DNA from: a virus
Direction: 5' to 3' (one strand)
DNA length: 64,000 bases
IMG/VR virus record: IMGVR_UViG_3300043446_004155
Location: 18,625 to 82,624 of that record
The notes under the pieces were generated by a model. That model was given only the letters and a program-made list of their open reading frames with translations, had not been told where the DNA came from and did not search any database. A program made the translations under genes and the position numbers. This document shows positions 1 to 64,000 of the stretch, in pieces. How positions within the stretch are numbered: the stretch's first letter is position 1; every line of letters starts with the position of its first letter.

Positions 1-1
1 C

Positions 2-442
2 GCAATTCTAAATAATTACGCCCTTCAGCTGGAAGGTCTTCTGGACAGTGCTGTTGCCTGGGGCCAGGAAATGACCGAGACTCTCCAGGGTTATGCAGAA
101 TTTGCCACCGAGTCTCACACTGAGAACCTGGCTTACAACGAGATCCTGACCAACCCCGATGTTCTGAGCGATTACACGCTCCGTTTCTTCGGTCCCGAAG
201 GTCCGTATCCTGTGCACGAAGGCGAAGCAGATCTGGAAGCTTATGGCTATCCAACTGAGCAAGTTGATCCCGCTCTCTATGGCGAGTTCCCTGCTCCTCC
301 TGCCGCAGCTGCTCCTCAGCAACCTGCCAACTTCTGGGGCACCTTCAACGAAATGATGGCGCGTGATCCCCAGAATGCATGGCGTGTTCTGAACCAGGCC
401 CAGCCTAACGTTGTGTCCAACAAACTCTTCGTGATGGAGTGA
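2..442 (+). CDS. 5'-truncated protein upstream of capsid genes, possible scaffolding/assembly protein
   Basis: Frame is open from base 2; acidic, Pro/Ala-rich; position before MCP. Confidence 0.5.
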   Translation, partial: AILNNYALQLEGLLDSAVAWGQEMTETLQGYAEFATESHTENLAYNEILTNPDVLSDYTLRFFGPEGPYPVHEGEADLEAYGYPTEQVDPALYGEFPAPPAAAAPQQPANFWGTFNEMMARDPQNAWRVLNQAQPNVVSNKLFVME

Positions 443-446
443 GGCA

Positions 447-1064
447 GTGGTAAAACTTGCTGGTAAGTATGCAAATGTAATCAGCAGGAATCCGATTGCT
501 TCTGCAGTGGCTGGCGGCCTTGGCGCCGCCGGCCTTGCTACGTTAGGGAACGTCCTTTCTGGCGAAGCTCAAACGGAACAAGGGGGTCGTCTTGGCCTTG
601 AAGCAGTGGGTGCTGGTGCCTTAGGTGCAGTCCTTGGAGCCCAAATTCCAGCCCTTCGAGGTAAAGCGTCTCAGCTTTATCGCAATATCGGCAACGTTAG
701 CCTGGAAAATCCAGGTGCAGTTGCGCGTAAAGCGCAAATGTCTCCAAGAGAAATTCAACAAGCTGAATTCATGCGAGACATTTTAAATGAGACAGTTAAA
801 ACTGGTGTGGTATCTCCGCAACAAATGCGTGACGATATTAAAACTAGCTTAAAGCGTTCCCAAGCCGGTATTAATGCCGGTGTTATTCCTGCCGGCGTGT
901 TGGCAGCAGGTGCCTTAGGTGGAATGACTGGTGGCGGCATTGCAAATCTTGCAGCTGGCATGGGTCTTCCAGGCATGGGCATTGACCCAGAGGGCTACGG
1001 TTCCAACAACACACCAAGCGCACAATTTGGCGTCAAATCGCTTGCATCCACACAATATGTGTGA
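447..1064 (+). CDS. Gly/Ala-rich hypothetical virion-module protein
   Basis: 205-aa ORF with hydrophobic Gly-rich segments. Confidence 0.6.
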   Translation: MVKLAGKYANVISRNPIASAVAGGLGAAGLATLGNVLSGEAQTEQGGRLGLEAVGAGALGAVLGAQIPALRGKASQLYRNIGNVSLENPGAVARKAQMSPREIQQAEFMRDILNETVKTGVVSPQQMRDDIKTSLKRSQAGINAGVIPAGVLAAGALGGMTGGGIANLAAGMGLPGMGIDPEGYGSNNTPSAQFGVKSLASTQYV

Positions 1065-1160
1065 TCTAAGCTAAGTACCTGCTAAAATTTGTGTTAGATA
1101 AGACACACGTGTCTTTATCTTTCACCCGATAAAAACACTGACACTGGAGGATAAACCAAG

Positions 1161-1172
1161 GTGTTTATTGAT
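1161..1172 (+). CDS. Major capsid protein exon 1 (GTG TTT ATT GAT = MFID)
   Basis: SD GGAGG at 1146-1150; exon ends in U at the predicted 5' splice site; joins in frame to exon 2. Confidence 0.85.
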
Positions 1173-1174
1173 AG

Positions 1175-1729
1175 CTAGTTCAGATCCTGGTAGGTATGAC
1201 CTTTCAAGATTTGGTAAATAGCTCCGTGGTTACAGTCAAACTTTTCAGCAATCTTTCGATACGAGAGTCCTGCTTCTTTTAAAGCTTTGATTTGAATCAC
1301 GTCTTCCGAAGAAAACTTTCTCAAAGTCTTTTTCGGTTTCCCTTTACTGGCAAAGCCATTGTTTTTATAACAACCGGTTTCCCAGGCTCTTGTTAAGTTT
1401 TCTTGTTTGGTAACGATCTCAAGATTGTCAAGTCGATTATTCCTCTTGTCATTATCTTTGTGATCAACTTGAAGGGAAAAGTTACTGGTTCCATGAGAAC
1501 GCAGATCTAATCCCAAAAAAGCTACAGCCATCAAGACGTGAAGATGAAAACGTTTTCTCTTCCCATCAACAAGAACTGAAATACGGTCATAAACACTGGT
1601 TGAGCGAATAGGGATCTCTTGAAAATATTCTTGATTATCGGGATCAAGTTGTTTTTCAAAAGCTTTCCCCTCTTCCGTTAAGTAAAGATTACCAAATCCA
1701 GGAACAAGTTTTGGATTCATGTTGTTCAT
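1175..1729 (-). CDS. Intron-encoded HNH homing endonuclease with C-terminal HTH, antisense to the intron (alternative start 1753)
   Basis: HVLMAVAF..VDHKDNDKRNNRLDNLE HNH_3 motif; LSYRKIAEKF HTH; AT-rich. Confidence 0.88.
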   Translation of the reverse strand: MNNMNPKLVPGFGNLYLTEEGKAFEKQLDPDNQEYFQEIPIRSTSVYDRISVLVDGKRKRFHLHVLMAVAFLGLDLRSHGTSNFSLQVDHKDNDKRNNRLDNLEIVTKQENLTRAWETGCYKNNGFASKGKPKKTLRKFSSEDVIQIKALKEAGLSYRKIAEKFDCNHGAIYQILKGHTYQDLN

Positions 1730-1743
1730 AAACAAGTTTCCAA

Positions 1744-1772
1744 AGCGTAGCATGCCTCAACTGAACGCTCAA
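1744..1772 (-). promoter_or_regulatory. Putative sigma70-type promoter for the intron HEG
   Basis: TTGAGC-N17-TACGCT with extended TG, 14 nt before ATG 1729. Confidence 0.45.
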
Positions 1773-1996
1773 CGTTGTCACCCCACCGAGCAATCGATGG
1801 GTGCAAACCGGATGAATTCAGGGAAGCCCTAACGTTAAGACGAGGGTAATCCTGAGCCAAGCCAATCAAGCGTGATTGGAAGGTGCAGAGACTACTGGGT
1901 GTAACACGACCTTGTTACGTAATACCAGATTTAGCGTCCGGCATCCCACAGGGATGAAGAGATAGTCCACCCCTCTAAGAAACTAGAGACCAGGAG

Positions 1997-3148
1997 AACG
2001 ACTTTCCAAAAATTCTTGGTGCGGAACTTTACCGTCCCCACCCTGCTTACATTGCTGAAATGGCAGTGGAGCCCGTGGTCGTCCACGACTTCACCCGTCA
2101 GCCTGGTCAAACCGTTCAGTTAGACCGCTACAAGTTCTGGGGTACCCCTGGCACCAAGGATAGCCGGGAGCGTATCGCTGACCAGACTATTGGTACCGCC
2201 AACAGCCGCAACATCACCAAAGAGAAGGTGCTTGTTGTGCTGAAAGAGTACACTGGCCCTGCTGACCCGGGTGATCCGACCCAGCCTTCGACCTTCAAGA
2301 TCGCTCGTGAAACCCTGATTACCGCCCAGCGCCTGCTGCTGGACACCGGTAACCTCAACATGTTCCACCAGTCGATCGGCAGCCTGACTCTGCTCGACGA
2401 CTATCGCCGTTGGCGTGACCGCGTGTTCATCGATGAACTCGCTAAAGCCGAAGCCAATGGTGAAGCTTCCAGCACCCAAGGTGGTTACTACTTCCCTGGT
2501 GGCAAGAACAAAGCTTCTAACGGTTCTATTGCTTACACTGCTGCTGAATACGCCGCTCAGGTGCAGCAGTTCCAGGTGCGTACCGACCTGCTGACCGTTG
2601 TTAAGGACCTGCGTAAGCGCAACGTTCCTACCTTCGCTGATGGTCTGTATCGTTGCATCTGCGATCCCACCTTCATGATGCACCTGCGTCGTGATCCTGA
2701 CTTCCGTGAGATCGCTCGTTACAGCGGCAACCCTGGCCAAGGCATGTACATGGGCAACCCCATGATGCCTAACAACGCCAGCTTCTACATGGGTCCCCAA
2801 GCTGGTCAGGGTTACTTCCTGGCTGGTGAGCCTGTGATGCCGACTGGTGTTCAGTTTGAAGGTGTGAAGTTCTTCGAGTCGACCAACTTCCCGACCAAGA
2901 CTGTTAGCGCAAGCTTCACCGACACCCCTTCGTACAGCAACCAAGAAGTTGCCCAAGGTTACTTCTTCGGTCCTCAGTCCATCGGTGTTGGTATCGGCGG
3001 TCCTAACGCTCAGGTGCTCATCAACAACAACGATGACTTCAGCCGTTTCATCATCCTGATCTGGCAACTGTACGCTGGCTTCGAGATCCTGAACAAGGAC
3101 TTCGTAACCACCGCCTTCAGTTTTGTTTCTGACGACGGCACCATCTGA
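1997..3148 (+). CDS. Major capsid protein exon 2 (N4-gp56-like; spliced product ~387 aa)
   Basis: Open frame NDFPKILGAELYRPHP... is continuous with the ORF at 2060; strong codon bias; PGQTVQLDRY motif typical of capsid N-terminal region. Confidence 0.85.
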   Translation, partial: NDFPKILGAELYRPHPAYIAEMAVEPVVVHDFTRQPGQTVQLDRYKFWGTPGTKDSRERIADQTIGTANSRNITKEKVLVVLKEYTGPADPGDPTQPSTFKIARETLITAQRLLLDTGNLNMFHQSIGSLTLLDDYRRWRDRVFIDELAKAEANGEASSTQGGYYFPGGKNKASNGSIAYTAAEYAAQVQQFQVRTDLLTVVKDLRKRNVPTFADGLYRCICDPTFMMHLRRDPDFREIARYSGNPGQGMYMGNPMMPNNASFYMGPQAGQGYFLAGEPVMPTGVQFEGVKFFESTNFPTKTVSASFTDTPSYSNQEVAQGYFFGPQSIGVGIGGPNAQVLINNNDDFSRFIILIWQLYAGFEILNKDFVTTAFSFVSDDGTI

Positions 3149-3181
3149 TAAAGATATAAATCCAACTTAACGGAGAAATAA

Positions 3182-3979
3182 ATGTCCTACTTGTCTTCTA
3201 AAAAGATCTATCCAGGTAACTGGACCAACGCCCTGAACGGCTGGTACAAGAACATTGATGTCGCCGCTGACGGCAGCAATGACTATTCCAAGGGTGGCCC
3301 CACTTCGGTGCTGGCCGTCCCTGGTTACCGCTACTTCCAGCAGCGTGGTTACGCCGTGGTGGATTGGGCCTCTGGTGATGCTGCCACCAAGGGCCAAACC
3401 CTGAACGTGATCGTTCCTTCGCCTTACCGCCAGGACGACACCCGCCCCGACATCACCGGCATGGTGATCTCTGGTAATGCCACCCAACCTGCTTTCGTGT
3501 ATCGCGCTGCGATCTCGGTTGCTTCTGGCTGGGGCGATGGTCGTGTTGCCACCGGCATCTATGCTGCCACCGGTAACATCATCACTTTCGGTGCTGGTCC
3601 TACCGCCGTGACTGGCGTGGGTGAGCCTATTGCTCAGGCCAACCTGACCTCCACCACTTCTGGTGACGCCGCCACCAAGATTGTGTTCGCTGCTGGTGCT
3701 CAAGCCCTCAGCTCCACTCCGTTCCTGACCGCTACCGGCGCAACCGGCCTTGGTCCTTCTGGTGTGTATAAGTCTCTGACTGGCGCTACCACCTTTAAGG
3801 TCTTCGCTCGTGGTGCCAACACTGACACTGGTGTGTCTGGTGGTATCTACCTCGCTGACGGTGATTACAACGCTGGTCTCAAGGGTTACCTCGTGGTTGA
3901 AGTGTGCTACATCCAACCTGATGATGCACCTGGCTACGAAGATATCGAAGAGTACATCATTGGCCGCACTGTTAGCTGA
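3182..3979 (+). CDS. Abundant virion structural protein (minor capsid/decoration or tail)
   Basis: Directly follows MCP; same highly biased codon usage; beta-rich. Confidence 0.6.
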   Translation: MSYLSSKKIYPGNWTNALNGWYKNIDVAADGSNDYSKGGPTSVLAVPGYRYFQQRGYAVVDWASGDAATKGQTLNVIVPSPYRQDDTRPDITGMVISGNATQPAFVYRAAISVASGWGDGRVATGIYAATGNIITFGAGPTAVTGVGEPIAQANLTSTTSGDAATKIVFAAGAQALSSTPFLTATGATGLGPSGVYKSLTGATTFKVFARGANTDTGVSGGIYLADGDYNAGLKGYLVVEVCYIQPDDAPGYEDIEEYIIGRTVS

Positions 3980-4020
3980 TTAGGTTAAACTAGGACCAGA
4001 AATTAAAACATCTGGTCCTC

Positions 4021-4431
4021 ATGCTTTATCAGCATCGTAAAACCGGCGCTCGCGTCAAAGTTGTAAGCGAATGGGATAACGGCGATTGGTTCATGGTCGA
4101 AGATCAGGACGGTCGCCTTTATACCGCTTACAAAAATGAATTGACCCCTGATGAAGCCGCAACTAAAAAAGTTGCTACTCTTCAGGTTAAGGATAAGGCA
4201 GCCCAAGAAGAGCCTCGTACTTTCCCACCCGAAACACGTTTAAACATTAATAGTGCCACCCCTCAAATGATCGCTGATCATATTAAGGGTATCGGTCTTA
4301 AGACAGCTCGAGAGATCAAAGATCTTCAGATGTCCTTATCGGGTGAGAAGTTTAATAGCCTTGAGCAGTTAAAACAGATTAAGCGTGTGGATTGGGAAGC
4401 TGTGCTTGCCGCCGACTTAATCAGGGTTTGA
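4021..4431 (+). CDS. Helix-hairpin-helix DNA-binding protein (ComEA-like C-terminus)
   Basis: LNINSAT...IKGIGLKTAREI...FNSLEQL. Confidence 0.7.
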   Translation: MLYQHRKTGARVKVVSEWDNGDWFMVEDQDGRLYTAYKNELTPDEAATKKVATLQVKDKAAQEEPRTFPPETRLNINSATPQMIADHIKGIGLKTAREIKDLQMSLSGEKFNSLEQLKQIKRVDWEAVLAADLIRV

Positions 4432-4446
4432 TCCATTTCACAAAAG

Positions 4447-4473
4447 AAAGCCCCTGGGAGACCAGGGGTTTTT
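4447..4473 (+). terminator. Intrinsic terminator ending the capsid operon
   Basis: GCCCCTGG-GAGA-CCAGGGGT followed by T-tract. Confidence 0.8.
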
Positions 4474-4499
4474 CGTTTTAAAATAAAAAGAAAAAGATA

Positions 4500-5132
4500 A
4501 TGGCCGAACGCTCTATTGTTGATATCGGTAAAGCTCTTCAACGTTACGGGCTTAACATCGGAGAGCATCCAGAATTTGGTGGTGTCGGCTCAGGGCACTC
4601 GCCCAAAGGTTATCATCCTGTTGGCCAAGCGATTGATGTGCGTGATTGGCGTGCAGATGTTGGACCTGCCTATGAAGGAGGCAAGCCAATTCCCTGGAAA
4701 CAAAGAACTGAAGAGTTGGCATGGCGTGCTAAAAAACTAGGACTGTTTAATGAAGCATTGGGGCCTGGCGATCCGGGGCACGATACGCACGTTCATCTTG
4801 CTTTAGCAGGGAAAAAGTTCATTACAGACCCTCAGCTTGAGTGGCTTGCCACTGGACGTTACAAAACTCCCGAGGGAAAACTAACAGACTTGATGCCAGG
4901 ATCTTCAAATGTCTCGGCAACCACTCTTCCGCTAGATCAAGCATCCGCTGGAGCAACTGGAGATGATCTTTCAACATTGATGTCACTTCTTCAGTTAACT
5001 AATCCAAAACAAAAAACTGTACAAGAATCATTACTTGAGCAGTCTTTGGGCGAGTTATTTTCTCCTCAGCAAAGTCTTGCGCAACAGTTTTTGATGGAGT
5101 ACATGAACTCTCCCATCCCAGGAGTGGGTTAA
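4500..5132 (+). CDS. Virion protein with M15/LAS-type Zn-peptidase-like domain
   Basis: YHPVGQAID (HxxxxxxD) and HDTHVH motifs. Confidence 0.6.
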   Translation: MAERSIVDIGKALQRYGLNIGEHPEFGGVGSGHSPKGYHPVGQAIDVRDWRADVGPAYEGGKPIPWKQRTEELAWRAKKLGLFNEALGPGDPGHDTHVHLALAGKKFITDPQLEWLATGRYKTPEGKLTDLMPGSSNVSATTLPLDQASAGATGDDLSTLMSLLQLTNPKQKTVQESLLEQSLGELFSPQQSLAQQFLMEYMNSPIPGVG

Positions 5133-5171
5133 ATTGATGCCTTTATAATTAAACTATAACGAAAGGTAGAC

Positions 5172-5633
5172 GTGCAATTATCTGAATTTGATAAAAGCAG
5201 GGTCAGGTATCACCTGGGCTACTTTACCGTGTCTGTTCCAGCGGGTGACTATGCCCGTCTGGAAGAAGCCATGAATACCATCCCGGATTCATACTTCTAT
5301 GACAAGGTTGTTATTCAACTTGGCCGTTGCGATACAGCCGAGAAGAAGACAGAAGTTGCATCGACACCTTCTACGCGAGTTGAAAGCATCCTCGGTGACG
5401 TGGATCGTACAATTCGCTCCAGCAATGCTAAAGAGTCATTAAAGGTTTGGGACGAGATTTATCTCTACGAAACCAACCGTCTTGCTGGCATCCTTTACGT
5501 TCCCAACTACAAGGATCCTTTCCAGGCCAGGTACCGTTATGAACGCTCTGGTGCTGAATTCATCCAGGCATTACCTGGTCCTGCCGACACTGCTGTTGGT
5601 TCACGTCTTTATTTACATGAGGTTTGGAGGTAG
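5172..5633 (+). CDS. Putative head-tail adaptor/neck protein
   Basis: Position; RVRYHLGY N-terminal motif. Confidence 0.45.
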   Translation: MQLSEFDKSRVRYHLGYFTVSVPAGDYARLEEAMNTIPDSYFYDKVVIQLGRCDTAEKKTEVASTPSTRVESILGDVDRTIRSSNAKESLKVWDEIYLYETNRLAGILYVPNYKDPFQARYRYERSGAEFIQALPGPADTAVGSRLYLHEVWR

Positions 5634-5635
5634 TT

Positions 5636-6496
5636 ATGCCTATTCCCATTAATCGAAATACAGATACGTCCTATGGACTTCTTGGGGCGATTAGGAATTT
5701 TATTTCGCCTCCAGGTTACGTTTCCCGTGGACCCCTTGGCTCTTTACCAGCGGGTGCAGCAGCTGGCGGTCGTCCTCCAATGCCTGGCCTGCCTAGCAAC
5801 TATAAACAAACGGAATTAGCCGCAGGTGCCGCAGCTGAAGCGTTTCGCCCTGGAGCAGGATTCCCTGGTCAGCAAGCTGCTGCCGAACGTGATTACCAAC
5901 AGAAGAAATCTGAAATTGCTCAGTTAACCGCTCAGAACCCAGAGTTCCAACGTTACGAAAGAGCACGGGCTGTCGCCAAAAGTCAAGAGGAAATGAACGC
6001 TGTTCGTGACGAGGGCATGCGTATTTGGGCCGCAAATAATCCTGAATTAGCGGCAAAAGTAAAGCCTGGCTCCACGGGATATGAAGCCATCCAAGGCGCT
6101 ATTGGGGCTTCTCAGCCCTCCGCCTTAAGTGGTGAGCAAGTACCGGGTGTCATGAGCTTTGATCCCAATACAGTTCTTTCGACAACTCAAAACATTCAAG
6201 GGCAGTTCCGTCCGAATCAACCGTTAACAGATCAAGAAATCCTGGCGGCAATGAGCTTCGATCCGAACGTTGCCATGCGCAGTGCAGCTAACATTGGATT
6301 TGCTCCTATGTCTCCAGCGGAATCAGCCATGCTGCAAGCCGTGGGAGGAGCACAAGGTGAATACGTCACACCAATGCCTGCCGTTGGTGCATTAGATCAA
6401 GCTGGTCTTACCTTTACTACACCCGCAGAGAAACGTCGCCAAGAAAGCTCCGCTCTTTTCCAAGAGCTTTTGAAGCGGGCCTTAAGCGCCCAATGA
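5636..6496 (+). CDS. Ala/Gln-rich putative internal virion protein
   Basis: ORF; duplicated MSFDPN motif. Confidence 0.5.
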   Translation: MPIPINRNTDTSYGLLGAIRNFISPPGYVSRGPLGSLPAGAAAGGRPPMPGLPSNYKQTELAAGAAAEAFRPGAGFPGQQAAAERDYQQKKSEIAQLTAQNPEFQRYERARAVAKSQEEMNAVRDEGMRIWAANNPELAAKVKPGSTGYEAIQGAIGASQPSALSGEQVPGVMSFDPNTVLSTTQNIQGQFRPNQPLTDQEILAAMSFDPNVAMRSAANIGFAPMSPAESAMLQAVGGAQGEYVTPMPAVGALDQAGLTFTTPAEKRRQESSALFQELLKRALSAQ

Positions 6497-6585
6497 TTTG
6501 AATCTGGCAGTGCTTCTCACGTAAGCCCAGCCGACTGGACACGAATCTTTTGATTCACGGGGGCCAGTGTTGTTGCTTTAAACCC

Positions 6586-6702
6586 ATGATTCTCTGTCCC
6601 AAGTTTGTTAAACGAACCCTGACCCATCTCGCAACAGTACTAACGCTTCAAACAGTATTTGTTCCCGCACTCAGGGCAAGTTCAAACTGGGTAGCAAGTT
6701 AA
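6586..6702 (+). CDS. 38-aa signal-peptide-like micro-protein ([38 protein letters not shown])
   Basis: Fills the gap before the SLT gene; basic N-terminus, hydrophobic core. Confidence 0.45.
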
Positions 6703-6712
6703 CAAGAAACCC

Positions 6713-7336
6713 ATGTCTTACAACACCGAACAACTAAAAGAAATTGCGCGGCAGAAGGCCCGTGATTTTGGTGTGAATGAAGACATTTTCTTGAAGCTTG
6801 TAGGCGCCGAATCAGGCTGGAATCCACGCGCCAAAAGCAGTGCCGGCGCCGAAGGGCTTGTTCAGTTGATGCCTGCCACCGCACAAGGTCTTGGTGTATC
6901 TAATCCCTATGATCCCGTTCAAAGCCTGACAGGTGGTGCTCGTTACTTGAGTCAACAACTCAAGCGTTTTGGTTCTTACGACAAAGCCTTGGCCGCTTAT
7001 AACTCTGGTCCAGGCACTGTTGAAAGGTATGGTGGTATTCCTCCCTTCAAGGAAACACAGAACTACGTGAAAAAAATCCTTGGAGGCGGAACTCCACCCG
7101 CAGCCAAGCCGCAAGCTCAAGTCGCAGAAGCCCCTGGAGCAAATCCACAAGATTTCTTAAAGGGTTACCTTTTGCAAACTTTGCTGATGGGCGCACAAAA
7201 CCCTGTTCCTTCACTGGGAGAACAGTTATTTAAGACTGCGTTCCAGCGGCCAATGACTCAAGCTGAGTCGGACATTTCAACGGCGTCTTTATTTACGCCT
7301 AGGACACCGTTCCTTGAATCGTTGACTCAGTTTTAA
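6713..7336 (+). CDS. Lytic transglycosylase (SLT, GH23) virion protein
   Basis: [31 protein letters not shown] motifs. Confidence 0.92.
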
Positions 7337-7443
7337 TTCATAGGCTCCACTTACCTGGGGCCTTTCTCATCTAAAGAGTTTTTACATTAAAATAGATTTT
7401 AAAGGCCCTGTACTTGGCAAAAGTTTAATACACGAGAACGCAC

Positions 7444-8223
7444 ATGTCATCGACGAGTTCGAACAAGCAACCCCTGTTTATTGACCGTCCGTTATTTGAC
7501 ACGGTCCGGGTTACTACGCAGACTGTTGGCAGTCAAGCCAGTAATACGATTTTCGTGCAGGGTGGCCAGGCTCCATCGATCCTGGTGGACATGGACGCTG
7601 CTCTTAGCGAAGACAATAACAATGGCGGTGTTGTTGATTCGATTACGATTGCACGTAACGACCGTTATCGAGATGCCGATTACACCGTCAATGCTTCAAC
7701 GTCTGGTACCGTTGTTGCATTGACGAGTGGGCAAGTCGTTTATATTCAATCTTCTGCGGTTCTTACCAATGGCACCGCAAGTGGCGTAGGTTACTACACC
7801 TATACCGGCTCGGGTACTTTAACCGGTGTCAATACTGCCTTGAATTATTCGGGTGCTATTGCAAGTGGTTTTCAATATCAAGGTGTCGCTTACGGGTATC
7901 AACCAGCCGTAACTTTTGTTTTCTATCAGACCCGTAATACGACCACTCCTATCCCAGCCAGTGGCGATTACCGTGTCCTGTTCGCCAAGACAGTCCCAGC
8001 TAACAGCGGCATTGTTGACTGCTCAGACGTGATGCCGCAATTGGCGATTCCGATGCCAACCGCAGGCAATACCAACGGTCTTGGTCCCAGCGCACCTCTC
8101 CGCAACAAGGGGATTTACCTGGAGCGCGGTGACCGTATTTATGTGGGTGTCTTTGCGGAAGGCCCCAACATTTCTGGTTATAACCCAGGCGCTCATGTGT
8201 ATGCACAAGGCGGATTCTTCTAA
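7444..8223 (+). CDS. Tail structural protein
   Basis: Beta-rich Thr/Gly ORF in the structural module. Confidence 0.55.
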   Translation: MSSTSSNKQPLFIDRPLFDTVRVTTQTVGSQASNTIFVQGGQAPSILVDMDAALSEDNNNGGVVDSITIARNDRYRDADYTVNASTSGTVVALTSGQVVYIQSSAVLTNGTASGVGYYTYTGSGTLTGVNTALNYSGAIASGFQYQGVAYGYQPAVTFVFYQTRNTTTPIPASGDYRVLFAKTVPANSGIVDCSDVMPQLAIPMPTAGNTNGLGPSAPLRNKGIYLERGDRIYVGVFAEGPNISGYNPGAHVYAQGGFF

Positions 8224-8229
8224 TGTGCT

Positions 8230-9768
8230 GTGACTAAATCAAAAGGTACGTTTGGATCCTTTGCGTCTTTCACTAAAGAAAAAGACAAGGGTCCATTTCG
8301 CTTGAAGCCGATCACAACCGAGTTCTCGAAGGGTTCGATCCCTGATTCCATAAGCACGGCCAATCGGGAATCAGCATGGTCCAGATGGCGTCGTGGCTAT
8401 GAGTTGGCCACGGCAACTTTTTACGATAACGATTTCACTTATCAATTTCAATATCAAATTCCTGTTCCTTCGGGAACTCCAAGTTCGGTAGCCAATCCAA
8501 ACCCTATTATTTCGGGTGCATTTGTTGGGTTCCCTACGACCAACAAAGAGCTCGGCATGCATTGGGCAGGTTGGCGTTACGCCGGTTCCATGAGAAGTGA
8601 TAAGTTAAAAGACCCCATTACAAACGACAGACTTTACATTGAATCAATTACACAGGACCAGAGCAACTGGTATGTAAAGCTTGCGGGTTCCTGGAGCGCA
8701 GCCAACCCACTTCCTCCTCCCTTTTATGTCGCCGTTCCAGGTGTGCCAGGAGGTTTAAAACCTTTAATTACTGAGATCCTGGAGGATCGCGTCATCACAA
8801 TTGATGGTGACATTATTGATAAAGATACAATTGACCCGACAACTCAAAAACGATATGGTTACGTTCAGGCTGTATTGACAGCCGTTAATCAAAACACAGG
8901 TATACTGACTTTCAAGAAAGCTGGTTCAGTGCAAGTGACACCGGACCAAGAATACTTAACTCCCTCTCCAGCTCAGTTTACCGTTGGGAGGTACTTAATT
9001 ACTGGCGCAAGATTCTGCTGTTCATGTCAAGATTTTACCCACAGGGATTATGCCTTCTTGACAAACCCTTCCGCTAAAGACAAGAAATTTTTTCCACGCA
9101 ATAACATTTCATCGGTTAAACCCGGACGTTATGAGGTCACAACACTGAGCGGAGTTGTTGATAACAATGCAATGAATCCGGCTACCGTCAATAGACAGAT
9201 GGATGTTTATGCACCTTCTGGATACAGCGTACCGTTTTCTTTATCCACTTCAACAACAATTGATAACAACGCCACTCGAGATAATGTTGGCGTTTATCGT
9301 GAATTTGGTGCAACGTATTTAAGAAGTACTTCGAACCCTGCAATCCCTGGATCAAAAGCAGAAGGGATGCCACTCTACGATGACTACACATCTGAACAAG
9401 GTGTTATCACGGCAATCACAGATAACTGGACGCCGTTATTAGATGAGATGCGTTATTGCAAACATATTTACGCACTTAAATTCAAAGACAATACGTTCCC
9501 TCCTGAGCCTTCTGATTTTCCTGTTCAAATCGGAAGCATGGCTGCGTGGGAACAAAAGCTAGTCGAAAATACCGAAAACGAACAGAAGGAAGCAGCATCA
9601 TTTGTGATGACCATGAGATCTCTTGCAGATATGGACGTTCCTCCATACAACTGCCAAAGCCCGATGATGATGCCAATGATGCAAAAACTATTTAATGTTC
9701 CTGCTGACTTTATCGTGATGCAAGGTTTTACCATGTTTGATAAAGACGGGAAACCATATAAGCCTTGA
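8230..9768 (+). CDS. Structural-module protein with split SWIM-like Zn finger
   Basis: FCCSCQDF ... YCKHIYAL. Confidence 0.55.
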   Translation: MTKSKGTFGSFASFTKEKDKGPFRLKPITTEFSKGSIPDSISTANRESAWSRWRRGYELATATFYDNDFTYQFQYQIPVPSGTPSSVANPNPIISGAFVGFPTTNKELGMHWAGWRYAGSMRSDKLKDPITNDRLYIESITQDQSNWYVKLAGSWSAANPLPPPFYVAVPGVPGGLKPLITEILEDRVITIDGDIIDKDTIDPTTQKRYGYVQAVLTAVNQNTGILTFKKAGSVQVTPDQEYLTPSPAQFTVGRYLITGARFCCSCQDFTHRDYAFLTNPSAKDKKFFPRNNISSVKPGRYEVTTLSGVVDNNAMNPATVNRQMDVYAPSGYSVPFSLSTSTTIDNNATRDNVGVYREFGATYLRSTSNPAIPGSKAEGMPLYDDYTSEQGVITAITDNWTPLLDEMRYCKHIYALKFKDNTFPPEPSDFPVQIGSMAAWEQKLVENTENEQKEAASFVMTMRSLADMDVPPYNCQSPMMMPMMQKLFNVPADFIVMQGFTMFDKDGKPYKP

Positions 9769-9796
9769 CATAATTCTTAATAAGGTATACTTATGT

Positions 9797-9814
9797 TAAG
9801 TCTCACGAGACTTA
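9797..9814. promoter_or_regulatory. Palindromic operator-like site TAAGTCTC-AC-GAGACTTA
   Basis: Perfect 8-bp inverted repeat just downstream of TTGACA...TATACT. Confidence 0.5.
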
Positions 9815-9887
9815 TTAGGAATTCCTTAAGAAATCGCGCCCCGTGACGTACCATTCCTAGGTTCTGGTCACGGAGACTGTTTTAACC

Positions 9888-10310
9888 ATGACTCAGCCCA
9901 TCCCTGTTGACCAGAGGATTGTTGACGAGTTTTTTCAGTTGAGCTCCCAGCGTGCCCACAAGGGAGTTGCCTGGTTGTTTGGTATGATTGCAACTTATGG
10001 CGTTAAGCCAGAAGAACTTTCTTCCTTTGACTGGGGACCGGAGAGCACGTTGATCGTGACCAACAAAAAACGTCCGATCCGCCCGCTGCACCCACAGTGG
10101 GTCTTTCTATTTGACCTACAGAAAAAACGGCCTTGCGAAATGCAAGACCGTCTACCCATCCTTTCGTCGAGTCTATACAGGCTGATGGCTCACCAGGTCA
10201 TCAGCGTTAACATCACAGATTTACTGTTGGCTCATAGGCTACGGAAACAACACTACAAGCAAATCAAGCAACAGCAGCAAGCTTCTCCTGCTTACGCAGG
10301 TGCTTTCTGA
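9888..10310 (+). CDS. Truncated/degenerate tyrosine-recombinase-like protein
   Basis: WLFGMIATYGVKPEEL resembles the cyanobacterial integrase box W..GM.ATYGLRPHE with R->K. Confidence 0.5.
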   Translation: MTQPIPVDQRIVDEFFQLSSQRAHKGVAWLFGMIATYGVKPEELSSFDWGPESTLIVTNKKRPIRPLHPQWVFLFDLQKKRPCEMQDRLPILSSSLYRLMAHQVISVNITDLLLAHRLRKQHYKQIKQQQQASPAYAGAF

Positions 10311-10482
10311 CTGCTTCCACATTCCAGCGGTAACCATCCCTGGAACGAGTCTCCGGGAATGCGGCGAAATGGGGACCGAGCTTTAGCGTGCCATTGTCCC
10401 GCATGCGGAAGAGTTCCTTGCGGTCAATACCGAGGAGTTCTTCGGCGCGGGTAACGGAGACCCAGCCTGTGTTTTGAGCCAT
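10264..10482 (-). CDS. Excisionase/MerR-like HTH DNA-binding protein
   Basis: WVSVTRAEELLGIDRKELFRMR...YRWNVEAV. Confidence 0.65.
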   Translation of the reverse strand: MAQNTGWVSVTRAEELLGIDRKELFRMRDNGTLKLGPHFAAFPETRSRDGYRWNVEAVRKHLRKQEKLAAVA

Positions 10483-10622
10483 GACTTAGGCGTCAGGGTG
10501 AACAACTCTCGTACGGTAACGGTTTAGAGCCTTGGGTCAAGGGCATTCATACTTTTTTAATGCTCGCATGAAGAACTGTAAAGCTTAAGGAAATTAAAAT
10601 AAGGTAACGGCAACTAAAGAGC

Positions 10623-11117
10623 ATGTATTACAGCGAGCATGAGCCCATTGCCCTTCTCGTTGAAATCACGCCAAAGTTAGCAAAGAAACGTTTTAGGGAT
10701 GAGATCTATAAGTCCTGGAACCACAAATGCGCTTATTGTGGAGACGATGCAACAAGCTTGGACCATGTGATTCCGCGTCATAAATCAGGTGAGACAACTC
10801 GCAAAAATTTAGTGCCAGCCTGCAGGCGCTGCAATGCTTCCAAGGCATCTTACAAGTTACACGAGTGGTACTTAAATCAAGATTTCTTTTCTAAAGCTAG
10901 GCTCAATAGAATTGAGAGATGGATTGATCAGAATCCTTTCCAGGTATTGCATTGGGAAGAAGAAACAGATTCATCATTAGTACGAGTTAATTATGTCGGA
11001 CAAACCAAGGAAAGCTGTGGCTGCTGCCAAGCGATACCAGAAGGACAAGATGAAATGCAACTCGCCGCAGCGTACCCCCGGTCACAAGACCAAATCTCAT
11101 ATTGTCAAAGCTTGTGA
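10623..11117 (+). CDS. HNH endonuclease
   Basis: CAYCG..LDHVIP...NLVPACRRCN. Confidence 0.85.
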   Translation: MYYSEHEPIALLVEITPKLAKKRFRDEIYKSWNHKCAYCGDDATSLDHVIPRHKSGETTRKNLVPACRRCNASKASYKLHEWYLNQDFFSKARLNRIERWIDQNPFQVLHWEEETDSSLVRVNYVGQTKESCGCCQAIPEGQDEMQLAAAYPRSQDQISYCQSL

Positions 11118-11295
11118 AGGAGGTGAGGAGAAGATCATTCGCTTTGGACAGCAAGGCGTAGAAGGCGCCGGCAAGAACCCCAAAACAGAAAAGGACAAAG
11201 CCCGCAAGAAGTCGTATTATGCACGACATAATGCCCAGGATCCCAATCCTGACAAGATGTCTGCACGGTACTGGAGTCATAAAACGAAATGGTAA
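10993..11295 (+). CDS. Basic hypothetical phage protein
   Basis: KIIRFGQQG...SYYARH...SARYWS motif seen in many phages. Confidence 0.65.
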   Translation: MSDKPRKAVAAAKRYQKDKMKCNSPQRTPGHKTKSHIVKACEGGEEKIIRFGQQGVEGAGKNPKTEKDKARKKSYYARHNAQDPNPDKMSARYWSHKTKW

Positions 11296-11407
11296 ATAGC
11301 GTCAAGTGGTATAATGTTCGATGGGTCACTCCTAAGGAACAATCCAACAACAGGCGTGCCAGGAACTCAGTTTGCCGCTAAACTGCGTGGGCTGATTTCT
11401 TTCCAGC

Positions 11408-11533
11408 ATGGCAAAACCCAAATCCTCCGGCTCCATCAAAATTCAATCCAAGCCCAAAAAAACTCGTCAGGGACAGGGAATGAATTCACTTCCTAATCAC
11501 GGACGTAAACAACGTCGCGGTCAAGGGAAGTAA
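11408..11533 (+). CDS. 41-aa very basic cyanophage-type micro-protein (MAKPK...KKTRQGQG...RRGQGK)
   Basis: Manual translation; not in the ORF track. Confidence 0.65.
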   Translation: MAKPKSSGSIKIQSKPKKTRQGQGMNSLPNHGRKQRRGQGK

Positions 11534-11569
11534 TTATTTGTGTATATTGGGGGTAATTAAGTTACCCCC

Positions 11570-12235
11570 ATGTCTGATTTTTCTGCTGCAATTGAACTAA
11601 TCAGAAAATACGAAGGGTATAACGAGAAGGCTTACCCAGATCCAACCACTGGTGCCGAGCCGTACACCATTGGTTATGGCACCCAGTTTTATCCGGACGG
11701 CTCTCCAGTCAGGCGCGGACATCTTTGCACAAAACGCAAAGCTCTGGAGTACCTGTACCACGAATTAGAAGTCCTTGATACAGAGCTAAAGAAACTAAAT
11801 CTTGGCCTTGATGATTCAATGCATCAAGCTTTGCTTTCGTTTTGTCATTCCGTAGGCTGGAGCTCCTTCCTGTACAGCAATATCATCGATTGCCTAGAAC
11901 GAGAAGACTGGCGTGGTGCAAGCCAAGAGATTCCCAAATGGGTCTTTGATCAAGACCATAAGATGGTTGGCGCCCTTTTGCACCGCCGCCAGGAAGAGGT
12001 AGCGCTGTTCTTGCGTCAGGCCAATGACAACCCCTGGATCTCTGCAGAGATTCTCTTGACGGCTTTCCGTAATTACAGCGCAGCTGCCCACCAGGTACGT
12101 GCAATCCGCATCCTTGAGGAATCCATCAATCCTTACACCTTGTCTGAATTTGCTAATAACTACAGGATTGACGAAGACCCCTGGTGCGCCTCAGAGTACG
12201 AGGATTTCGATCCTCAAGGCATCTGTGACATTTAG
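11570..12235 (+). CDS. Phage lysozyme (GH24)
   Basis: YEG...AYPDP...YTIGYG...RRQEE. Confidence 0.88.
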   Translation: MSDFSAAIELIRKYEGYNEKAYPDPTTGAEPYTIGYGTQFYPDGSPVRRGHLCTKRKALEYLYHELEVLDTELKKLNLGLDDSMHQALLSFCHSVGWSSFLYSNIIDCLEREDWRGASQEIPKWVFDQDHKMVGALLHRRQEEVALFLRQANDNPWISAEILLTAFRNYSAAAHQVRAIRILEESINPYTLSEFANNYRIDEDPWCASEYEDFDPQGICDI

Positions 12236-12259
12236 CCCTAGAATAGTTCTAATTGAAGT

Positions 12260-12559
12260 ATGAAACCAGGAATGGACAGATCGGTTGAACCTCACCAATT
12301 TGAGCTTCCTTTAGAGCTTCAATTCTCGATGCGCAAGGCCGAGCTACAGGCTCAGGAGATGACGTGGGATCAGCTTTATTCCGCACTTCTGAATTTGTAC
12401 CACCAACGCCTGATGGAGTGGTATGCGGTTAAATCATTGATGGCCGATGAGAATGTCAATATCGAGTTTGACATCCCCACCGACCTTGAATTAGCAGAAC
12501 TTGCCGCCGCATGCATTTACGACGACGAGGATGATGACGACGAACTTCAGCCGTTCTGA
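12260..12559 (+). CDS. nblA: NblA-like phycobilisome degradation protein with acidic tail
   Basis: ELPLELQFSMRKAELQAQEMTWDQLYSALLNLYHQ aligns by eye to NblA LSLEQQF.IR....V..MS.DQ....L..LY.Q. Confidence 0.6.
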   Translation: MKPGMDRSVEPHQFELPLELQFSMRKAELQAQEMTWDQLYSALLNLYHQRLMEWYAVKSLMADENVNIEFDIPTDLELAELAAACIYDDEDDDDELQPF

Positions 12560-13056
12560 GCTTCGTCAAATTGAATGAGGCGATCCAAGTACCACTGAGC
12601 TTTTTTCAGGGACTTTGTACCGCCTTTCAGTCGTTCACGCCATCCATATTTCATCAAATTGCCTTTGCAGTAACCACGGAATTCTTCCGGAGTTAACGAA
12701 GCCTCAATAGCTTCAATGCACTCAATTTCACCATCGGTGTAGTGCGGAGGATGGTTCACCTCGTCTGGTTGAACCACAGGTGCTTCTTCCTTGACAGCCC
12801 AAGGTACCGGGCAGACGCCGTCTTTACATTCCATCTTGAGAGTATCGTCAGTTTCTACCGGAGCAAACCACGCCTTTTCTGGGACAGAAGCAGTTCTTCC
12901 TCCGGAGCCATTCCCAAGTCCAGCACTAAGGTCTTTGGTCGTGGAGATGAAGCTGGGTACATCTCCACTGCTTCCTCCATCGATGGGATATAACCCGTCA
13001 TTCCAGGCCGTGCCCCCTCGAGTTCCAGTGGATTCCTCTCCAGTCCCTCTTCGCAT
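12547..13056 (-). CDS. DUF3310-family protein (true start probably downstream of 13056)
   Basis: DEVNHPPHY...IECIEAI...GYCKGN..KY.WR...SLKKAQWY. Confidence 0.8.
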   Translation of the reverse strand: MRRGTGEESTGTRGGTAWNDGLYPIDGGSSGDVPSFISTTKDLSAGLGNGSGGRTASVPEKAWFAPVETDDTLKMECKDGVCPVPWAVKEEAPVVQPDEVNHPPHYTDGEIECIEAIEASLTPEEFRGYCKGNLMKYGWRERLKGGTKSLKKAQWYLDRLIQFDEAQNG

Positions 13057-13211
13057 AACGTCAAGCCGCGATTGTACTGGTCATATAATGGCACATCATT
13101 TTCTTCATTGTCGAGATCAGTGCCAAATGTTGCCTGATTCAGACAACGGCACATGACTTCATCAATGATGCTTTGACCGAGACCGTCGCGGTAATCAGCA
13201 GGGCTATGCAT
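12855..13211 (-). CDS. Hypothetical protein
   Basis: 118-aa ORF overlapping the DUF3310 ORF 5' end. Confidence 0.5.
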   Translation of the reverse strand: MHSPADYRDGLGQSIIDEVMCRCLNQATFGTDLDNEENDVPLYDQYNRGLTLCEEGLERNPLELEGARPGMTGYIPSMEEAVEMYPASSPRPKTLVLDLGMAPEEELLLSQKRRGLLR

Positions 13212-13252
13212 GGAAATATCCTGGCCTAAATTGCCTCGATTACAATATTAAC

Positions 13253-13714
13253 ATGGCAAGATTCTATAACCCACGTCGAGAAAATATCGACCAACCGGTG
13301 GATACACCAGTTGGTTACAAAGGTCGGCTTGAGTACGACCCACGCCATGATTCTGGTTCTTCTGGTGGTGAAGTCAGTGACCTTACGCCGGAACGTCAAT
13401 ATGACGTTGACTTACGTCGACTAGATCGAGAGGAGCGCGATACAGCTGCAGCCGCTGATACCGCCAACGTTATTCAGCAGGGTCGTGTTTCGCGTTACCT
13501 CAATGCAGCACGTTTGGCCGAGAAGTATAAATCTCAGGCCGATACAAAGTATCCAATCATTGGTAATTCCGTGGGACGTTATCCATCAGGCCGACAGGGT
13601 GTTGTTCTACCAAGCTTGGGTGATGCTCCAGGGGCTCGTGGAAGTGTCAACTATCCCAACAAGCCCCAGCCGCGTACAGGCCGTGCTTACAACTGGCTTG
13701 ATTCCTTTGCTTGA
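13253..13714 (+). CDS. Hypothetical protein
   Basis: 153-aa ORF preceded by TACAAT. Confidence 0.55.
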   Translation: MARFYNPRRENIDQPVDTPVGYKGRLEYDPRHDSGSSGGEVSDLTPERQYDVDLRRLDREERDTAAAADTANVIQQGRVSRYLNAARLAEKYKSQADTKYPIIGNSVGRYPSGRQGVVLPSLGDAPGARGSVNYPNKPQPRTGRAYNWLDSFA

Positions 13715-14302
13715 TCAGACCTTACTGAAGACAACTTCAGGGGCTTGATTCTGGTATTTACCCTTGCGGTCCTGGTAGCTAACTTCGCATGGGTTACCGC
13801 GATAGAAGAGGAGTTGGGTCACACCTTCATCTGCGTAAATACGGTTGAACAGTCCCGTGCAGTTACTGATTTCAAGCGTCAGGTAACCTTCCCAGCCACT
13901 CTCAGCAGGAGTGATATTAACCAGGATTCCCGATCGGGCATACGTAGATTTGCCAACGGCAACGACAGTCACATCACGGGGGAGCTTGAGTCGCTCTCGT
14001 GCCACACCCAGGCAATACCCGTAGGGAGGAAGCAGGAAGTATTTGCCCTTCTCGTCTTCCAGCAATTCGGCATTAGTTAGGATCTCTGGCTTGAAATCCT
14101 TTGGATCGCATTCACCCTCTGAGATGCGTCCAAAAATAAGACATTGCTCCGGCGATAAACGAATGTCGTACCCATAAGAGCTCAGTCCATAGCTGAGAAT
14201 ACGGCGGCCATCTTCTTTGCTGACGAGGCGATCCTGGAACGGAACGATCATCTCCTCATCTTCCGCCAGCTGACGGATTTCCTTATCGCAGAGAACGCTC
14301 AT
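13715..14302 (-). CDS. dcd: dCTP deaminase
   Basis: LSYGLSSYGYDIRL, GKSTYARSG, EGYLTLEISN, YQDRKGKYQ. Confidence 0.95.
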   Translation of the reverse strand: MSVLCDKEIRQLAEDEEMIVPFQDRLVSKEDGRRILSYGLSSYGYDIRLSPEQCLIFGRISEGECDPKDFKPEILTNAELLEDEKGKYFLLPPYGYCLGVARERLKLPRDVTVVAVGKSTYARSGILVNITPAESGWEGYLTLEISNCTGLFNRIYADEGVTQLLFYRGNPCEVSYQDRKGKYQNQAPEVVFSKV

Positions 14303-14334
14303 AGACCCTTTAAAGCTTTTTCAATATAGATCAT

Positions 14335-14922
14335 TTAGCAAAGAACACGCCCTTTTTCAGCGTAAATGTCGATAAATTTCTGGGTTGCTTCACCGACATT
14401 GTCCTTGGGTTGCAGATAAACCAAGAATGAAGTACAGGTGTTGTGTTTCTTGATTCCTTCGTTTGTTCGTGCAACAAGCGTTGGTACAGTACGGAGAATG
14501 CACACAGGAAAATCAAAGAGACGCTGCTCGTACCTAAACATATCGGGGCAGTTGGAGAAATAAAGTCCTTCCTCAATCTCGTTGTGGTACCAAGCTTTGA
14601 AAAGACGCCGAAACCAAACGGCATGGGACGATGTCAAAGTCGCAGAGCATGCCCTGGTCATTTTCCACCGCTCGTTCTTCTTATCCCAAAAGTACGTTCC
14701 GCTGGGTGGGAATAAGTAAACTTTGCCGAACCATTCTTGATCGTTCAGTCCATCATCCGTAGGTGTAAAGAAGTTTTTTGCGTTGATGTATTCATTGGCA
14801 AAAGCAGAGCTGGCTACATCAAGGTCGATGTGACCCATTAGGCCGTGCGCTGCTGCAACGAGATCTGCATTAGTCACAAGCTCCAGATCTTCACGGCGCA
14901 TGCCGCTTTTTGTAATTGCCAT
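14335..14922 (-). CDS. Phage N6-adenine DNA methyltransferase-like protein with atypical motif IV (FPPS)
   Basis: IDLDVASS, DDGL..EWFGKVYLFPPS. Confidence 0.6.
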   Translation of the reverse strand: MAITKSGMRREDLELVTNADLVAAAHGLMGHIDLDVASSAFANEYINAKNFFTPTDDGLNDQEWFGKVYLFPPSGTYFWDKKNERWKMTRACSATLTSSHAVWFRRLFKAWYHNEIEEGLYFSNCPDMFRYEQRLFDFPVCILRTVPTLVARTNEGIKKHNTCTSFLVYLQPKDNVGEATQKFIDIYAEKGRVLC

Positions 14923-15308
14923 TACGAGTTGGTTGCTTTGTTGTAATCCACTTCAAAATATCGAATGCCCTCGTCATCATTAATGACGTATCCAGCTTTT
15001 TCAGTTGGATCAATTTTTTGTGCTGCAGAGAGAATACGACGGAAGCTCTCGGCTAAATCACCGTCATTTGCCCGTTCACACTCCTCTTGTGCTGAGTGAA
15101 TTTCTTTAAGTGTCCAGAAGAACATCGAGCGTTCTTTGTTCCTTGGCTGGAACACCATCACGCCAGGCCCCTCTGCATCCCACATTTTGCAGTAATGTTC
15201 GCCCATGTCACCAAGGATTAAACGCACTGTGGCATCCAGCATGCGGACCTTGGTATCGTCCATGTCAGGACCGATGGCCTGAGCAATTAATTTCTCGCGC
15301 CTATTCAT
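14922..15308 (-). CDS. Hypothetical protein
   Basis: Translationally coupled ORF. Confidence 0.6.
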   Translation of the reverse strand: MNRREKLIAQAIGPDMDDTKVRMLDATVRLILGDMGEHYCKMWDAEGPGVMVFQPRNKERSMFFWTLKEIHSAQEECERANDGDLAESFRRILSAAQKIDPTEKAGYVINDDEGIRYFEVDYNKATNS

Positions 15309-15783
15309 TGGATGCTAACCCTTGCTTTTGGAGGACTTCTTGGAGTTTGGGCAGTGGTTGATAGATGACAACCAACTTGCCAAGAACCCCGCGTTTTTTA
15401 ATAAGCTTACCGCTTTCGTCCCGAAGTTTGTCAAATTCACCGGAACGGATCAGATATTCGGCAACACAACGCAACCTCCGCTTAAGAGGAAGTTCTGCCG
15501 CTGGGAACTTGCTACAAATGGTATCGGGCTTCATGTCGCGGAAAGCAACACGTAATCGATTGGCCAAGGTCATGTTGGAATTCACGTCTTCTTCCTCGTA
15601 GTTCCTGATCACTTCCAGATAACGACGCAGGCAACCACCATCAAAAGACCCCTCGGGTGGCATAAAACATTCCACCTGCAGAGCCAAGGAAACTGGAAGG
15701 AGTTCTTTGTAATTCTCCAGGCTGACTTCCTCGATTAGAAAGGTTTCGAACCTATGAGCCAGAGGTACTGTTTTCTTCTGCAT
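15301..15783 (-). CDS. Hypothetical protein
   Basis: Overlapping coupled ORF. Confidence 0.6.
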   Translation of the reverse strand: MQKKTVPLAHRFETFLIEEVSLENYKELLPVSLALQVECFMPPEGSFDGGCLRRYLEVIRNYEEEDVNSNMTLANRLRVAFRDMKPDTICSKFPAAELPLKRRLRCVAEYLIRSGEFDKLRDESGKLIKKRGVLGKLVVIYQPLPKLQEVLQKQGLASNE

Positions 15784-16228
15784 CTGGAGAGTTTTCTAAG
15801 GAAGCCAAGTAAGCATCAATGGAATGCTCGTTAATTCGATAAGCGTGAGAATTTCTTTCTTTGTAGTCTCGATTAGTCAGTTCAGGGTTTTTGGCAAAAG
15901 AACGCACCAGGTGATTCCAGGGGATCCGAAGCTTGTTCTTTTTGCCGGCACCTGGATTGATGTTGACGTAATGAACACCCTCCGTCCAGCCAGCGCCTCT
16001 TGTACTGGTTTTGCCAATAGAAATCCAGTTGCGAATTGTTTGGTCAGACACTGACAAACGCCTGGCACACTCCTCGGTTGAAATGTATTCGTCTGCATAC
16101 ATCTCAGGGTTCGGACTGTTTTTATCTTTGGCACCTTGCTGTAGAGCCCAAAGACTGCCAAGAATGTTACGAATTCCTTTTAATTCGTAAGCGATGTCCT
16201 CTAGGCCTTTGCGAATTCCGTACGACAT
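15752..16228 (-). CDS. HTH (excisionase-like) DNA-binding protein
   Basis: YISTEECARRLSVSDQTIRNWI. Confidence 0.75.
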   Translation of the reverse strand: MSYGIRKGLEDIAYELKGIRNILGSLWALQQGAKDKNSPNPEMYADEYISTEECARRLSVSDQTIRNWISIGKTSTRGAGWTEGVHYVNINPGAGKKNKLRIPWNHLVRSFAKNPELTNRDYKERNSHAYRINEHSIDAYLASLENSPDAEENSTSGS

Positions 16229-16276
16229 ACCTCAACTGTTTTGGCTAAATGCTAATGTATTTGAACAAGAGTTGTA

Positions 16277-16627
16277 ATGACCATGGACGAACAAGTCCAA
16301 AACAGCATTCCACCTGAGTTTCGTCAGCTGCCAAAACTATCGGCGGAACAAATTGAAATGCTGAAAGCTGTCGCCAAGGAACGTGCGATTGCCCAAGCAG
16401 CCGCCGAAGCACCTCCTCAACCGCCCCAGAATCAACGACTTGCTGCACCGCCACCGTCCATGGTGCCACCCCAAACGCAACCTCAGATCATCTATTTGCG
16501 ACGCAACTTTACGGTTGCAGAACTCCTGTTGGTTCTTCTCCTATCCTGTGGCTTGGTTGCTGGGACACAAGCATTATGGGGAATTGGATCGCGCATCTTA
16601 CCTCAGATCGAAATAAAGGTCAAATAA
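16277..16627 (+). CDS. Pro/Gln-rich protein with C-terminal transmembrane helix
   Basis: LLLVLLLSCGLVAG segment. Confidence 0.55.
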   Translation: MTMDEQVQNSIPPEFRQLPKLSAEQIEMLKAVAKERAIAQAAAEAPPQPPQNQRLAAPPPSMVPPQTQPQIIYLRRNFTVAELLLVLLLSCGLVAGTQALWGIGSRILPQIEIKVK

Positions 16628-16680
16628 AAATACGGCAAACCTAAACTATAATTTTAGTTATAAGGTTTGCAGGCGTATAC

Positions 16681-19101
16681 GTGGCCAACAGGCGGATTTC
16701 TGATCTACCAGCAATTACTTCGATCGACATCAATGATGCCGATCTATTTACTGTTGTCCACGTTGCAGAGGTTGATCCTGGTCTAAAGAATAAGCGTTTT
16801 ACGGTAGCAGAACACAAAACTTATCTAAACAATTACTACCTCCAACTCAGTGGTGGAACCATCGTCAATGATTTAGTCATTGGTGATGATCTGAGTGTTT
16901 CCGGAGATTTAACAGTCGCCCAAAACATGGCGATTGTTGGGACCGGTACATTTGGAACCCTTATTATCAGCGGTTTCACAAGCACTGGTGTTATTAGCGG
17001 TGTAACAATTACTGGTACCAATATTCTTGGTGTCAACGTCAACGGCAACAACGGTTACTTTGCGTCTCTCCAGGCACCTGCAGCAGCCCTTGGCGCAGCC
17101 ACAGCCACGACATTAAGCGGCGGAGCGATCACTGGTAACACAATTGCCGCAAGTGGAATTACCGGTCAAACAATCACTGGAAATAACGTTTTTGGTCTAA
17201 GCATCAGCGGCACCACGATCACAGGTGTTACCGGTGTTTTTACTACGTCTTTATCCGGTGCGACAATCACTGGCAATGTAGGAAACTTTGCAAATCTAAC
17301 TGGAGTTTCTGGGACCTTTACAAGCCGCCTGTCTGGTGCTGTTATCACAGGAAACACCGGTACGTTTAGCCGGATTACAGGTGTTTCTGGTGCTTTTACT
17401 TCTAACCTGTCTGGTGCCGTTATTACCGGTGTCACCGGTCAGTTTACGCAACTTAATGGAGTTACCGGCCAATTTACCGTTGTTTCTGGTACGACTGTTA
17501 CAGGTGCAACTGGTCGATTTACTAATATCACTGGCCAGAGTATTTACGGAGTCACCTTGTCGGGTGAAACCATCAATGCTTCAACTGGCAACATTCTTGA
17601 TCTCTTAACCGTTACTGGCGTTTTCCTTGACCGCCTCTCTGGTGCTGTTATTACAGGTCAAACTGGTCTATTCAATTCGTTAACAGTTGGTGGAATCAAC
17701 ATCACCGGAAGTGTCAGCGGTGGAACTGTTACCGGTACCAGTGGTCAATTCATTACCATCACTGCTCAAACCGGTATCTTTACCGATACCATCTCGATTC
17801 CTTCTATTACGACCACGGGCAATTTGTCTGCCAGTGGCGATTTAATTGTTGAAGGCAGCGGTTACATTACTTCCGGCCTTGTTGTTTCCGGAACCATCTC
17901 TGGAAACACCGTAACAGGCGAGACTTTTATCTTTAACACGGCTACTGGCTCTTCACTCAACGCCACTGGCTTAATTTCTGGTGTTTTAATTACTGGAGAT
18001 GTCATCCAGGCAGCATCTCTTACGGGTGTTACTGGTACGTTTACGTCTTTAAGCGGAGCTTCCATTACTGGAAGTACGGTTTCCGCCACCACCGGCACGT
18101 TTGTATCCGGTATTTTCACAAATCTATCGGGAACGACCGTTACTGGTGCAACTGGTTTATTTGGCAGCGTTACAGGCGCAACAGGTACCTTCACAACCAG
18201 GGTCTCTGGTGCAACCGTAACTGGCAATACAGGTCTGTTTGGAAACCTCTCTGGCATTTCCGGTACATTCACCAATCTTTCTGGTAACGCAATTACCGGT
18301 AATACGTTCAGTGGAACCGTAGGTACATTTACAACCCTTAATGCAACCTTTGTTAATTTCACCGCTACGTCAACGGGCAATATTGTTGCCAGCGGTAGTG
18401 GTATTTTTGCCTCTGGACTCTTAACAAGTGGTGATTTATTTGTCAGTGGCTCGGGTTATTTTGCGTCTGGCGTCAATATTACCGGAACCCTATCCGGCAC
18501 CACTGGAATCTTTACTGCCTTAAGTGGGGATTTAATTTCAGGTGTTTCTGGTACGTTTACAACACAACTTTCTGGCGCGTTAATTACTGGCAATACGATT
18601 CAAGCAACATCCATCACTGGTGTTTCTGGTACGTTTACAACACGACTTTCTGGCGCGTTAATTACTGGCAATACGATTCAAGCAACATCCATCACTGGTG
18701 TTTCTGGAGTTTTTACGACTCTTACTGGCACTACAATCCAATCAACAACAATTAACACATCTAGTGGCGTTCGTTGGTTAGATGCTGATGCCAGCAATTG
18801 GGTTGCTTTCCGTGCCCCCACTGTTGTTCCCGCAGATGTTACTTGGATTCTGCCATCTGGCGATGCCACGACATCAGGCTATGCATTAATCAGTGATGCC
18901 TCCGGAAACCTGACATGGGGTGAAGCCGGCGGTGGCGCAAAAGGCGGTGGCACAGACGAAGTGTTTTATGAGAACGATCAGTTTGTTACCGCGAATTACA
19001 CGATTACCACCAACAAAAATGCCATGACAGCAGGCAGGATTAGTATTAATTCTGGAATATTTGTCACAGTGCCCAGTGGCAGTAATTGGGTTGTGGTCTA
19101 A
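16681..19101 (+). CDS. Long tail fibre with Thr/Gly/Ser-rich repeats
   Basis: MANRRISDLP N-terminus; many SGAxITG/GTFT repeats; C-terminal TVPSGSNWVVV. Confidence 0.8.
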   Translation: MANRRISDLPAITSIDINDADLFTVVHVAEVDPGLKNKRFTVAEHKTYLNNYYLQLSGGTIVNDLVIGDDLSVSGDLTVAQNMAIVGTGTFGTLIISGFTSTGVISGVTITGTNILGVNVNGNNGYFASLQAPAAALGAATATTLSGGAITGNTIAASGITGQTITGNNVFGLSISGTTITGVTGVFTTSLSGATITGNVGNFANLTGVSGTFTSRLSGAVITGNTGTFSRITGVSGAFTSNLSGAVITGVTGQFTQLNGVTGQFTVVSGTTVTGATGRFTNITGQSIYGVTLSGETINASTGNILDLLTVTGVFLDRLSGAVITGQTGLFNSLTVGGINITGSVSGGTVTGTSGQFITITAQTGIFTDTISIPSITTTGNLSASGDLIVEGSGYITSGLVVSGTISGNTVTGETFIFNTATGSSLNATGLISGVLITGDVIQAASLTGVTGTFTSLSGASITGSTVSATTGTFVSGIFTNLSGTTVTGATGLFGSVTGATGTFTTRVSGATVTGNTGLFGNLSGISGTFTNLSGNAITGNTFSGTVGTFTTLNATFVNFTATSTGNIVASGSGIFASGLLTSGDLFVSGSGYFASGVNITGTLSGTTGIFTALSGDLISGVSGTFTTQLSGALITGNTIQATSITGVSGTFTTRLSGALITGNTIQATSITGVSGVFTTLTGTTIQSTTINTSSGVRWLDADASNWVAFRAPTVVPADVTWILPSGDATTSGYALISDASGNLTWGEAGGGAKGGGTDEVFYENDQFVTANYTITTNKNAMTAGRISINSGIFVTVPSGSNWVVV
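18541..18707 (+). repeat. 78-bp tandem duplication (about 2.1 copies, 26 codons)
   Basis: 18541-18618 vs 18619-18696 differ at one base (CAA/CGA). Confidence 0.9.
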
Positions 19102-19164
19102 TTTTCTAATCTATTGAGTAGAATTGAATTAAACTAAACAGTAAGGAAACACTGAGAAGAAAAG

Positions 19165-19794
19165 ATGGCTTACGGTAACCTGGCGGTTGACTATATTACT
19201 TATACATTCAATAGCAATGACGCGATTGCAACCGTAAGCAGTGTCGTTAACGGAAGTTTTCCTAATATTACAACTACCGGAACCCTTTCTGGTGCAACGG
19301 TCACAGGAACGAGCGGACAGTTTACGACCGTTAGAGCTGTTACAGGCATCTTTACAACAACCCTTAGCGGCGCAACGGTTACTGGTACAACTGGAAACTT
19401 TACAACCTTAAACGCATCATCGATCCCAGGTTTTGCAGTACTATCAGGCACTCAAACTTTTAGTGGTGGACAGATTGGACGTGTCAGTGTTGTTAGTTTT
19501 GCCACTGGGATTGCCTTGGATCTAGCTACAAGTAATAATTTTCAAATTACGTTGACGGGAAATACGACCCTTCAAAACCCAACTAATGCTGTATCTGGTC
19601 AAGCTGGTATTGTTACAATTATCCAAGGCACTGGGAACAATACAATGGCGTTTGGATCTAACTGGAATTATCCCGGTGGATCAGGCAGTGTTCCAGCCTT
19701 GACAACAACCAGTGGGGCCAGAGATGTTTTGGCATATTACTGCATAAGCTCCACCCAAGTTGCTTATCGTTTAATCCAGGATATTAAAGCTTGA
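19165..19794 (+). CDS. Tail fibre component
   Basis: NNFQITLTGNTTLQNPTN...GQAG...PALTT...DVL motif. Confidence 0.7.
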   Translation: MAYGNLAVDYITYTFNSNDAIATVSSVVNGSFPNITTTGTLSGATVTGTSGQFTTVRAVTGIFTTTLSGATVTGTTGNFTTLNASSIPGFAVLSGTQTFSGGQIGRVSVVSFATGIALDLATSNNFQITLTGNTTLQNPTNAVSGQAGIVTIIQGTGNNTMAFGSNWNYPGGSGSVPALTTTSGARDVLAYYCISSTQVAYRLIQDIKA

Positions 19795-19795
19795 T

Positions 19796-22237
19796 ATGTC
19801 TATCATCAACGGAGGCTCTACTTTAGGTTTTTTTGGTGGATCAACACCTTACGAAATCTCTCGTTCGTTGCGGTTTAATTCAGCAGATTCGGCGTACCTG
19901 AGCCGCACCCCCGCATCCGCCGGCAACCGCAAGACGTGGACCTGGGCGGGGTGGGTGAAGCGGAGTTCGCTGGGAACCGAACAGACGTTGTTTTGTTCAA
20001 CTGATTTAACAGCAAATACAACATATCTAGGGTATAACGCTACTACAAATTGCCTTGATTTCTACCAGAATACAAGCTCGGCTATCGTCGCCAGAAAAAC
20101 TACTACTGCCGTATTTAGAGACTCAGGCGCATGGATGCATGTTTGCGCTATTTGGGACACTACAAACAGCACTGCCACAGATCGCATGCGGCTCTATGTC
20201 AATGGTAGTCGTATTACAGTGTTCAACACAACTACTGATCCAGCGTCTAGTACAGATAGCAGAGTCAATAGTACATTAGAGCACAATATCGGCAGAGCCG
20301 GCGCATCAACTTACCATTTGGATGCTTACCTTGCCGACATCCACTTCATCGACGGCCAAGCGTTAGACCCCACCAGCTTCGGTGAGTTCTCCGCCACCAC
20401 CGGCGTCTGGATGCCGAAGAAGTACACCGGCACCTACGGCACCAACGGTTTCCACCTGGACTTCAGCGATAACTCCGCCGCCACTGCCACCACGCTGGGT
20501 AAAGACAGCTCCGGCAACGGCAACAACTGGACGCCGAATAATCTCAGTGTCACCGCTGGTGCAGGCAACGACAGCCTGGTGGATGTACCCGTCAACGGCA
20601 CGCAGACCGACACCGGCGCCGGCGGTGAGGTGAGGGGGAATTACTGCACTTGGAACCCGCTGGACCTTGTTTCTACAACGCTGGCTAACGGGAATCTTCA
20701 AGCGTCTGGGTCAACTGATGTAGCAGGGGTTTCTGGAACGATTGGAGTCAGCTCTGGTAAATGGTACTGGGAAGTCACTGCAGGTTCTACTTACGATGTT
20801 ATTGGAATCTGGTCGACAACATCACGGGTTACTAGCTACCCAGGCGACACATCAAGTTCTTACGGCTATTTTGGGTCAACTGGTAACAAGATAAACAGCG
20901 GTGCCGGCTCTGCGTACGGCGCAACATTTACAACTAACGATGTTATTGGTGTTGCTTTAGATCTAGATGCTGGCACCCTAACTTTTTACAAGAATGGAGT
21001 CAGTCAAAGCACTGCATTTTCAAGTTTGGCAGGAGGTTTTAGACCGGCGGTTCGTGCTGGAAGCGCATCTGGGGCTAGTACCGCAACCTACTTAAATGCA
21101 GGCGCTCGTCCCTTTGCCTACACAGCCCCCAGCGGCTTCAAGGCGCTCAATACCAGCTCGTTACCGGCCCCAGTAGTCACGAAGCCCTCCACGGTTTTTG
21201 ATACATACTTATGGTCTGGCAATGGTGGCACTCAAACAATATTCACCAGCTTTAGTCCAGATTTCGTCTGGGTCAAGCAACGCGATAACACCAATGTCGC
21301 ATCTCATGTTCTGGTTGACATAGTTCGTGGCAATAACAACGTGCTTCGGACCAACGGAACTGATGCAGAAAATGCAGCCGGTATTGATCCAGCGCTGTAT
21401 GACGGGGTTACAAACTTAAGCACTGCATCTTTCGATGTAGTCAAGGGATCCAGTGGAACGTATAACGGAACCAACGGCTCAGGTAAATCGTACGTGGGCT
21501 GGGCCTGGGACGCCGGCAGCAGCACCGTCACCAACCCCGCTGGCACCATCTCATCGCAGGTGAGGGCGAATACAAGTGCTGGGTTTTCGATTGTTACTTA
21601 TACGGGAAATGGAACAAATGGGGCGACAGTTGGACATGGATTAGGCGTCGCGCCTTCTTTTGTTATTTGGAAGAGAAGAGACACAGCTTCTAATTGGTTG
21701 AGCTACCATGTCTCACTTGGTAACAATCAATACTTTTACTTAAGTAGTACAGCGGCGGCGGCAACAGCATCCGGCATCTTCGGATTTAGCTCGGCAACTG
21801 CGACGCTTCAGAATTACACCGATTACAACGCAAGCAGCGGTACATACGTCGCCTACTGCTTCGCCCCAGTCGCGGGCTACAGCGCCTTCGGTTCCTACAC
21901 CGGCAACGGCAACTCGGATGGGCCGTTTGTTTACACAGGACATAGAAGTCGCTGGATAATGATAAAAGCGTCTTCTGGCACTTCTGCCGGAAGTGCTAAC
22001 TGGATGATCATTGATACTGCCAGAGATGCGTATAACTTGTCTGTCTACAAACTTGCTCCCAATCTCAGCGACGCTGAAAACTCCATAAATATAGGCAACA
22101 CAACTCAAAACACAATGGACATTTTAAGCAATGGCTTCAAATTGAGAAGCACCACTGCCAGCACTAATGAAAGTGGTACGACGTATGTGTGGGCAAGCTT
22201 TGCTGAAAATCCCTTCTCCCTGGCTCGTGCCAGGTAA
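19796..22237 (+). CDS. Tail fibre/receptor-binding protein with LamG/ConA and SPRY-like domains
   Basis: SLRFNSADSAYL, TWTWAGWVKR, GKWYWEV, DVIGVALDLD, FAENPF. Confidence 0.8.
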   Translation: MSIINGGSTLGFFGGSTPYEISRSLRFNSADSAYLSRTPASAGNRKTWTWAGWVKRSSLGTEQTLFCSTDLTANTTYLGYNATTNCLDFYQNTSSAIVARKTTTAVFRDSGAWMHVCAIWDTTNSTATDRMRLYVNGSRITVFNTTTDPASSTDSRVNSTLEHNIGRAGASTYHLDAYLADIHFIDGQALDPTSFGEFSATTGVWMPKKYTGTYGTNGFHLDFSDNSAATATTLGKDSSGNGNNWTPNNLSVTAGAGNDSLVDVPVNGTQTDTGAGGEVRGNYCTWNPLDLVSTTLANGNLQASGSTDVAGVSGTIGVSSGKWYWEVTAGSTYDVIGIWSTTSRVTSYPGDTSSSYGYFGSTGNKINSGAGSAYGATFTTNDVIGVALDLDAGTLTFYKNGVSQSTAFSSLAGGFRPAVRAGSASGASTATYLNAGARPFAYTAPSGFKALNTSSLPAPVVTKPSTVFDTYLWSGNGGTQTIFTSFSPDFVWVKQRDNTNVASHVLVDIVRGNNNVLRTNGTDAENAAGIDPALYDGVTNLSTASFDVVKGSSGTYNGTNGSGKSYVGWAWDAGSSTVTNPAGTISSQVRANTSAGFSIVTYTGNGTNGATVGHGLGVAPSFVIWKRRDTASNWLSYHVSLGNNQYFYLSSTAAAATASGIFGFSSATATLQNYTDYNASSGTYVAYCFAPVAGYSAFGSYTGNGNSDGPFVYTGHRSRWIMIKASSGTSAGSANWMIIDTARDAYNLSVYKLAPNLSDAENSINIGNTTQNTMDILSNGFKLRSTTASTNESGTTYVWASFAENPFSLARAR

Positions 22238-22280
22238 TTAACAGACATTGAGCTAAAATAAAAGAAAACGATTTAAAAAT

Positions 22281-22757
22281 ATGTTTATTCTTGATGGGAA
22301 AACTTTATCTCCAGATGTACCGTTTAGCCATGACGGTGTAAATTACCCAGCGAATTGGCTGCGTTTATCCAGCCTGGAAGAGAAAGAAGCTATTGGTATC
22401 CAGGAAGTACCCGATCCTCCAACCTGGGATCAAAGGTTCTACTGGGGATACGATCAAGATGGCAACTTAATTCCCAAGGATCACGGCCAGCTTGTTGAGC
22501 AGTGGACTCAACAAACTCGGCAGACGGCCAACACATTACTCTTTCCAAGTGATTGGATGGTAGTACGAGAGGTCGATAACGGCATCCAGGTTGATCCAGC
22601 CTGGCGTACATGGCGAGAAAGCATCCGTTTAGCAGCAGGAAGCAAGGTTTACGAAATTGAACAGACCACAACCACCGATCAATTAGCTGCTTATATCACT
22701 GGTCCTGACTACAGCGCATGGCCGGCAGATCCCTCGCAACCTCAGCCAACTGTTTGA
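22281..22757 (+). CDS. Tail fibre assembly chaperone
   Basis: YPANWLRL; LLFPSDWMVVR..WRTWRESIR. Confidence 0.7.
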   Translation: MFILDGKTLSPDVPFSHDGVNYPANWLRLSSLEEKEAIGIQEVPDPPTWDQRFYWGYDQDGNLIPKDHGQLVEQWTQQTRQTANTLLFPSDWMVVREVDNGIQVDPAWRTWRESIRLAAGSKVYEIEQTTTTDQLAAYITGPDYSAWPADPSQPQPTV

Positions 22758-22816
22758 ATAAAATAAAGGATAAAAACTCTTGAATTAAACTAAAACATAG
22801 GAAAGTATAAAAAGAG

Positions 22817-23572
22817 ATGAGCTACGGAACTGTAAAAGTTGATACTATTATTTACACCTCCGGTGGCTTAGATGCGTCTGGAACAATAAGCGGAATTGTT
22901 AATGGTAATTTCCCAAGTGTTCAAACAACTGGTGTAATTAGCGGATCAACCGTTACAGGTGCAACTGGAAATTTTACTGTTATTAATGCTGTTACAGGTG
23001 TTTTTACTTCTACATTAAGCGGTACTACGTTTACCGGCACTACGGGTAACTTTGCATCAATTAACTCTGCAACGGGGTCGTTTAGTTCTGGTTTAACGCT
23101 TCAAAGTGGTAATGCAACTTTAAACTCTCAATCCGAAGCGCGTTTTGCAGATAGTGACAGTAGTAATTGGGTTGCCTTTAAAGCATCTGCAACTATTGCA
23201 AGCAATGTAACTTGGACATTGCCAAGTGGAGATGGCACAAGTGGCCAAGTTCTACAAACAAACGGATCAGGAGTTTTTGGCTGGACAACTCCCCTTGGTG
23301 ACTATATAATTACAGTTACGGCTACAGGAAAAACACTTACAAATCGAGAGCGTTGTACAATAACAGCATCAGGTCAAACATTAACTTTACCTGCGTCACC
23401 CAGTGCAGGCAATGAGGTAACAGTAACCATTGCTGGTACATTTCTTGATACTGTTGTCGCTAGAAACGGATCAAATATTATGTCACTTGCCGAAGACCTC
23501 ACTGTGGACAAGGGAAATATCTCCGTTACCCTCTACTACGTTGATGCCACTCGCGGCTGGAGGATTATCTAA
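22817..23572 (+). CDS. Second short tail fibre protein
   Basis: N-terminus paralogous to 19165; TLTLPASPSAG...LYYVDATRGW. Confidence 0.7.
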   Translation: MSYGTVKVDTIIYTSGGLDASGTISGIVNGNFPSVQTTGVISGSTVTGATGNFTVINAVTGVFTSTLSGTTFTGTTGNFASINSATGSFSSGLTLQSGNATLNSQSEARFADSDSSNWVAFKASATIASNVTWTLPSGDGTSGQVLQTNGSGVFGWTTPLGDYIITVTATGKTLTNRERCTITASGQTLTLPASPSAGNEVTVTIAGTFLDTVVARNGSNIMSLAEDLTVDKGNISVTLYYVDATRGWRII

Positions 23573-23886
23573 TGTCTACGCTTAGTCAATTTGTTGGCGG
23601 AAGTCCAATTAAATCAATTCAAAGAGGAGTAATCAGTACTGGAACCAATGATTCTAGTGCAACAGCTACAATTTCTTCCGTCGATACAACAAAAGCAATT
23701 GTCAACTATTTAGGATCAAGATTGCCCATTAACAACACAAGTGCAGTTGTTGTAAATGATTTTGGCAATACCCTTGCTCATGTTGCCCTTACAAACGCTA
23801 CTACAATAACCATCACAAGAGGCAGAGCACCTGGAGGTGGATGGGGGGCTATTAATATTTCTTACGAAGTCATTGAGTACAACTGA
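23572..23886 (+). CDS. Tail fibre tip protein
   Basis: IKSIQRG...ISSVDTTKA...YEVIEY. Confidence 0.6.
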   Translation: MSTLSQFVGGSPIKSIQRGVISTGTNDSSATATISSVDTTKAIVNYLGSRLPINNTSAVVVNDFGNTLAHVALTNATTITITRGRAPGGGWGAINISYEVIEYN

Positions 23887-23887
23887 A

Positions 23888-24055
23888 ATGGAAATTTTTT
23901 ATTACGCACAAATTGACGGCAATAGCATTTGCTATGCAGTCACCCAAACGGCGGGGGAAATTATCCAAAACGATATGATTCGTATAAATTCATATGACAT
24001 TAATCTCCTTGGTAAAAAATGGGAAAACGGAACTTGGGTTGACCCTGACGTTTAA
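23888..24055 (+). CDS. Small tail fibre chaperone-like protein
   Basis: YYAQID...LLGKKWENGTW. Confidence 0.5.
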   Translation: MEIFYYAQIDGNSICYAVTQTAGEIIQNDMIRINSYDINLLGKKWENGTWVDPDV

Positions 24056-24112
24056 ACGCCACAGCACAAAGATCATGGACCTGACCTAGAGTTAATAAAA
24101 ATAGTTAGGTCA

Positions 24113-25123
24113 ATGACAATAAAATTTACGGATGCAGCCAAATTCTACGAAGAGCTTCCACATCAAAAAGAAGCCTGGGACTGGCTTCAAAATGTAGTAT
24201 CTGCTGAAACCTTGGCGGAATTTGCCAAGCGTTATCGCAAAGAAACAAAAGCGGCAATTGAAAATACCTGGGAAGGTGTACGTGCAGCGGCCAAAAAAGC
24301 CGGAGCTGCATTTCCTGATGTTGTTTGTGCACAATGGGCACTTGAGTCGGGATGGGGGAAACATTTTTCAGGTAAATGGAATGCATTTGGTCTGAAAGGA
24401 TCAGGTAGTGCGGTTAGCACCCAGGAATTTATCAATGGCAAGTGGATCACAATTACAGATAGCTTTATTGATTTCCCTGATTTAGAGACTTGTGTTTTCT
24501 ATTTAGTTGATCGGTGGTACAAAGATTTTGGCCGGTTTAAAGGTGTTAACCGTGCCAAGACTCGCAATGAATGCGCTCAGCTATTGGTCGTTGAAAAATA
24601 TGCAACTGATCCCGATTACAGCACAAAATTAATTCAGATCCTTGACCGACAGCTTGGTACAGCTGGAAACATTGAGAAGAAACCAGAAGCAGAAAAGAAA
24701 GATCGGTTTAATCCCTGGAGCCCATTTACATTTAAAGTAACGCCCAACATTACGTATGGCGAGCTCACACTCAACCAAGAGGCAAGGCGGTTTACCAAAC
24801 AGTACCAATGCGACACAGCACTGGAGATTTGCGAGTTTCTTGAAAAAGTGCGTAGTGCGTTCGGCAATAAACCTTTGATCATTACCAGTGCCGCTCGACC
24901 GGAGCCCATCAATACACAAGTTGGTGGCGCCAAAAATAGCGAACATACCTACAACGCTCCCTCTAAAGGTGCGGTTGATTTTTATATCGAAGGCGCCAAC
25001 ATTTATGTCGTGCAAGATTGGTGCAACAAGAATTGGCCGTACTCATTGGGTTACGGCGCATTAAAAGGTTTTGTGCACATCGGTATTAGGGAAGGACGGC
25101 AACGTATTCGCTGGGACTACTGA
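24113..25123 (+). CDS. Endolysin: GH73 glucosaminidase plus C-terminal M15 peptidase
   Basis: AQWALESGWG, NAFGLK, YATDPDY; ITSAAR..N..VGGA.NSEH..AVD..FVHI. Confidence 0.88.
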   Translation: MTIKFTDAAKFYEELPHQKEAWDWLQNVVSAETLAEFAKRYRKETKAAIENTWEGVRAAAKKAGAAFPDVVCAQWALESGWGKHFSGKWNAFGLKGSGSAVSTQEFINGKWITITDSFIDFPDLETCVFYLVDRWYKDFGRFKGVNRAKTRNECAQLLVVEKYATDPDYSTKLIQILDRQLGTAGNIEKKPEAEKKDRFNPWSPFTFKVTPNITYGELTLNQEARRFTKQYQCDTALEICEFLEKVRSAFGNKPLIITSAARPEPINTQVGGAKNSEHTYNAPSKGAVDFYIEGANIYVVQDWCNKNWPYSLGYGALKGFVHIGIREGRQRIRWDY

Positions 25124-25124
25124 G

Positions 25125-25286
25125 ATGAAAAAATACAGGGAACCGCTCATTAGAGTGAATGTTTGCTGGCAAGTTGGAGACGAAAAAAAGTGCGTAACCC
25201 TGCCGAAAGAGCAGGCCTACGCAACAAGGGATTGGGTTGAAAGAGAAGGGGGCGTTTGCTTTTGGTTTCAAGCTTTGCCTGATTAA
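25125..25286 (+). CDS. Small hypothetical protein
   Basis: ATG one base after the endolysin stop. Confidence 0.5.
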   Translation: MKKYREPLIRVNVCWQVGDEKKCVTLPKEQAYATRDWVEREGGVCFWFQALPD

Positions 25287-25451
25287 TCAACGTTGTTTGG
25301 CGCGACCAATGACCAGAGCTGCGATCTCGATCAACTTATAGAGCTTGCCCACGAGTTTATCGTCGGAAGGAGTGGGGGTTAAAGCGCAAATTGCAGAAGC
25401 AGCGGCATGAATAGCCAGTGCAACTTCCAGATACTGATTAAGGTGTTCCAT
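25287..25451 (-). CDS. 54-aa holin-like membrane protein
   Basis: Manual translation MEHLNQYLEVALAIHAAASAICALTPTPSDDKLVGKLYK...; TPTPxDD motif; next to endolysin. Confidence 0.6.
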   Translation of the reverse strand: MEHLNQYLEVALAIHAAASAICALTPTPSDDKLVGKLYKLIEIAALVIGRAKQR

Positions 25452-25502
25452 GACTGATCTATAGATCTGTTTACATTCTAAAGCTTGGTGTAAAGACTTT
25501 AT

Positions 25503-25640
25503 TTAATCTTCATAAATACGGCAGCTTCTTTCCCAGGGATTGTTGTCACAGTACGTTTTGAATCTCTTTGCGGGACTTGGTGTACCCAGATGAAAGCGCC
25601 TGGAAAGTTTACAGACAATCCAGTTGTAAAAATTAATCAC
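25503..25640 (-). CDS. cp12: 45-aa CP12 C-terminal-domain micro-protein
   Basis: Ends FKTYCDNNPWERSCRIYED; GTGA overlap with upstream stop. Confidence 0.7.
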   Translation of the reverse strand: MINFYNWIVCKLSRRFHLGTPSPAKRFKTYCDNNPWERSCRIYED

Positions 25641-26377
25641 GGTACCGTTGCGAAGGGCACAAGAAAAGCAGGGAATCTGTCATCAACTTGATGTTCACGT
25701 TGCCAGGCTGCTTCCCATTCAGCTAACGAATGATCGTGCGCATCTTGACCATCATAAGTTTCTGTGTGGTCATTCAGAATAAAGTCATTGTTTTCTAACA
25801 GAATGTAGGCAAAATCTTCCAGCAATAAATTGAAATCTCCCGAGAGAAACTCAAGGACTACGGCAACTTCATAATCGAGCGGTTCATTACGTGTTGTAGA
25901 TATGCACAACAGATAACTCCCAGGAGGCAACGGGTAGTAACGCTCGTCTCCTTTGTCTAATCTGTTGGGATCAAAGGTGTTGTATAGGTCTGACTGGGCA
26001 TCCATCACGTGTCCAACGTATGGGTTGTACACTTTCCCGTCAATTGTTGTCGTGATGCTGTCATCCTGAAAGATTCCGCGTCCCTGGATGGGATTGAGAT
26101 TCAGGTCATACACAGACGTATTGATGTACTTAGGCCTTGGACCGCCTTTAACCACAATGATCCAGGCCTGTGCCGTGATCGTAAAACTAAACCAGTGGTT
26201 ATAGGTTCCACCTCCATAACCACCATTGGAATTTAAACTTGTATCACGACGACCAACAACCTGGTTCTTGGGCCCCAGGCTTCCTTTTAAGTTACGAATG
26301 GATAGTTGACTGAATTGACCCATGTTTAATGGGTTGTCTTGAGTTCGTTGCCGTTGAATATCTTGATTACGGGCCAT
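25637..26377 (-). CDS. Hypothetical beta-sandwich protein
   Basis: 246-aa ORF. Confidence 0.6.
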   Translation of the reverse strand: MARNQDIQRQRTQDNPLNMGQFSQLSIRNLKGSLGPKNQVVGRRDTSLNSNGGYGGGTYNHWFSFTITAQAWIIVVKGGPRPKYINTSVYDLNLNPIQGRGIFQDDSITTTIDGKVYNPYVGHVMDAQSDLYNTFDPNRLDKGDERYYPLPPGSYLLCISTTRNEPLDYEVAVVLEFLSGDFNLLLEDFAYILLENNDFILNDHTETYDGQDAHDHSLAEWEAAWQREHQVDDRFPAFLVPFATVP

Positions 26378-26405
26378 TTATTACAGTTGAACCAATCAAA
26401 CTATT

Positions 26406-27089
26406 CTACTCGTTCGGTATTTCTATATTTTCTGGAAACGTAATGGTATTACGAAACGCTTTATTGAACACCAGGGGTTGATCTTTGTTCTTGCCGTAAG
26501 CCATCAGCTTTTCCGCTTTGAACTCAATTTCAAATGGTTGGATGTCTTCTGGATAAAAGAGTTTGTTCCAACTTGAAATCAAGTGCAGTGGGTTGCCACA
26601 TCTTGGGTTCCCGCATAGGTGTGTGACGACCATATTCCCGATGTCGCCCCAGGCACAGTTGTAAATAGCTTTATGAAAACTTAAGTTTTCAGCCTTTTGG
26701 TGGCTGTAGGCCGACCGATAGGACGGCATACAAATACGCTTGGGTGTGTACGGGCCAGGTGATTCGATTGTCCAGCACTCATCCGCAGATCCTCTGGTGA
26801 CCTTTTGCCACAACTTTTGGTATCTGGCTTTGTACTCAACATTGAGGTAGTTAATGTCAAAACCACAGAGGTTTGATTGGATCTTGTGAACGCAGTGGTA
26901 GCACCAGTGGCGTTCCTTATCCCGTATGTAGTGGTTGTGTGGACAAACAAAACCCCGGTAGTAGCCCTTGACATCAAGCTCTTCATCGGAGAGATCGTCG
27001 ATACCAACAACAAAACGAAAGTCCGTTGCTTTGGATGCCCTGCGTTCAGAACGATGGAGGTTTGCCATTTTAGAAAAGGGCAGGTGCAC
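26406..27089 (-). CDS. His-Me finger (HNH-like) endonuclease
   Basis: ECW...VTHLCGNPRCGNPLHL. Confidence 0.65.
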   Translation of the reverse strand: MHLPFSKMANLHRSERRASKATDFRFVVGIDDLSDEELDVKGYYRGFVCPHNHYIRDKERHWCYHCVHKIQSNLCGFDINYLNVEYKARYQKLWQKVTRGSADECWTIESPGPYTPKRICMPSYRSAYSHQKAENLSFHKAIYNCAWGDIGNMVVTHLCGNPRCGNPLHLISSWNKLFYPEDIQPFEIEFKAEKLMAYGKNKDQPLVFNKAFRNTITFPENIEIPNE

Positions 27090-27453
27090 TAGGAATCATT
27101 CGCTCTCCCCTGGGCTTCACAACGTTTGCGTGACGTTTTTTGTTGAATTTTTGAGTTGGAATTAATTGTTTTCTGTTGTCTTTGTCAAAGTTCTTGTATT
27201 CATGCATGATATCTAGCTCAATGGGATCCTCTTGCGTACGCAGGAAATAAACGAGTCGGTGCGCCAGATAGACCGTGTTGTCGATGCAGACCATATAAAA
27301 GCCTGTCACCTTGTTCATGCGTCCAGCTTGAGTCCCAGCCTTATTACAAGCCTTGTCGACCACCCACTCCAAACCACTGGGGTACCGATCCGAAAGTTTG
27401 ATCAGTTCTTGGACGCGCCAGAGGGGCGGCATGGGCTTGCGGTTACGAGACAC
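27070..27453 (-). CDS. HNH-like endonuclease, probably degenerate
   Basis: YLAHRLVYFL...IMH....DKDNR. Confidence 0.55.
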   Translation of the reverse strand: MSRNRKPMPPLWRVQELIKLSDRYPSGLEWVVDKACNKAGTQAGRMNKVTGFYMVCIDNTVYLAHRLVYFLRTQEDPIELDIMHEYKNFDKDNRKQLIPTQKFNKKRHANVVKPRGERMIPSAPALF

Positions 27454-27506
27454 GGCCTGTGAGTTGAGTGTTCCGAGATTTTACGGCGAACCAGCCACGG
27501 TGTCTA

Positions 27507-27696
27507 GTGCAGCAAAAAACTAAGAATCAAATAGGATTATTCTATATATAACTTAAATGACGCCGCTTGACCAAAGTGTATGTACTTTATTTCTCTTCAC
27601 CCTCTTTTGCACCTTCTGAAACTTACAGTATTTTCCTAAAGTGTCATTTGTCTATAGGGGGGATATAGCGGGGTCTGATTCTTAGTTCTTATGCAC
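27507..27696. repeat. Non-coding dyad-symmetric locus (candidate origin)
   Basis: AACTAAGAATCA 27518-29 / TGATTCTTAGTT 27676-87; AAATGAC / GTCATTT; GTGCA / TGCAC; all centred near 27602. Confidence 0.65.
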
Positions 27697-27783
27697 CGCA
27701 CCTAAGTCTCAACCTAAGACTCGTTATCCATAAAAAAGGAGCCCCTGGCGGGACCCCTCCTTCGCGACCTCGGAACTTTAGGG

Positions 27784-28125
27784 CTACTTCCGCCCGTAGT
27801 CGTCTTCCAGGCGAGTGATGTCCCCCTCATACAGGAGGTTACCCCTCTGGACCTCGATTAACCTGAGCTCGCAATCCCCTGCTTCCAAGCGGTGCCACTG
27901 GTCTTTGGGGATTGTGACGGTGACACCAGGGGCGGCGGGGATCGTCTCCTCACCAACGGTGATGGTCCCGGAACCACCAACAACCACCCAGTGCTCATCT
28001 CGATACTCATGCTTTTGCAGACTGAGACGCTGCTTGGCATGAACAACGATCACCTTCACCTGGTACTGAGGACCCGTGAGTATGCTCTCAAACCATCCCC
28101 AGGGTCTGGTCTCCGAATAGGTCAT
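27784..28125 (-). CDS. Cupin, mannose-6-phosphate isomerase type II C-terminal domain
   Basis: RPWG, RLSLQKH..RDEHWVVV, IEVQRG..L.E.DI.RLEDDYGR. Confidence 0.9.
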   Translation of the reverse strand: MTYSETRPWGWFESILTGPQYQVKVIVVHAKQRLSLQKHEYRDEHWVVVGGSGTITVGEETIPAAPGVTVTIPKDQWHRLEAGDCELRLIEVQRGNLLYEGDITRLEDDYGRK

Positions 28126-29393
28126 GCCGTGACCTCTGCCAGTTCCTTGGCCTTAGTAATGGCGGCCTTCTTCTTGCGCTTGCTGGTCTTAATTTGAGGC
28201 TCATCCACCTTGGTCAAAACTTCCTGGAACACATCGTTGAAGTCAGATGCGACCGTATCCCAGTTGAAGCAAGGATCCGTGACGCGGTCGTAGCACTTCT
28301 GCGCCACTTCATCAAGCATCTCACGGTTTTCGTAAAGATCTGTAAGGATGCTTGCCAGATGGTTGTCATCCGGGCATGGCATGATGCGACCAAAGTTGGT
28401 GTCCACATCTGCGTGGAGGTTGCGAATCAGAGGGCCGCAGCCGTCAAAGATTTCTTTACAGGAGGTGTGATCGGGTACCACCTGGGCCACACGGCAGGCA
28501 GCGTGTTCGAAGTTAACCAGACCCCAGCCTTCCCCTTTACAGGTGTTAACACCTACGTCAGCAACGTTGTAAATGGTGTTGAGTAGCTCCACATCCACGG
28601 AGGGACCATGGGGAGTGGGCGCTGTCATGATGATGCGACCGTTGGGATCCAGACCTTGACGGGTCATTTCCCGGTGGAAGAGGGGCATGATGTCCCAACC
28701 TTGGTCCTTTTGCCCCATGTGCAGGTAAAGCTTGGCGTCTGGCCTACCGACAGCAAATTTGGCAAAAGCGGAAATGGTGAGGTCAATCCGTTTGCGGAAC
28801 TGGTTTCGATTCCCGTTGAAAACAATGAAGTCGTTGGGGTCCAGGTTGAGTTTTTTCCGTGCCTCTACCTTGTCAATGGGATAGAACTGACCAGCAGTCA
28901 CACCGTGAGGCACCACCCAAATCGGCTTTTCAACCCCAGCCTTAATCGTTTCTTCTGCACCGAATTTGGTGTAGCAGATCGCTGCATCCCACTCATTCAT
29001 GGTATCGGTCAAGCAGCCGTACCACCCATAGGAATCCATGGGGTAGTAACCCACAAACTTAAAACCGATCTGCTCCCTGAGATCTTTGATCTGACCCCAC
29101 TGGTTGTTGATGATCCAACAGTCGTTAATCGTGAAGATCACATCGGGACGAATGCGTTCAGTGATTTCACGAATCCGGGCCTCACCAAAAGGCTGGTTTT
29201 GGTACATGTTGGAGGCGGGGTACATGAAGTACTCCTTTTGCAGCGGCGTGTAATCACCGTGCCAGTTGCAACCCAGTACATGGATTTCGTACTGATCCTT
29301 CAGGCGGCTCAGCACGTTTTCAGTTACACGAGCAAAGCCAGTGGTTGCAACAATGTCACCAACCCACAGCAGTTTGGGTTTATTTTCAGCCAT
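28122..29393 (-). CDS. Glycosyltransferase family 4 (GT-B)
   Basis: TGFARV, NRNQFRKRID, GEGWGLVNFEHAAC. Confidence 0.9.
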   Translation of the reverse strand: MAENKPKLLWVGDIVATTGFARVTENVLSRLKDQYEIHVLGCNWHGDYTPLQKEYFMYPASNMYQNQPFGEARIREITERIRPDVIFTINDCWIINNQWGQIKDLREQIGFKFVGYYPMDSYGWYGCLTDTMNEWDAAICYTKFGAEETIKAGVEKPIWVVPHGVTAGQFYPIDKVEARKKLNLDPNDFIVFNGNRNQFRKRIDLTISAFAKFAVGRPDAKLYLHMGQKDQGWDIMPLFHREMTRQGLDPNGRIIMTAPTPHGPSVDVELLNTIYNVADVGVNTCKGEGWGLVNFEHAACRVAQVVPDHTSCKEIFDGCGPLIRNLHADVDTNFGRIMPCPDDNHLASILTDLYENREMLDEVAQKCYDRVTDPCFNWDTVASDFNDVFQEVLTKVDEPQIKTSKRKKKAAITKAKELAEVTA

Positions 29394-29426
29394 TTAATTA
29401 ATTATTGACTGAAAATAGTATACGAA

Positions 29427-29777
29427 TTATTGAGGAGTTATAGACCTTACCAGCTCTTTCTCCTCTGATTGTTTCGCTTTTAGTTTCGTCTTTAAGAATT
29501 CGGCTGCCTTGTGAGTATTGGTTGTATCACCACAGGTGTAGAGATCAATAGCCGCATAACCCAACTCCGGCCAGGAGTGGATGGATGCATGGGATTCGGC
29601 CAACAATGCCAGAAGTGTTACCCCTTGCGGCTGAAATTTCTCACCAAAAACACGCAGGATTTTGGCACCCGCCATGTTGAGGGCTACCTGGAGTAGCCGC
29701 TCAAGCTCATCGTAATCATCGAGGAGTTCTTGATCACAGTCATAAAGATCAAGAATCAGGTGCCGCCCGTTGCTCAC
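29427..29777 (-). CDS. speD: S-adenosylmethionine decarboxylase proenzyme (pyruvoyl)
   Basis: GRHLILDLY, FQPQGVT, LAESHASIHSWPE, DLYTCG. Confidence 0.92.
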   Translation of the reverse strand: MSNGRHLILDLYDCDQELLDDYDELERLLQVALNMAGAKILRVFGEKFQPQGVTLLALLAESHASIHSWPELGYAAIDLYTCGDTTNTHKAAEFLKTKLKAKQSEEKELVRSITPQ

Positions 29778-32401
29778 AGTTCGTTTGCTACCTCTTCCAT
29801 TGTCGCACTAGATGCTTTATCTATCACGTCACCATAGAACGTACGCCATTCTTCCTTATTAAGACCCACTTCTACAAGGGATGGATATTGTTCGTACTTC
29901 GGACTGGACGCCCGCAGTGCGATGTTGACTACCCGCATGCCGCGACTGTTCTTGAATTGATAGACATTTAGCTTCAGCTGGTGAACACATACGTCCATCA
30001 ACAGGGATTCAAAACGGCTACGGCCCAGGATGTTGCTGTTGGAACCACGAGAGAACTCACAGTAGCTGGCATACAACCACTTGTCCCAGTTGATGTACAG
30101 GTTTGAGACACCACCAGGTGCGTGCTTAGCCAGACCCACCGGAGACGAAATACCTGGATCAAAGACCACACAGTGCTGCATCCAATCCAAGATCTGGTTG
30201 GATTTCAGGATCTGCTCTTTGTGATGCTTGGCAAAGAAGTCAACTTTTTCGTTGGTCTCCATCAGATATTCCCGCATCTCAGCTTCCGTCATATCAAGAA
30301 CCCAATTCACAAGTCCTGGAAGCAAAGCAGCAAATTCACCGAAGGGACGACCGTGATCATCCATATCGATGAGGGTACGTTGCTCGGCAGAGCTACCGGT
30401 GAAAGGCCGATCAAAAGGAATGGTGAGACGACGACGTGCCAAACCAGAAGTCGGATCAGTCGTTTGAATGGGTTCGTTGGCGGTGATCATGACCAGACCA
30501 TTGAACTTAAACGGCTTCTGGCTCCCAGCCTGGAACTTGCGCTCATTACGAATTAGGTCACGACCGGTGATTGCTTTCAATACGGATACCGAACCGCCGT
30601 AACGTTCCACATCATTGAAGAGCAGAAGTTTTTTCTTATAGAGGTTGGCAGTTTCAAATCGGTTCTTCTCTAGATGCTCCAGCGAAGAAATCATGGCATT
30701 GTCATCACCCACCAGTGCGTGAGCCAAGTTGCTGTAGGTGGACTTACCGGACTTACCAGGTCCAACAATCTCAACAAACTTCTGGATATCGGAGTGACTC
30801 AGTAGTACCGCCCGCAACCAAGCCCTCAACACCTGGACTCGACCCCAGCTGTCATTTTGTGTGGACTTCAGCCACTTAATGATGGGCTCACATGCGGCGT
30901 AGGGATCGTATTCGTATGGCAATTGTTGTGTGATGTAGAGCTCACGGTTGAACGGCATGAGTTCCCGCGTCTCAACATTCAAGATTCCATTAGTAAACAA
31001 CAGGTATTCATTCCCTTCATACCAATCGTCAAAAATAGTTGAAATCCTCAATTGCTCCATTAAGTCGGAGATGAGGTTCATGGAGTAACCGCTGTGCAGC
31101 AAACCATCCTTGATGGAATCCAACCGGCCTTTGATGTCGCCTTTGACTTCATATTCCGACAGTTGAGACCACAGCCCCTTCCGTTGATATTGATACATAA
31201 AGAATGCGCCATGCGATTGGCTGTAGCGCAGATTTCCCTGGTAATCCTGCAACAAGATTCCAGCGATCACATCAGAGGATGGATTACGTGTCTTTTGTTC
31301 TTTACCGTTGCGTCCCTTAGCCGCCTTTACTTTCCAGCCGCCTTGAATCACAGGTTTCTCTTCTGTCTCCACGGAATCTCCAGACGAGAGTCCCAAGTCT
31401 TCTTCCAGTTCTGTTAATAATTTTGCAACGTGATCAAGCATGGCATCATCTACATTCATTGACTTGTGATTTTGAGAGGGCTCCCAACCGTTCTCTTTGG
31501 CAACGTGCACGAGCGAACCAATGCCACGTCCACCACCTTTCGAGAAAGAACGCCAGCGCCTATGACATTCACCCTCTTGATACTTTTCTGATTGGCGAGA
31601 CCATTCATCCCAGTGATCAAGCAGGGATTCATCTAGTGAATGGAGCGATTGACCCACCATGATCCAGATGTCGTAATCATCTGTTGCTTCTGGCGGCATG
31701 CCCCACATGGCTTCCAGTGCCAACTGCATATCCCTTTCCAAGGAGACTTCAGCGTTGATGGCAAAGGATGGACCAATGATGCGAGTGGTCTCTTTGGCGG
31801 GAACACCCTGCTTGACATTCTTCTGGATAATGCAATTCAGCAGCCAATCCGGAAACTCAGGCAGCTCCTGGATCCACTCAAACCCTTGGTCAGAAGCGGT
31901 GAAATATCCTTCCGTCTCTGGATGCAGTCCCATCAGCACCCCTTGGTGCCGCTTCCAGAGAATTTCTAGTTTTTCCTTTTCCCCTTCCGCGTGCCAGGTG
32001 TATTTGTTGCGGACAAGATGCTTGTGTTGATCGCGGGAAAGGCGATACAGTTTCCGCTCCCGACCTTCTTTACCACTGAGGATTGTCAGGGTATTGGGCA
32101 GTGCCTCATTAAATGACAGTTCCGACAGTGACTCAATGAGTGCGTAGACGGTTGGACCGTCAACATCAACCCAGATCAAACCATAGGGATGGTTGTAGAC
32201 AGGACCACCAAGCAGACCAACTGCTTTGCAGCGGCCCAGCAACATTTCATTTTCTATCTCTTGCGGGCTGAATGGTTTGTTCTGCCACCCCGCGATGTAT
32301 GGGTCTTTGTTTGGACCCAATGGAGTCAGGGGCCAATCAATGGGGATGTAATCGAGCCGAATTTCACCGGGCTTGAGAGCTTGCTGGTTGGTATTGGTCA
32401 T
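29774..32401 (-). CDS. Primase-polymerase + PriCT-2 + D5-like SF3 helicase
   Basis: VDVDG; YDIWIMVGQSLH; Walker A GPGKSGKS; ARRRLTIPF. Confidence 0.9.
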   Translation of the reverse strand: MTNTNQQALKPGEIRLDYIPIDWPLTPLGPNKDPYIAGWQNKPFSPQEIENEMLLGRCKAVGLLGGPVYNHPYGLIWVDVDGPTVYALIESLSELSFNEALPNTLTILSGKEGRERKLYRLSRDQHKHLVRNKYTWHAEGEKEKLEILWKRHQGVLMGLHPETEGYFTASDQGFEWIQELPEFPDWLLNCIIQKNVKQGVPAKETTRIIGPSFAINAEVSLERDMQLALEAMWGMPPEATDDYDIWIMVGQSLHSLDESLLDHWDEWSRQSEKYQEGECHRRWRSFSKGGGRGIGSLVHVAKENGWEPSQNHKSMNVDDAMLDHVAKLLTELEEDLGLSSGDSVETEEKPVIQGGWKVKAAKGRNGKEQKTRNPSSDVIAGILLQDYQGNLRYSQSHGAFFMYQYQRKGLWSQLSEYEVKGDIKGRLDSIKDGLLHSGYSMNLISDLMEQLRISTIFDDWYEGNEYLLFTNGILNVETRELMPFNRELYITQQLPYEYDPYAACEPIIKWLKSTQNDSWGRVQVLRAWLRAVLLSHSDIQKFVEIVGPGKSGKSTYSNLAHALVGDDNAMISSLEHLEKNRFETANLYKKKLLLFNDVERYGGSVSVLKAITGRDLIRNERKFQAGSQKPFKFNGLVMITANEPIQTTDPTSGLARRRLTIPFDRPFTGSSAEQRTLIDMDDHGRPFGEFAALLPGLVNWVLDMTEAEMREYLMETNEKVDFFAKHHKEQILKSNQILDWMQHCVVFDPGISSPVGLAKHAPGGVSNLYINWDKWLYASYCEFSRGSNSNILGRSRFESLLMDVCVHQLKLNVYQFKNSRGMRVVNIALRASSPKYEQYPSLVEVGLNKEEWRTFYGDVIDKASSATMEEVANEL

Positions 32402-32583
32402 GCCTGGTTACTCGTTCGAACTTCTACTTTAAAGTTTTTATCTGCAAAACTTGCCTCTTTCAATAGCCAGAAGGCGTGAAGATGCATGTCAGTGGGCAGA
32501 TAAAAACAGTCCCCATCCGCCGCATTCATCATGCGACTCATGAGACTATTCATCCACTCACCCATACAGACGTTGATGTCCAA
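32398..32583 (-). CDS. Small hypothetical protein coupled to the primase
   Basis: ATGA overlap with the primase start. Confidence 0.55.
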   Translation of the reverse strand: MDINVCMGEWMNSLMSRMMNAADGDCFYLPTDMHLHAFWLLKEASFADKNFKVEVRTSNQA

Positions 32584-32584
32584 C

Positions 32585-33028
32585 TTAGGAAGCCTCCCGA
32601 AGGTATTGGATTGCCTGAGAAAGGAGGTTTATGTCATCCTTAAAGAATCCAATGCCTTTATTGCACCGAGTACACAAAAGGCCACGGACCCTCCCGGTTG
32701 CATGACAGTGATCGACAGAAAATCGTTTGACGTGCCCATAGGAAGGGTTTTCAGTCTTGCATATCGCGCATTTATTCTGTTGGTTTTTTACTTTCTCTTC
32801 ATATTCTGAAAGTGTAATTCCATACCTTTGTTTTAATTGAGTACTTGATTGTGTTTTTAAGTATTTTTCTCTATTTTTTTGCCTGTACAATGCTGATTCT
32901 TTTCGAGCACATTCTTTACATTGTGTTTTATATTTTTTGTTTCTTTTATGAAAACCGTATTTTTGAAGCTCTTTTGTTTGTTTACAGACGCGGCAGATTT
33001 GCCACAAACCGTTGAGGCCTGTGTCCAT
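32585..33028 (-). CDS. Endonuclease VII-domain (F-CphI-like) free-standing endonuclease
   Basis: YGIT...CAIC...VDHCHATGRVRGLLCTRCNKGIG. Confidence 0.88.
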   Translation of the reverse strand: MDTGLNGLWQICRVCKQTKELQKYGFHKRNKKYKTQCKECARKESALYRQKNREKYLKTQSSTQLKQRYGITLSEYEEKVKNQQNKCAICKTENPSYGHVKRFSVDHCHATGRVRGLLCTRCNKGIGFFKDDINLLSQAIQYLREAS

Positions 33029-33142
33029 GGTGAGGGCTTGACTTGTTTGTCTTCTTATCCTACGGCGACCAATCCAGACGATCCATTACGAGTTTCTAAA
33101 AATCAGTAAGTCTCATCAGACTCATCTAGAGGATCAATCTTT

Positions 33143-33499
33143 TCAAATTGTTTCATTAGTCTCTGATACACCAGCAGAGCATCCTCCTTTGTCACCACGG
33201 CAGTTTGGCAGGCCACATCCCAGGCATGCCGTTTTCGATTCTCCAGTTTGTTCATCTTTGTACCACGGTGCAGTCAGCTGCATTGCTCCACCCAGTTTTT
33301 GTGATTCACCTGTTTGGAGCACAGGATCAATCGGATGTTCTCTATAGATTGGTTTGTTTTGTTTTTCAAGCTCAATCTCAGCCTGGATCCGATTATCCAA
33401 CTCGATCATATCAAGCCTGGCTTTAAGTTTTGCCTCAAACCAAATACGTTTCCACCATTGAACAATGGCGTCAATCATGAGAAATAACAGTTGTTTCAC
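33143..33499 (-). CDS. Hypothetical protein
   Basis: 118-aa ORF. Confidence 0.5.
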   Translation of the reverse strand: MKQLLFLMIDAIVQWWKRIWFEAKLKARLDMIELDNRIQAEIELEKQNKPIYREHPIDPVLQTGESQKLGGAMQLTAPWYKDEQTGESKTACLGCGLPNCRGDKGGCSAGVSETNETI

Positions 33500-33554
33500 G
33501 GAATGACCCTAAGTATCTTTAATTTAAAATAAGAAAATAGAAAAGCATAGTCAC

Positions 33555-34235
33555 ATGGCTGCTCCACGCCCCACTCCTGGCCGCGACCATTTAAATCGTT
33601 TGCGCTCAAGCCGCGCACAACAAAGATCTGCATCACCAAGCAGCCCAGATCAAGGGGATACCACTTGGAATTCGTATGACTGGGGACAAGGATGGGCCAA
33701 ATCACCAGGTGGAGTAGGGCGTCAGCTTGGTTTATCGGGTCGTTCTTTAGGCGAATTTGCGCGTTTTGTTAATGCACAACAACGGCTTGCCAACGAACAG
33801 GAACATGGAGGCGATTGGGGATACAATCCTAAATACTCGGTTGAGAATATGCCGAGCTGGATTAAAGAGTTGTACGCATCTAAAGGCGCCTCTGGAGTTG
33901 ATCAGGCTACTGGGACTAGTGGTACCGGCCAACGTGTAACAGGAGGCGGCTCCTCCAGTCAAGGAGCAAGCGGTTTAAGCTATGACCCTGCAGCAAAACC
34001 AGATTGGGAGCAACGTTACACGGGCGGTTATACAAATGTACTTCCATATGTCCGCAACACTTTGGGTTTAAAGGGCCGCGATCTTGGTAGGGTGATGCGT
34101 GCGTACAACCAACAATATCGCCGCAACCCAACCGAAAAATTTATTAATAACGATTTATTACAGAGCATGGGACTTTACAACCCCTATGCCCCAAACAACC
34201 CAGGCGGAATGCAACGAGGCTCAGGTCACTGGTAA
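33555..34235 (+). CDS. Gly-rich hypothetical protein with internal repeat
   Basis: LGLSGRSLG / LGLKGRDLG. Confidence 0.55.
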   Translation: MAAPRPTPGRDHLNRLRSSRAQQRSASPSSPDQGDTTWNSYDWGQGWAKSPGGVGRQLGLSGRSLGEFARFVNAQQRLANEQEHGGDWGYNPKYSVENMPSWIKELYASKGASGVDQATGTSGTGQRVTGGGSSSQGASGLSYDPAAKPDWEQRYTGGYTNVLPYVRNTLGLKGRDLGRVMRAYNQQYRRNPTEKFINNDLLQSMGLYNPYAPNNPGGMQRGSGHW

Positions 34236-34266
34236 CAACACAGACAATTTTTTTTGAGGTTTAAAC

Positions 34267-34587
34267 ATGGCCACCCCAACACCCGCTCCATCGTTGAGTT
34301 CCTATCAGAGTTTACTTAATAAATTAAAGGCATCCAGAGCACAAACGTCGACAGGATCTACGACAACTTCTACGCCAGCCCCTACCGGCGGAAGTTTTAT
34401 TGGTGGAAATTTTGCCAATGCATCCACTAGTCCAACTTCTGGGCTGCCCAAGAAACCAACACCTTCTCCTACGCCAAATCCATCATTTCCTTCTACGGGC
34501 GGTGGTTTTATTGGCGGTAATTTTGCTACTGCATCCACTCGTCCAATTAGCGGATTACCTCGCAAGCCATCACCTTTTCCCCGTTAA
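34267..34587 (+). CDS. Pro/Ser/Thr-rich protein with two FIGGNFA repeats
   Basis: Internal duplication in protein and DNA. Confidence 0.5.
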   Translation: MATPTPAPSLSSYQSLLNKLKASRAQTSTGSTTTSTPAPTGGSFIGGNFANASTSPTSGLPKKPTPSPTPNPSFPSTGGGFIGGNFATASTRPISGLPRKPSPFPR

Positions 34588-34588
34588 T

Positions 34589-35443
34589 TTAAATTAAGTC
34601 AGGATCGTAAACATTACAGTTCTCAATTTGGGAATAGTATTCGGCTACGATCTTGCACCAATCTTCCCTTAACGAATCCAGGAATCGCCTGGAGATCTTA
34701 AAGACTTGAGTACGAACAGGCGTCGATACCAAGATGGCCGCCTGTTGTACTTTCATTCCAAGGGTCTGCTCGATAGCAATATCATACGCAGCAAGTTGCT
34801 TGCAAGTCTTTTTGAATTTCATGTGACCGCCTAAAAGATCACGCCATTCAGGCGAACCTTTCTCCAGGTCTTTGGGCCACTTGCGGCTATATGGTTTAAC
34901 GCTGGTTTTTAAGTCAGCCAGCGTTAGTTTGTTATTGGCAACAGCAATAATATCAGGAGCACCAGCCCAAGCACGGCCTTCGTCATCACAACCCCAGACG
35001 CGAGCAACGTCATCAGCACCAATAGTAAAATCAAATTTATCCAGAACAGGGGACTCTGCCCAGAGAACTTCCTGGAATTGATCCAGGATTTTTGGCATTC
35101 CCGCCCAAAAGTCCGCATATTCTTCTTTGATCTCTGGATTTTTATTCCCCTTTAGATACTGTTCCATTCCATAGTGGATAGCAGTACCACGTTCCGCTGC
35201 GGCTTCTTTAACGCCTGGATTTGCCTTTGACCACATTTCAAGCTTCCGTTTGTTTGCTTCGGAAGCTGTTTCGCTGATGATTGTGGTTACGGACGGCGCA
35301 GGTCCAGTGGGTAACGGAGTTGTATAGTGACGTTTTCCGTTAAGTGTTATCCTGGCTGCGGTCCGATTAATTGACCGCATAACTTCTGGTTGCTCATCCT
35401 TGGCTTTAATCCAAGGATCCTCGTTATTTAGTTTAGCAACCAT
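34589..35443 (-). CDS. PD-(D/E)xK exonuclease
   Basis: PSVTTII, ERGTAIH, GAPDII, DLKTS, QLAAY. Confidence 0.85.
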   Translation of the reverse strand: MVAKLNNEDPWIKAKDEQPEVMRSINRTAARITLNGKRHYTTPLPTGPAPSVTTIISETASEANKRKLEMWSKANPGVKEAAAERGTAIHYGMEQYLKGNKNPEIKEEYADFWAGMPKILDQFQEVLWAESPVLDKFDFTIGADDVARVWGCDDEGRAWAGAPDIIAVANNKLTLADLKTSVKPYSRKWPKDLEKGSPEWRDLLGGHMKFKKTCKQLAAYDIAIEQTLGMKVQQAAILVSTPVRTQVFKISRRFLDSLREDWCKIVAEYYSQIENCNVYDPDLI

Positions 35444-35491
35444 TAACAGGTTTTGTATATTGTCTATAATTTAGCAGGTTAAAAACTAAGA

Positions 35492-35581
35492 ATGATTGAA
35501 TTTGGGCGCATTGTTCTGACAATTCTGTCGGCTATGCTAATCACAGCACTGATTGAGCTAGTCCCACATTGGATCCGTTAA
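35492..35581 (+). CDS. 29-aa single-pass membrane peptide
   Basis: MIEFGRIVLTILSAMLITALIELVPHWIR after a TATAAT box. Confidence 0.4.
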   Translation: MIEFGRIVLTILSAMLITALIELVPHWIR

Positions 35582-35860
35582 CCAAAACACGGCTTTTCAT
35601 CCAAGGTTGGTGGTCCTGCATGAGTGTATTGATGCAAATCTTGTGGAATTGCATTAAGGTGAACTGGGTTTGGGTCCTGGCATGGTGTGCAACATTAGCC
35701 GTTTTTATTACTGTGATCCTGACATTGACGTAAAAACGTTCATCCGCCTGGAAGAACACAGCAGAAACGGTGTCGCTTTTGACGATATCGAGACGCTAGA
35801 AGCGGATGAGTTTGAGGCAAAGCTCCTGGAAGAGCAGGAGCCTTACCTGCGTGTTGATCT

Positions 35861-36883
35861 TTAGACGGTCGCCAAATCGTAGGTGATCATCTCTTTGACC
35901 ATGTCTTCAAAGGAGATGCGAGGCTCCCAGTTAAGCTCCCGGTAAGCCTTGGTGCAATCCCCCAGGAGAGTATCGACCTCAGCCGGACGATAGAACTGTG
36001 GGTTGATACTGATAATCGTTTTATCAAGCGTCCTACTAAAACCAATTTCATCAACGCCCTCACCTCGCCATTCCAAGTTGAGGTTCAGATAGTCCGCAGC
36101 AATCTCACAGAATTGACGAACGCTGTGTTGCATGCCCGTTGCGATCACATAATCTTTAGGCGTTTCTTGCTGCAGGATTAGGCGCATGGCATCCACATAG
36201 TCTTTGGCATGTCCCCAATCCCGTTTGGCCTCCAAGTTTCCCAGCTCAAGCACCGGGATTTTGTGGCGCATGACACCAACCAATCCCTTGGTGATCTTCT
36301 TAGTTACAAAATTGTCGCCCCGGATTGGGCTCTCATGGTTAAAGAGGATTCCGTTGGCGGCAAATAGGTCGTAGCTCTCGCGGTAATTGACGGTCAACCA
36401 ATAGCCAAACAGTTTGGCCACACCGTATGGACTCCTGGGATAGAAACCTGTCTCTTCATTTTGAGGAAACGACTGCACCTTCCCAAACATTTCGGAGGTA
36501 GATGCCTGGTAGAACTTGGGCGACTTGGCTGCAGCACGGCATGCCTCTAGGACATTCATCACACCAATTGCGTTAGCCGATGCGGTGCTGACAGGAGACT
36601 TAAAGCTGACACCCACATGACTTTGGGCAGCCAAGTTGTACACCTCATCAGGAGCAAAGTCCTGGATAACCCTGGTCAAAGAAGGTGCATCAGTCAGGTC
36701 AGAATATTCAATTGTCACATCCTTGGGAATTTCACCACCAAAAACCCATTTGAGTTTGTCGAGATGGTTGGGTTGGGTATGGTTTCTTACGACGCCACAA
36801 ACTTTGTAGCCATTATCGATCAGGTTACGCGCCAGATAGGAACCATCTTGGCCAGTGATTCCAGTGATCAGTGCTTTTTTCAT
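35861..36883 (-). CDS. gmd: GDP-mannose 4,6-dehydratase
   Basis: KKALITGITGQDGSYLA, AAQSHV, YQASTSE, PRSPYGVAK, NHESP, RDWGHA, RPAEVD. Confidence 0.96.
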   Translation of the reverse strand: MKKALITGITGQDGSYLARNLIDNGYKVCGVVRNHTQPNHLDKLKWVFGGEIPKDVTIEYSDLTDAPSLTRVIQDFAPDEVYNLAAQSHVGVSFKSPVSTASANAIGVMNVLEACRAAAKSPKFYQASTSEMFGKVQSFPQNEETGFYPRSPYGVAKLFGYWLTVNYRESYDLFAANGILFNHESPIRGDNFVTKKITKGLVGVMRHKIPVLELGNLEAKRDWGHAKDYVDAMRLILQQETPKDYVIATGMQHSVRQFCEIAADYLNLNLEWRGEGVDEIGFSRTLDKTIISINPQFYRPAEVDTLLGDCTKAYRELNWEPRISFEDMVKEMITYDLATV

Positions 36884-36932
36884 TTGCAATATCTGCGTGG
36901 TTAAAGTATAACCATTAAAAAGACTATTAGTT

Positions 36933-38108
36933 ATGACGGTGTTTGATTGGCCTCTCCAGAAAAATACGATTGGATGGAAGGAGCGCCTGGCACTGGCAAA
37001 ATTTATCCTTACTTCTGATCGCTTCACCAACGGTCCCGAGTGCCGTCAATTTGAAGAAGAATGGAGCCAATGGCAAGGCGTACCGTATTCCTTGTATGTA
37101 GCCAATGGATCGGTCGCCAACTTCCTACTGCTTGATGCAGTACATGAATACTACTTTCCAGAGAAGGAGCAGCTGACCATTTTTGCGCCAGCCATCAACT
37201 GGGCAACAAACATCTCAACTTTCTGCCAGCAGCATCACAACGTTTACTTCTACGACATCGATTACGAAACCTACAGCCCCACCGTTGAATCAGCCAATCA
37301 ACTCTCGGCCAAAGGCCTGGAGCCAGATGTTGTTTACTTGACGCACGTCCTTGGTATCTCCAATGACATGCAAAGGGTCAAGGAGTTGTGGCCTAATGCA
37401 ATGATCATCGAGGATTGCTGCGAATCCCATGGCGCGCGTGACCTTAAGAGCGGAGTAAAAGTCGGTACAACAGGCGTTGGTTCAACCTTCTCCTTTTACT
37501 TTGGGCACCACATGACGACTGTCGAAGGTGGCATGGTGTGCATCAAGAACGAAGGATTGTACAACCTATTGCGTGCCAAGCGATCTCACGGTTTATCACG
37601 CGAGATGATTCCGTCCTATCGCGTTGAACTTCAAGATCGATACCCCGACGTTGACCCGACTTTCCTGTTCCCGACCAAGGGATACAACTTCCGCAACGTA
37701 GAAACAGGAGCTGTTTTGGGCCGCATCCAGCTGAAAAAGCTCGACGCTTGGAACGAGCAGCGTGCCAAGAACTATGAGTTGTTCCGCAAGGAAATGCTAA
37801 AGCGTCCTTGGTTTGAAACCTTACCCAAGGCGAAGGGCAACAGTGCCATGACCCTACCGTTCCATTGCACGGACGAAACAATTGCCACTGAAGTCAAGAA
37901 GTTTCTCCAGTTAATCGGTATTGAGACGCGCCCATTTCTGGTTGGTAATCTCTTGCGTCAACCCTTCATGGAGGACTATGAATCGGTCATCCCTCTTCCC
38001 AATAGTGAACGGATGCATACCAATTCTTTCTACATTGGCAACAACCACTTCATTAACGAAGCCGACATCTACAAACTTTCGGAGCAATTGGACAAATGCG
38101 GATACTGA
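36933..38108 (+). CDS. DegT/DnrJ-family PLP enzyme, ColD-like GDP-4-keto-6-deoxymannose 3-dehydratase
   Basis: EDCCESHGA; SFYFGHHMTTVEGG with His at the Schiff-base Lys position. Confidence 0.8.
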   Translation: MTVFDWPLQKNTIGWKERLALAKFILTSDRFTNGPECRQFEEEWSQWQGVPYSLYVANGSVANFLLLDAVHEYYFPEKEQLTIFAPAINWATNISTFCQQHHNVYFYDIDYETYSPTVESANQLSAKGLEPDVVYLTHVLGISNDMQRVKELWPNAMIIEDCCESHGARDLKSGVKVGTTGVGSTFSFYFGHHMTTVEGGMVCIKNEGLYNLLRAKRSHGLSREMIPSYRVELQDRYPDVDPTFLFPTKGYNFRNVETGAVLGRIQLKKLDAWNEQRAKNYELFRKEMLKRPWFETLPKAKGNSAMTLPFHCTDETIATEVKKFLQLIGIETRPFLVGNLLRQPFMEDYESVIPLPNSERMHTNSFYIGNNHFINEADIYKLSEQLDKCGY

Positions 38109-38833
38109 TTTGTAGCATCATCCGGAACCGGGAACCATTCTTGTTTGGATGGAAGGATCAAATCTTATGCCTCAAGGATGAAAACCCTGGCATTACGTTT
38201 GATCTTTCTGTCTTTGAGAATGACTCTACCGATGGAACGGTTGAGTACCTGCAAGAAATTGAGCCCGAGCTCAAGGAGGAACTAAACAAGGTCTGGATCC
38301 AAACCCGCAAAAAGGACTGGCCTTATTTCGGTTCAATTCGAGCCGAGGATCGGGTGAAGTACCTGGCCATGGCACGCAACGAATGCCTGGATCGAGCAGA
38401 CAAAGAAGTTGGCCTCCAGTATTACGACAAGGTTGTTTTCATTGAACCTGACGTTGACTATGACCCCGAGCAGGTCAGCCAACTTTTTTGGGTGGACGAC
38501 GACATTGCGTCGCCCTATAGCGTGCATCCCATGAACGTCCAGAGTCATCGCTGGATCTATGACAGCTGGGCAACCCGCATCAATCCAGAGGATGACATCT
38601 TCAAGGGTCCCCGCATCTTCGAGATGCCGCCCCGCCTTGACGTAGCATCAACCTTCAATTGTTTCTGCGTTTATCGTGCCAAGCCACTTGAGGAAGGTGC
38701 ACGTTTCTCCGGCATCAACCCATATACCGATTCCTGGGACTGCGACACCACAAACATTTGTTATGAGTTTGCAGATCGAGGTTATGACAAGATTGGGCTC
38801 TACAATATTCTTTTAACCCACTTAGGAAACTAA
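38096..38833 (+). CDS. GT-A fold glycosyltransferase
   Basis: FENDSTDGT, LAMARNECL, YDSWAT, STFNCFCVY. Confidence 0.75.
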   Translation: MRILICSIIRNREPFLFGWKDQILCLKDENPGITFDLSVFENDSTDGTVEYLQEIEPELKEELNKVWIQTRKKDWPYFGSIRAEDRVKYLAMARNECLDRADKEVGLQYYDKVVFIEPDVDYDPEQVSQLFWVDDDIASPYSVHPMNVQSHRWIYDSWATRINPEDDIFKGPRIFEMPPRLDVASTFNCFCVYRAKPLEEGARFSGINPYTDSWDCDTTNICYEFADRGYDKIGLYNILLTHLGN

Positions 38834-39024
38834 GGCAAACCGTACTGTTTATTCAGGTTCACCGTATTTACGCATCATGGAAAAACTCCCAGAATATATG
38901 CAGGTGATTGAAGAGGGTAAAACCCTGGTCGCCAACCACAACAAACTTTTGGAAAGTTTATTGCTATCGAGGCAAGCTAATGACAACAACATTTATACTG
39001 ACCAAACAACCAACGGAATCGCAG

Positions 39025-39252
39025 ATGGCTCTTTCAGCGCAGGTGAAGGAATCAGTAGCACAGGCGACGGCACACCTGCGTGACGCCCTTGCGTTTGCTG
39101 CACGATCCGAACATCCGATTACAATTAGTTCATTGTCAGATCTTTTGATTCGTTGTGAATCATTAGAGCAGATGGATGAGATCATGCAGAAGTTTGGCTC
39201 ATCCTCCAGTCGATCAGGCAACTTGCCCTCCCAAAACTTTGGCAAAGAGTGA
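39025..39252 (+). CDS. Conserved cyanophage hypothetical protein
   Basis: MALSAQVKES..LRDALAFAARSEHP. Confidence 0.65.
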   Translation: MALSAQVKESVAQATAHLRDALAFAARSEHPITISSLSDLLIRCESLEQMDEIMQKFGSSSSRSGNLPSQNFGKE

Positions 39253-39398
39253 ACGGTATCGCTTAACAGAAGAGGATCGACTCCTCAGATACTTCGCGGA
39301 GCTGGAGCGGTTGATACCCAATCCTCCGGCCAATTGGGCTGTGAATGCTAAAGAATGTAAGTGGGCTAAAATATTGAAAGAAAGAAACAATAAGCCAG

Positions 39399-40589
39399 AT
39401 GGCTGATATTAACCAACAGATTCTTGGTCAAGCGCTAGGCGGTCAGTTTGATGCCGCATCTTTTTATCGCGCTAAGAAGGCCGGTTTTTCTGACAGAGAT
39501 ATTATTAACGCAATCAACGCGTCGCCTTCATCTGCCACAGGCCAGATGAAGTTTATTGCACAAAACTATGAAAAAGCGTTATCGCAGACAGGTCCATCCA
39601 GATATCGCAGCGGTTCTTATAGCGCAGGCGGGCAGGAGTGGGGTCCTCAGTTGATGGTTACTCCTAACAAATACAACCCTCTTCTCGGCGGACGAGATCC
39701 TTACGGTGGAAAATTTTCAAACGTAATGACTGGCGAGGACCCTGGACAAAATTTTGCAAAACGCGGCATGAGTTTTGCGTACGGTCCCGTAAACGCACAG
39801 GATTATGTAAACGAGCAATATTGGAAGGGCCAAGTCAATGTAAACCCAGAAGTTAACTACCGCTGGAATACCGGAGACAGTTTGGACCCAGAACGCGACA
39901 TCGACAATCAGTACGGTCGCCTTGCTGAGATGGACCTGGCTGGCCTAGGGGGCACCGAAGAATATAAAAAATTAGCGAGGCAGCGGGCAGAAGCATACGA
40001 AAAAGGAGGTACGTTAGCGGTTAATGAGTGGGGGGCCGGCTTACATGAAAGCGACCCTCGATTTGCTCAAATTGCACAAGATCCAAAAGCATATGCTGCT
40101 TACTTTACAGAAACGAGCCCGACTCGCGGTAGCTCTGAAGCAGCGCGTTGGATGGAAGAAGCACTTGGTGGTAAGGTCATGACACCTTTAGCAGGGGCAC
40201 CAGGCAAGACAACAACCCCTGGCACACAACCCACCCAGCTTGCCGGCAAAGATTACAAGAATGTTCAAAGTGCTTTTAAAGCAGCACAAGAAACCGGACA
40301 GCGTTTTGGTACGGAAGACATCCGCGCTTTGCGTGAAAGCACTGGCCAAAGCACAAAACAAATTGTGAGGGGGCTGCGTGAGCAACGTGACGAGGCTGGT
40401 CAAACCGGTGGTGTATTGACGCAAGAAGCACGTGATATGTTCCGTGCAATCAAAGAGCCTCGCGGTGAAAGGCCAGAAGATAAGCCAACGCCAGAAAAAA
40501 TGGAGAAGCGTCGGCAAGCAGCAAAAGTTGCCGGTAAAGTCGCTGGTGAAAAAGCAGCGCAAGGCGCTTCTAGAGCAACTGGTATGTAA
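39399..40589 (+). CDS. Hypothetical (possible internal virion) protein
   Basis: 396-aa ORF. Confidence 0.6.
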   Translation: MADINQQILGQALGGQFDAASFYRAKKAGFSDRDIINAINASPSSATGQMKFIAQNYEKALSQTGPSRYRSGSYSAGGQEWGPQLMVTPNKYNPLLGGRDPYGGKFSNVMTGEDPGQNFAKRGMSFAYGPVNAQDYVNEQYWKGQVNVNPEVNYRWNTGDSLDPERDIDNQYGRLAEMDLAGLGGTEEYKKLARQRAEAYEKGGTLAVNEWGAGLHESDPRFAQIAQDPKAYAAYFTETSPTRGSSEAARWMEEALGGKVMTPLAGAPGKTTTPGTQPTQLAGKDYKNVQSAFKAAQETGQRFGTEDIRALRESTGQSTKQIVRGLREQRDEAGQTGGVLTQEARDMFRAIKEPRGERPEDKPTPEKMEKRRQAAKVAGKVAGEKAAQGASRATGM

Positions 40590-40617
40590 AGCTTGCGGGT
40601 TCCTGGTTTGAATAAAA

Positions 40618-40899
40618 ATGACTGAAGAAAACAAATATACAAAACCAGGATTGCGCAAGAGTATCAAAGATCGCGTGATGGCTGGTTCCAAGGGCGGCAA
40701 GCCGGGCCAGTGGAGTGCACGCAAGGCTCAGCTTGTTGCACAGGAATACGAGAAAGCAGGTGGCGGATACAGGGGTGGCAAAGACGAAAAGCAAAAGTCC
40801 TTAGAGAAGTGGGGCAAGGAGAAGTGGATGACCAAGGACGAATACGAAAAGCGCGGTAAAGCTAAAGCTGCCGCCAAGAAATATAAAGAAAGTAAATAA
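40618..40899 (+). CDS. DUF5872-like basic protein, N-terminal half
   Basis: KGGKPGQWSARKAQL. Confidence 0.7.
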   Translation: MTEENKYTKPGLRKSIKDRVMAGSKGGKPGQWSARKAQLVAQEYEKAGGGYRGGKDEKQKSLEKWGKEKWMTKDEYEKRGKAKAAAKKYKESK

Positions 40900-40923
40900 A
40901 GGTCAAGTATTAGGAATACTGTT

Positions 40924-41127
40924 ATGGCAGACAAGGCTATACAAAAGGGATATACCAAGCGTTATCTACCAGAATCCGCCTGGGCCTCATTGTCCAAAGA
41001 GGAACGTCAAGAGACCGACCAAAAGAAACGCGCTGCTAGCCGCGAAGGAAAACAATTTGTACCAAATACTAGAAAAGCAAAACTTGCTGGACGCGCAGCC
41101 CGCCGTTACCGCGACAGTAAATCCTGA
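40924..41127 (+). CDS. DUF5872-like basic protein, C-terminal half
   Basis: RYLPESAW...GKQFVPNT; same frame as the preceding ORF. Confidence 0.65.
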   Translation: MADKAIQKGYTKRYLPESAWASLSKEERQETDQKKRAASREGKQFVPNTRKAKLAGRAARRYRDSKS

Positions 41128-41139
41128 TATGCTGACACA

Positions 41140-41253
41140 TGGAGCAATACCGCTCTGGGACTAATAGTCGAAAAGTCCCTCCACGTTACAAACGTGGTGC
41201 TCAACAAAGCGCGGAAGGAAGTATGACCCCGGCTTAGTACACCGGGGTTTTTT
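41140..41253 (+). ncRNA. Candidate small structured RNA with its own promoter and terminator
   Basis: TGnTATGCT -10 box; hairpins GGAGC/GCTCT, GGGACT/AGTCCC, CCACGTT/AACGTGG; terminator ACCCCGG/CCGGGGT + T-tract. Confidence 0.5.
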
Positions 41254-41266
41254 ATGTATAATACTT

Positions 41267-41321
41267 ACGTTCCCGCTCTCTTTTAATCGGGCTGCAAGGG
41301 TACGACAAGGAACGTTGTATT
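41267..41321 (+). promoter_or_regulatory. Glutamine-II (Downstream-peptide)-like riboswitch
   Basis: P1 CGTTC/GAACG, P2 CCG/CGG, GCTGCAA, AAG before the P1 3' strand, pseudoknot GTACGA/TTGTAT; TATAAT at 41257-62. Confidence 0.55.
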
Positions 41322-41388
41322 AAATGAAGAGTCCCCTAGGCCGCATCGTAGATCATCGTAGGCGGATACTCTCGCCCTTCCAACAATA

Positions 41389-41733
41389 ATGTCAGACTTT
41401 CCTTGTACTGGTTGCGGACTTTGTTGCAAAATGGTTGCCAATGTTCTGGCTAACGCAGCAAATGTACATGAGCCAATACTTAAAGATGCGTTAAATAGTT
41501 TTCCGTATCAAGCCAAGGAAGATGGAAGTTGCGAAATGCTAGTTGACGACCGTTGCTCTGTATACGAGAACAGACCTACGATCTGCAATATTGAAAGCAT
41601 GCAAAAAATTTACGAGAAAACACAAGGCATCTCCAAGGAAGATTACTACACCCTTAACATTTCAATTTGCAATGCTTTGATTAAGGAGCAAGGATTGCCC
41701 CAAAAATATTTTATTCCCCATTTAGGCTCTTAA
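41389..41733 (+). CDS. YkgJ-family Cys-cluster (Fe-S/Zn) protein
   Basis: CTGCGLCC...CEML...CSVYENRPTIC. Confidence 0.85.
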   Translation: MSDFPCTGCGLCCKMVANVLANAANVHEPILKDALNSFPYQAKEDGSCEMLVDDRCSVYENRPTICNIESMQKIYEKTQGISKEDYYTLNISICNALIKEQGLPQKYFIPHLGS

Positions 41734-41753
41734 TAGGGTAAGCTGTTTTTATC

Positions 41754-41828
41754 CGGGGATTAGCTCAGTTTGGCCAGAGCGCTGCGTTTGGGACGCAGAT
41801 GCCGCAGGTTCAAATCCTGCATCTCCGA
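41754..41828 (+). tRNA. trnP: tRNA-Pro(UGG), CCA not encoded
   Basis: Cloverleaf; anticodon loop TTTGGGA; GGTTCAAATCC T arm. Confidence 0.95.
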
Positions 41829-41881
41829 TATCAACAATTCCAATAAATGCCTTATATTAATTACACGAATAAAAACTATGA

Positions 41882-42208
41882 ATGCCCTGGAGAGATTCCA
41901 AGGAACGCATCAACAAGAATCGACAGAAGCTTCTGGAGTACAAGAAGACTCTGCAATGCGAGCAATGTGGGTTGAACGATCATCGTGTCCTTGAGTTTCA
42001 CCACATCAAGGATAAGGATCAAAACGTTTCACGGATGGTGAGCACTGGGTTAAGCTGGCAAAGAATTGAAAATGAAATTAAAAAATGTATTCCATTGTGT
42101 TGTAACTGTCACAGGATAGAACACTTTAGACTGATACAAAAGGAAAAAACAAATGCTGTCAACCGATACACGCCTGAAGGTTCAGTTCATTTGCGATTGT
42201 ATTGGTAA
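41882..42208 (+). CDS. HNH endonuclease next to the tRNA
   Basis: CEQCG...LEFHH...KCIPLCCNCHRIEH. Confidence 0.8.
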   Translation: MPWRDSKERINKNRQKLLEYKKTLQCEQCGLNDHRVLEFHHIKDKDQNVSRMVSTGLSWQRIENEIKKCIPLCCNCHRIEHFRLIQKEKTNAVNRYTPEGSVHLRLYW

Positions 42209-42470
42209 GGGCGCACCAGTTGAATTAAAGGATATGGCATGGGTGCAAAAACTTGCCACCCGTAATCCAACGGTGGATACCTGGCTTCGGCAAGCAAGAC
42301 GCAAAGCTATACAGGCCGATCAACCCAGCAATGACCTGGATGATTTCTGTAATGCCTTGGACCTTGGTGAACCAGACCCCAGTGATCACCTAGTGGGACC
42401 ACAAGATCCAGTGACATTAGCTGAGTGGTTTACCAGCAGACAGAAATGGTTTCGTGGACAAGCTGATTAA
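42153..42470 (+). CDS. Conserved cyanophage hypothetical protein
   Basis: MLST..RL..IC...DMAWVQKLA...LRQARR..LDDF...LDLG.PDP. Confidence 0.65.
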   Translation: MLSTDTRLKVQFICDCIGKGAPVELKDMAWVQKLATRNPTVDTWLRQARRKAIQADQPSNDLDDFCNALDLGEPDPSDHLVGPQDPVTLAEWFTSRQKWFRGQAD

Positions 42471-42477
42471 ATTTTTG

Positions 42478-44763
42478 TCAACGGAAGAATAGTCCACCTG
42501 CTTCTGAGATACCCAACTCTGGAATGCTTAACGTACCAAATGGAGTTGGAAATTTCCATTTACTTCCCCGGCGACGAGCAGCTTCTGCCCGTGCCAACTG
42601 TGATTTAGCTGCTTGTTCGTCTGCTTTCTTATTTAATTTAGTTGAACCGCCTAGTTGCGAAACAACAGCAAGAGGATTAGCAATACGAAGACCACCAGCA
42701 ACTGCTGGAAGAACAGCAGCAGTTGTTGCAGGCGCTAAGCGTTGAGCAAGTCCTGCTCCTGCACCAATGACTGGAGCGGCCGCTGTTCCAATTGCATATT
42801 CGGTAGCAACTTGTTGAGCCGCTTTGCGAAGATTGCCGGTTTCAACAGCTTGCCTGAAGGCGGGATCAAATAATGGAACAGAACCTGCTAAATCAGTTGT
42901 AGTATTAAAACCAGTCCCTATAGCTTGAGAAATTTTTGGTAGAGCTTTGTTGTATACTTCTGCTTGTTTTGCTTTAGCAGCAATATCAAGTAAAAGATCA
43001 GAAGAATTAACACCAGCGCTTTCTAAAACGCGCACAGTGTCACTATCCATCTGAGGACGTTGAATTGTTCCTTGAGGATTTGCGCCTAAATTTGCGGGGT
43101 TAAGATACGTTCTACCGCCTTCTCTAAAATCCATTGGCGCGGCAGACGTAAAACCTCCCATGCCTACACCACGCGCTTTATCAATTGCAGATCTAATAGA
43201 ATTATCCGCATAAGTTAAGGCGTCTTCAAAAAAGTCAGGATCACTAGGAGGTGTCCAGCTTCCAAGAAGTGAATTTGTTGCTCTTGTTACAGGAGGTCTT
43301 TGGGGAGTTGAGGGACGCTCTCCCAACGTGTCTTCTAAAATTTGGAAGTTTTTAGGATTAGCTTTAGCTAATGCTTCATAAACGCGTCGATCTCGCTGGA
43401 ACTCAGGGGAGTCAATATCTAAACCCTGTTCTGCATAATTTTGACGAACAAAATTTATATAACCAGGGTCTGTTTCACCCATTAGCTTTATCAAAGCATT
43501 CTTTTTAACATCCCATTCACCGCTTAATGCTCTTGCTTTAATTTGCTCAGGAGAGTTATAAGTAATTTGTTCTTGGGTTATTTTTTCTTTTAATGCAGGG
43601 ACTGCGATTTCAGCAGCTTTATTGAGTTCTTGTTGCCACAAATTAGTGTCAACTGTAGGCACTAAAGGAGCATTCATCAACGAAAGAGGATTGCCATATG
43701 GAATCCCACCAGTGTTGTATCCACCTGCAATTTGTTGTGTAATTACCCGTGGCGGCCCATATTCATTATTCATGAATTGGTTAGCAGCCTCTGAGCGTAT
43801 TGTTCTGCCTTGCCAGTTATCTTTATCAGACCACTCAACACTGCCTCCCCTCTTAAAAGCGTCCCAATTTGCCTGGACCTGATCGTAAAATTCTTGCCCT
43901 CTTTGGGCCATTGTATTAAATTCTTCTTGACTGATTGGAGGACTCAAGAAAGAAGCAACATTATTTGCGTCCCTAAACAAAGAACTTCCTTGTGCTGCAC
44001 CACGTTGTTGCACAAGAGTACGTCCACTCATTCGTGCATTTCGCTTTGCATCTTCAATCCCTGCTTCATATGCAAGCGAAGGATCAGATGTAAATACCGG
44101 CGCTTGTTGAGTTAAATTTTCTAAGCCAATATTTTGAGCTGCCAGCGGTGTAGCACCAACATTTTCTGCAATCGTAATAAGTTCCTCGCCACGCAACGTA
44201 TTTCCAACGTTGGCAAAGTCATGCATTGCATCGTGTAGTTTTAGCTCATTACCATAAGCCCTTCCTGTTGCCGGATTAATTACTGGCCCTGGATCTTGCC
44301 CCTCAAAATATTGATTAAGAAAACGTTTAGCTTTTTCTTGTACTGATTCAGTATCACGAATATTTACAGGTGGTTGTGTAAAATCAAACTCTCTGCCAAA
44401 AGGTTGATTTGAATTACTAGAAAATAAACCAGCTTCGTTTGGATTAACAGGAACTACTTTAGGATACAGCTCTTCCCAATCCGTAACAGGAAGACTACTT
44501 GCCGGACCAGAGTGAGGAACAATCTGTACGGCAGCGCCTGGTTTGTTAAAACGAATACCCTGACTTGTATCAACTGTTTTATCCCAAATTATATCGGATA
44601 CATTACGAGTTGGGTATTGAGGTTGCGCAAGTCTTACTTGCTCTGTTTCGGCTGCTCGGTTATACAAACTTTGCAGATCAGGAGAGAGAGGTTCGCCTGT
44701 TTTAGTTGAACGAAGAATTGCAGCGTTTAATTTTACGCGTTCTGCAGGAGTTAATTCCATCAA
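42478..44763 (-). CDS. Large hypothetical protein (761 aa)
   Basis: Long ORF; LHDAMHD His motif; AT-rich codon usage. Confidence 0.65.
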   Translation of the reverse strand: MMELTPAERVKLNAAILRSTKTGEPLSPDLQSLYNRAAETEQVRLAQPQYPTRNVSDIIWDKTVDTSQGIRFNKPGAAVQIVPHSGPASSLPVTDWEELYPKVVPVNPNEAGLFSSNSNQPFGREFDFTQPPVNIRDTESVQEKAKRFLNQYFEGQDPGPVINPATGRAYGNELKLHDAMHDFANVGNTLRGEELITIAENVGATPLAAQNIGLENLTQQAPVFTSDPSLAYEAGIEDAKRNARMSGRTLVQQRGAAQGSSLFRDANNVASFLSPPISQEEFNTMAQRGQEFYDQVQANWDAFKRGGSVEWSDKDNWQGRTIRSEAANQFMNNEYGPPRVITQQIAGGYNTGGIPYGNPLSLMNAPLVPTVDTNLWQQELNKAAEIAVPALKEKITQEQITYNSPEQIKARALSGEWDVKKNALIKLMGETDPGYINFVRQNYAEQGLDIDSPEFQRDRRVYEALAKANPKNFQILEDTLGERPSTPQRPPVTRATNSLLGSWTPPSDPDFFEDALTYADNSIRSAIDKARGVGMGGFTSAAPMDFREGGRTYLNPANLGANPQGTIQRPQMDSDTVRVLESAGVNSSDLLLDIAAKAKQAEVYNKALPKISQAIGTGFNTTTDLAGSVPLFDPAFRQAVETGNLRKAAQQVATEYAIGTAAAPVIGAGAGLAQRLAPATTAAVLPAVAGGLRIANPLAVVSQLGGSTKLNKKADEQAAKSQLARAEAARRRGSKWKFPTPFGTLSIPELGISEAGGLFFR

Positions 44764-45311
44764 CCGTTCCGCAATGTAGCTTTAACAAACCAAGCAGCCT
44801 TAAAGGCTTGACCACACAGCTCAGCCATGTAGTTTTGGATATCAATGGCACCCACCTTGGCAGCAACGGGCTCCAACTTTTTGGTCTTCATGCCCAGCTC
44901 TTCCAGGTTTTTGTAGTACGTGGTGAGCTGATCGGTTCCCTTATAGCTGGTAACGTGTTGGATGCCAGGACCAGCATCAGCCAGCCCCCTGGCGCACATA
45001 GGCATCAGGTAGTCCATGGACCTGATGAATTCCGACAAAGTATCGAACTGAGTTTGATGAGCCTCGTACTGATCTCCAAGGAAGGCATGCACCCCGAGGA
45101 AGTTCGACCCCTCGTAGTTCAGGTGAATGAGATGGGCTTGTGTCTGAAGTTCCTTGAGGTAGGAAGCCAGGGAGATGCACTGCTGGATAAAAGCCCCGAC
45201 ATCACCATTCTTTGAACGGGCAGGACCTTTTGGTTTGGATTGAGGCTCTGGAACAGCTTGCATCGGCGCTGTTTCAGGAGCAGGAACTGTTTGAGGACCA
45301 GGAGTATACAT
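44760..45311 (-). CDS. dps: Dps/ferritin-like protein
   Basis: HLIHLNYEGSNFLGVHAFLGDQYE...DTLSEFIRS...KAAWFV. Confidence 0.8.
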   Translation of the reverse strand: MYTPGPQTVPAPETAPMQAVPEPQSKPKGPARSKNGDVGAFIQQCISLASYLKELQTQAHLIHLNYEGSNFLGVHAFLGDQYEAHQTQFDTLSEFIRSMDYLMPMCARGLADAGPGIQHVTSYKGTDQLTTYYKNLEELGMKTKKLEPVAAKVGAIDIQNYMAELCGQAFKAAWFVKATLRNG

Positions 45312-45337
45312 GGTTTTTAATCAGTAATAGCAGTCTA

Positions 45338-46657
45338 TCAAAGAGAAATTTCTTCCCAATCTAAAGCTGCATAGACATCGTCACCTGCAACTCTTGTTTG
45401 AACAAGCAAAGTAAATTCCTCTGGCGTACCAGCCAGACCATCACGTTGCAGCTGAAACTGGAAGAGTGCTTCTTTCAAGATGTCAAGTGCATTGGCACTC
45501 TGAGTAGTGGATGAGATGTAACCTTTGGCAAGAGTACGCCCCCCACTGGAACTAACGCCGCTTAAGTTGTATTCAACAGAAGACGTATCTCCTGCGCTGG
45601 TCCAAGTACCACCCGATGTTGTGGCGTTGGCTTGCAGTCTCCATTCAAAGAACGCATTATTGCCATCGCCCAAGATGCTTACCGCAGTTGGGATAACAAT
45701 GGCATCAAGTCGATTAGGACTTGTTTTAAGACGAATGGAAACAACAGGATATTGCACACCGGTTGCAGTCAAGTCTCTTGGAGTACTGATTGGAGTACCG
45801 ATAGCATTTTGCCTACCACGCAACTCGTACCCACCTTCTGAAATAACTGTTGAGCAAACTTGTTTTAATGTGCTAATACTTGCAGTCGTATTTAAGTTTT
45901 CAATTTCATAACGCAACGGAAGTGATGCCGTAGTGATGTAAGTAGCAGTGATGAAGTTAGCGTGGTGGAATGAATGACAATGAATAAAAATACCATCAAT
46001 TACAAAACCAAGGCGAACAGTACCAAGACCAAGCCACTCCACATCCATCCAGAGGATTTGTGCTTTGGTAATATCTAACGTTTTACCAGAAGGACCGGTG
46101 CCATCTAGTTTGTCAATATTCCAGCTGCTTTGATTTACTACAGTTTCTGTAGCTGCACCAGTTACATAACTTCTTTCAACAAAACTCAGAGTTGAATTTT
46201 GTAATTGTAAGTAAAGCCCATTGTCACTACCAAAGTAACCAACCCGCTGACGCAGGTTGGTCTTAGCAGGATTCATAACAAAAGTTGTAAGAATTAAAAG
46301 TGACTTCCCTGGCTGGTAAGAAAATACTTTTTTGGTTTCACGTTTGACGTATGCACCTGAGGTGGTAGGTACATTAAGAGCAACAAGACCAGCATTGGCA
46401 TCAAACGTTGCATCGGATCCAACACCAGTAGCTGTAGCCCAAAGACCATTGTCTTGATAACGATGACTGGAATCAAAAAGAGTTAGTGGATTAGATACGC
46501 GAGCACGACCAAAAGCATCAGCAGCCGTAGTGCCAGCAGGTGTTATAGAAACAGGATATCCACTGACTGTTGTGACTTCTAAAGGGCGCCCACTACAGGT
46601 CTGAACCTTTTCAACGTGATACAAGTGTGTATCAGTTGGGTCTCTGTAATTAGGCAT
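45338..46657 (-). CDS. Beta-rich virion structural protein
   Basis: DAFGRARVSNPLTLFDS, YQPGKS, EWLGLGTVRLGF, LPLRYEI. Confidence 0.65.
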   Translation of the reverse strand: MPNYRDPTDTHLYHVEKVQTCSGRPLEVTTVSGYPVSITPAGTTAADAFGRARVSNPLTLFDSSHRYQDNGLWATATGVGSDATFDANAGLVALNVPTTSGAYVKRETKKVFSYQPGKSLLILTTFVMNPAKTNLRQRVGYFGSDNGLYLQLQNSTLSFVERSYVTGAATETVVNQSSWNIDKLDGTGPSGKTLDITKAQILWMDVEWLGLGTVRLGFVIDGIFIHCHSFHHANFITATYITTASLPLRYEIENLNTTASISTLKQVCSTVISEGGYELRGRQNAIGTPISTPRDLTATGVQYPVVSIRLKTSPNRLDAIVIPTAVSILGDGNNAFFEWRLQANATTSGGTWTSAGDTSSVEYNLSGVSSSGGRTLAKGYISSTTQSANALDILKEALFQFQLQRDGLAGTPEEFTLLVQTRVAGDDVYAALDWEEISL

Positions 46658-46702
46658 AACGTGTTTACACTTTTTATTATTCTAAGTTGAATAAGTTAAT
46701 AC

Positions 46703-46730
46703 AAAAAAGCAGTGACCTAACGGCCACTGC
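46703..46730 (-). terminator. Intrinsic terminator closing the early/replication arm
   Basis: GCAGTG...CACTGC followed by T6 on the - strand. Confidence 0.7.
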
Positions 46731-46750
46731 AAAGTAAACGTTTCAATGAA

Positions 46751-47155
46751 TCAATCGTTATTTACATTCTGCAGTAGTTTGATTAGTTTTTGGTTTTCAT
46801 CAGCATTCTTTTGGTAGAACTGCCAGTTGTCATAGACCACTTCAAGTAGTACTTCAAAGAATTCATCACCAGACAGGACGTTGGTATCAACAAATTCACT
46901 GACGGTATCTGCCAGATATTCACGCAGCCGTTCTTTTGACTTGGCCTTGGACTCTTGGAAGAACATGGAAGTCTTAGTACCAGCACCTAAGAGCACGTCA
47001 GCTTCTGGTTTGAAGTTGTTTTTGATGTAGTTGCTCATTTGCTCAGAAGATTCACGAGCACTTTTGGCGTCTTGAGGAGCGGGAGTCTTTAGTTTATTTG
47101 GAAACTCGTTAAAGGCTTCTTTATAGATTTGATCAAGATTGGTAATGCTTTCCAA
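46751..47155 (-). CDS. Hypothetical protein
   Basis: ORF. Confidence 0.55.
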   Translation of the reverse strand: MESITNLDQIYKEAFNEFPNKLKTPAPQDAKSARESSEQMSNYIKNNFKPEADVLLGAGTKTSMFFQESKAKSKERLREYLADTVSEFVDTNVLSGDEFFEVLLEVVYDNWQFYQKNADENQKLIKLLQNVNND

Positions 47156-47375
47156 AGTAAGTGGCGAGATCGGTTACAGCTTGATGATACCCCTCTAGCC
47201 AACCATCTGGTTTTGGATGTTTACATTTCGGATCATTTTGTTGTGTTACATAGGAGATGTAATTAATGTCCAGTTGCCTTAGGGCACCTGTAAAAGATTG
47301 ATCATCCATAAAAAAAAGAGGATGCTTCTATGTTGAAACACCCTCCCATTCTAAGTTGTAGTCAAGATTACGTTC

Positions 47376-47666
47376 TTAAGAAACAATGACTTCCTGACTT
47401 TCAAACTTACCAGCTTCTAGGTCTGCAACAAATTGAAGGCGACGGAAATATTCATCACGGCAGTAAGGAGCTGCTTCATTAATGGCAAAGGCTGTCCACA
47501 GTCCAGTGTACAAACCATCTTGCCGTCTGGAGCACTGGTACATATGCTCCATGAAATCAGCCTTGCGTTGTTCCGCAGCTGCATCCCAGTTGGCAAGTTG
47601 CTCTTTTAGCCAAGGCGTATCAAAAGCACCAGCAGTATTCAGTTTCTTAGCGAGGTCTTCAGTCAT
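47376..47666 (-). CDS. Hypothetical protein
   Basis: Coupled ORF. Confidence 0.6.
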   Translation of the reverse strand: MTEDLAKKLNTAGAFDTPWLKEQLANWDAAAEQRKADFMEHMYQCSRRQDGLYTGLWTAFAINEAAPYCRDEYFRRLQFVADLEAGKFESQEVIVS

Positions 47667-47856
47667 TGAAATTGATTGCTGTTACAGAAGTATAGACACC
47701 TTTGACGCTGGGGCTCGCTTCAAAGAGAAGATTATCAAGTTCTTCTTGAAGGCCTTCTGCGATTTCATCGGCAGTCTTGCCACCGAAAGAATTGTATTCA
47801 ACGTCCAGGTCAACCGCAAACGATACAGTTAACGTTGGTACAGCAACCTTTTCCAT
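47659..47856 (-). CDS. Hypothetical protein
   Basis: ORF. Confidence 0.55.
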   Translation of the reverse strand: MEKVAVPTLTVSFAVDLDVEYNSFGGKTADEIAEGLQEELDNLLFEASPSVKGVYTSVTAINFND

Positions 47857-47899
47857 TGAGAGAAGTAAAGACTTAGTTACTGTAGCAGTAATTTAATTT

Positions 47900-48163
47900 T
47901 TACTGACCGTACAGACGCTCAAGCGAATGAGCTTGATGATCCTGGTAATAACCAAGCCGTTGTTGAATAAGGTTGTAGTAATTGATGGCGGCATCGACCA
48001 TCTCTTCTGCGTCCATAGATGCAGCAAGGTTTTCATTAGAAAGCATGGCTGCCGTCAAAATGACAACACCATGCTCAATCTTGGAACCAATGGTTGCAGA
48101 CAGGGGAGTCCCATCGCTGGTAAACCCAGCAATCATTTTGTTGAGAACTGGATCACCGCCCAT
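47900..48163 (-). CDS. Hypothetical protein
   Basis: ORF. Confidence 0.55.
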   Translation of the reverse strand: MGGDPVLNKMIAGFTSDGTPLSATIGSKIEHGVVILTAAMLSNENLAASMDAEEMVDAAINYYNLIQQRLGYYQDHQAHSLERLYGQ

Positions 48164-48199
48164 AAGACTCCTTTGCGTGTCTACTTATTGTATTGCAGC

Positions 48200-48544
48200 T
48201 TATTTATCTCCCCGTGCGGTGACATACCAATAAGCATGACGTGCATTCTGGTGGAACCGTTTGCCAGATAACAACTTGAGCTTGCGTTCTTCTAGCTCAT
48301 CCAACTTGGATTCTTGGTAAAGAGGCAAGTCTTTACCATCTTCACAGATCATGCTGATCTCGATATCAATCATGTCGATTTGCATCTGGAAGTCATCGAC
48401 CGATTGCTGGTGACAACACATCATGATATGTGCGTCTTCTAGATCAGTCGGCGGAGTCAAGTTCCGGTAGAAACTCTCCGTGATATTCGGGTGCTTGTGC
48501 TTCCATCCGCTTGGTAGAGAAGAGACGGTTTTTTCGGATTGCAT
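48200..48544 (-). CDS. Hypothetical coiled-coil protein (start inferred)
   Basis: 3' part of track ORF 48200-48844. Confidence 0.45.
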   Translation of the reverse strand: MQSEKTVSSLPSGWKHKHPNITESFYRNLTPPTDLEDAHIMMCCHQQSVDDFQMQIDMIDIEISMICEDGKDLPLYQESKLDELEERKLKLLSGKRFHQNARHAYWYVTARGDK

Positions 48545-49157
48545 ACTGTTGTTCAACTTTGACTCCTTGGGGGAGGTGTTCACCGTTTTGGTAAGCGTCA
48601 CGGATGGCATCAAGATTGGGGAGGGTTTCGAGTTTTGTTTTGGGTTCAGTTCGTTCTGAGAGAACTTCTCCTGACATTGAACGTACCACGATTCTCTTGG
48701 TTGTGGTGACTTCCTGCTGGATGCAGTATTTAGATCTTTCGTCAGTGTGCCAAAACTCCGGATCCGATGTGATCTCGACCGTGAGCTCCTTCTTTTTGGA
48801 GAGGACAAACTCATAGTTTCTGCCTTGGATTCGATTTGAGTCAAGCGGCAGTGCCCGCCGCAACCAGCTTAGTAGATTTTTCAATTGGTTAAGCTGGCTC
48901 TCATGATGGCGCTTGGCCTGGCTAATGAGGTCGCCTTCCTTCTTGATGCGCTCTAGGGCGTCCTCGTGGGAAGCCATTGCGTAATAGATGCGATCAATCT
49001 TTTCAGATCGCATGAGTGCACAAGCTTCCAGCTCAGCCTTTGCCAATTCTTGGGACTCAGGAGTGAGGAGAGGAAGAGAGCGTTCCAGGGCACCATAGTG
49101 CTCGTAAAGCTTGATGATGTTGAGATCTTCAAGTTTAGTTTGAGTGATCTTGGACAT
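48444..49157 (-). CDS. Siphovirus Gp157-like protein
   Basis: EKIDRI...IKKEGD...KRHHESQLNQLK; PNLDAIRDA...LPQGVKV. Confidence 0.6.
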   Translation of the reverse strand: MSKITQTKLEDLNIIKLYEHYGALERSLPLLTPESQELAKAELEACALMRSEKIDRIYYAMASHEDALERIKKEGDLISQAKRHHESQLNQLKNLLSWLRRALPLDSNRIQGRNYEFVLSKKKELTVEITSDPEFWHTDERSKYCIQQEVTTTKRIVVRSMSGEVLSERTEPKTKLETLPNLDAIRDAYQNGEHLPQGVKVEQQYAIRKNRLFSTKRMEAQAPEYHGEFLPELDSAD

Positions 49158-49159
49158 GA

Positions 49160-49279
49160 TCAAATGGTGTTGAATTGGGATTGAAGTTTGTTGAGCACAT
49201 AGGTCAGCAGCATTCCTGCCGCTGCCCAAAGTAAATCTTTAACAACAGGAATAACAATGCCAAGGATGGATTCAAACAT
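49160..49279 (-). CDS. 39-aa membrane peptide
   Basis: MFESILGIVIPVVKDLLWAAAGMLLTYVLNKLQSQFNTI, preceded by the pseudoknot motif. Confidence 0.55.
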   Translation of the reverse strand: MFESILGIVIPVVKDLLWAAAGMLLTYVLNKLQSQFNTI

Positions 49280-49300
49280 GATGAAATGAAATGAGTTGGA

Positions 49301-49328
49301 TGGTCAGTTTAAAGTCATGACCAGGACC
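49301..49328 (-). promoter_or_regulatory. Leader pseudoknot motif copy
   Basis: GGUC-C-UGGUCA-U-GACU-UUAAAC-UGACCA. Confidence 0.8.
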
Positions 49329-49333
49329 ATGAA

Positions 49334-49717
49334 TCAATCGTTGGCAATACCGTTAAGACCAGCTTTGGTAATGGTTACCAAGTTACTGATGTAATCAGTA
49401 AGTGCATCAACCTTTGCACTAAGTGATTGGACTTCTGCCATTAGCTCTTCCCTGGTGGGAGTGATACCAAAGATCTCAACCGTTGCTTCTTTCAAAGCCT
49501 CCGGATTGTTGCTCTTTTGGTAACGCCGACAGTCATCATTGGTTGTGTACACAGCTTCCTGGTACAGATCCAAGATTGTTTTGAAGTCTGCATTACCAAC
49601 ACCTTCTTCTGCCATGATGTTGCAGGTGTCTAAGTACAGCTTGGCAGAAGCACGAATGTTCTTATTAAAGAACTCACTGTACTGTTCAGACGTTAAACCG
49701 TAAGTGTCAATCGACAT
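49334..49717 (-). CDS. Hypothetical protein
   Basis: ORF; start MSIDTY inferred. Confidence 0.55.
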   Translation of the reverse strand: MSIDTYGLTSEQYSEFFNKNIRASAKLYLDTCNIMAEEGVGNADFKTILDLYQEAVYTTNDDCRRYQKSNNPEALKEATVEIFGITPTREELMAEVQSLSAKVDALTDYISNLVTITKAGLNGIAND

Positions 49718-49860
49718 GAGAGTCAAGAGCATTGTGTAATGCGTCAAGCATAAAGGCTTTTTGACCTTCTTCACCAAGGGATGTCCAGTACTCCATCTCT
49801 GGATCTGTTTCATCCCAGGTGACGGTGATAGTCATGGTGCCATCCGGCTCATCAAGGCAT

Positions 49861-50091
49861 TCAATCTTGAGCTTTTCGATCCAGTTCAGATTCGACATGG
49901 CTAATGAGGACATTGATTGCGTAGTCTTCGTGGTGCATCTTAAGGTCAGCGGCTAGCTTGACAAGCTCCCAGTGGGTGTCTTCAGGGATTTCAAGGTCAT
50001 AACATTTGTCGCCAGGGATTGATGAAATGCGTGGTTGCATGGCTAGTTGACGTGCGTATTCAAGGATGTCATCAAAGATTAAATCACTCAT
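49861..50091 (-). CDS. Hypothetical protein
   Basis: Coupled ORF. Confidence 0.5.
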   Translation of the reverse strand: MSDLIFDDILEYARQLAMQPRISSIPGDKCYDLEIPEDTHWELVKLAADLKMHHEDYAINVLISHVESELDRKAQD

Positions 50092-51029
50092 TTCTTAATT
50101 GCAGACTTGAGTTGTGGTAATGAGGTGCCAGGAAATGGAGCATAACCAGCCTCCATCATATTGAAGAACAGATCCCAGGCATCGTTCTGTGTGAACACCT
50201 CCTTAGGTTTGTAGGTACGCCAATGGCTAAGCGGAGCCTGCGCACCAGATTTGGTGTGAAGCAAAACAAAGCGTCCATCACTGGTGTGATCCACAGGCGG
50301 TGCATACCACCAAGCCACACACTTATCAGGTGTGCCACTGGGGCTGGCATTCCTTACTTCCGTGCGTTTGCATAGAAGCTCCCTGTACTTGTTGAACCAA
50401 GTCAGGTGGATGCACCAGGGCTTGAATCCCTGGATCTCTTCTTTGAAAGTAGCAAGGTTACCGAGCTGACGTTGAAAGGACCCACACGAGCATGTAGGTT
50501 CGCCAAAGATGGGCCGTTGTTCAGAACTTTCATCCAGTTCAGAGTCCATATCAAGCGGCCGATCCGCAAGCCGCATTCCGTCTGGCGCAACCAAATGGCC
50601 CAGGTCGGTCTGATCAGACTGAAGAAGGGTCGTGACTTTAGCTGGGTCTGACAGATGAATGAATTTGTCAGCCCAATGCGCCTGAAGCTTGGCATTGGAA
50701 CTCAGGTGTCCGAGTGCGTGCGTGTAGTTCCAGCCCTTAAACAGTATATAAGCATTGTGATGCCATACACTAGGGCCACGATAGTTGGGGCCAAGATACG
50801 AAAAGAAATCCTTAATACGGTTAGTGTAATGCTGGAATGCCTTGCAAATTAATTCCCGGTTGTAAGTCTGCTGACTACCATCATGACGCACCACAAGGCA
50901 ATCATCACCTCGCAGATAGATCCCAGCAATGCCGGTGTCATCAAAATCCTGGTAGGCACGGCGGATGTTCGTGCGTGTGTAGATACACGCCTGCGCCGCA
51001 TTGAGTTCCGTCTGGAGTGGAGTGGACAT
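50088..51029 (-). CDS. SWIM-type Zn-finger protein
   Basis: TCSCGSF...WCIHL. Confidence 0.65.
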   Translation of the reverse strand: MSTPLQTELNAAQACIYTRTNIRRAYQDFDDTGIAGIYLRGDDCLVVRHDGSQQTYNRELICKAFQHYTNRIKDFFSYLGPNYRGPSVWHHNAYILFKGWNYTHALGHLSSNAKLQAHWADKFIHLSDPAKVTTLLQSDQTDLGHLVAPDGMRLADRPLDMDSELDESSEQRPIFGEPTCSCGSFQRQLGNLATFKEEIQGFKPWCIHLTWFNKYRELLCKRTEVRNASPSGTPDKCVAWWYAPPVDHTSDGRFVLLHTKSGAQAPLSHWRTYKPKEVFTQNDAWDLFFNMMEAGYAPFPGTSLPQLKSAIKK

Positions 51030-51059
51030 TGGGTTGAGTTGGGTTGAGTGAATGAGGAG

Positions 51060-51269
51060 TTAGACGTGCCAGAAGGAGTCGTCCTCCTGGTTCCTCTCCT
51101 TGAGCGTAGCATCATGCTTGGCCTTTTGGTAGGCGGCTTTCCCCATTCGATAGGTTCCATAAAGAACGGCTGCCCAGCAAACGGGGTTACCAAGGATAGC
51201 TGCAATTGAACCAGCGACAACTGCTGTTGCGCCTGCGGTTTTGAGAGCGGACTTTTCTTCAGGTTTCAT
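51060..51269 (-). CDS. Small hydrophobic protein
   Basis: ORF with a TM-like segment. Confidence 0.5.
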   Translation of the reverse strand: MKPEEKSALKTAGATAVVAGSIAAILGNPVCWAAVLYGTYRMGKAAYQKAKHDATLKERNQEDDSFWHV

Positions 51270-51349
51270 TGTGTGATTGTTAACACAAACGGAAAGTTTG
51301 AATGTGTTTTAAATAGATGAGTAGAATTAGTGTAACAATTTAATACACA

Positions 51350-51607
51350 ATGGACGAAATCAAGTACGTACCGTTAACCAAATTCCAGATTGAACCAACG
51401 CTTGATGATAAGTTTTGGTTAGAAAAAATCAAACGGTCAATTCAGGATTGTGATTCGGTAAGTGCCTTGAAAGAAATGGCGACCTTGCTTGCGCAGATCG
51501 CCACGAATCGTCAAGGTGTTATTCGTGGGTTGGTCCAAGACATGTTCATCTTCAACAATGTTTCAGTTGAACCTGACGGTTTGGCCAACCCAGAAATCAA
51601 ACCTTAA
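51350..51607 (+). CDS. Second NblA-like helix-loop-helix protein
   Basis: PTLDDKFWLEKIKRSIQDCDSVSALKEMATLL; own TAGAAT promoter; opposite strand to neighbours. Confidence 0.4.
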   Translation: MDEIKYVPLTKFQIEPTLDDKFWLEKIKRSIQDCDSVSALKEMATLLAQIATNRQGVIRGLVQDMFIFNNVSVEPDGLANPEIKP

Positions 51608-52620
51608 AGACCCTCGTCCTCACCAGTCATGGGGTCACGAGCAGGCAGTGCCTTGACTTCAAGTGCATCCGTGGTACGGGACACAGGAAGAATCTCAACA
51701 CCTTGCTTGATGCCATAGGCACCACCCAGCTTCTCAGCATCCTGCTTGGCATGCTGATTGATGTAATCGTTGAACATCTCCTGGAACTTCCAGGTTGATT
51801 CACGATCTTCATCGGGAATCGAGAGACGGCTCAGTGATTCAATCGCTGCATCCTGATTGCTGTAATCAGGAATCTCAAAGGATTCAATGGCGCAGATCTC
51901 TACGTTGTTTGCACCACGCATGTCATTGACAAGCACCGGGCAGAACACCGTAGTGGCATAAAACTTCTCATTGAAGCTCAGCGGAATCTCAGAGTCCAGT
52001 GCTTTTGACAGACACTTGGACATCTCCTTTTCATACATCCGAATCTTCTCAGATGCATCAGTGCCATTGAGACCCTTCAGCGTGAGCACCATGGGGATGT
52101 CATGGGCACGCTTGTTGTCCTGGGTAACGATATAGATCAGATACTTTGTACGCACACTGTACTTACGCTTGTACATCTCGCCCTTGCTGTTGGCAAGGTC
52201 GGCTGCAATCTTATCGGCTTCCCAAAGTTCTTTGACTTCAGGTGAATCAAATGTGCCAACCACCTGTCGCATTCCAGTGGTTTCTTCCACCATCAAAGGT
52301 GAACGCAGCAGAACCTGAACACGTGGCTCAGTAAAGTTCAGTCCTTCCTCGATGGAAGTATTAGGCGCCATGCCAAAGGTTTGTTTGTAGTCCCAGATGA
52401 CAGAGCCCTTGACAAAATCCGATTCAGTGGCTGTCCACTTGCAGTTGTCCAGATCAGATTTACGAACAAACCAACCGCGTGTTTTTGATTTGTTGAGGGG
52501 TTGAATGGTGACAAGGTTTTGGTAGCCAGATACAAATTCCTTGGATTGAAACATCCGGAAGGAATCAAGTCCTCGGGTTGCAAGCGCAGTGGTTTTCTTG
52601 GTGGTCATGGAAGAGGTCAT
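51604..52620 (-). CDS. Conserved replication-module protein of unknown function
   Basis: Long ORF; start 52620 inferred from the leader motif. Confidence 0.7.
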   Translation of the reverse strand: MTSSMTTKKTTALATRGLDSFRMFQSKEFVSGYQNLVTIQPLNKSKTRGWFVRKSDLDNCKWTATESDFVKGSVIWDYKQTFGMAPNTSIEEGLNFTEPRVQVLLRSPLMVEETTGMRQVVGTFDSPEVKELWEADKIAADLANSKGEMYKRKYSVRTKYLIYIVTQDNKRAHDIPMVLTLKGLNGTDASEKIRMYEKEMSKCLSKALDSEIPLSFNEKFYATTVFCPVLVNDMRGANNVEICAIESFEIPDYSNQDAAIESLSRLSIPDEDRESTWKFQEMFNDYINQHAKQDAEKLGGAYGIKQGVEILPVSRTTDALEVKALPARDPMTGEDEGL

Positions 52621-52640
52621 TGTTAGTTCGTAGTCAGGAG

Positions 52641-52668
52641 TGGACAGTTTTACGTCATGTCCAGGACG
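52641..52668 (-). promoter_or_regulatory. Leader pseudoknot motif copy
   Basis: CGUC-C-UGGACA-U-GACG-UAAAAC-UGUCCA. Confidence 0.8.
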
Positions 52669-52673
52669 TGCCA

Positions 52674-52922
52674 TCAGGTTAGTTGGTCTTGCTGCAAAGG
52701 CAAAGCAGTGACTAGATTTTCTTTACATTCAAAGTAATCTTTAGCAGCTTGGGCCATAGCGCCATAGATGTTGTCATCATGATGGCCGCAGCCACGCATG
52801 AAGTCCACCATTTGCCGCACTAATTCGTCCGTAAAAACCGCATTGAAAGTTACGGTGATACGGGTGGTTCCATCAATGTGCTGCAGAACAAACTGATCGT
52901 TGGTTGTTTGCACCTCAGTCAT
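52674..52922 (-). CDS. Hypothetical protein
   Basis: Coupled ORF. Confidence 0.55.
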   Translation of the reverse strand: MTEVQTTNDQFVLQHIDGTTRITVTFNAVFTDELVRQMVDFMRGCGHHDDNIYGAMAQAAKDYFECKENLVTALPLQQDQLT

Positions 52923-53737
52923 CAGAAGGGAGCCTCTTCAAGATCGGGTGCATTGCCGTAGTGTCCTGGCAGGTCTGGCAGTCCACCACCGGAAGCAACG
53001 TTCCAGGGGTCTTGGTTGTCTTCAGCAGTGCGGCCACCCCAGAGCGGTGCCACGTTGTCAGAACTGGCAACCACAGTTTGAGATCGGATGGTTTGTGATG
53101 CTGTATCACCGGATGCTTTTGGAGCAAGGGTCATGGATACCAGCTGGATCTTGGTGGCGTAGCGCCGCTGGTTGCTTTCTTTGTCTTGCCACGCATCAGT
53201 CACCAATCTGCCATTGATAGTCAGGCCAGTTCCTTTGCGCGTGAAGTCAACAAGCAGTTGAGCATTATTCAGTTTGTCGTTGTGTGAATTGATGGCATAG
53301 AAATTGAAGAGGTCAGCTTGATTCCGGCCAGTGTTCACAGACAGCGTCTGATTGCAAATCATCAGACCATCTGCCGTTGTCTTGAAGGCACGGGCATCGT
53401 CCTGCTGGATGTCCTTGACACAACGTCCACTAAGGATAACTGTATTTAAGATGGGGAATGCTTCTGTGACAGGAGCAATGACACCACCGTGAAGTGAATA
53501 GGTGCGTGACTCCAGATCAAAACGCAGCTTGGCGCCATGGATGTAGATCAATGCACCTTTTGGTGTACGTGCAAAACGCTCAGAGTTTTTGCCATAAACA
53601 TTGAGTTCGATTGGAGTTGCAGCTTTGTTACCTACTGGAGGCAACAAAACATTACAGCGCAGTGCAGTTGAAGTAGCCGAGGTATAAACCTCACGCGGTT
53701 CTTCAGTGGTCTGCGCACAAACAAAAGCTTGGTTCAT
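52922..53737 (-). CDS. ssb: Single-stranded DNA-binding protein (tandem OB folds)
   Basis: NTVILSGR, KGTGLTINGRL..DAWQDKE, acidic tail LEEAPF. Confidence 0.85.
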   Translation of the reverse strand: MNQAFVCAQTTEEPREVYTSATSTALRCNVLLPPVGNKAATPIELNVYGKNSERFARTPKGALIYIHGAKLRFDLESRTYSLHGGVIAPVTEAFPILNTVILSGRCVKDIQQDDARAFKTTADGLMICNQTLSVNTGRNQADLFNFYAINSHNDKLNNAQLLVDFTRKGTGLTINGRLVTDAWQDKESNQRRYATKIQLVSMTLAPKASGDTASQTIRSQTVVASSDNVAPLWGGRTAEDNQDPWNVASGGGLPDLPGHYGNAPDLEEAPF

Positions 53738-53759
53738 GATGTTCCAAAGGGTTGTGTGA

Positions 53760-53789
53760 GAGGCAGTTTAACGTCTTACCTCAAGGACG
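53760..53789 (-). promoter_or_regulatory. Leader pseudoknot motif copy upstream of ssb
   Basis: CGUC-CUU-GAGGUA-A-GACG-UUAAAC-UGCCUC. Confidence 0.75.
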
Positions 53790-54027
53790 AGACCACAACT
53801 TCACCATTTGAATCTATGGGTCGACCTTCTCGATCCCAACATTGATGACAATCAGGACACTGATAATGATGACAGCGGTCAGTGCCGAGATACTCCACGC
53901 CAAATACACGACTAAAGAACTTCGAATCGGGTGAATAATAACCCTTATCAATTGACTCTTGTGGGATATAAGAAATTACCCAGTTTGCATTACAGCTGGG
54001 ACAGTTCTCTAGCTTGGTGATGTCCAT
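53776..54027 (-). CDS. Zn-ribbon protein
   Basis: CPSC...CPDC. Confidence 0.65.
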   Translation of the reverse strand: MDITKLENCPSCNANWVISYIPQESIDKGYYSPDSKFFSRVFGVEYLGTDRCHHYQCPDCHQCWDREGRPIDSNGEVVVSSLR

Positions 54028-54031
54028 GGTG

Positions 54032-55897
54032 TTAGTGCGTTTCTGCCCATGACGAGCCTACGCGAGAGTCGCCTTCTATAAGACAACGGAACTTAAAGAA
54101 TTCCTGAGCTTGCGGGAAAGCAAGCATGGCTTGTTCTCGGATTGCTTCAGTGTGTTGAGGCTTGCATGCAATCTGAACTTCATCATGCACCATCAACAGT
54201 TGTTGCCAGTCATTGTCATACTCCAAACCAAGATTGTTCTTGATGTTGTTTTGGATGTTGATGACAACTTGCTTCATCAAGATTGCACCAGCTGATTGCA
54301 ACAACACATTCAATCCTTTAAATGCAGAACGGCAATACAACTGACGGCGATCCAAACCAATGAGGTAACCACGTAGACCAATTGTTTTATCAATCTCCAA
54401 CTTCAATGCTTTCAATGCTGGTACACCACGCATGAAACCATCGATAGCATCACGGCCAAGCATGCGGAGTTCATCTTCATCTTTCAAGTTGGGATCAATG
54501 ATTGAACCAGCCTTGACAGATCCACATCCATAGAGCATGCCGTAGAGCAAACGCTTGCTGATGTCCCTGGTCTCTACACCAAATTGTTTTTGGTTGTAGG
54601 TATGGATGTCAATGGATTCATCAGTTACCAGACGAGCGTATTCTCCGTCATCCCAGATTGCCAAGTATCCAGCAAGGCAACGTAACTCAAGTGCTTTAGC
54701 GTCAATACCAATGAGATCCCACCCGTCAGGAGGAGTGAACAAACTTCGACACTCCTTTCCATAGGGGGAGTAACCTGCTGGGACCTGACCCATATTTGGA
54801 TTGCGGTGTGAACAGCGCCCAGTAATGCAACCGTTAGTAATAACGTCGCCGTGGATACGACCAGTGTCATTGTTGTACAGCTTGATCCAAGAGTTGTTGC
54901 CACTAGCAATTTGACCAAGACGCTTTTTGACCAACATGTATTCAGTCAGAGGTTTGGCTTCTGGATAAGGCAGTTGTTCTAGTACCTCATCATTAACAAT
55001 TGGATTTCCTTTCTCAGTAAACTTCTCTGGTTTCCATCCGTACTTGCTGCCAAGTCGATCAACAATCTGCTCACGAGATCCTGGATTGAACTCTTCGTAG
55101 CTGACTTTGGTGAAAGGTTGTCCTTTGACATAACCACGTTTAACGTTGTTGACCTTTGGTACAAACACCTGTTCGTGTTTGATAGGTGGAAAAATTTGTT
55201 TTAGCTGTGCCTCAAGTTCTGTTTCTTTTGCTCGCAGCACATCCACCAAATCAAGAGCAGCATCCAAATCGAAAGGAACACCTGATCGAATTTGTTTGTT
55301 AATCGCCAAAGCAAAGTCGTGCTCCAAGAGTAGGGATGATTCCGGGTAGTTTTGCGTGGCGATGAGCTGCCAAAGATTGAAGGTAACTGCCACGTCTTGG
55401 ACGCAGTAGTCAAGCATCTCTTGGCTGTACTCCGTAAAGTCTTTGAAGTCGATCTTATGGGTGGCCAAGCGCCATCCCCAAGCCTTAAGTGATGCGGATC
55501 CACATAGGTTCTTTGGAACCTGCGGATATTGTTCCGTGTCAAGTTCATAGAGTACCTCCTTGGGCCAGATCAAACGAGTGCAGATGAGTGTGTCAATAAT
55601 GCGTGCGTTGATTTCTACATCAGGAAATAGTTTCTTTAAGACTGGGATGTCATAAAAACAAATGTTGTGGCCAATAAGAACATCAGCACGACTGAGATGC
55701 TCAAGAGCAGAGTCGATGCTGCCAGGATCAAAAGACAAAAAGTTCCCACTGTGGATGTCATAGAGGACAATGCAGTGAACTTTGGAAGCTTTGTCATAAA
55801 GTCCATCCGTCTCAATGTCAAAGACGTACCAAGTTTCACTTTCTGAACTGGGCTTCATCTCGAACCTGGAGTTCTTCACTGGCAAGGCTGGTGTCAT
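54032..55897 (-). CDS. polA: DNA polymerase family A (T7-like) with 3'-5' exonuclease
   Basis: FDIETDGL, GHNI..YD, YCVQDV, TGRCSH, DAKALELR, SKRLLYGMLYG, VHDE. Confidence 0.96.
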   Translation of the reverse strand: MTPALPVKNSRFEMKPSSESETWYVFDIETDGLYDKASKVHCIVLYDIHSGNFLSFDPGSIDSALEHLSRADVLIGHNICFYDIPVLKKLFPDVEINARIIDTLICTRLIWPKEVLYELDTEQYPQVPKNLCGSASLKAWGWRLATHKIDFKDFTEYSQEMLDYCVQDVAVTFNLWQLIATQNYPESSLLLEHDFALAINKQIRSGVPFDLDAALDLVDVLRAKETELEAQLKQIFPPIKHEQVFVPKVNNVKRGYVKGQPFTKVSYEEFNPGSREQIVDRLGSKYGWKPEKFTEKGNPIVNDEVLEQLPYPEAKPLTEYMLVKKRLGQIASGNNSWIKLYNNDTGRIHGDVITNGCITGRCSHRNPNMGQVPAGYSPYGKECRSLFTPPDGWDLIGIDAKALELRCLAGYLAIWDDGEYARLVTDESIDIHTYNQKQFGVETRDISKRLLYGMLYGCGSVKAGSIIDPNLKDEDELRMLGRDAIDGFMRGVPALKALKLEIDKTIGLRGYLIGLDRRQLYCRSAFKGLNVLLQSAGAILMKQVVINIQNNIKNNLGLEYDNDWQQLLMVHDEVQIACKPQHTEAIREQAMLAFPQAQEFFKFRCLIEGDSRVGSSWAETH

Positions 55898-56069
55898 TTT
55901 TGTTAATCCACGTCAAGATCTGTTGTGCCCCAGCGCGATATGGATGGGAAAAGATCTTGCTCAGAGCTACTTCTGAATCTAGCGGAATTAACTGAAAAGA
56001 ATTAGAGGAGGCACAGGCGGTAATAGCAAATGGCATGCCGTCCTTCCATGTAGCAATGACGTAAGACAT
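55836..56069 (-). CDS. Hypothetical protein
   Basis: ORF. Confidence 0.5.
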   Translation of the reverse strand: MSYVIATWKDGMPFAITACASSNSFQLIPLDSEVALSKIFSHPYRAGAQQILTWINKNDTSLASEELQVRDEAQFRK

Positions 56070-56124
56070 AAGAAATGAAAGACCGGACAGATGATATCCG
56101 ATCTTCCATTCGTGGCAAGTGCCT

Positions 56125-56895
56125 TCAAGTTATCTTCTGGTTTGATTTGCCGTATCCAACAAATCCCCCCTCCTTCTTACGTTGAGATATGGCTTGGCTT
56201 GCTTCGCTGCCAGCCTTCTGGGAACCATGGACCAACAGTGCAAAGTGCTTGTCGCCCAAGCAATGGCTGTCGTCATGGTCAATCTCAAGGCCAAGCTCTG
56301 CGGCCTGTTCTTCTGTGTACACAACGTGAGAAACCCGTTGGTACACATCGGGATACTTGTCAAGCAAGTAGTCAAGCGTACCACCGTGCGATGCCGTGAG
56401 ATAAAAGTTGGATGGGATCATGTCCCGCAGGTTGTACCACATCCCAAGGGACTTGGTGTAGGCATAGAACTTTTGTTCGGGTCTGCCTTGAGCAACCATC
56501 ATCCAAGCCTTCATGTAGTTCTCAGTCCAGAAATCACCAGATTCATGGATACGAATCAGTTTCTTGGGTGGGTGCATCAACAGTGAAAGGTCAATCAGAT
56601 CACGCAACAGCATGGCCTGGTTCCCATTCATGTGAATGGTTTCACGCAGCAAATCCCAGTTGTGCCAGCGTGCTTCTCGTACGTTAGGCCGTACCTCTGA
56701 CATAGCAGCAAAGCAACGAAAGTCCCGTTCTGCTGTGACGCCTGTGTACTGAGGCAGATCAGTGATGGCACCAGTGGTGCGATCAGCAAAGGTCTTGCAC
56801 ACACCGGCGTGTGGGCAGGAATAGCCAGCGGGCAGGCTAAAGATCAAGCGGTTGCTGAGCTTGCCATTGCCCTTGGAAAACTTGAGTAGTTTCAT
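56125..56895 (-). CDS. Phage GP88-like protein
   Basis: GNGKL..FSLPAGYSCP..C...CFA...IRIHESGDF..FYAYTKS. Confidence 0.75.
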   Translation of the reverse strand: MKLLKFSKGNGKLSNRLIFSLPAGYSCPHAGVCKTFADRTTGAITDLPQYTGVTAERDFRCFAAMSEVRPNVREARWHNWDLLRETIHMNGNQAMLLRDLIDLSLLMHPPKKLIRIHESGDFWTENYMKAWMMVAQGRPEQKFYAYTKSLGMWYNLRDMIPSNFYLTASHGGTLDYLLDKYPDVYQRVSHVVYTEEQAAELGLEIDHDDSHCLGDKHFALLVHGSQKAGSEASQAISQRKKEGGFVGYGKSNQKIT

Positions 56896-56915
56896 GGTTG
56901 AGTTGAGTTGTGGGG

Positions 56916-56943
56916 TAAGCAGTTTAACGTCATGCTTAGGACG
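56916..56943 (-). promoter_or_regulatory. Leader pseudoknot motif copy
   Basis: CGUC-C-UAAGCA-U-GACG-UUAAAC-UGCUUA. Confidence 0.8.
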
Positions 56944-56957
56944 AAATTTAATTGTTA

Positions 56958-57347
56958 TTAGTTGCGCATGTAATACTCTTTTTGTATATTAAGGGGCACA
57001 CCGGCGTCATCAAAATCTTCAGGGTGTATTCCCTGGACAGTTAATTCATCTTCTTCGTCAACTCCTGGGATAACCAACCCAGTACCAATAGCATCAAGCA
57101 GTGACGAATCAAGGGCCAAATCCCTTAACTTATATGCCAAAAGAGCAACCTCTCTTGCACCTGCCATTTGCAAATCGTTTTCTTTGGATCCATACATGAG
57201 AAACAAACCAGCTGCTTGGTAATACAATGTTTCATTCTCCTCAGAATTTGGAGACATTGGATTTGCTTTAGCCAAAAGATCTCTGGCTTGTTGCAAAGCG
57301 TCTGCACGGGTAACACCCTCTTTGCGTTGAAAGAATGTGGCACTCAT
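56958..57347 (-). CDS. Hypothetical protein
   Basis: ORF. Confidence 0.55.
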   Translation of the reverse strand: MSATFFQRKEGVTRADALQQARDLLAKANPMSPNSEENETLYYQAAGLFLMYGSKENDLQMAGAREVALLAYKLRDLALDSSLLDAIGTGLVIPGVDEEDELTVQGIHPEDFDDAGVPLNIQKEYYMRN

Positions 57348-57372
57348 TGTGTTGAATGATTAGTTTTATTTA

Positions 57373-57400
57373 TGGGTGAGTTTAAGGACATCCCAGGTCC
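57373..57400 (-). promoter_or_regulatory. Leader pseudoknot motif copy (variant)
   Basis: GGAC-C-UGGGA-U-GUCC-UUAAAC-UCACCCA. Confidence 0.65.
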
Positions 57401-57569
57401 ATAATGGTATGGGGTGTAGAAGAGCAGCGTCAACCCCGAGGGAATCAGAGTTTCTGCTGCTTCCTCTGGTTGGTAACTGAATGACCTTGCGGCTTGATCA
57501 CCGTGAGGTCACACCCTCATATGTTACGGCACGAACGACATCAGATACATCAATCGTCATATAGTTTCC

Positions 57570-57583
57570 GTATCAATAAATAC
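57570..57583 (+). promoter_or_regulatory. NtcA-type box GTA-N8-TAC overlapping the predicted TSS
   Basis: GTATCAATAAATAC just downstream of -10 TATAGT (57560-65). Confidence 0.55.
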
Positions 57584-57590
57584 AGAACCC

Positions 57591-57743
57591 ATGACGTTAA
57601 CGTATCGTGGTTGCAAATACAACCAAGAGGAGCAGGCACAGAAAGACAGAGCCTGGTGGAACTTGGCCCACCGTCCCTGGCTTTGCCTGACGTACCGTAA
57701 CATCTGCTACTTTCCTTTTGTTACTGGAGGTCAAATCAAATGA
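57591..57743 (+). CDS. DUF4278-family micro-protein (50 aa)
   Basis: MTLTYRGCKY...LTYRNICY, two LxYRG-type motifs. Confidence 0.75.
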   Translation: MTLTYRGCKYNQEEQAQKDRAWWNLAHRPWLCLTYRNICYFPFVTGGQIK

Positions 57744-57856
57744 ACAAAGCACTGATCGTCTACCTGGTGGACAAGCGGAAAAAGCAAGTACGCAAAAATG
57801 TGGAGTCCAAGCATGCCGTCACTGCATTAAAAAAACAAAGCGCCGCGACCTTCTGA
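57740..57856 (+). CDS. 38-aa basic micro-protein coupled to DUF4278
   Basis: GGAGG SD and ATGA overlap; MNKALIVYLVDKRKKQVRK... Confidence 0.6.
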   Translation: MNKALIVYLVDKRKKQVRKNVESKHAVTALKKQSAATF

Positions 57857-57875
57857 TCGCCACTCTTTGAGTTCA

Positions 57876-58514
57876 TCAGTCTTCTGCAAAGGCTGCTTCT
57901 CCAATGATGGGGAATTCTTTGCAGAAGATTCTTTTGATTTCTCTGGCAATTTGTTGGTGCTCGAGTTGGGTTCCATTGGAGCAGCGGAGATCAAGATAGT
58001 GGATCCACGACCTGAGTGTACCGTTCATGAACAGACGGGTCTGTGTCGATAATGGCAGAATGGAGCGAGCACATTCCTTAGCAATACCATTGCTTACCAT
58101 CTCGCGATACAAATGTTCTGCGTTTTCATACAATTCACTGATGCGTCGATAATAATTACCAACAAGATCAGGAGATAAGTCATCAATACTGTTTTGCCTG
58201 TTTTTCTGATCTTGTCTACGTAAATGCGGAATAACAGCTGAGCCCAGTTCATTTGTGTCTGCATAACGCTGACTAAATTCCTGGAATGAGAATGACCGAT
58301 GACGAAGAATCTGTGGTGAGATTGCACGCGTCGTTTCAATCTCCACGCACATCCCTGCCATCTCAAATGGACTCCAGTGTTTGTGCTTGATCAGATACTG
58401 CAACAACCGTGGAGCAGTATCCATGTTGTCTTGGTTCTTGGGTGCAGAAACTCTTGCCATCTTGACAATGAGTTCTTCTGCGTTGGGTGTAACCCAGGTC
58501 AAGTTAACATGCAT
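57876..58514 (-). CDS. thyX: FAD-dependent thymidylate synthase
   Basis: HWSPFEM, QILRHRSFSFQEFSQRY, AKECAR, TQLEH. Confidence 0.96.
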   Translation of the reverse strand: MHVNLTWVTPNAEELIVKMARVSAPKNQDNMDTAPRLLQYLIKHKHWSPFEMAGMCVEIETTRAISPQILRHRSFSFQEFSQRYADTNELGSAVIPHLRRQDQKNRQNSIDDLSPDLVGNYYRRISELYENAEHLYREMVSNGIAKECARSILPLSTQTRLFMNGTLRSWIHYLDLRCSNGTQLEHQQIAREIKRIFCKEFPIIGEAAFAED

Positions 58515-58517
58515 GAG

Positions 58518-58820
58518 TTACTCCACCTCAAATCCATAGCCTTCAGATTGTAGCCGTTGAAGTTGATCAACAGGACAGATCCTCATCTGTGCATGTTCGG
58601 TTGGAGTTTGGAGATGATCCCATCTGATCATCAAAAACTTTTGCTTGGCACCTGATTTATTTGGCTTGAGTTTGATGCCAACAACAGTGCCATAGCGCTG
58701 GGACCTGTACTGTTGAACACGCTCTTTGGTTTCATTGCGTACAGCAAAGATGCCATGAGCTTTAGGACGTTCTGCTACGCGATCACCAATCACGTAATCG
58801 TATTGACGTTTGGTAGTCAT
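58518..58820 (-). CDS. Hypothetical SH3-like protein
   Basis: IGDRV...GTVVG...IRWD. Confidence 0.55.
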   Translation of the reverse strand: MTTKRQYDYVIGDRVAERPKAHGIFAVRNETKERVQQYRSQRYGTVVGIKLKPNKSGAKQKFLMIRWDHLQTPTEHAQMRICPVDQLQRLQSEGYGFEVE

Positions 58821-59221
58821 TTGGATTTCCAGAGTTGAAAGTGATTGCAGTCGTACGACTCAGCAGTGTCGTACTCAGGAAAGTCAAAGGCGCAGTAACA
58901 ACCATCAACGTTGTGCTGGCAATCACTGCATTTGTTAAGTGCTCTGAATTCAGATGGACTCACCCCAGAATGGGGTGGAACCACCCCGGATGTGAGTGGT
59001 TGATTTGTCATGAGCTTGTGGAGCTGCTCAACAAGATAGAGGTTGCGCTTGGCTTCTTCAAAGAAATCTGCTGATACTTCATGGGTTGTAACCCTGTAGC
59101 TACAGCAGTCGCATTTCTTGCGGCGCCTTGTTGATAGACCAGTCTTCCTGGATTCAATAACCCTGAGTCCAGGTTGATTGCATTGTGGACAGTCAGGAAG
59201 GATTGCCTTCTGAAACGCCAT
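58817..59221 (-). CDS. NrdR-like N-terminal Zn-ribbon protein
   Basis: CPQC...RVIESR...TRRRKKC..C.YRVTTHE; no ATP cone. Confidence 0.7.
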   Translation of the reverse strand: MAFQKAILPDCPQCNQPGLRVIESRKTGLSTRRRKKCDCCSYRVTTHEVSADFFEEAKRNLYLVEQLHKLMTNQPLTSGVVPPHSGVSPSEFRALNKCSDCQHNVDGCYCAFDFPEYDTAESYDCNHFQLWKSK

Positions 59222-59522
59222 TGCTTTCTTGAATGTTCAGTGAATCAAGTAGATCAGTCGTTTGCTCTGGTCCGATCAAACTAAATGCATCAACAATCAA
59301 TTGAACATTGGGCACCTCTTTGTAATGTGTGTTGAGGAATAGTTCGGCATACTCAAAATCATCAACTGATCTGGTTAATTTCAACATGATGTCTGACGGC
59401 ATCTCATCAACAATGCGTTGAACAATTGCTGTACGCACTTGATCCCATGCATGATCAGGGATTGCATCAGCAATAAGTTGAGTAATGTCAGTTGTTGATT
59501 CAGGTTGAAGTGGTGTGATCAT
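59193..59522 (-). CDS. Hypothetical protein
   Basis: ORF; start inferred. Confidence 0.5.
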   Translation of the reverse strand: MITPLQPESTTDITQLIADAIPDHAWDQVRTAIVQRIVDEMPSDIMLKLTRSVDDFEYAELFLNTHYKEVPNVQLIVDAFSLIGPEQTTDLLDSLNIQESNGVSEGNPS

Positions 59523-59552
59523 GAAGAAAAGACCCCTGTCAAAGCAGGGGCC
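59523..59552 (-). terminator. Intrinsic terminator
   Basis: GGCCCCTG...CAGGGGTC followed by TTTTCTT. Confidence 0.65.
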
Positions 59553-59570
59553 AAACATTCCGCATGAATC

Positions 59571-59933
59571 TTAGGCAGGTTCAGCCTGTGTGTCCAGGAC
59601 CTGGTCCATTAATCCTGACTCTTTGAGTCGATCCAACATGCCGCACATGATGGTGGCATGGGCATGGGTCTGTTCCATGAACAGCTTTGCCCGCTCTGCC
59701 GACATGGTATGGATACGGCCGGAGGGTTCCACATAACGCCAGCTGCCATCAGGCTGGGGATCACCCTGGAGGGCAAGACGTTCTGAGTTGTGTACGTACC
59801 GTAGTTCGAGGTTGTGATAGTCCTTAAGACCGTCAGCCGCTGTCCAGGTTGCTCCAAGGTTGTAACGCTGATCGTCATCAGTGTATGCGTGGAACTCAGG
59901 AATGAGATGTTTGAATGCAGCAAAGATTTGCAT
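59571..59933 (-). CDS. Hypothetical protein
   Basis: ORF with a G-poor leader. Confidence 0.6.
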   Translation of the reverse strand: MQIFAAFKHLIPEFHAYTDDDQRYNLGATWTAADGLKDYHNLELRYVHNSERLALQGDPQPDGSWRYVEPSGRIHTMSAERAKLFMEQTHAHATIMCGMLDRLKESGLMDQVLDTQAEPA

Positions 59934-59953
59934 GACTTGAATTGAGTTTGGGT

Positions 59954-60029
59954 TGGTAGCCGACCCCGGATTCGAACCGGGACTTGAGCGATTTTAAGTC
60001 GCTTGCCTCTGCCGTTGGGCTAGTCGGCC
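59954..60029 (-). tRNA. trnL: tRNA-Leu(UAA), intronless, short variable loop, CCA encoded
   Basis: GGCCGAC/GTCGGCT acceptor stem; AGCGA-CTTAAAA-TCGCT anticodon arm; GGTTCGAATCC. Confidence 0.92.
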
Positions 60030-60238
60030 TCACTTGGACTTACGCTTACGTCAATTGACGCATGCTGCCAAGTGTGATCTTGAGGCAGGACTTCCATTCC
60101 GTAAGTCCAGCTATCGTAGTCATCCTCATTACGAGGATCTTCATCGATCAAGATGTACTGTGGTGAGTTGTCATGAATGTACTCACCAATGTTAGCCATG
60201 GCCATGGCGAGTAGTTGATCATCGGTGTAATCGGTCAT
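60020..60238 (-). CDS. Acidic hypothetical protein whose stop lies inside the tRNA
   Basis: ORF. Confidence 0.55.
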   Translation of the reverse strand: MTDYTDDQLLAMAMANIGEYIHDNSPQYILIDEDPRNEDDYDSWTYGMEVLPQDHTWQHASIDVSVSPSEAD

Positions 60239-60289
60239 GGGTAGAAACCAGCCCTAGTATCGAGGCTAAGGCTGGTAAACCGTGCGGGC

Positions 60290-62014
60290 TCAGGCAGATT
60301 GTAGCTGCTTCTCCCGTTGTTGCAAGACCTCACGGAAGGCTTCCGTATAAGCCTCACGTTGGTCTTCAGTGAGCCGCTGGTTAGCGACACCAGCGATTTG
60401 TTTGACGGACATCAGGCCCATGTCAACGACCAGCTGGATGGTGAATGTGGGCTTACCATCAATCATGCATAGCACGATGAAGTGCTTACGCTTCTTGATG
60501 TCATCGGCATAGTGGGATGCAGAGCCGACGCAGTTACGTACGGCCTGGCCCCACATAGCCAACTGATGTGTGTCAACAGGCTGGAAGAACGACCAGGTCT
60601 CACCATTGCGTGTAACCCTGATTGGTTCAGGGAATAGATCTTGACGCAATGATTCGTTTGGATTCTGAATCTTCCAGGACTCAGCTTGCACATAGTCATG
60701 GAACTCATTGATGCGCCACCGTTTGGGTGGTGTGAGTTCATTGCCATGGTCAAGGATACGGATTGCCATGGAGAATGTGTCATTTAGTTCATAGAATCCA
60801 ATACGTGCATAACCAACTTCTGAGTCAGGACGAAGTAAATCTTGTGATTCAAGATACTTACGCAGCATTGTGAACATCGATGCAACTGGCATGTGTTCAC
60901 GTAACCAACTAACAAATGCATTTGAGCTGGTGCTGATGCTGCTTGTACGTACTTGACTCAGCCTGATGTAACGGAGTTCTTTGTAATAGGTTTGGTAGTA
61001 ATCAAGTGGGCAGTCAGGCCATATCTTGTTAATCCAGTCAATTGAATCAATGACATGGACAAAGGTTTTAAAGCCTTGAGTAATTGGCTTGCGCTGAGTA
61101 TTACCTGGGTCACTATATGCAAGTGTGCAGCGATCAAGCTCTGCTTGTAACAGCTTCTTAATTGCTGACTTGGAAATGATGTGACTGATTCTTTCCAATA
61201 CGCAAAACGTTGATGACGGGAAGTTAGGGTTCTTATTGAATTCAATTGTTGCATTAAGTAAGTTATCAACAGTTAGACCTTGCTTTAGGTCAAAACACTT
61301 TGCCATCATCGGAGGAAGGTCGGCTGCATCAAAAATGTTCTTGCAGCGCATACGATCAAACAATCCACGGGAGTCAGACCATGTAGGCATGTCTTCCCGT
61401 AGGCTTGCTTCGTATGGACGGATGCAATGCTCAATGATCTCGCGTCCTTTCTGGCAGTAAAGGTTAAAGGCTTGCCACTGGTAGGCACGCCAGCCACTGC
61501 CTTCACTTGATTCAATGTCACCCTTGGTGATGTTCATTGAGTAAGTAAAGGTCTGGACGCCACGAGCACCTTCGTGCTCGATGCACTTATCTTTGCTGGT
61601 CCAGATGTGGTGTGGTGCAGTCTTGGCAGCAGCCGCTGTGTTCTTGAATGCGTAGGCGTGGCCGTACACATACTGATCAGCTTCCTTCTTTGGAGGAAGC
61701 CATGCTGCATACCACACCTGTTCATAGTGATACAGGATGGCAATAACTTTGAGGCGAGCCTGCGGAGTTGCTACGTCCACAGGCGTGGTAAATACTCTGT
61801 AACGATCTGGCGCAGACTGCTGATTGATGTGATCAATCGCAGCTTGCTGATCTGATTCACGCACCACGTTATGTGGGATGAGGTGCGGAATGTTACCGAG
61901 TGGGTACTTAGCTTTCTTGGTTGATGTGGTCTTAGCCTGCTTAGCCAACACCTTTAGTGTTGGGTCATAAGCCAAGAGTTCGGTTTGCAGGTTGGAGGGA
62001 AGTTGGAATTGCAT
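60290..62014 (-). CDS. PcfJ-domain protein
   Basis: EFHD...LAMWGQAVRNCVGS...FTIQL...QIAGVANQ. Confidence 0.75.
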   Translation of the reverse strand: MQFQLPSNLQTELLAYDPTLKVLAKQAKTTSTKKAKYPLGNIPHLIPHNVVRESDQQAAIDHINQQSAPDRYRVFTTPVDVATPQARLKVIAILYHYEQVWYAAWLPPKKEADQYVYGHAYAFKNTAAAAKTAPHHIWTSKDKCIEHEGARGVQTFTYSMNITKGDIESSEGSGWRAYQWQAFNLYCQKGREIIEHCIRPYEASLREDMPTWSDSRGLFDRMRCKNIFDAADLPPMMAKCFDLKQGLTVDNLLNATIEFNKNPNFPSSTFCVLERISHIISKSAIKKLLQAELDRCTLAYSDPGNTQRKPITQGFKTFVHVIDSIDWINKIWPDCPLDYYQTYYKELRYIRLSQVRTSSISTSSNAFVSWLREHMPVASMFTMLRKYLESQDLLRPDSEVGYARIGFYELNDTFSMAIRILDHGNELTPPKRWRINEFHDYVQAESWKIQNPNESLRQDLFPEPIRVTRNGETWSFFQPVDTHQLAMWGQAVRNCVGSASHYADDIKKRKHFIVLCMIDGKPTFTIQLVVDMGLMSVKQIAGVANQRLTEDQREAYTEAFREVLQQREKQLQSA

Positions 62015-62036
62015 TGATTTGAGTGAGTAAATAGAA

Positions 62037-62064
62037 TGGGCAGTTTAACGTCATGCCCAGGACG
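62037..62064 (-). promoter_or_regulatory. Leader pseudoknot motif copy
   Basis: CGUC-C-UGGGCA-U-GACG-UUAAAC-UGCCCA. Confidence 0.8.
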
Positions 62065-62069
62065 GTTGA

Positions 62070-62321
62070 TCAATCTAGGTCGTCATGTTCGACCAGTTCC
62101 CATTGAGGATCGAGCTGATCAAGATAGGCACAGAAGCCATCTTCATCAAGAGGGATTGGTTCCTCTGGATCCAACTCAACAGTTGTTGTGCATAGTGCAG
62201 GAGCCCATTCTTCAGGGTCGAGATGAGTTGCGTGATAGAGCAAACGCATCTCGTCAACAACTGCTGTAACAGTGACATGGGTATCAGTGAATGAGGTGTG
62301 TTCGATTGCAAGGACAGTCAT
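62070..62321 (-). CDS. Acidic hypothetical protein
   Basis: DPEEWAPALC motif. Confidence 0.6.
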   Translation of the reverse strand: MTVLAIEHTSFTDTHVTVTAVVDEMRLLYHATHLDPEEWAPALCTTTVELDPEEPIPLDEDGFCAYLDQLDPQWELVEHDDLD

Positions 62322-62323
62322 TG

Positions 62324-62506
62324 TTATTCCTCAATGTAGGAATAGTTTGGTGTGTTGACGCAGCGGTACTTCATCCACAGCTGAGCTGTGTGGTACTCGC
62401 CTTCAAATCGTGTTGTGTCCAGCACGTTTGCACTTGCTCGGCGCTTGGCGCAATCAGCAAGATTGATGCGGTCAAACAAGTTGATAGTGTCAATGAATGC
62501 AGCCAT
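62324..62506 (-). CDS. Hypothetical protein
   Basis: ORF with leader motif. Confidence 0.55.
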   Translation of the reverse strand: MAAFIDTINLFDRINLADCAKRRASANVLDTTRFEGEYHTAQLWMKYRCVNTPNYSYIEE

Positions 62507-62532
62507 GGTTTGAATTGAGTTAGTGAACAGGA

Positions 62533-62562
62533 CCTGGGACTTACACCTTGCGGATGCCCAGG
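62533..62562 (-). promoter_or_regulatory. Leader hairpin motif 2
   Basis: CCUGGG-CA-UCCGCAAGGU-GUAAG-UCCCAGG. Confidence 0.65.
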
Positions 62563-62566
62563 ATCT

Positions 62567-62764
62567 TTAGATTAATTTAATGTTTGGAATGCTAACTCCT
62601 GTGCCAGGAACACTGAGTGATCCTTTGACACCATTGGGATTTGCATTGAGAGTTAGTTGGAATGGACCAAGCTTGATTGCTTTAGTCACTGATTTGATTC
62701 CATGTTCTGTGATGTTCACACCATGAATGGTGCGATCAAAACTAATGAGGGATCGTTTAGTCAT
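62567..62764 (-). CDS. DUF4236-like small protein
   Basis: KAIKLGPFQLTLN...GSLSVPGTGVS. Confidence 0.55.
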   Translation of the reverse strand: MTKRSLISFDRTIHGVNITEHGIKSVTKAIKLGPFQLTLNANPNGVKGSLSVPGTGVSIPNIKLI

Positions 62765-62967
62765 CGCAGGTCATCCGGAAGCAATGCTTGGGAATCTTCA
62801 TCATCCATATTTGTCATTACAAACTTCTCTCCATTGGGGGCAATAAAGCCCCCAATGAATCCCATGCCAAGACGATCGGATGTTTCCTTCATCTTGGCTA
62901 CGAGTTGCATAGCTTCAAGTCTTTGCATATCCATGGAGTCTGGTATGCGAGGAGTGTTGTCAGTCAT
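62761..62967 (-). CDS. Hypothetical protein
   Basis: Coupled ORF. Confidence 0.55.
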   Translation of the reverse strand: MTDNTPRIPDSMDMQRLEAMQLVAKMKETSDRLGMGFIGGFIAPNGEKFVMTNMDDEDSQALLPDDLR

Positions 62968-63092
62968 TGAGATGAGTTGAGTAGGTGTGTGAAGTCTATC
63001 AGGGTTGTCAAGGAATGGATGGGGAGTAACACATAAGTTTATCTAATAGAATTAAATGAACTCCTGGTACTCCCCTCCGGGGGTCTGGGGGA

Positions 63093-63353
63093 TCAGCTGT
63101 GCATAGCTTGATGTTCTTTCCATGCAGCAGTATGCATCTCAGCCATCGTGATAGGCGGTTCGCCTACCTCGTCTGGTGCGTAGTCAACATCAAGTTCATT
63201 CTCAATCATGGGAATGATCTCGTCATCGAGCAGTGCAAGCATGCTCGGAGTGAGATGCTGATCCATTTCGTGACGCTTTGCTTCACGTTCGCTGATTGCT
63301 TTGAGCAGAGTCAAAGCTTCTTGAACGTAAACGTATTCGTTCTTGTAAGTCAT
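63093..63353 (-). CDS. Hypothetical protein (start MTYKNE inferred)
   Basis: GEPPITMAEMH..AW motif. Confidence 0.55.
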   Translation of the reverse strand: MTYKNEYVYVQEALTLLKAISEREAKRHEMDQHLTPSMLALLDDEIIPMIENELDVDYAPDEVGEPPITMAEMHTAAWKEHQAMHS

Positions 63354-63377
63354 GGTTTGGTTTGAAGTGAGTGAATG

Positions 63378-63418
63378 CCTGGGACTTACACACCAAGTTG
63401 GCGTTGGTGATGCCCAGG
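63378..63418 (-). promoter_or_regulatory. Leader hairpin motif 2
   Basis: CCUGGG-CA-UCACCAA...UUGGUGU-GUAAG-UCCCAGG. Confidence 0.65.
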
Positions 63419-63424
63419 TTATTG

Positions 63425-63670
63425 TCATCGTACTGGTTTAGGTAACGTCATGATCCAGCCTGTGTAGTTATCACTGCTGCGATCAACATGAACTAAACCA
63501 TACATCTCAAGCTTGACCAATGCCTGAAGGTATTGATCAATCCTTGACATGGTTGTAGGACACCTCGGTACAAAGCATGGTGCATTCCCATGCTTCTTCT
63601 TGTGATTCAAGAAGTAAGTGTAGAGGTTCCGTTGATTGATGCTGAGTGCGGGCAGTGCTGTGGCTGACAT
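63425..63670 (-). CDS. Winged-helix (LexA-DBD-like) small protein
   Basis: LSINQRNLY.YF...HG.AP...LVKLEMYGLV. Confidence 0.5.
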   Translation of the reverse strand: MSATALPALSINQRNLYTYFLNHKKKHGNAPCFVPRCPTTMSRIDQYLQALVKLEMYGLVHVDRSSDNYTGWIMTLPKPVR

Positions 63671-63673
63671 GAC

Positions 63674-64000
63674 TTAGCAATAGTACGGACGTGACTCAGG
63701 ATACACACGAGCTAGTTTGTTGGAGAATCCAAGCTCGTAGTTCGAGCTAGTTGTTGTATCTCCAAGAGAGGGCTGACCTTCGATTTCGTACTCTTCGAAG
63801 TACTCGATGTAGGTTTGGATCGCCTGCTTCTTGGAGAAGATGCAGTGGCTACGGACTGGGTATCCTGCCTGGTACCACCATCCACCTTCCTCTGGACCGC
63901 CGTAGTTGAGCGTCGTTTCGTGGATGGTGATGACCGTTGGATCTTCGTGTTCGAAGTACTTGTGAGTTTTGTAGGCTCCGATTGCGTATCGGGCTTTGTA
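63674..64000 (-). CDS. 5'-truncated phage protein
   Basis: Open to the window edge; YGGPEEGGWWY motif. Confidence 0.6.
   Translation of the reverse strand, partial: YKARYAIGAYKTHKYFEHEDPTVITIHETTLNYGGPEEGGWWYQAGYPVRSHCIFSKKQAIQTYIEYFEEYEIEGQPSLGDTTTSSNYELGFSNKLARVYPESRPYYC

Follow-up and report, generated by a model that had tools for sequence, protein, structure and literature searches.

A group I intron with an antisense HNH gene in its P1 loop in the major capsid gene of freshwater cyanophages

Among the closest known counterparts of the arrangement considered here is the intron in the major capsid gene of the mycobacteriophage LittleE (Cluster J), whose splicing Pope et al. demonstrated in 2013 with RT-PCR and N-terminal sequencing (PMC3706429). 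The insert in the present window (the whole 64,000-nucleotide stretch of viral DNA that was analysed) has in common with that of LittleE its size and location (about 820 bp in the major capsid gene), a U as the last base of the upstream exon, a G as the last base of the intron, a bottom-strand endonuclease gene, 'transcribed in the leftwards direction', and the existence of close relatives that lack the insert (PMC3706429). The two differ in that the LittleE intron occupies a site deep within the gene, close to the delta-domain cleavage site, rather than 12 nt after the start, in the endonuclease, which is LAGLIDADG-like in the LittleE text and HNH in the figure legend but HNH here, and in the host, an actinobacterium as opposed to a cyanobacterium (PMC3706429). 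The LittleE intron type is given as 'unclear, most likely group I', and the place of the gene in the RNA structure is not described (PMC3706429).

Two further groups of introns share parts of this architecture. Phage IA introns of the I-HmuI/SPO1 and Pf-WMP3 types likewise contain P7.1/P7.2 and encode HNH proteins; theirs have a C-terminal DNA-binding module, for which the protein here has a candidate helix-turn-helix (PDB 1U3E; PMC3428280), and the Pf-WMP3 intron, which also comes from a freshwater cyanophage, self-splices (PMC3428280). These introns, however, interrupt DNA polymerase genes and carry a sense-strand HNH gene in P6a or P8, with the ribosome-binding site inside intron helices (PMC3428280), whereas here the HNH gene is antisense, occupies the P1 loop and has a promoter-like element of its own. 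[quoted passage not shown] These are eukaryotic IC1/IE introns of rRNA genes that encode His-Cys box enzymes, and their HEGs involve pol II transcription, polyadenylation and spliceosomal introns (PMC3679873, PMC9548176); the host RNA is untranslated, so that there is no interplay with a start codon. The original prediction, which was made from the sequence alone, presented the architecture as a departure from known phage introns; the architecture is real, but its unusualness was overstated, being preceded by LittleE (PMC3706429) and the nuclear rDNA introns (PMC3679873). That the locus is a new example of the LittleE-type layout, not a new kind of element, is very well supported. A literature search returned no paper tying S-EIV1-like phages to a capsid intron. 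The psbA group I intron of cyanophage S-PM2, described by Millard et al. in 2010, reportedly also combines a highly expressed gene with a linked homing endonuclease, F-CphI, and an antisense RNA, CfrI, that covers the intron-exon borders; F-CphI is said to be encoded downstream by a free-standing gene of the sense strand, unlike the antisense, in-loop HNH gene here.

The split capsid gene and its product

The phage is an S-EIV1-like freshwater cyanophage, and its genome record, 82.6 kb long and carrying terminal repeats, is complete. Its capsid gene, on the plus strand, is preceded by a Shine-Dalgarno sequence, GGAGGA (1146–1151), 9 nt 5' of the GTG; the segment GGAGGATAA at this site is kept in all lineage-1 loci, intron-bearing or intronless. 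Exon 1, GTG TTT ATT GAT (1161–1172; M-F-I-D, last base U1172; ATG TTY ATC GAT in lineage 2), is followed by AGC TAG, and the in-frame TAG (1176–1178) blocks ribosomes on the unspliced RNA; the palindrome CTAG at 1175–1178 is also the source of the HNH stop codon. The early stop is TAA in lineage 2, and in a form of the intron without the HEG, TAA comes seven codons in. The 824-nt intron (plus strand, A1173 to omega-G1996) thus follows capsid codon 4, 12 bases from the start of the start codon, and exon 2 (1997–3148) comprises 383 codons and the TGA at 3146–3148. All these start signals and the early stop are where the original prediction placed them. The segment AAACCAAG, 5' of the GTG, provides an example of the exon-SNP signature of the intron-bearing genotype.

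The boundaries are far beyond chance because intronless relatives read GTG TTY ATT GAT AAC GAY TTT and P1 covaries. About 58 of 80 IMG/VR loci lack the insert, as does the isolate S-EIVl, and these intronless alleles are colinear to the base with exon 1 plus exon 2, reading MFID-NDFPK exactly across the predicted junction. The predicted spliced product, anticipated at about 387 aa, is indeed 387 aa long and agrees in length and N-terminus with most database homologs (387 aa, starting VFIDNDFPK). The expectation that gene callers would truncate this protein was borne out: near-identical proteins are called as 362, 377 or 379 aa, with starts at MAVEP or L/MGAEL, and the intronless copy of S-EIVl is misannotated. 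Such truncated or missed calls affect capsid-based phylogenies and marker-gene surveys of a widespread lineage. A product initiated at MAVEP, from ATG 2060, which has no Shine-Dalgarno sequence 5' of it, would lack the N-terminal 25 residues; these form a helix in the AlphaFold2 model and are conserved in distant homologs (L15 is invariant). Exon 1, its Shine-Dalgarno sequence and the reading frame through 1997–2059 are kept in all intron-bearing alleles.

By its modelled fold, the host gene encodes an HK97-fold major capsid protein. Searches of Pfam and PDB by sequence were weak or empty: Pfam returned nothing for this protein up to an E value of 10 and did not reproduce the precomputed label PF25209 carried by some homologs, a single-sequence PDB search gave no match, and a profile search of PDB with the capsid family gave weak capsid matches (E 0.01–0.05). 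PHROG 1357, 'major head protein', matches the exon 2 product at 2.4e-16. The fold search settled the assignment: with the AlphaFold2 model (pLDDT 82, pTM 0.82), Foldseek returned 337 PDB matches at E <= 0.001, of which the top ones are all HK97-fold phage capsids, the best being P-SCSP1u (8e-13), Pan3, GP4 and T7.

The ribozyme and its long-range P1

The group I core foreseen at about 1800–1996 was confirmed by the Rfam model Intron_gpI (RF00028), which matches at 1748–1989 with 90.2 bits (E 9e-22), against a gathering score of 50 bits. P2 (1782–1801), a hairpin with a GCAA tetraloop, has three pairs with compensatory changes. P3 (1808–1814 with 1935–1941) encloses P4 (1818–1823/1850–1855), P5 (1827–1846), P6/P6a (1856–1884, with compensatory changes in P6), the 5' strand of P7 (1890–1894) and a P7.1/P7.2 insertion (1895–1928, with compensatory changes in P7.2), all on the plus strand and placed by the Rfam alignment; the helices within 1808–1941 are paired in 100% of the cells across the aligned introns. 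On the 3' side follow P8 (1943–1955), from the covariation alignment, the 3' strand of P7, UAGUC (1963–1967; P7 is invariant), and P9 (1973–1988), with two compensatory pairs. The 38-nt insertion at 1895–1932 folds as CUGG/CCAG plus GUAACA/UGUUAC, of which the second shows three compensatory pairs in one relative (L066), and the extra P7.1/P7.2 helices between P7 and the P3 3' strand make the intron IA-like. Over the whole P2–P9 structure (62 pairs), 98.5% of the cells are paired, compared with 24–40% when the partners are slid, and double-sided changes occur at nine ribozyme-core pairs, a count matched by none of 500 shuffles. All 40 complete introns end in G and follow an exon whose last base is U.

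The pairing of the splice site over a long distance, part of the original prediction, is present in the sequence and covaries across lineages. The P1 5' strand, UGAU-AGC (1169–1175; the hyphen marks the splice site), which is invariant in lineage 1, pairs with 1774–1780 within the internal guide sequence CGUUGUCA (1773–1780), and the CGUU at 1773–1776 forms P10 with AACG (1997–2000), the first four bases of exon 2. The wobble U1172.G1777 at the 5' splice site, inside the 7-bp P1, is invariant in the 16 lineage-1 introns, and the pair between exon position -4 and the guide sequence changes from U:A (lineage 1) to C:G (lineage 2). A 6-bp P1 extension, GUUCAG (1178–1183) with CUGAAC (1761–1766), closes the loop, and five Watson-Crick variants of it (GUUCAG:CUGAAC, AUUCAG:CUGAAU, ACUCAG:CUGAGU, GCUCAG:CUGAGC and GCUUAG:CUAAGC) are found among 40 introns of two lineages from uncultured phages, including the complete genome of the window. 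Infernal places no P1; its local attempt (1752–1760 with 1771–1779), flagged as mismatched, was dropped in favour of the long-range helix.

Contigs of three RNA libraries carry the joint from 1172 to 1997. At 3 of the 33 bases on the exon 1 side they deviate from the window in the manner of the common intronless genotype, and they were not counted as evidence of splicing, both because of this pattern and because contigs, as opposed to reads, cannot separate RNA from DNA carry-over. A single low-depth contig joins 1996 back to 1730, as would a truncated intron circle or an assembly artefact.

The antisense HNH gene, mobility and competing readings

On the minus strand, between the 5' splice site and the guide sequence, lies an I-HmuI-like homing endonuclease gene (1175–1720; 181 codons plus TAG). 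The open stretch extends to 1753, and ATG 1753 and ATG 1729 were rejected as starts, neither being conserved across alleles, unlike ATG 1720. An antisense HNH gene filling the P1 loop had been proposed, correctly as to placement and strand; it starts at 1720, its last five codons and stop overlap the 5' strand of P1 and the P1 extension, and the loop has the extra closing helix. The protein matches Pfam HNH_3 (3.4e-10, above the family cut-off), PHROG 59 (1.4e-27) and, over residues 43–176, reaching the C-terminus, I-HmuI (PDB 1U3E, E 7e-6); HTH_38 at the C-terminus scores 23.7 bits, below the curated cut-off of 27. The gene is intact in 14 of 14 alleles, with 181 codons, no indels and a median dN/dS of 0.10, and is under strong purifying selection; the HNH protein of the second lineage, in the same intron architecture, is only 60–65% identical. 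The product would be a homing endonuclease acting on intronless capsid alleles.

There is no clear Shine-Dalgarno sequence for the HNH gene. A promoter-like element on the minus strand (1744–1772) consists of a -35 hexamer, TTGAGC (1772–1767), a 17-nt spacer ending in TGC and a -10 hexamer, TACGCT (1749–1744). Among 24 distinct alleles of both lineages, 23 have TAnnnT 15–18 nt after a -35-like hexamer, 21 of them with TGn, against a mean of 3.2 and a maximum of 8 in shuffled controls; generic scans of this region for consensus promoters and terminators gave chance-level results only, with no HNH terminator found. The conserved motif, of the extended -10 type, adjoins the guide sequence and is directed into the HNH gene.

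The intron is apparently mobile, judging from its distribution. It is present at 824–827 nt in 13 other loci, and two relatives have at the same site a 276-nt intron (Rfam, 92 bits) that is devoid of the HEG. On the capsid tree, with 22 intron-bearing and 60 intronless rows, the intron state requires at least 15 gains or losses, at least 11 of them forced by well-supported (starred) branches, and sister pairs with opposite states include L006/L007, which are near-identical, L014/L016, L008/L009 and L066/L070. The HNH gene is always tied to the one insertion site and is patchy among near-identical capsid genes, which would fit cleavage of the intronless allele near that site. Alleles without the intron, with a HEG-less intron and with a HEG-bearing one occur side by side at a single site, in a gene whose product is the most abundant protein of the virion, and in cyanophages that are abundant in fresh water and uncultured; the locus is therefore an uncluttered natural setting in which to follow a homing intron through its full life cycle, from invasion to the loss of the HEG and of the intron. 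The tiny first exon and the antisense HNH gene with its putative promoter also offer a model for reconciling splicing, translation initiation and antisense transcription in a bacterium-like setting.

The observations are most readily accounted for if the group I intron of the major capsid gene is functional and mobile, with the product of the antisense HNH gene driving homing, and we consider this reading highly probable. The capsid pre-mRNA would open with a 12-nt coding exon, the last four bases of which, together with the first three of the intron, would pair with the guide about 600 nt downstream, the 6-bp closing helix bringing the P1 strands together; guanosine-initiated self-splicing would then join ...AUUGAU to AACGAC..., giving an mRNA for the 387-aa HK97-fold coat protein with the N-terminal arm MFIDNDFPK. 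On unspliced RNA, ribosomes would halt at the TAG two codons into the intron. The HNH gene would probably be transcribed from its own extended -10 promoter beside the guide sequence, and the enzyme would nick capsid alleles that lack the intron when phages co-infect a cell, resulting in homing; occasional loss of the HNH gene would leave the 276-nt intron, and the whole intron would be gained and lost repeatedly. We infer splicing in vivo, the activity and target of the endonuclease and the use of the promoter. The antisense HNH transcript could hinder the capsid pre-mRNA, at a cost to the phage. P1, which has only 7 bp, two of them G.U, and must span about 600 nt, speaks against this reading.

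An extension of this scheme, which we regard as possible but doubtful, is that the HNH mRNA is a built-in antisense regulator of the capsid gene and that splicing is obligatory before translation. A transcript begun at the promoter-like element would run over the 5' strand of P1, the 5' splice site and the 12-nt exon, as well as over the capsid start codon and Shine-Dalgarno sequence, and hence could be regulatory; because exon 1 has only four codons, an initiating ribosome and P1 would be mutually exclusive, so that splicing would have to come first. With HNH transcription on, both splicing and translation of the capsid pre-mRNA would be blocked; when late transcription came to swamp the HNH mRNA, capsid synthesis would turn on and the HNH gene would be silenced.

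A rival account, also unlikely, is splicing that is not autonomous: with P1 spanning a 600-nt loop that the antisense HNH mRNA can sequester, efficient splicing in the cell would depend on an RNA chaperone, on ribosomes that pause at the early stop, or on some protein of the phage or its host. A short, wobble-rich P1 split from its guide by the HNH cassette would fit, as would retention of the stop two codons in, as TAG or TAA (a later TAA in the short form), as if ribosome placement mattered; in the T4 td intron, translation and chaperones affect splicing. The core nevertheless holds all the elements of self-splicing IA introns and has a high Rfam score, the closing helix with its five covarying variants looks like an RNA-only answer to the distance, and related phage IA introns, such as that of Pf-WMP3, self-splice in vitro (PMC3428280).

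It is quite improbable that the intron splices as proposed but the HNH gene is retained for another job, either exclusion of competing phages or assistance in DNA packaging. A dN/dS of 0.10 held over a long time, with lineages 60–65% identical, would suit such a role, and intron endonucleases that serve phage competition are known; but the gene is optional, being absent from most relatives and dropped by two that kept the intron, it is always at one insertion site, and its patchy occurrence across almost identical capsid genes is as expected from homing.

A splicing-dead relic, with the capsid protein made from the internal ATG 2060 minus its first 25 residues, would agree with the 362-aa proteins that gene callers output and with the intronless genotype of the joined RNA-library contigs, but is extremely unlikely given the compensatory changes that keep P1, the P1 extension, P2, P6, P7.2 and P9, the conserved exon 1, Shine-Dalgarno sequence and frame, the N-terminal arm kept in distant homologs, the lack of a Shine-Dalgarno sequence at ATG 2060, and the 40 intron-bearing alleles in uncultured phages, one of them in a complete genome with terminal repeats.

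For homing by a functional mobile intron, the preferred reading, the intronless target sequences would be ATTGATAACGAC in alleles of the L007 type and ATTGATACCGAC in those of the S-EIVl type.

The capsid gene and its intron

The window is the final 64 kb of an IMG/VR virus record that is complete, at 82.6 kb, and has direct terminal repeats; the nearest cultured relative of the virus is the freshwater Synechococcus phage S-EIVl. On the plus strand, a Shine-Dalgarno sequence (GGAGGA, 1146–1151) precedes exon 1 of the capsid gene, GTG TTT ATT GAT (1161–1172), which is followed by AGC TAG; the capsid frame is closed up to position 1997 and thereafter open for 383 codons, to 3148. The original prediction was that this 4-codon exon is split off by a group I intron, and a survey of 80 IMG/VR loci encoding close relatives of the capsid protein bears it out. 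About 58 of these carry no insert and read GTG TTY ATT GAT AAC GAY TTT, which matches the predicted ligated junction base for base. Alignment to intronless relatives, proposed as a check, thus yields contiguous sequence across the junction both in these loci and in S-EIVl, where the gene is one unbroken frame (GTG TTC ATT GAT ACC GAC TTT..., product MFIDTDFPKILGAEL...). An insert like that of the window (824–827 nt) is found in 13 of the 80 loci and a short one of only 276 nt, at the identical site, in two (L002 and L022); six of the surveyed loci end within the insert. Because the intronless loci show the exact predicted junction, the insert can be delimited to 1173–1996, with U1172 preceding it and G1996 as its terminal nucleotide, as expected of a group I intron.

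The great majority of the capsid homologs in databases are 387 amino acids long (4 + 383) and start with VFIDNDFPK. A minority of 362, 377 or 379 amino acids, starting at MAVEP or L/MGAEL, match the expectation that gene callers truncate this protein. In the GenBank record of S-EIVl, the intact intronless 383-aa capsid gene (KJ410740, about 60859–62010; L001:2586–3737) is unannotated, and the region is occupied instead by a minus-strand ‘hypothetical protein' (locus positions 2511–3272) and a short plus-strand CDS (3267–3737).

The gene that hosts the intron encodes the major capsid protein. A Pfam search of its product gives no match, and the protein matches PHROG 1357 ‘major head protein' (2.4e-16). 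An AlphaFold model built from 36 diverse relatives (pLDDT 82, pTM 0.82) has 337 PDB matches at E <= 0.001, the best being HK97-fold capsid proteins, namely that of the cyanophage P-SCSP1u (E 8e-13), followed by Pan3, Ralstonia GP4 and T7. Residues 1–14 form a helix in this model and L15 is invariant among relatives down to about 25% identity, so that a product starting at MAVEP would be devoid of a conserved N-terminal arm.

The stretch from the upstream gene to the capsid ribosome-binding site contains an inverted repeat (AGATAAGACAC .. GTGTCTTTATCT, 1096–1120) that S-EIVl retains through a compensatory change (GACAA .. TTGTC). Its role may be that of a terminator or of a processing hairpin, and the antisense HNH transcript possibly ends there. 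Elsewhere, the window encodes two tRNAs, at 41754–41828 (plus strand, Rfam 65.4 bits) and 59957–60029 (minus strand, 55.1 bits).

The ribozyme core and the long-range P1

With Infernal, the Rfam group I intron model matches 1748–1989 (90.2 bits, E 9e-22), as anticipated. The Rfam alignment, together with the sequence, places on the plus strand P2 with a GCAA loop (1782–1801), P3 (1808–1814 with 1935–1941), P4 (1818–1823 with 1850–1855), P5 (1827–1846), P6/P6a (1856–1884), P7 (GACUA/UAGUC, 1890–1894 with 1963–1967), P8 (1943–1955) and P9 (1973–1988), and a nested P7.1/P7.2 insertion (1895–1928) that is a mark of subgroup IA. Across 17 natural alleles, 98.5% of the cells in the core pairing are paired, compared with 24–40% when the partners are slid, and nine core pairs (three in P2, one in P6, three in P7.2 and two in P9) show two-sided changes, a number reached by none of 500 shuffles. 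[quoted passage not shown]

P1 is formed by UGAU|AGC (1169–1175) and GUUGUCA (1774–1780), with U1172.G1777 at the splice site, and P10 by CGUU (1773–1776) and AACG of exon 2. The 276-nt form, which lacks the homing-endonuclease gene (HEG), displays the native P1 arrangement: about 50 nt separate the two P1 strands, which are linked by a closing helix GUUCAG:CUGAAC (1178–1183 with 1761–1766 in the window) and a small hairpin. The long form has the HNH cassette placed within this helix. P1 does not vary inside the window's lineage. In the closing helix of locus L015, G1178A is paired with C1766U, a compensatory change over 580 nt that is synonymous in the HNH frame. A second lineage, reached via HNH relatives of 60–65% identity, has the same layout (a core of Rfam 83–99 bits antisense to the HNH gene, with a capsid homolog immediately downstream). 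Its exon 1 is ATG TTY ATC GAT and its guide sequence ends in ...GUUGUCG, so that C:G takes the place of U:A at exon position -4; for the closing helix this lineage has ACUCAG:CUGAGU, GCUCAG:CUGAGC or GCUUAG:CUAAGC. Five Watson-Crick versions of the 6-bp helix and one covarying P1 pair make a good case for a genuine long-range pairing maintained by selection, in agreement with the predicted P1 across the HNH gene.

The antisense HNH gene

The claim of an antisense HNH gene in the P1 loop holds: a minus-strand ORF (1175–1753), whose product has an HNH_3 domain and, at its C-terminus, a putative HTH, lies between the 5' splice site and the guide sequence. Within the window's lineage, each of the 14 full alleles has the gene intact; the sole start conserved among them is ATG 1720 (GTG in L023), from which the gene spans 181 codons without indels, and pairwise dN/dS has a median of 0.10 (range 0.05–0.17). 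The protein matches I-HmuI (PDB 1U3E, E 7e-6), an HNH nickase encoded by an intron of Bacillus phage SPO1. The final five HNH codons and TAG fall on the 5' strand of P1 and its extension, and the palindrome CTAG (1175–1178) is the shared source of the HNH stop and of the capsid stop on the unspliced RNA.

Upstream of the gene, on the minus strand, is a promoter-like element: TTGAGC (1772–1767), a 17-nt spacer ending in TGC, and TACGCT (1749–1744). TAnnnT occurs 15–18 nt past the -35-like hexamer in 23 of the 24 distinct alleles from both lineages (shuffles: mean 3.2, maximum 8), counts that are inflated by relatedness; in 21 of those alleles, TGn stands ahead of it, and the inner hexamer bases vary freely. 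A generic consensus promoter scan of the region gives no signal. The conserved element beside the guide sequence is reasonably viewed as a putative HNH promoter. A distant HNH relative (36% identity; L108:2501–3589, also L109) adjoins a same-strand group I core (Rfam 60.7 bits) on a 99-kb viral contig, a different, sense-oriented element.

Mobility and known counterparts

What was originally observed is confirmed and its interpretation supported: the element is a mobile group I intron that looks functional, for which splicing is predicted from sequence, and its P1 loop holds an antisense I-HmuI-like HNH gene. As to RNA across the junction, a proposed check, contigs from three RNA libraries, in which RNA and DNA origin are inseparable, do join 1172 to 1997, but show on the exon 1 side the three differences usual in intronless genotypes. 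One contig (library X5, depth 4.65) joins G1996 back to 1730, which corresponds to about intron position 20 of the HEG-less form, after ...CCUGGU; this could be the form expected of a truncated intron circle, with an assembly artefact equally possible.

The capsid-gene site and the antisense HEG had been considered unusual for group I introns; earlier examples of both are known. In mycobacteriophage LittleE, the major capsid gene contains a ~819-bp group I-like intron, missing in relatives, with an endonuclease frame ‘on the bottom strand', ‘transcribed in the leftwards direction'; its splicing was demonstrated with RT-PCR as well as N-terminal sequencing (Pope et al. 2013, PMC3706429, which also cites a capsid intron of lactococcal phage Tuc2009). 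In the group I introns of nuclear rDNA, HEGs are located in P1, P2, P6, P8 or P9, in sense or antisense, the antisense ones with internal promoters (PMC3679873, PMC9548176). A capsid-gene intron, an antisense HEG and a P1 location are hence not new. In the freshwater cyanophage Pf-WMP3, by contrast, the HNH gene of a self-splicing IA2 intron is on the sense strand, in P6a (PMC3428280). Particular to the window's intron are the combination of such features in a cyanophage, the 4-codon exon 1 that puts start codon, ribosome-binding site and 5' splice site inside one ribosome footprint, the overlap of the promoter-like element with the P1-extension strand, and the abundant natural polymorphism.

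On a tree of capsid exon 2 (82 rows, with the 30 nt adjoining the insertion site left out), intron presence must have changed at least 15 times, and branches with good support impose 11 or more of these changes. Several sister pairs with strong support disagree in intron state (L006/L007, with nearly identical exons, L014/L016, L008/L009 and L066/L070). The two HEG-less introns are placed among HEG-bearing ones and keep a remnant of the stretch directly upstream of the HNH start, and so appear to have arisen by deletion of the HEG; the three stages of the homing cycle are all present side by side. One capsid clade with GTG TTT CTT GAT ACC GAY (MFLDTDFP) is entirely intronless (L018, L020, L021, L024–L026, L029, L034, L041, L062), as is S-EIVl, which reads ATT GAT ACC. 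ACC in place of AAC would weaken P10 and alter the likely endonuclease target, so that ACC-type alleles may be homing-resistant. The capsid gene is apparently a hot spot for introns. In a more divergent relative (L107:1877–2483, minus strand), it contains two group I cores (Rfam 82.6 and 65.7 bits), one at the codon-4 site and the other about 100 nt further, after ...VVVHDF, which would give the gene two short leading exons, of 12 nt and about 96 nt, before the remaining coding sequence.

Follow-up and report, generated by a model that had tools for sequence, protein, structure and literature searches.

Coremin, an RNA of plant and fungal RNA viruses (GUCCGAAGACGUUAAACUAC), is an experimentally validated Xrn1-resistant element. 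It stalls the enzyme without the help of a protein and does not cleave, loops of 6–8 nt still stall Xrn1, and a second hairpin, hp2, is required directly downstream. In eukaryotic extracts, coremin also halts ribosomes that are scanning and promotes -1 frameshifting. Xrn1 is not stalled by ordinary frameshift pseudoknots of comparable size; consequently, the fold alone is no guarantee of resistance. In T-even phages, the unstructured leader of the SSB gene, gene 32, is preceded by a compact H-type pseudoknot whose L1 is 1 nt long; it occurs in this mRNA only and serves to nucleate gp32 binding. Chloroplast mRNA 5' ends are defined by PPR-protein caps that block RNase J, in a decay system derived from a cyanobacterium (PMC3799425). 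Flaviviral xrRNAs are treated alongside RNase J1 in another study (PMC5760640).

Here, we describe a 28-base knotted RNA fold in the genome of a lake cyanophage (IMG/VR record IMGVR_UViG_3300043446_004155), where six copies, all on the minus strand, lie close ahead of replication genes. The window, i.e. the whole stretch of DNA analysed, comprises 64,000 nt (positions 18,625 to 82,624 of that record). All six minus-strand copies reported in a preliminary description of this DNA are present, and the stem variants that it listed are correct. The copies and the genes behind them are as follows:

62037–62064, minus strand: pseudoknot copy 1, S1 CGUC/GACG, L1 C, S2 UGGGCA/UGCCCA, L2 U, L3 UUAAAC
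60290–62014, minus strand: gene after copy 1, 574 aa, PcfJ-like C-terminus (PF14284)
57373–57400, minus strand: pseudoknot copy 2, S1 GGAC/GUCC (doubly compensated), irregular S2 UGGG(A)/(U-CA)CCCA, L3 UUAAAC
56958–57347, minus strand: gene after copy 2, 129 aa, no family match
56916–56943, minus strand: pseudoknot copy 3, S1 CGUC/GACG, S2 UAAGCA/UGCUUA
56125–56895, minus strand: gene after copy 3, 256 aa, GP88 family (PF17338)
53760–53789, minus strand: pseudoknot copy 4 (30 nt), S1 CGUC/GACG, L1 CUU (3 nt), S2 GAGGUA/UGCCUC, L2 A
52922–53737, minus strand: gene after copy 4, 271-aa SSB (PF00436, phrog_44)
52641–52668, minus strand: pseudoknot copy 5, S1 CGUC/GACG, S2 UGGACA/UGUCCA, L3 UAAAAC
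51604–52620, minus strand: gene after copy 5, 338 aa, DUF5895 (PF19247)
49301–49328, minus strand: pseudoknot copy 6, S1 GGUC/GACU (with G.U), S2 UGGUCA/UGACCA
49160–49279, minus strand: ORF after copy 6, 39 aa, hydrophobic

Four of the six copies (62064-62037, 56943-56916, 52668-52641 and 49328-49301) share a canonical layout: S1 of 4 bp, C, S2 of 6 bp, U, S1', U(U/A)AAAC and S2'. The other two deviate from it only in loop or arm length, the irregular S2 of copy 2 consisting of 4 bp and a bulged fifth pair. Scanning the entire 82.6-kb genome with a generic pseudoknot search recovered all four canonical copies, and all its remaining A-rich-loop matches are without the U(U/A)AAAC loop. The nested folding energy of the knots is modest (-3.3 to -7.7 kcal/mol). 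Copies 1, 5 and 6 start exactly 5 nt past a TGA stop, and the distances to the next ATG in copies 1 to 6 are 22 (ATG at 62014), 25, 20, 22, 20 and 21 nt, both as given in the preliminary description; its mostly G-poor, SD-less linkers likewise hold for the six copies. In copy 4, the TAA of an upstream 83-aa ORF is located inside the knot, and a sigma70-like TTGACG-18-TACCAT ends 3 nt upstream of copy 2. The GP88-family gene heads a block holding DNA polymerase A (54032-55897), and the 39-aa ORF is kept as ‘MFE...’ in relatives and in S-EIV1.

A search for further copies with a sequence-only HMM detected approximately 214 of them, each on the coding strand, among 54 related S-EIV1-like contigs; every confirmed copy in the related loci (L120-L188, L066) is both on the coding strand and at a gene boundary. 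Among 132 distinct copies, 92.8% of cells are paired, compared with 80.4% in shuffles and at most 49% in slid controls, and 153 cells are doubly compensated against 41.5 expected, a number reached in none of 500 shuffles. S1 is paired in 99.6% of cells (CG 104, GC 14, UA 9, UG 3), whereas the inner pairs of S2 alternate among GC, AU, UA and GU. At non-terminal pairs, G.U occurs 48 times and A.C nine times; the structure is therefore that of the sense-strand RNA. Thus, an H-type pseudoknot is conserved as RNA structure to a degree exceeding chance, which strengthens the initial view that RNA and not DNA is under conservation. In this lineage, the most frequent spacer between the upstream stop and the motif is exactly 5 nt (79 of the 201 copies for which an upstream ORF can be identified), and only two copies have a shorter one (2 and 4 nt), apart from 12 copies with the stop codon inside the knot; the copy-4-type sequence is found in 13 copies. 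The ATG most often follows the motif at 19–22 nt (151 of 214 copies).

The knot was initially thought not to belong to a described family. This holds for Rfam, which gave no match for it when searched as suggested, but its core is that of a published viral RNA motif. Allowing for a 4-nt insert in the loop, coremin equals the phage consensus at 17 of 20 positions. Both have a first hairpin of 3–4 bp, (C)GUC/GAC(G), with a C-G closing pair, C as the first loop nucleotide and the spacer U(U/A)AAACU, and both occur in tandem copies; the loop ends in A-U in the shared core and in A plus a non-C base in most phage copies. The positions at which coremin is sensitive to mutation (loop C5, the C-G closing pair, A15-A17, C18 and U19) are invariant in the phages, and the natural coremin variant U14A corresponds to the phage UAAAAC form. 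Judged from its sequence, the phage knot matches the coremin core and appears to be of the same structural kind as this exoribonuclease-resistant RNA. We found no paper that ties coremin to phages.

The phage form differs from coremin in its 8-nt loop, in an S2 of 5–6 Watson–Crick bp formed with the sequence right after the spacer, in a U at the second loop nucleotide, where the YGAD/YGNNAD rule has G, and in a paired G in place of coremin A20. It has no downstream hp2, and the linkers after the cyanophage copies, which are poor in G (0–8%), cannot form this hairpin. Moreover, the phage element occupies 5' leaders and intercistronic gaps of DNA bacteriophages, where its resistance is predicted, whereas coremin is located in 3' UTRs of eukaryotic RNA viruses. 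The xrRNA-WCC variants (selected Hit1 and Hit2, and Sanxia picorna-like virus 5, abbreviated SPlV5; PMC10321173) likewise join the hp1 loop to the spacer in a canonical antiparallel pseudoknot, pair loop 6/7 with spacer 20/19 in the register of phage C10-G24 and A11-U23, and have an unchangeable single-nucleotide L1; however, their S2 has 3 bp instead of 5–6, their L1 is G instead of C, and SPlV5 retains hp2. With the xrRNAs of flaviviruses and of tombus- and poleroviruses, the knot shares the proposed function of a protein-free pseudoknot blocking 5'-3' exonucleases directionally, but neither sequence nor size: these RNAs, which form ring-type pseudoknots, are of approximately 45–70 nt and contain either a three-way junction or a long stem-loop. 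The PPR caps (PMC3799425) are also intercistronic barriers that lie a few tens of nucleotides ahead of a start codon, but there the barrier is a bound protein and not an RNA fold.

The knot is not specific to cyanophages. Intact copies were found in phages or prophages of Firmicutes, Actinobacteria, other cyanobacteria and Rhodobacterales, in a crAss-like phage and in a microvirus, with the same loop nucleotides in S. aureus siphoviruses, Enterococcus, Finegoldia and clostridial prophages, mycobacteriophage Labelle, Nostoc NMeng1, roseophage SIO1, Paracoccus ParMal1, crAss-like cr7_1 and a microvirus. S1 is freely compensated across these unrelated phages (CGAC/GUCG, GCAC/GUGU, UCUC/GAGA). All non-cyanophage copies with same-strand annotation lie on the coding strand at gene boundaries, except for a Vibrio phage copy, which is antisense to annotated genes. 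In Firmicutes phages, the knot is located between the minor-head gene and the highly expressed scaffold and major-capsid genes. Some copies are followed by tRNA genes instead of ORFs, and in NMeng1 and Labelle the knot adjoins tRNA or tRNA-like genes. A strict 20-nt pattern, searched in 185,579 species genomes, occurs in 17 Bacillota genomes and in no Pseudomonadota. RNase J scored above the family cut-off in four of five motif-bearing MAGs tested. Copies are also borne by the crAss-like phage and a Bacteroidetes MAG; in the latter the RNase J model gave below-cut-off matches only, and in the B. thetaiotaomicron control no match at E <= 1e-10.

The main rival, although we consider it unlikely, is that the knot acts on translation and not on decay, by docking on the 30S platform or as a standby site for SD-less cistrons, or else as an insulator against post-termination or scanning ribosomes of the upstream cistron, allowing each cistron to be initiated independently. 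In this lineage, the start is sharply peaked at 19–22 nt from the knot behind G-poor, SD-less linkers, the upstream stop is pinned at a distance of at least 5 nt, the geometry of a structure at the ribosome mRNA entrance, and coremin itself acts on ribosomes in eukaryotic extracts. However, in the copies of Firmicutes, Saccharibacteria and Paracoccus and in those of S. aureus phages, a normal SD is present and the start codon lies anywhere from 12 to ~130 nt away. In this phage, further early genes that carry no knot are preceded by the same kind of CA-rich leader lacking an SD, so the knot is not the replacement for the SD. The copies before tRNA genes do not fit this role either.

It is less probable still that the knot is an RNA processing signal, a conserved endonuclease target or a minimal self-cleaving element punctuating polycistronic mRNAs in the manner of tRNAs or small ribozymes. 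Its position at gene boundaries, the NMeng1 and Labelle copies next to tRNA or tRNA-like genes, a tRNA in the early module of the window and a RAGATH-1 hammerhead ribozyme that one prophage carries in the gene array of the motif, ~620 nt further downstream, are consistent with such a role. Against it, 28 nt is far below the size of any known self-cleaving class, no Rfam ribozyme family matches even at E <= 10, and the closest relative, coremin, stalls and does not cleave.

A DNA-level signal, whether a promoter or an inverted repeat bound by a protein, with TAAACU as the -10 box, seems very improbable. TAAACT agrees with TAnnnT, BPROM-based annotation puts a promoter over the motif in S. aureus phages B122 and B166, and the motif comes immediately after a terminator-like hairpin and T-run in prophages of Enterococcus and Ruminococcus. 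However, both stems covary within one genome, and G.U is tolerated five times more often than A.C, which is not expected of a duplex-DNA site. No -35 or other box is conserved upstream of the motif, sigma70-like sites are not enriched (11 found, 19 expected), and half of the copies lie 5 nt past a coding stop, placing coding sequence at the would-be -35. Neither a T7-type RNA polymerase nor a sigma-70 region 2 was found in the complete genome, the RNA polymerase control being uninformative.

We give equally little credence to the initially suggested SSB-sensing translational regulon, an autoregulatory or ssDNA-sensing operator in which the knot would nucleate protein binding over the unstructured leader. 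The topology resembles that of gene 32, one of the six copies precedes ssb, and the ssb site is kept in S-EIV1. However, the sequence is unrelated to gene 32, and the other five copies stand before genes other than ssb. The loop nucleotides recur unchanged in phages of several bacterial phyla: siphoviruses, podoviruses, a microvirus and a crAss-like phage, whose proteomes are unrelated and which have no gp32-like system. There, the knot lies before capsid, primase or tRNA genes, whereas a protein partner specific to one lineage should co-vary with its site. In Firmicutes phages, moreover, the start codon is 12 to ~130 nt away and has an ordinary SD sequence. Coremin, matched by sequence, works without protein.

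Among the three functions proposed at the outset, the 5'-3' exonuclease block is favoured by the coremin core, and the SSB regulon is not supported. The copies in the crAss-like phage and the Bacteroidetes MAG, with RNase J matches below cut-off in that MAG and none at E <= 1e-10 in the B. thetaiotaomicron control, and the antisense Vibrio copy speak against a roadblock; so do the missing hp2, the U at the second loop position, the modest folding energy and the passage of ribosomes in 12 of 201 copies. Bacterial RNase J1 is reportedly also blocked in vitro by flaviviral xrRNAs. The match to the coremin core, together with the occurrence in unrelated phages, suggests that the knot probably shields the message behind it. 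We put about even confidence in the knot being a protein-free roadblock to 5'-to-3' mRNA decay, by RNase J where the host has one, that stabilizes the downstream cistron; both the resistance and the identity of the nuclease are proposed by analogy.

In this roadblock reading, the knot would be transcribed within polycistronic early/replication mRNAs and fold independently of proteins, as suggested by the same loop nucleotides in unrelated phages, into a directional mechanical obstacle at which a 5' to 3' enzyme would halt. In cyanobacteria, Firmicutes and Actinobacteria, RNase J would play this part; in other hosts it might fall to 5'-end-tethered RNase E. The spacing rules would suit a knot that ribosomes need not melt: the upstream stop is almost never less than 5 nt away, and the start codon, usually 19–22 nt downstream, would be positioned just outside the footprint of the initiating 30S subunit. 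Elongating ribosomes can pass the knot, since an upstream ORF sometimes ends inside it. The cistron behind the knot, with its ~20-nt unstructured leader, would then persist as a stable, translatable message.

Reading of the minus strand confirmed all six pseudoknots of the window at the positions first noticed, as follows.

5' end at 62064, minus strand: canonical copy
5' end at 57400, minus strand: copy with first stem (S1) GGAC/GUCC and an irregular second stem (S2)
5' end at 56943, minus strand: canonical copy
5' end at 53789, minus strand: copy with a first loop of 3 nt and A at the junction
5' end at 52668, minus strand: canonical copy
5' end at 49328, minus strand: canonical copy

The four canonical copies have the layout S1 (4 bp), C, S2 (6 bp), U, S1', U(U/A)AAAC, S2', and were recovered when the entire genome was scanned for generic pseudoknots, a scan in which all the other A-rich-loop matches were devoid of the U(U/A)AAAC loop. 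The spacing of 20-25 nt to the start codon also held, the next ATG lying 22, 25, 20, 22, 20 and 21 nt from the motif end across the six copies, as did the TGA stop situated 5 nt before the motif start in three of them. The downstream genes are, in order, those of a PcfJ-like protein of 574 aa, a 129-aa protein, a GP88-family protein (the first gene of a block with DNA polymerase A), SSB and a DUF5895 protein, and lastly an ORF of 39 aa. The phage genome, of which the window is a part, is complete (82,624 bp, with terminal repeats), and Synechococcus phage S-EIV1 is its closest named relative.

Copy 57400 is the only one that follows a divergently transcribed region. A sigma70-like sequence, TTGACG-18-TACCAT (57404-57433, minus strand), ends 3 nt 5' of it; a primary transcript starting from this site would carry the knot right at its 5' end. 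The window also carries a group I intron in the structural-gene region (Rfam RF00028, 90 bits, 1748-1989, plus strand) and two tRNA genes, at 41754-41828 (plus strand) and 59957-60029 (minus strand). The latter lies inside the early/replication module, between the first and second motif copies, and is probably co-transcribed with it.

The motif was followed in 69 related viral contigs, fetched through a DNA polymerase match. The HMM used to search them took only sequence into account, which kept pairing out of the choice of copies. About 214 copies were found, 3-8 per locus and all on the coding strand. One contig, L139 (IMGVR_UViG_3300032238_001058), is 82,624 bp long, exactly like the genome that contains the window, yet the identity of its polymerase match is only 73% and the coordinates of the match differ. 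In a MAFFT alignment of 132 distinct copies, 92.8% of cells were compatible with pseudoknot pairing vs 80.4% in shuffles, and 153 cells were doubly compensated where 41.5 were expected, a count reached by none of 500 shuffles. This count is conservative, because about 13 copies with a loop shorter by 1 nt were misregistered by MAFFT, yet pair in the shifted register. Sliding the partner by 1-3 columns lowered pairing to 16-49%. S1 was paired in 99.6% of cells, its outer pair being CG, GC, UA, UG or GU, and the inner pairs of S2 alternate among GC, AU, UA and GU; orthologous sites carry differing compensated stems from genome to genome. A genuine copy in locus L066 is a variant with a first loop (L1) of 2 nt. 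Among non-terminal pairs, G.U outnumbered A.C by 48 to 9, an asymmetry unexpected for duplex DNA and indicative of sense-strand RNA. The proposal of the preliminary description that RNA structure is what is conserved is thus borne out by both the compensation count and this asymmetry. Nested folding, which cannot model a pseudoknot, recovered the S2 hairpin only, with modest energy and unremarkable z-scores that consequently carry little weight; the case for structure rests on covariation, not on thermodynamics.

No conserved box was found upstream of the motif in this cyanophage lineage, where a stop codon at -7 to -5 is the sole signal. Between the upstream stop and the motif, a gap of exactly 5 nt is the commonest (79 of 201 copies), and shorter gaps occur in only two of the 201, setting aside a class of 12 copies whose upstream stop lies inside the knot. 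On the other side, the ATG follows the motif by 19-22 nt in 151 of 214 copies. From established ribosome geometry we infer that the 5-nt minimum corresponds to the distance at which the mRNA entrance of a terminating ribosome just abuts a downstream structure, and 19-22 nt to the point where a 30S subunit engaged in initiation ends on its upstream side. The two spacings are consistent with a knot that ribosomes can melt only at a cost and that is packed as tightly as its function allows. The linkers that follow the knot (positions 29-47) are C/A/U-rich, with 0-8% G. Across the whole genome, minus-strand early genes have C/A-rich, G-poor leaders lacking an SD sequence and with repeated AACUCA-like words, also where there is no knot; the leaders of plus-strand late genes are rich in purines and contain SD-like AGGAG or AAGGA. 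Since knot-free early genes share these CA-rich leaders, the knot is not a replacement for the SD sequence.

Rfam 15 covariance models, including preQ1, pistol and other xrRNAs, gave no match at the six sites at the gathering score or at E <= 10, nor at the motif in 17 bacterial loci. The motif had not been recognised as a described family. This stands as far as Rfam is concerned, but the core matches a published element: a full-text literature search with the invariant 10-mer led to papers on coremin, an Xrn1-resistant RNA present in BNYVV and in numerous further RNA viruses of eukaryotes, in which a 5'-3' exoribonuclease stalls about 1 nt before the first hairpin. Coremin, GUCCGAAGACGUUAAACUAC, consists of a hairpin of 3-4 bp, (C)GUC/GAC(G), with a YGAD loop, followed by the conserved spacer UUAAACUAC and a second hairpin (hp2). 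The phage consensus coincides with it at 17 of 20 positions if four extra loop bases are allowed. The S1 stem CGUC/GACG is that of BNYVV in 82 of 108 canonical copies. Coremin requires C or U at loop base 5 and a closing pair C-G or U-A, G-C not being tolerated; similarly, the phage closing pair (columns 6-17) is C-G in 131 of 132 copies, and the first loop base, C5 of the 28-nt motif, is C in 100% of 137 canonical contexts (column C7 is invariant in alignment A2). Within the coremin spacer UUAAACUAC, the essential bases are A15-A17, C18, U19 and A20; changes are tolerated at U13/U14, and U14A is a natural variant. The corresponding phage bases are U17 (U in 89%), U18 (U in 78%, A in 21%) and A19-A21 (A in 100%), followed by C22 and U23, which match the essential C18 and U19 and are at least 90% conserved in the unselected alignment. 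The equivalent of A20 is G in 93% and is paired with C/U10, as in the Watson-Crick variants of coremin (xrRNA-WCC).

A pseudoknot between loop and spacer was hypothesised by the authors of coremin, and in the later-selected Watson-Crick variants loop bases 6/7 pair with spacer bases 20/19 (PMC10321173). The phage pairs C10-G24 and A11-U23 lie in the same register and follow the xrRNA-WCC rule, by which loop nt 6-8 pair with spacer nt 20-18: A11-U23 is A-U in 120 of 132 copies, and C/U10-G24 is CG in 77 and UG in 34. Most phage copies also share the 1-nt L1 of xrRNA-WCC, and they extend this type of pairing by 3-4 covarying pairs. The phage form also differs from coremin. Unlike the YGAD loop, the phage loop has 8 nt and is mostly base-paired; coremin with loops of 6-8 nt retains Xrn1 stalling. 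Its second position is U (90%) or C (9%) instead of the G of YGAD/YGNNAD. The loop end, which in coremin is A followed by a base other than C, falls in between: A11 is A in 100%, and the final base is mostly U (72%), with C in 16% and A in 10%. The second hairpin, required for Xrn1 stalling, is absent; with 0-8% G at positions 29-47 no conserved hairpin is possible after the knot, and its place is taken by the 3' arm of S2, a stem of 5-6 bp that differs from coremin. We regard the fold and its kinship to coremin as very probable. To judge from the literature searched, no paper ties coremin or any xrRNA to bacteriophages.

The motif extends well beyond cyanophages. In a set of 185,579 species genomes, a fixed consensus pattern of 20 bases found 23 loci, against about one calculated for chance, and nearly all of them have a complementary S2. 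They comprise 17 in Bacillota, one MAG each of Saccharibacteria, Anaerolineales and Bacteroidetes, two lake contigs of the present lineage and one Bradymonadales MAG; this strict pattern detected no proteobacterial genome in the set. In the Bradymonadales MAG (L190:1793-1820, plus strand) the motif is flanked by two copies of a direct repeat of about 37 nt and looks like a CRISPR spacer acquired from a motif-bearing phage. In Enterococcus, Finegoldia and clostridial prophages it separates the gene of the minor head protein from those of the scaffold and the major head protein. A BLAST search of 50,697 phage records revealed intergenic copies in about 85 S. aureus siphoviruses, in phages of Lactobacillus, Streptococcus, Bacillus, Moorella, Corynebacterium, Arthrobacter, Mycobacterium, Nostoc and Microcystis, and in S-EIV1, roseophage SIO1, Paracoccus phage ParMal1, the crAss-like phage cr7_1 and a microvirus. 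The cultured relative S-EIV1 has at least seven copies, before orthologous genes. Intact knots with compensated S1 variants occur in S. aureus phages (CGAC/GUCG), SIO1 (GCAC/GUGU) and a Vibrio phage (UCUC/GAGA). Matches in E. coli phage ST32 and in Yersinia, Salmonella, Citrobacter and Acinetobacter phages were treated as chance, being intragenic or partial; that in ST32 has no S1.

Several of these loci deserve mention in their own right. Phage cr7_1 carries two diverged tandem knots upstream of its DNA primase gene (L216:~1455-1525, plus strand); tandem motifs are also known for coremin in plant viruses. The motif ends at most 4 nt before an annotated tRNA-like pseudogene in Nostoc phage NMeng1 (L214:2501-2606, plus strand) and lies about 185 nt upstream of tRNA-Gln in Mycobacterium phage Labelle (L213:2502-2787). 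In an Eubacteriales prophage, a RAGATH-1 hammerhead ribozyme (L208:4534-4620, plus strand, 68 bits) is found about 620 nt downstream of the motif; small ribozymes and the knot occupy similar intergenic niches. In S. aureus phages B122 (L221:1206-1242) and B166 a deposited BPROM 'promoter' covers the motif and is probably a mis-annotated RNA element. The UCUC/GAGA knot of Vibrio phage D456 and about 26 near-identical phages (L215:299-326, plus strand) is antisense to annotated genes, in a host group that presumably lacks RNase J; either the annotation or the link to RNase J is incomplete.

That the loop nucleotides are conserved in phages of several phyla makes a protein partner specific to one lineage less likely, and favours a self-contained fold or a universal partner. 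This conservation, together with the coremin match, makes a block to mRNA decay the simplest reading: the knot would act as a directional mechanical obstacle to 5'-3' decay and the cistron behind it would be stabilised. We consider the chances of this function to be about even. A profile search placed RNase J above the family cut-off in four of five motif-bearing MAGs; among the controls it matched in Synechococcus, Bacillus, Corynebacterium and Lactococcus, and not in E. coli or B. thetaiotaomicron. The RNase J model had no match in the phage itself, the control at E <= 1e-3 being blurred by related metallo-beta-lactamase folds. The decay block has three weak points: the missing hp2, which coremin needs for Xrn1 resistance; the occurrence of the knot in a crAss-like phage and in a Bacteroidetes MAG, the likely hosts of which lack RNase J; and the class of copies with the end of the upstream ORF inside the knot. 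The more specific proposal, which we put forward tentatively and think rather less probable, is that the knot is a true exoribonuclease-resistant RNA that halts RNase J. It would then be the first xrRNA class in prokaryotic viruses, common through descent or convergence to RNA viruses of eukaryotes and to DNA phages from several phyla, and its covariation would settle the pseudoknot hypothesised for coremin.

The main rival is a role directed at the ribosome. Scanning ribosomes, too, are blocked by coremin, which stimulates -1 frameshifting as well, and the spacings of the phage knot would suit a structure adjoining ribosomes. We judge a ribosome-directed role to be unlikely. Frameshift or readthrough fusions were rejected: the upstream stop is an ordinary one with no slippery site, and stop-to-ATG distances of 56, 57 and 58 nt cover all three frames. 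An IRES-like start right after the knot was rejected because linkers of 20, 21, 22 and 25 nt give no common frame. Among the functions suggested in the preliminary description, the exonuclease block is the one favoured, through the coremin match, and the SSB-sensing regulon is not supported: only one of the six copies precedes ssb, which does not suit an operator of the T4 gene 32 type, and unrelated phages carry the motif before capsid, primase, tRNA and other genes. The covariation and the G.U asymmetry point to RNA and speak against a sigma-70 promoter; apart from the stop codon there is no conserved upstream information, and promoter-like sites are not enriched. The complete genome gave no match to sigma factor PF04542 or to phage RNA polymerase PF00940, although the PF00940 control matched nowhere, so that this blank is weak. 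Mimicry of a tRNA acceptor or RNase P substrate does not suit the topology (the 5' strand enters the coaxial stack at one end and the 3' strand leaves it at the other, and there is no RCCA), and preQ1-I, pistol, hammerhead, HDV-like, ToxI and CRISPR-repeat mimicry were discarded for misfit with their architectures and for want of a model match.

The element is a coremin-like variant in an unexpected group of viruses, with a putative function. Hundreds of natural covariations would provide the structural model that coremin has been missing. If the knot blocks 5'-3' decay, 28 nt would suffice for protein-free control of the stability of single cistrons inside long phage operons; no RNA of this kind has been described in bacteria or their viruses in the literature searched. 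With such an activity it would also give engineers of cyanobacteria and Gram-positive bacteria a tiny element for stabilising or insulating mRNAs. The motif, mis-annotated as a promoter in some current records, is one of the most widespread RNA motifs that phage genomes carry without annotation, and would be so also with a function at the ribosome. The decay block, if true, would link the RNA-stability strategies of bacteriophages with those of eukaryotic RNA viruses.
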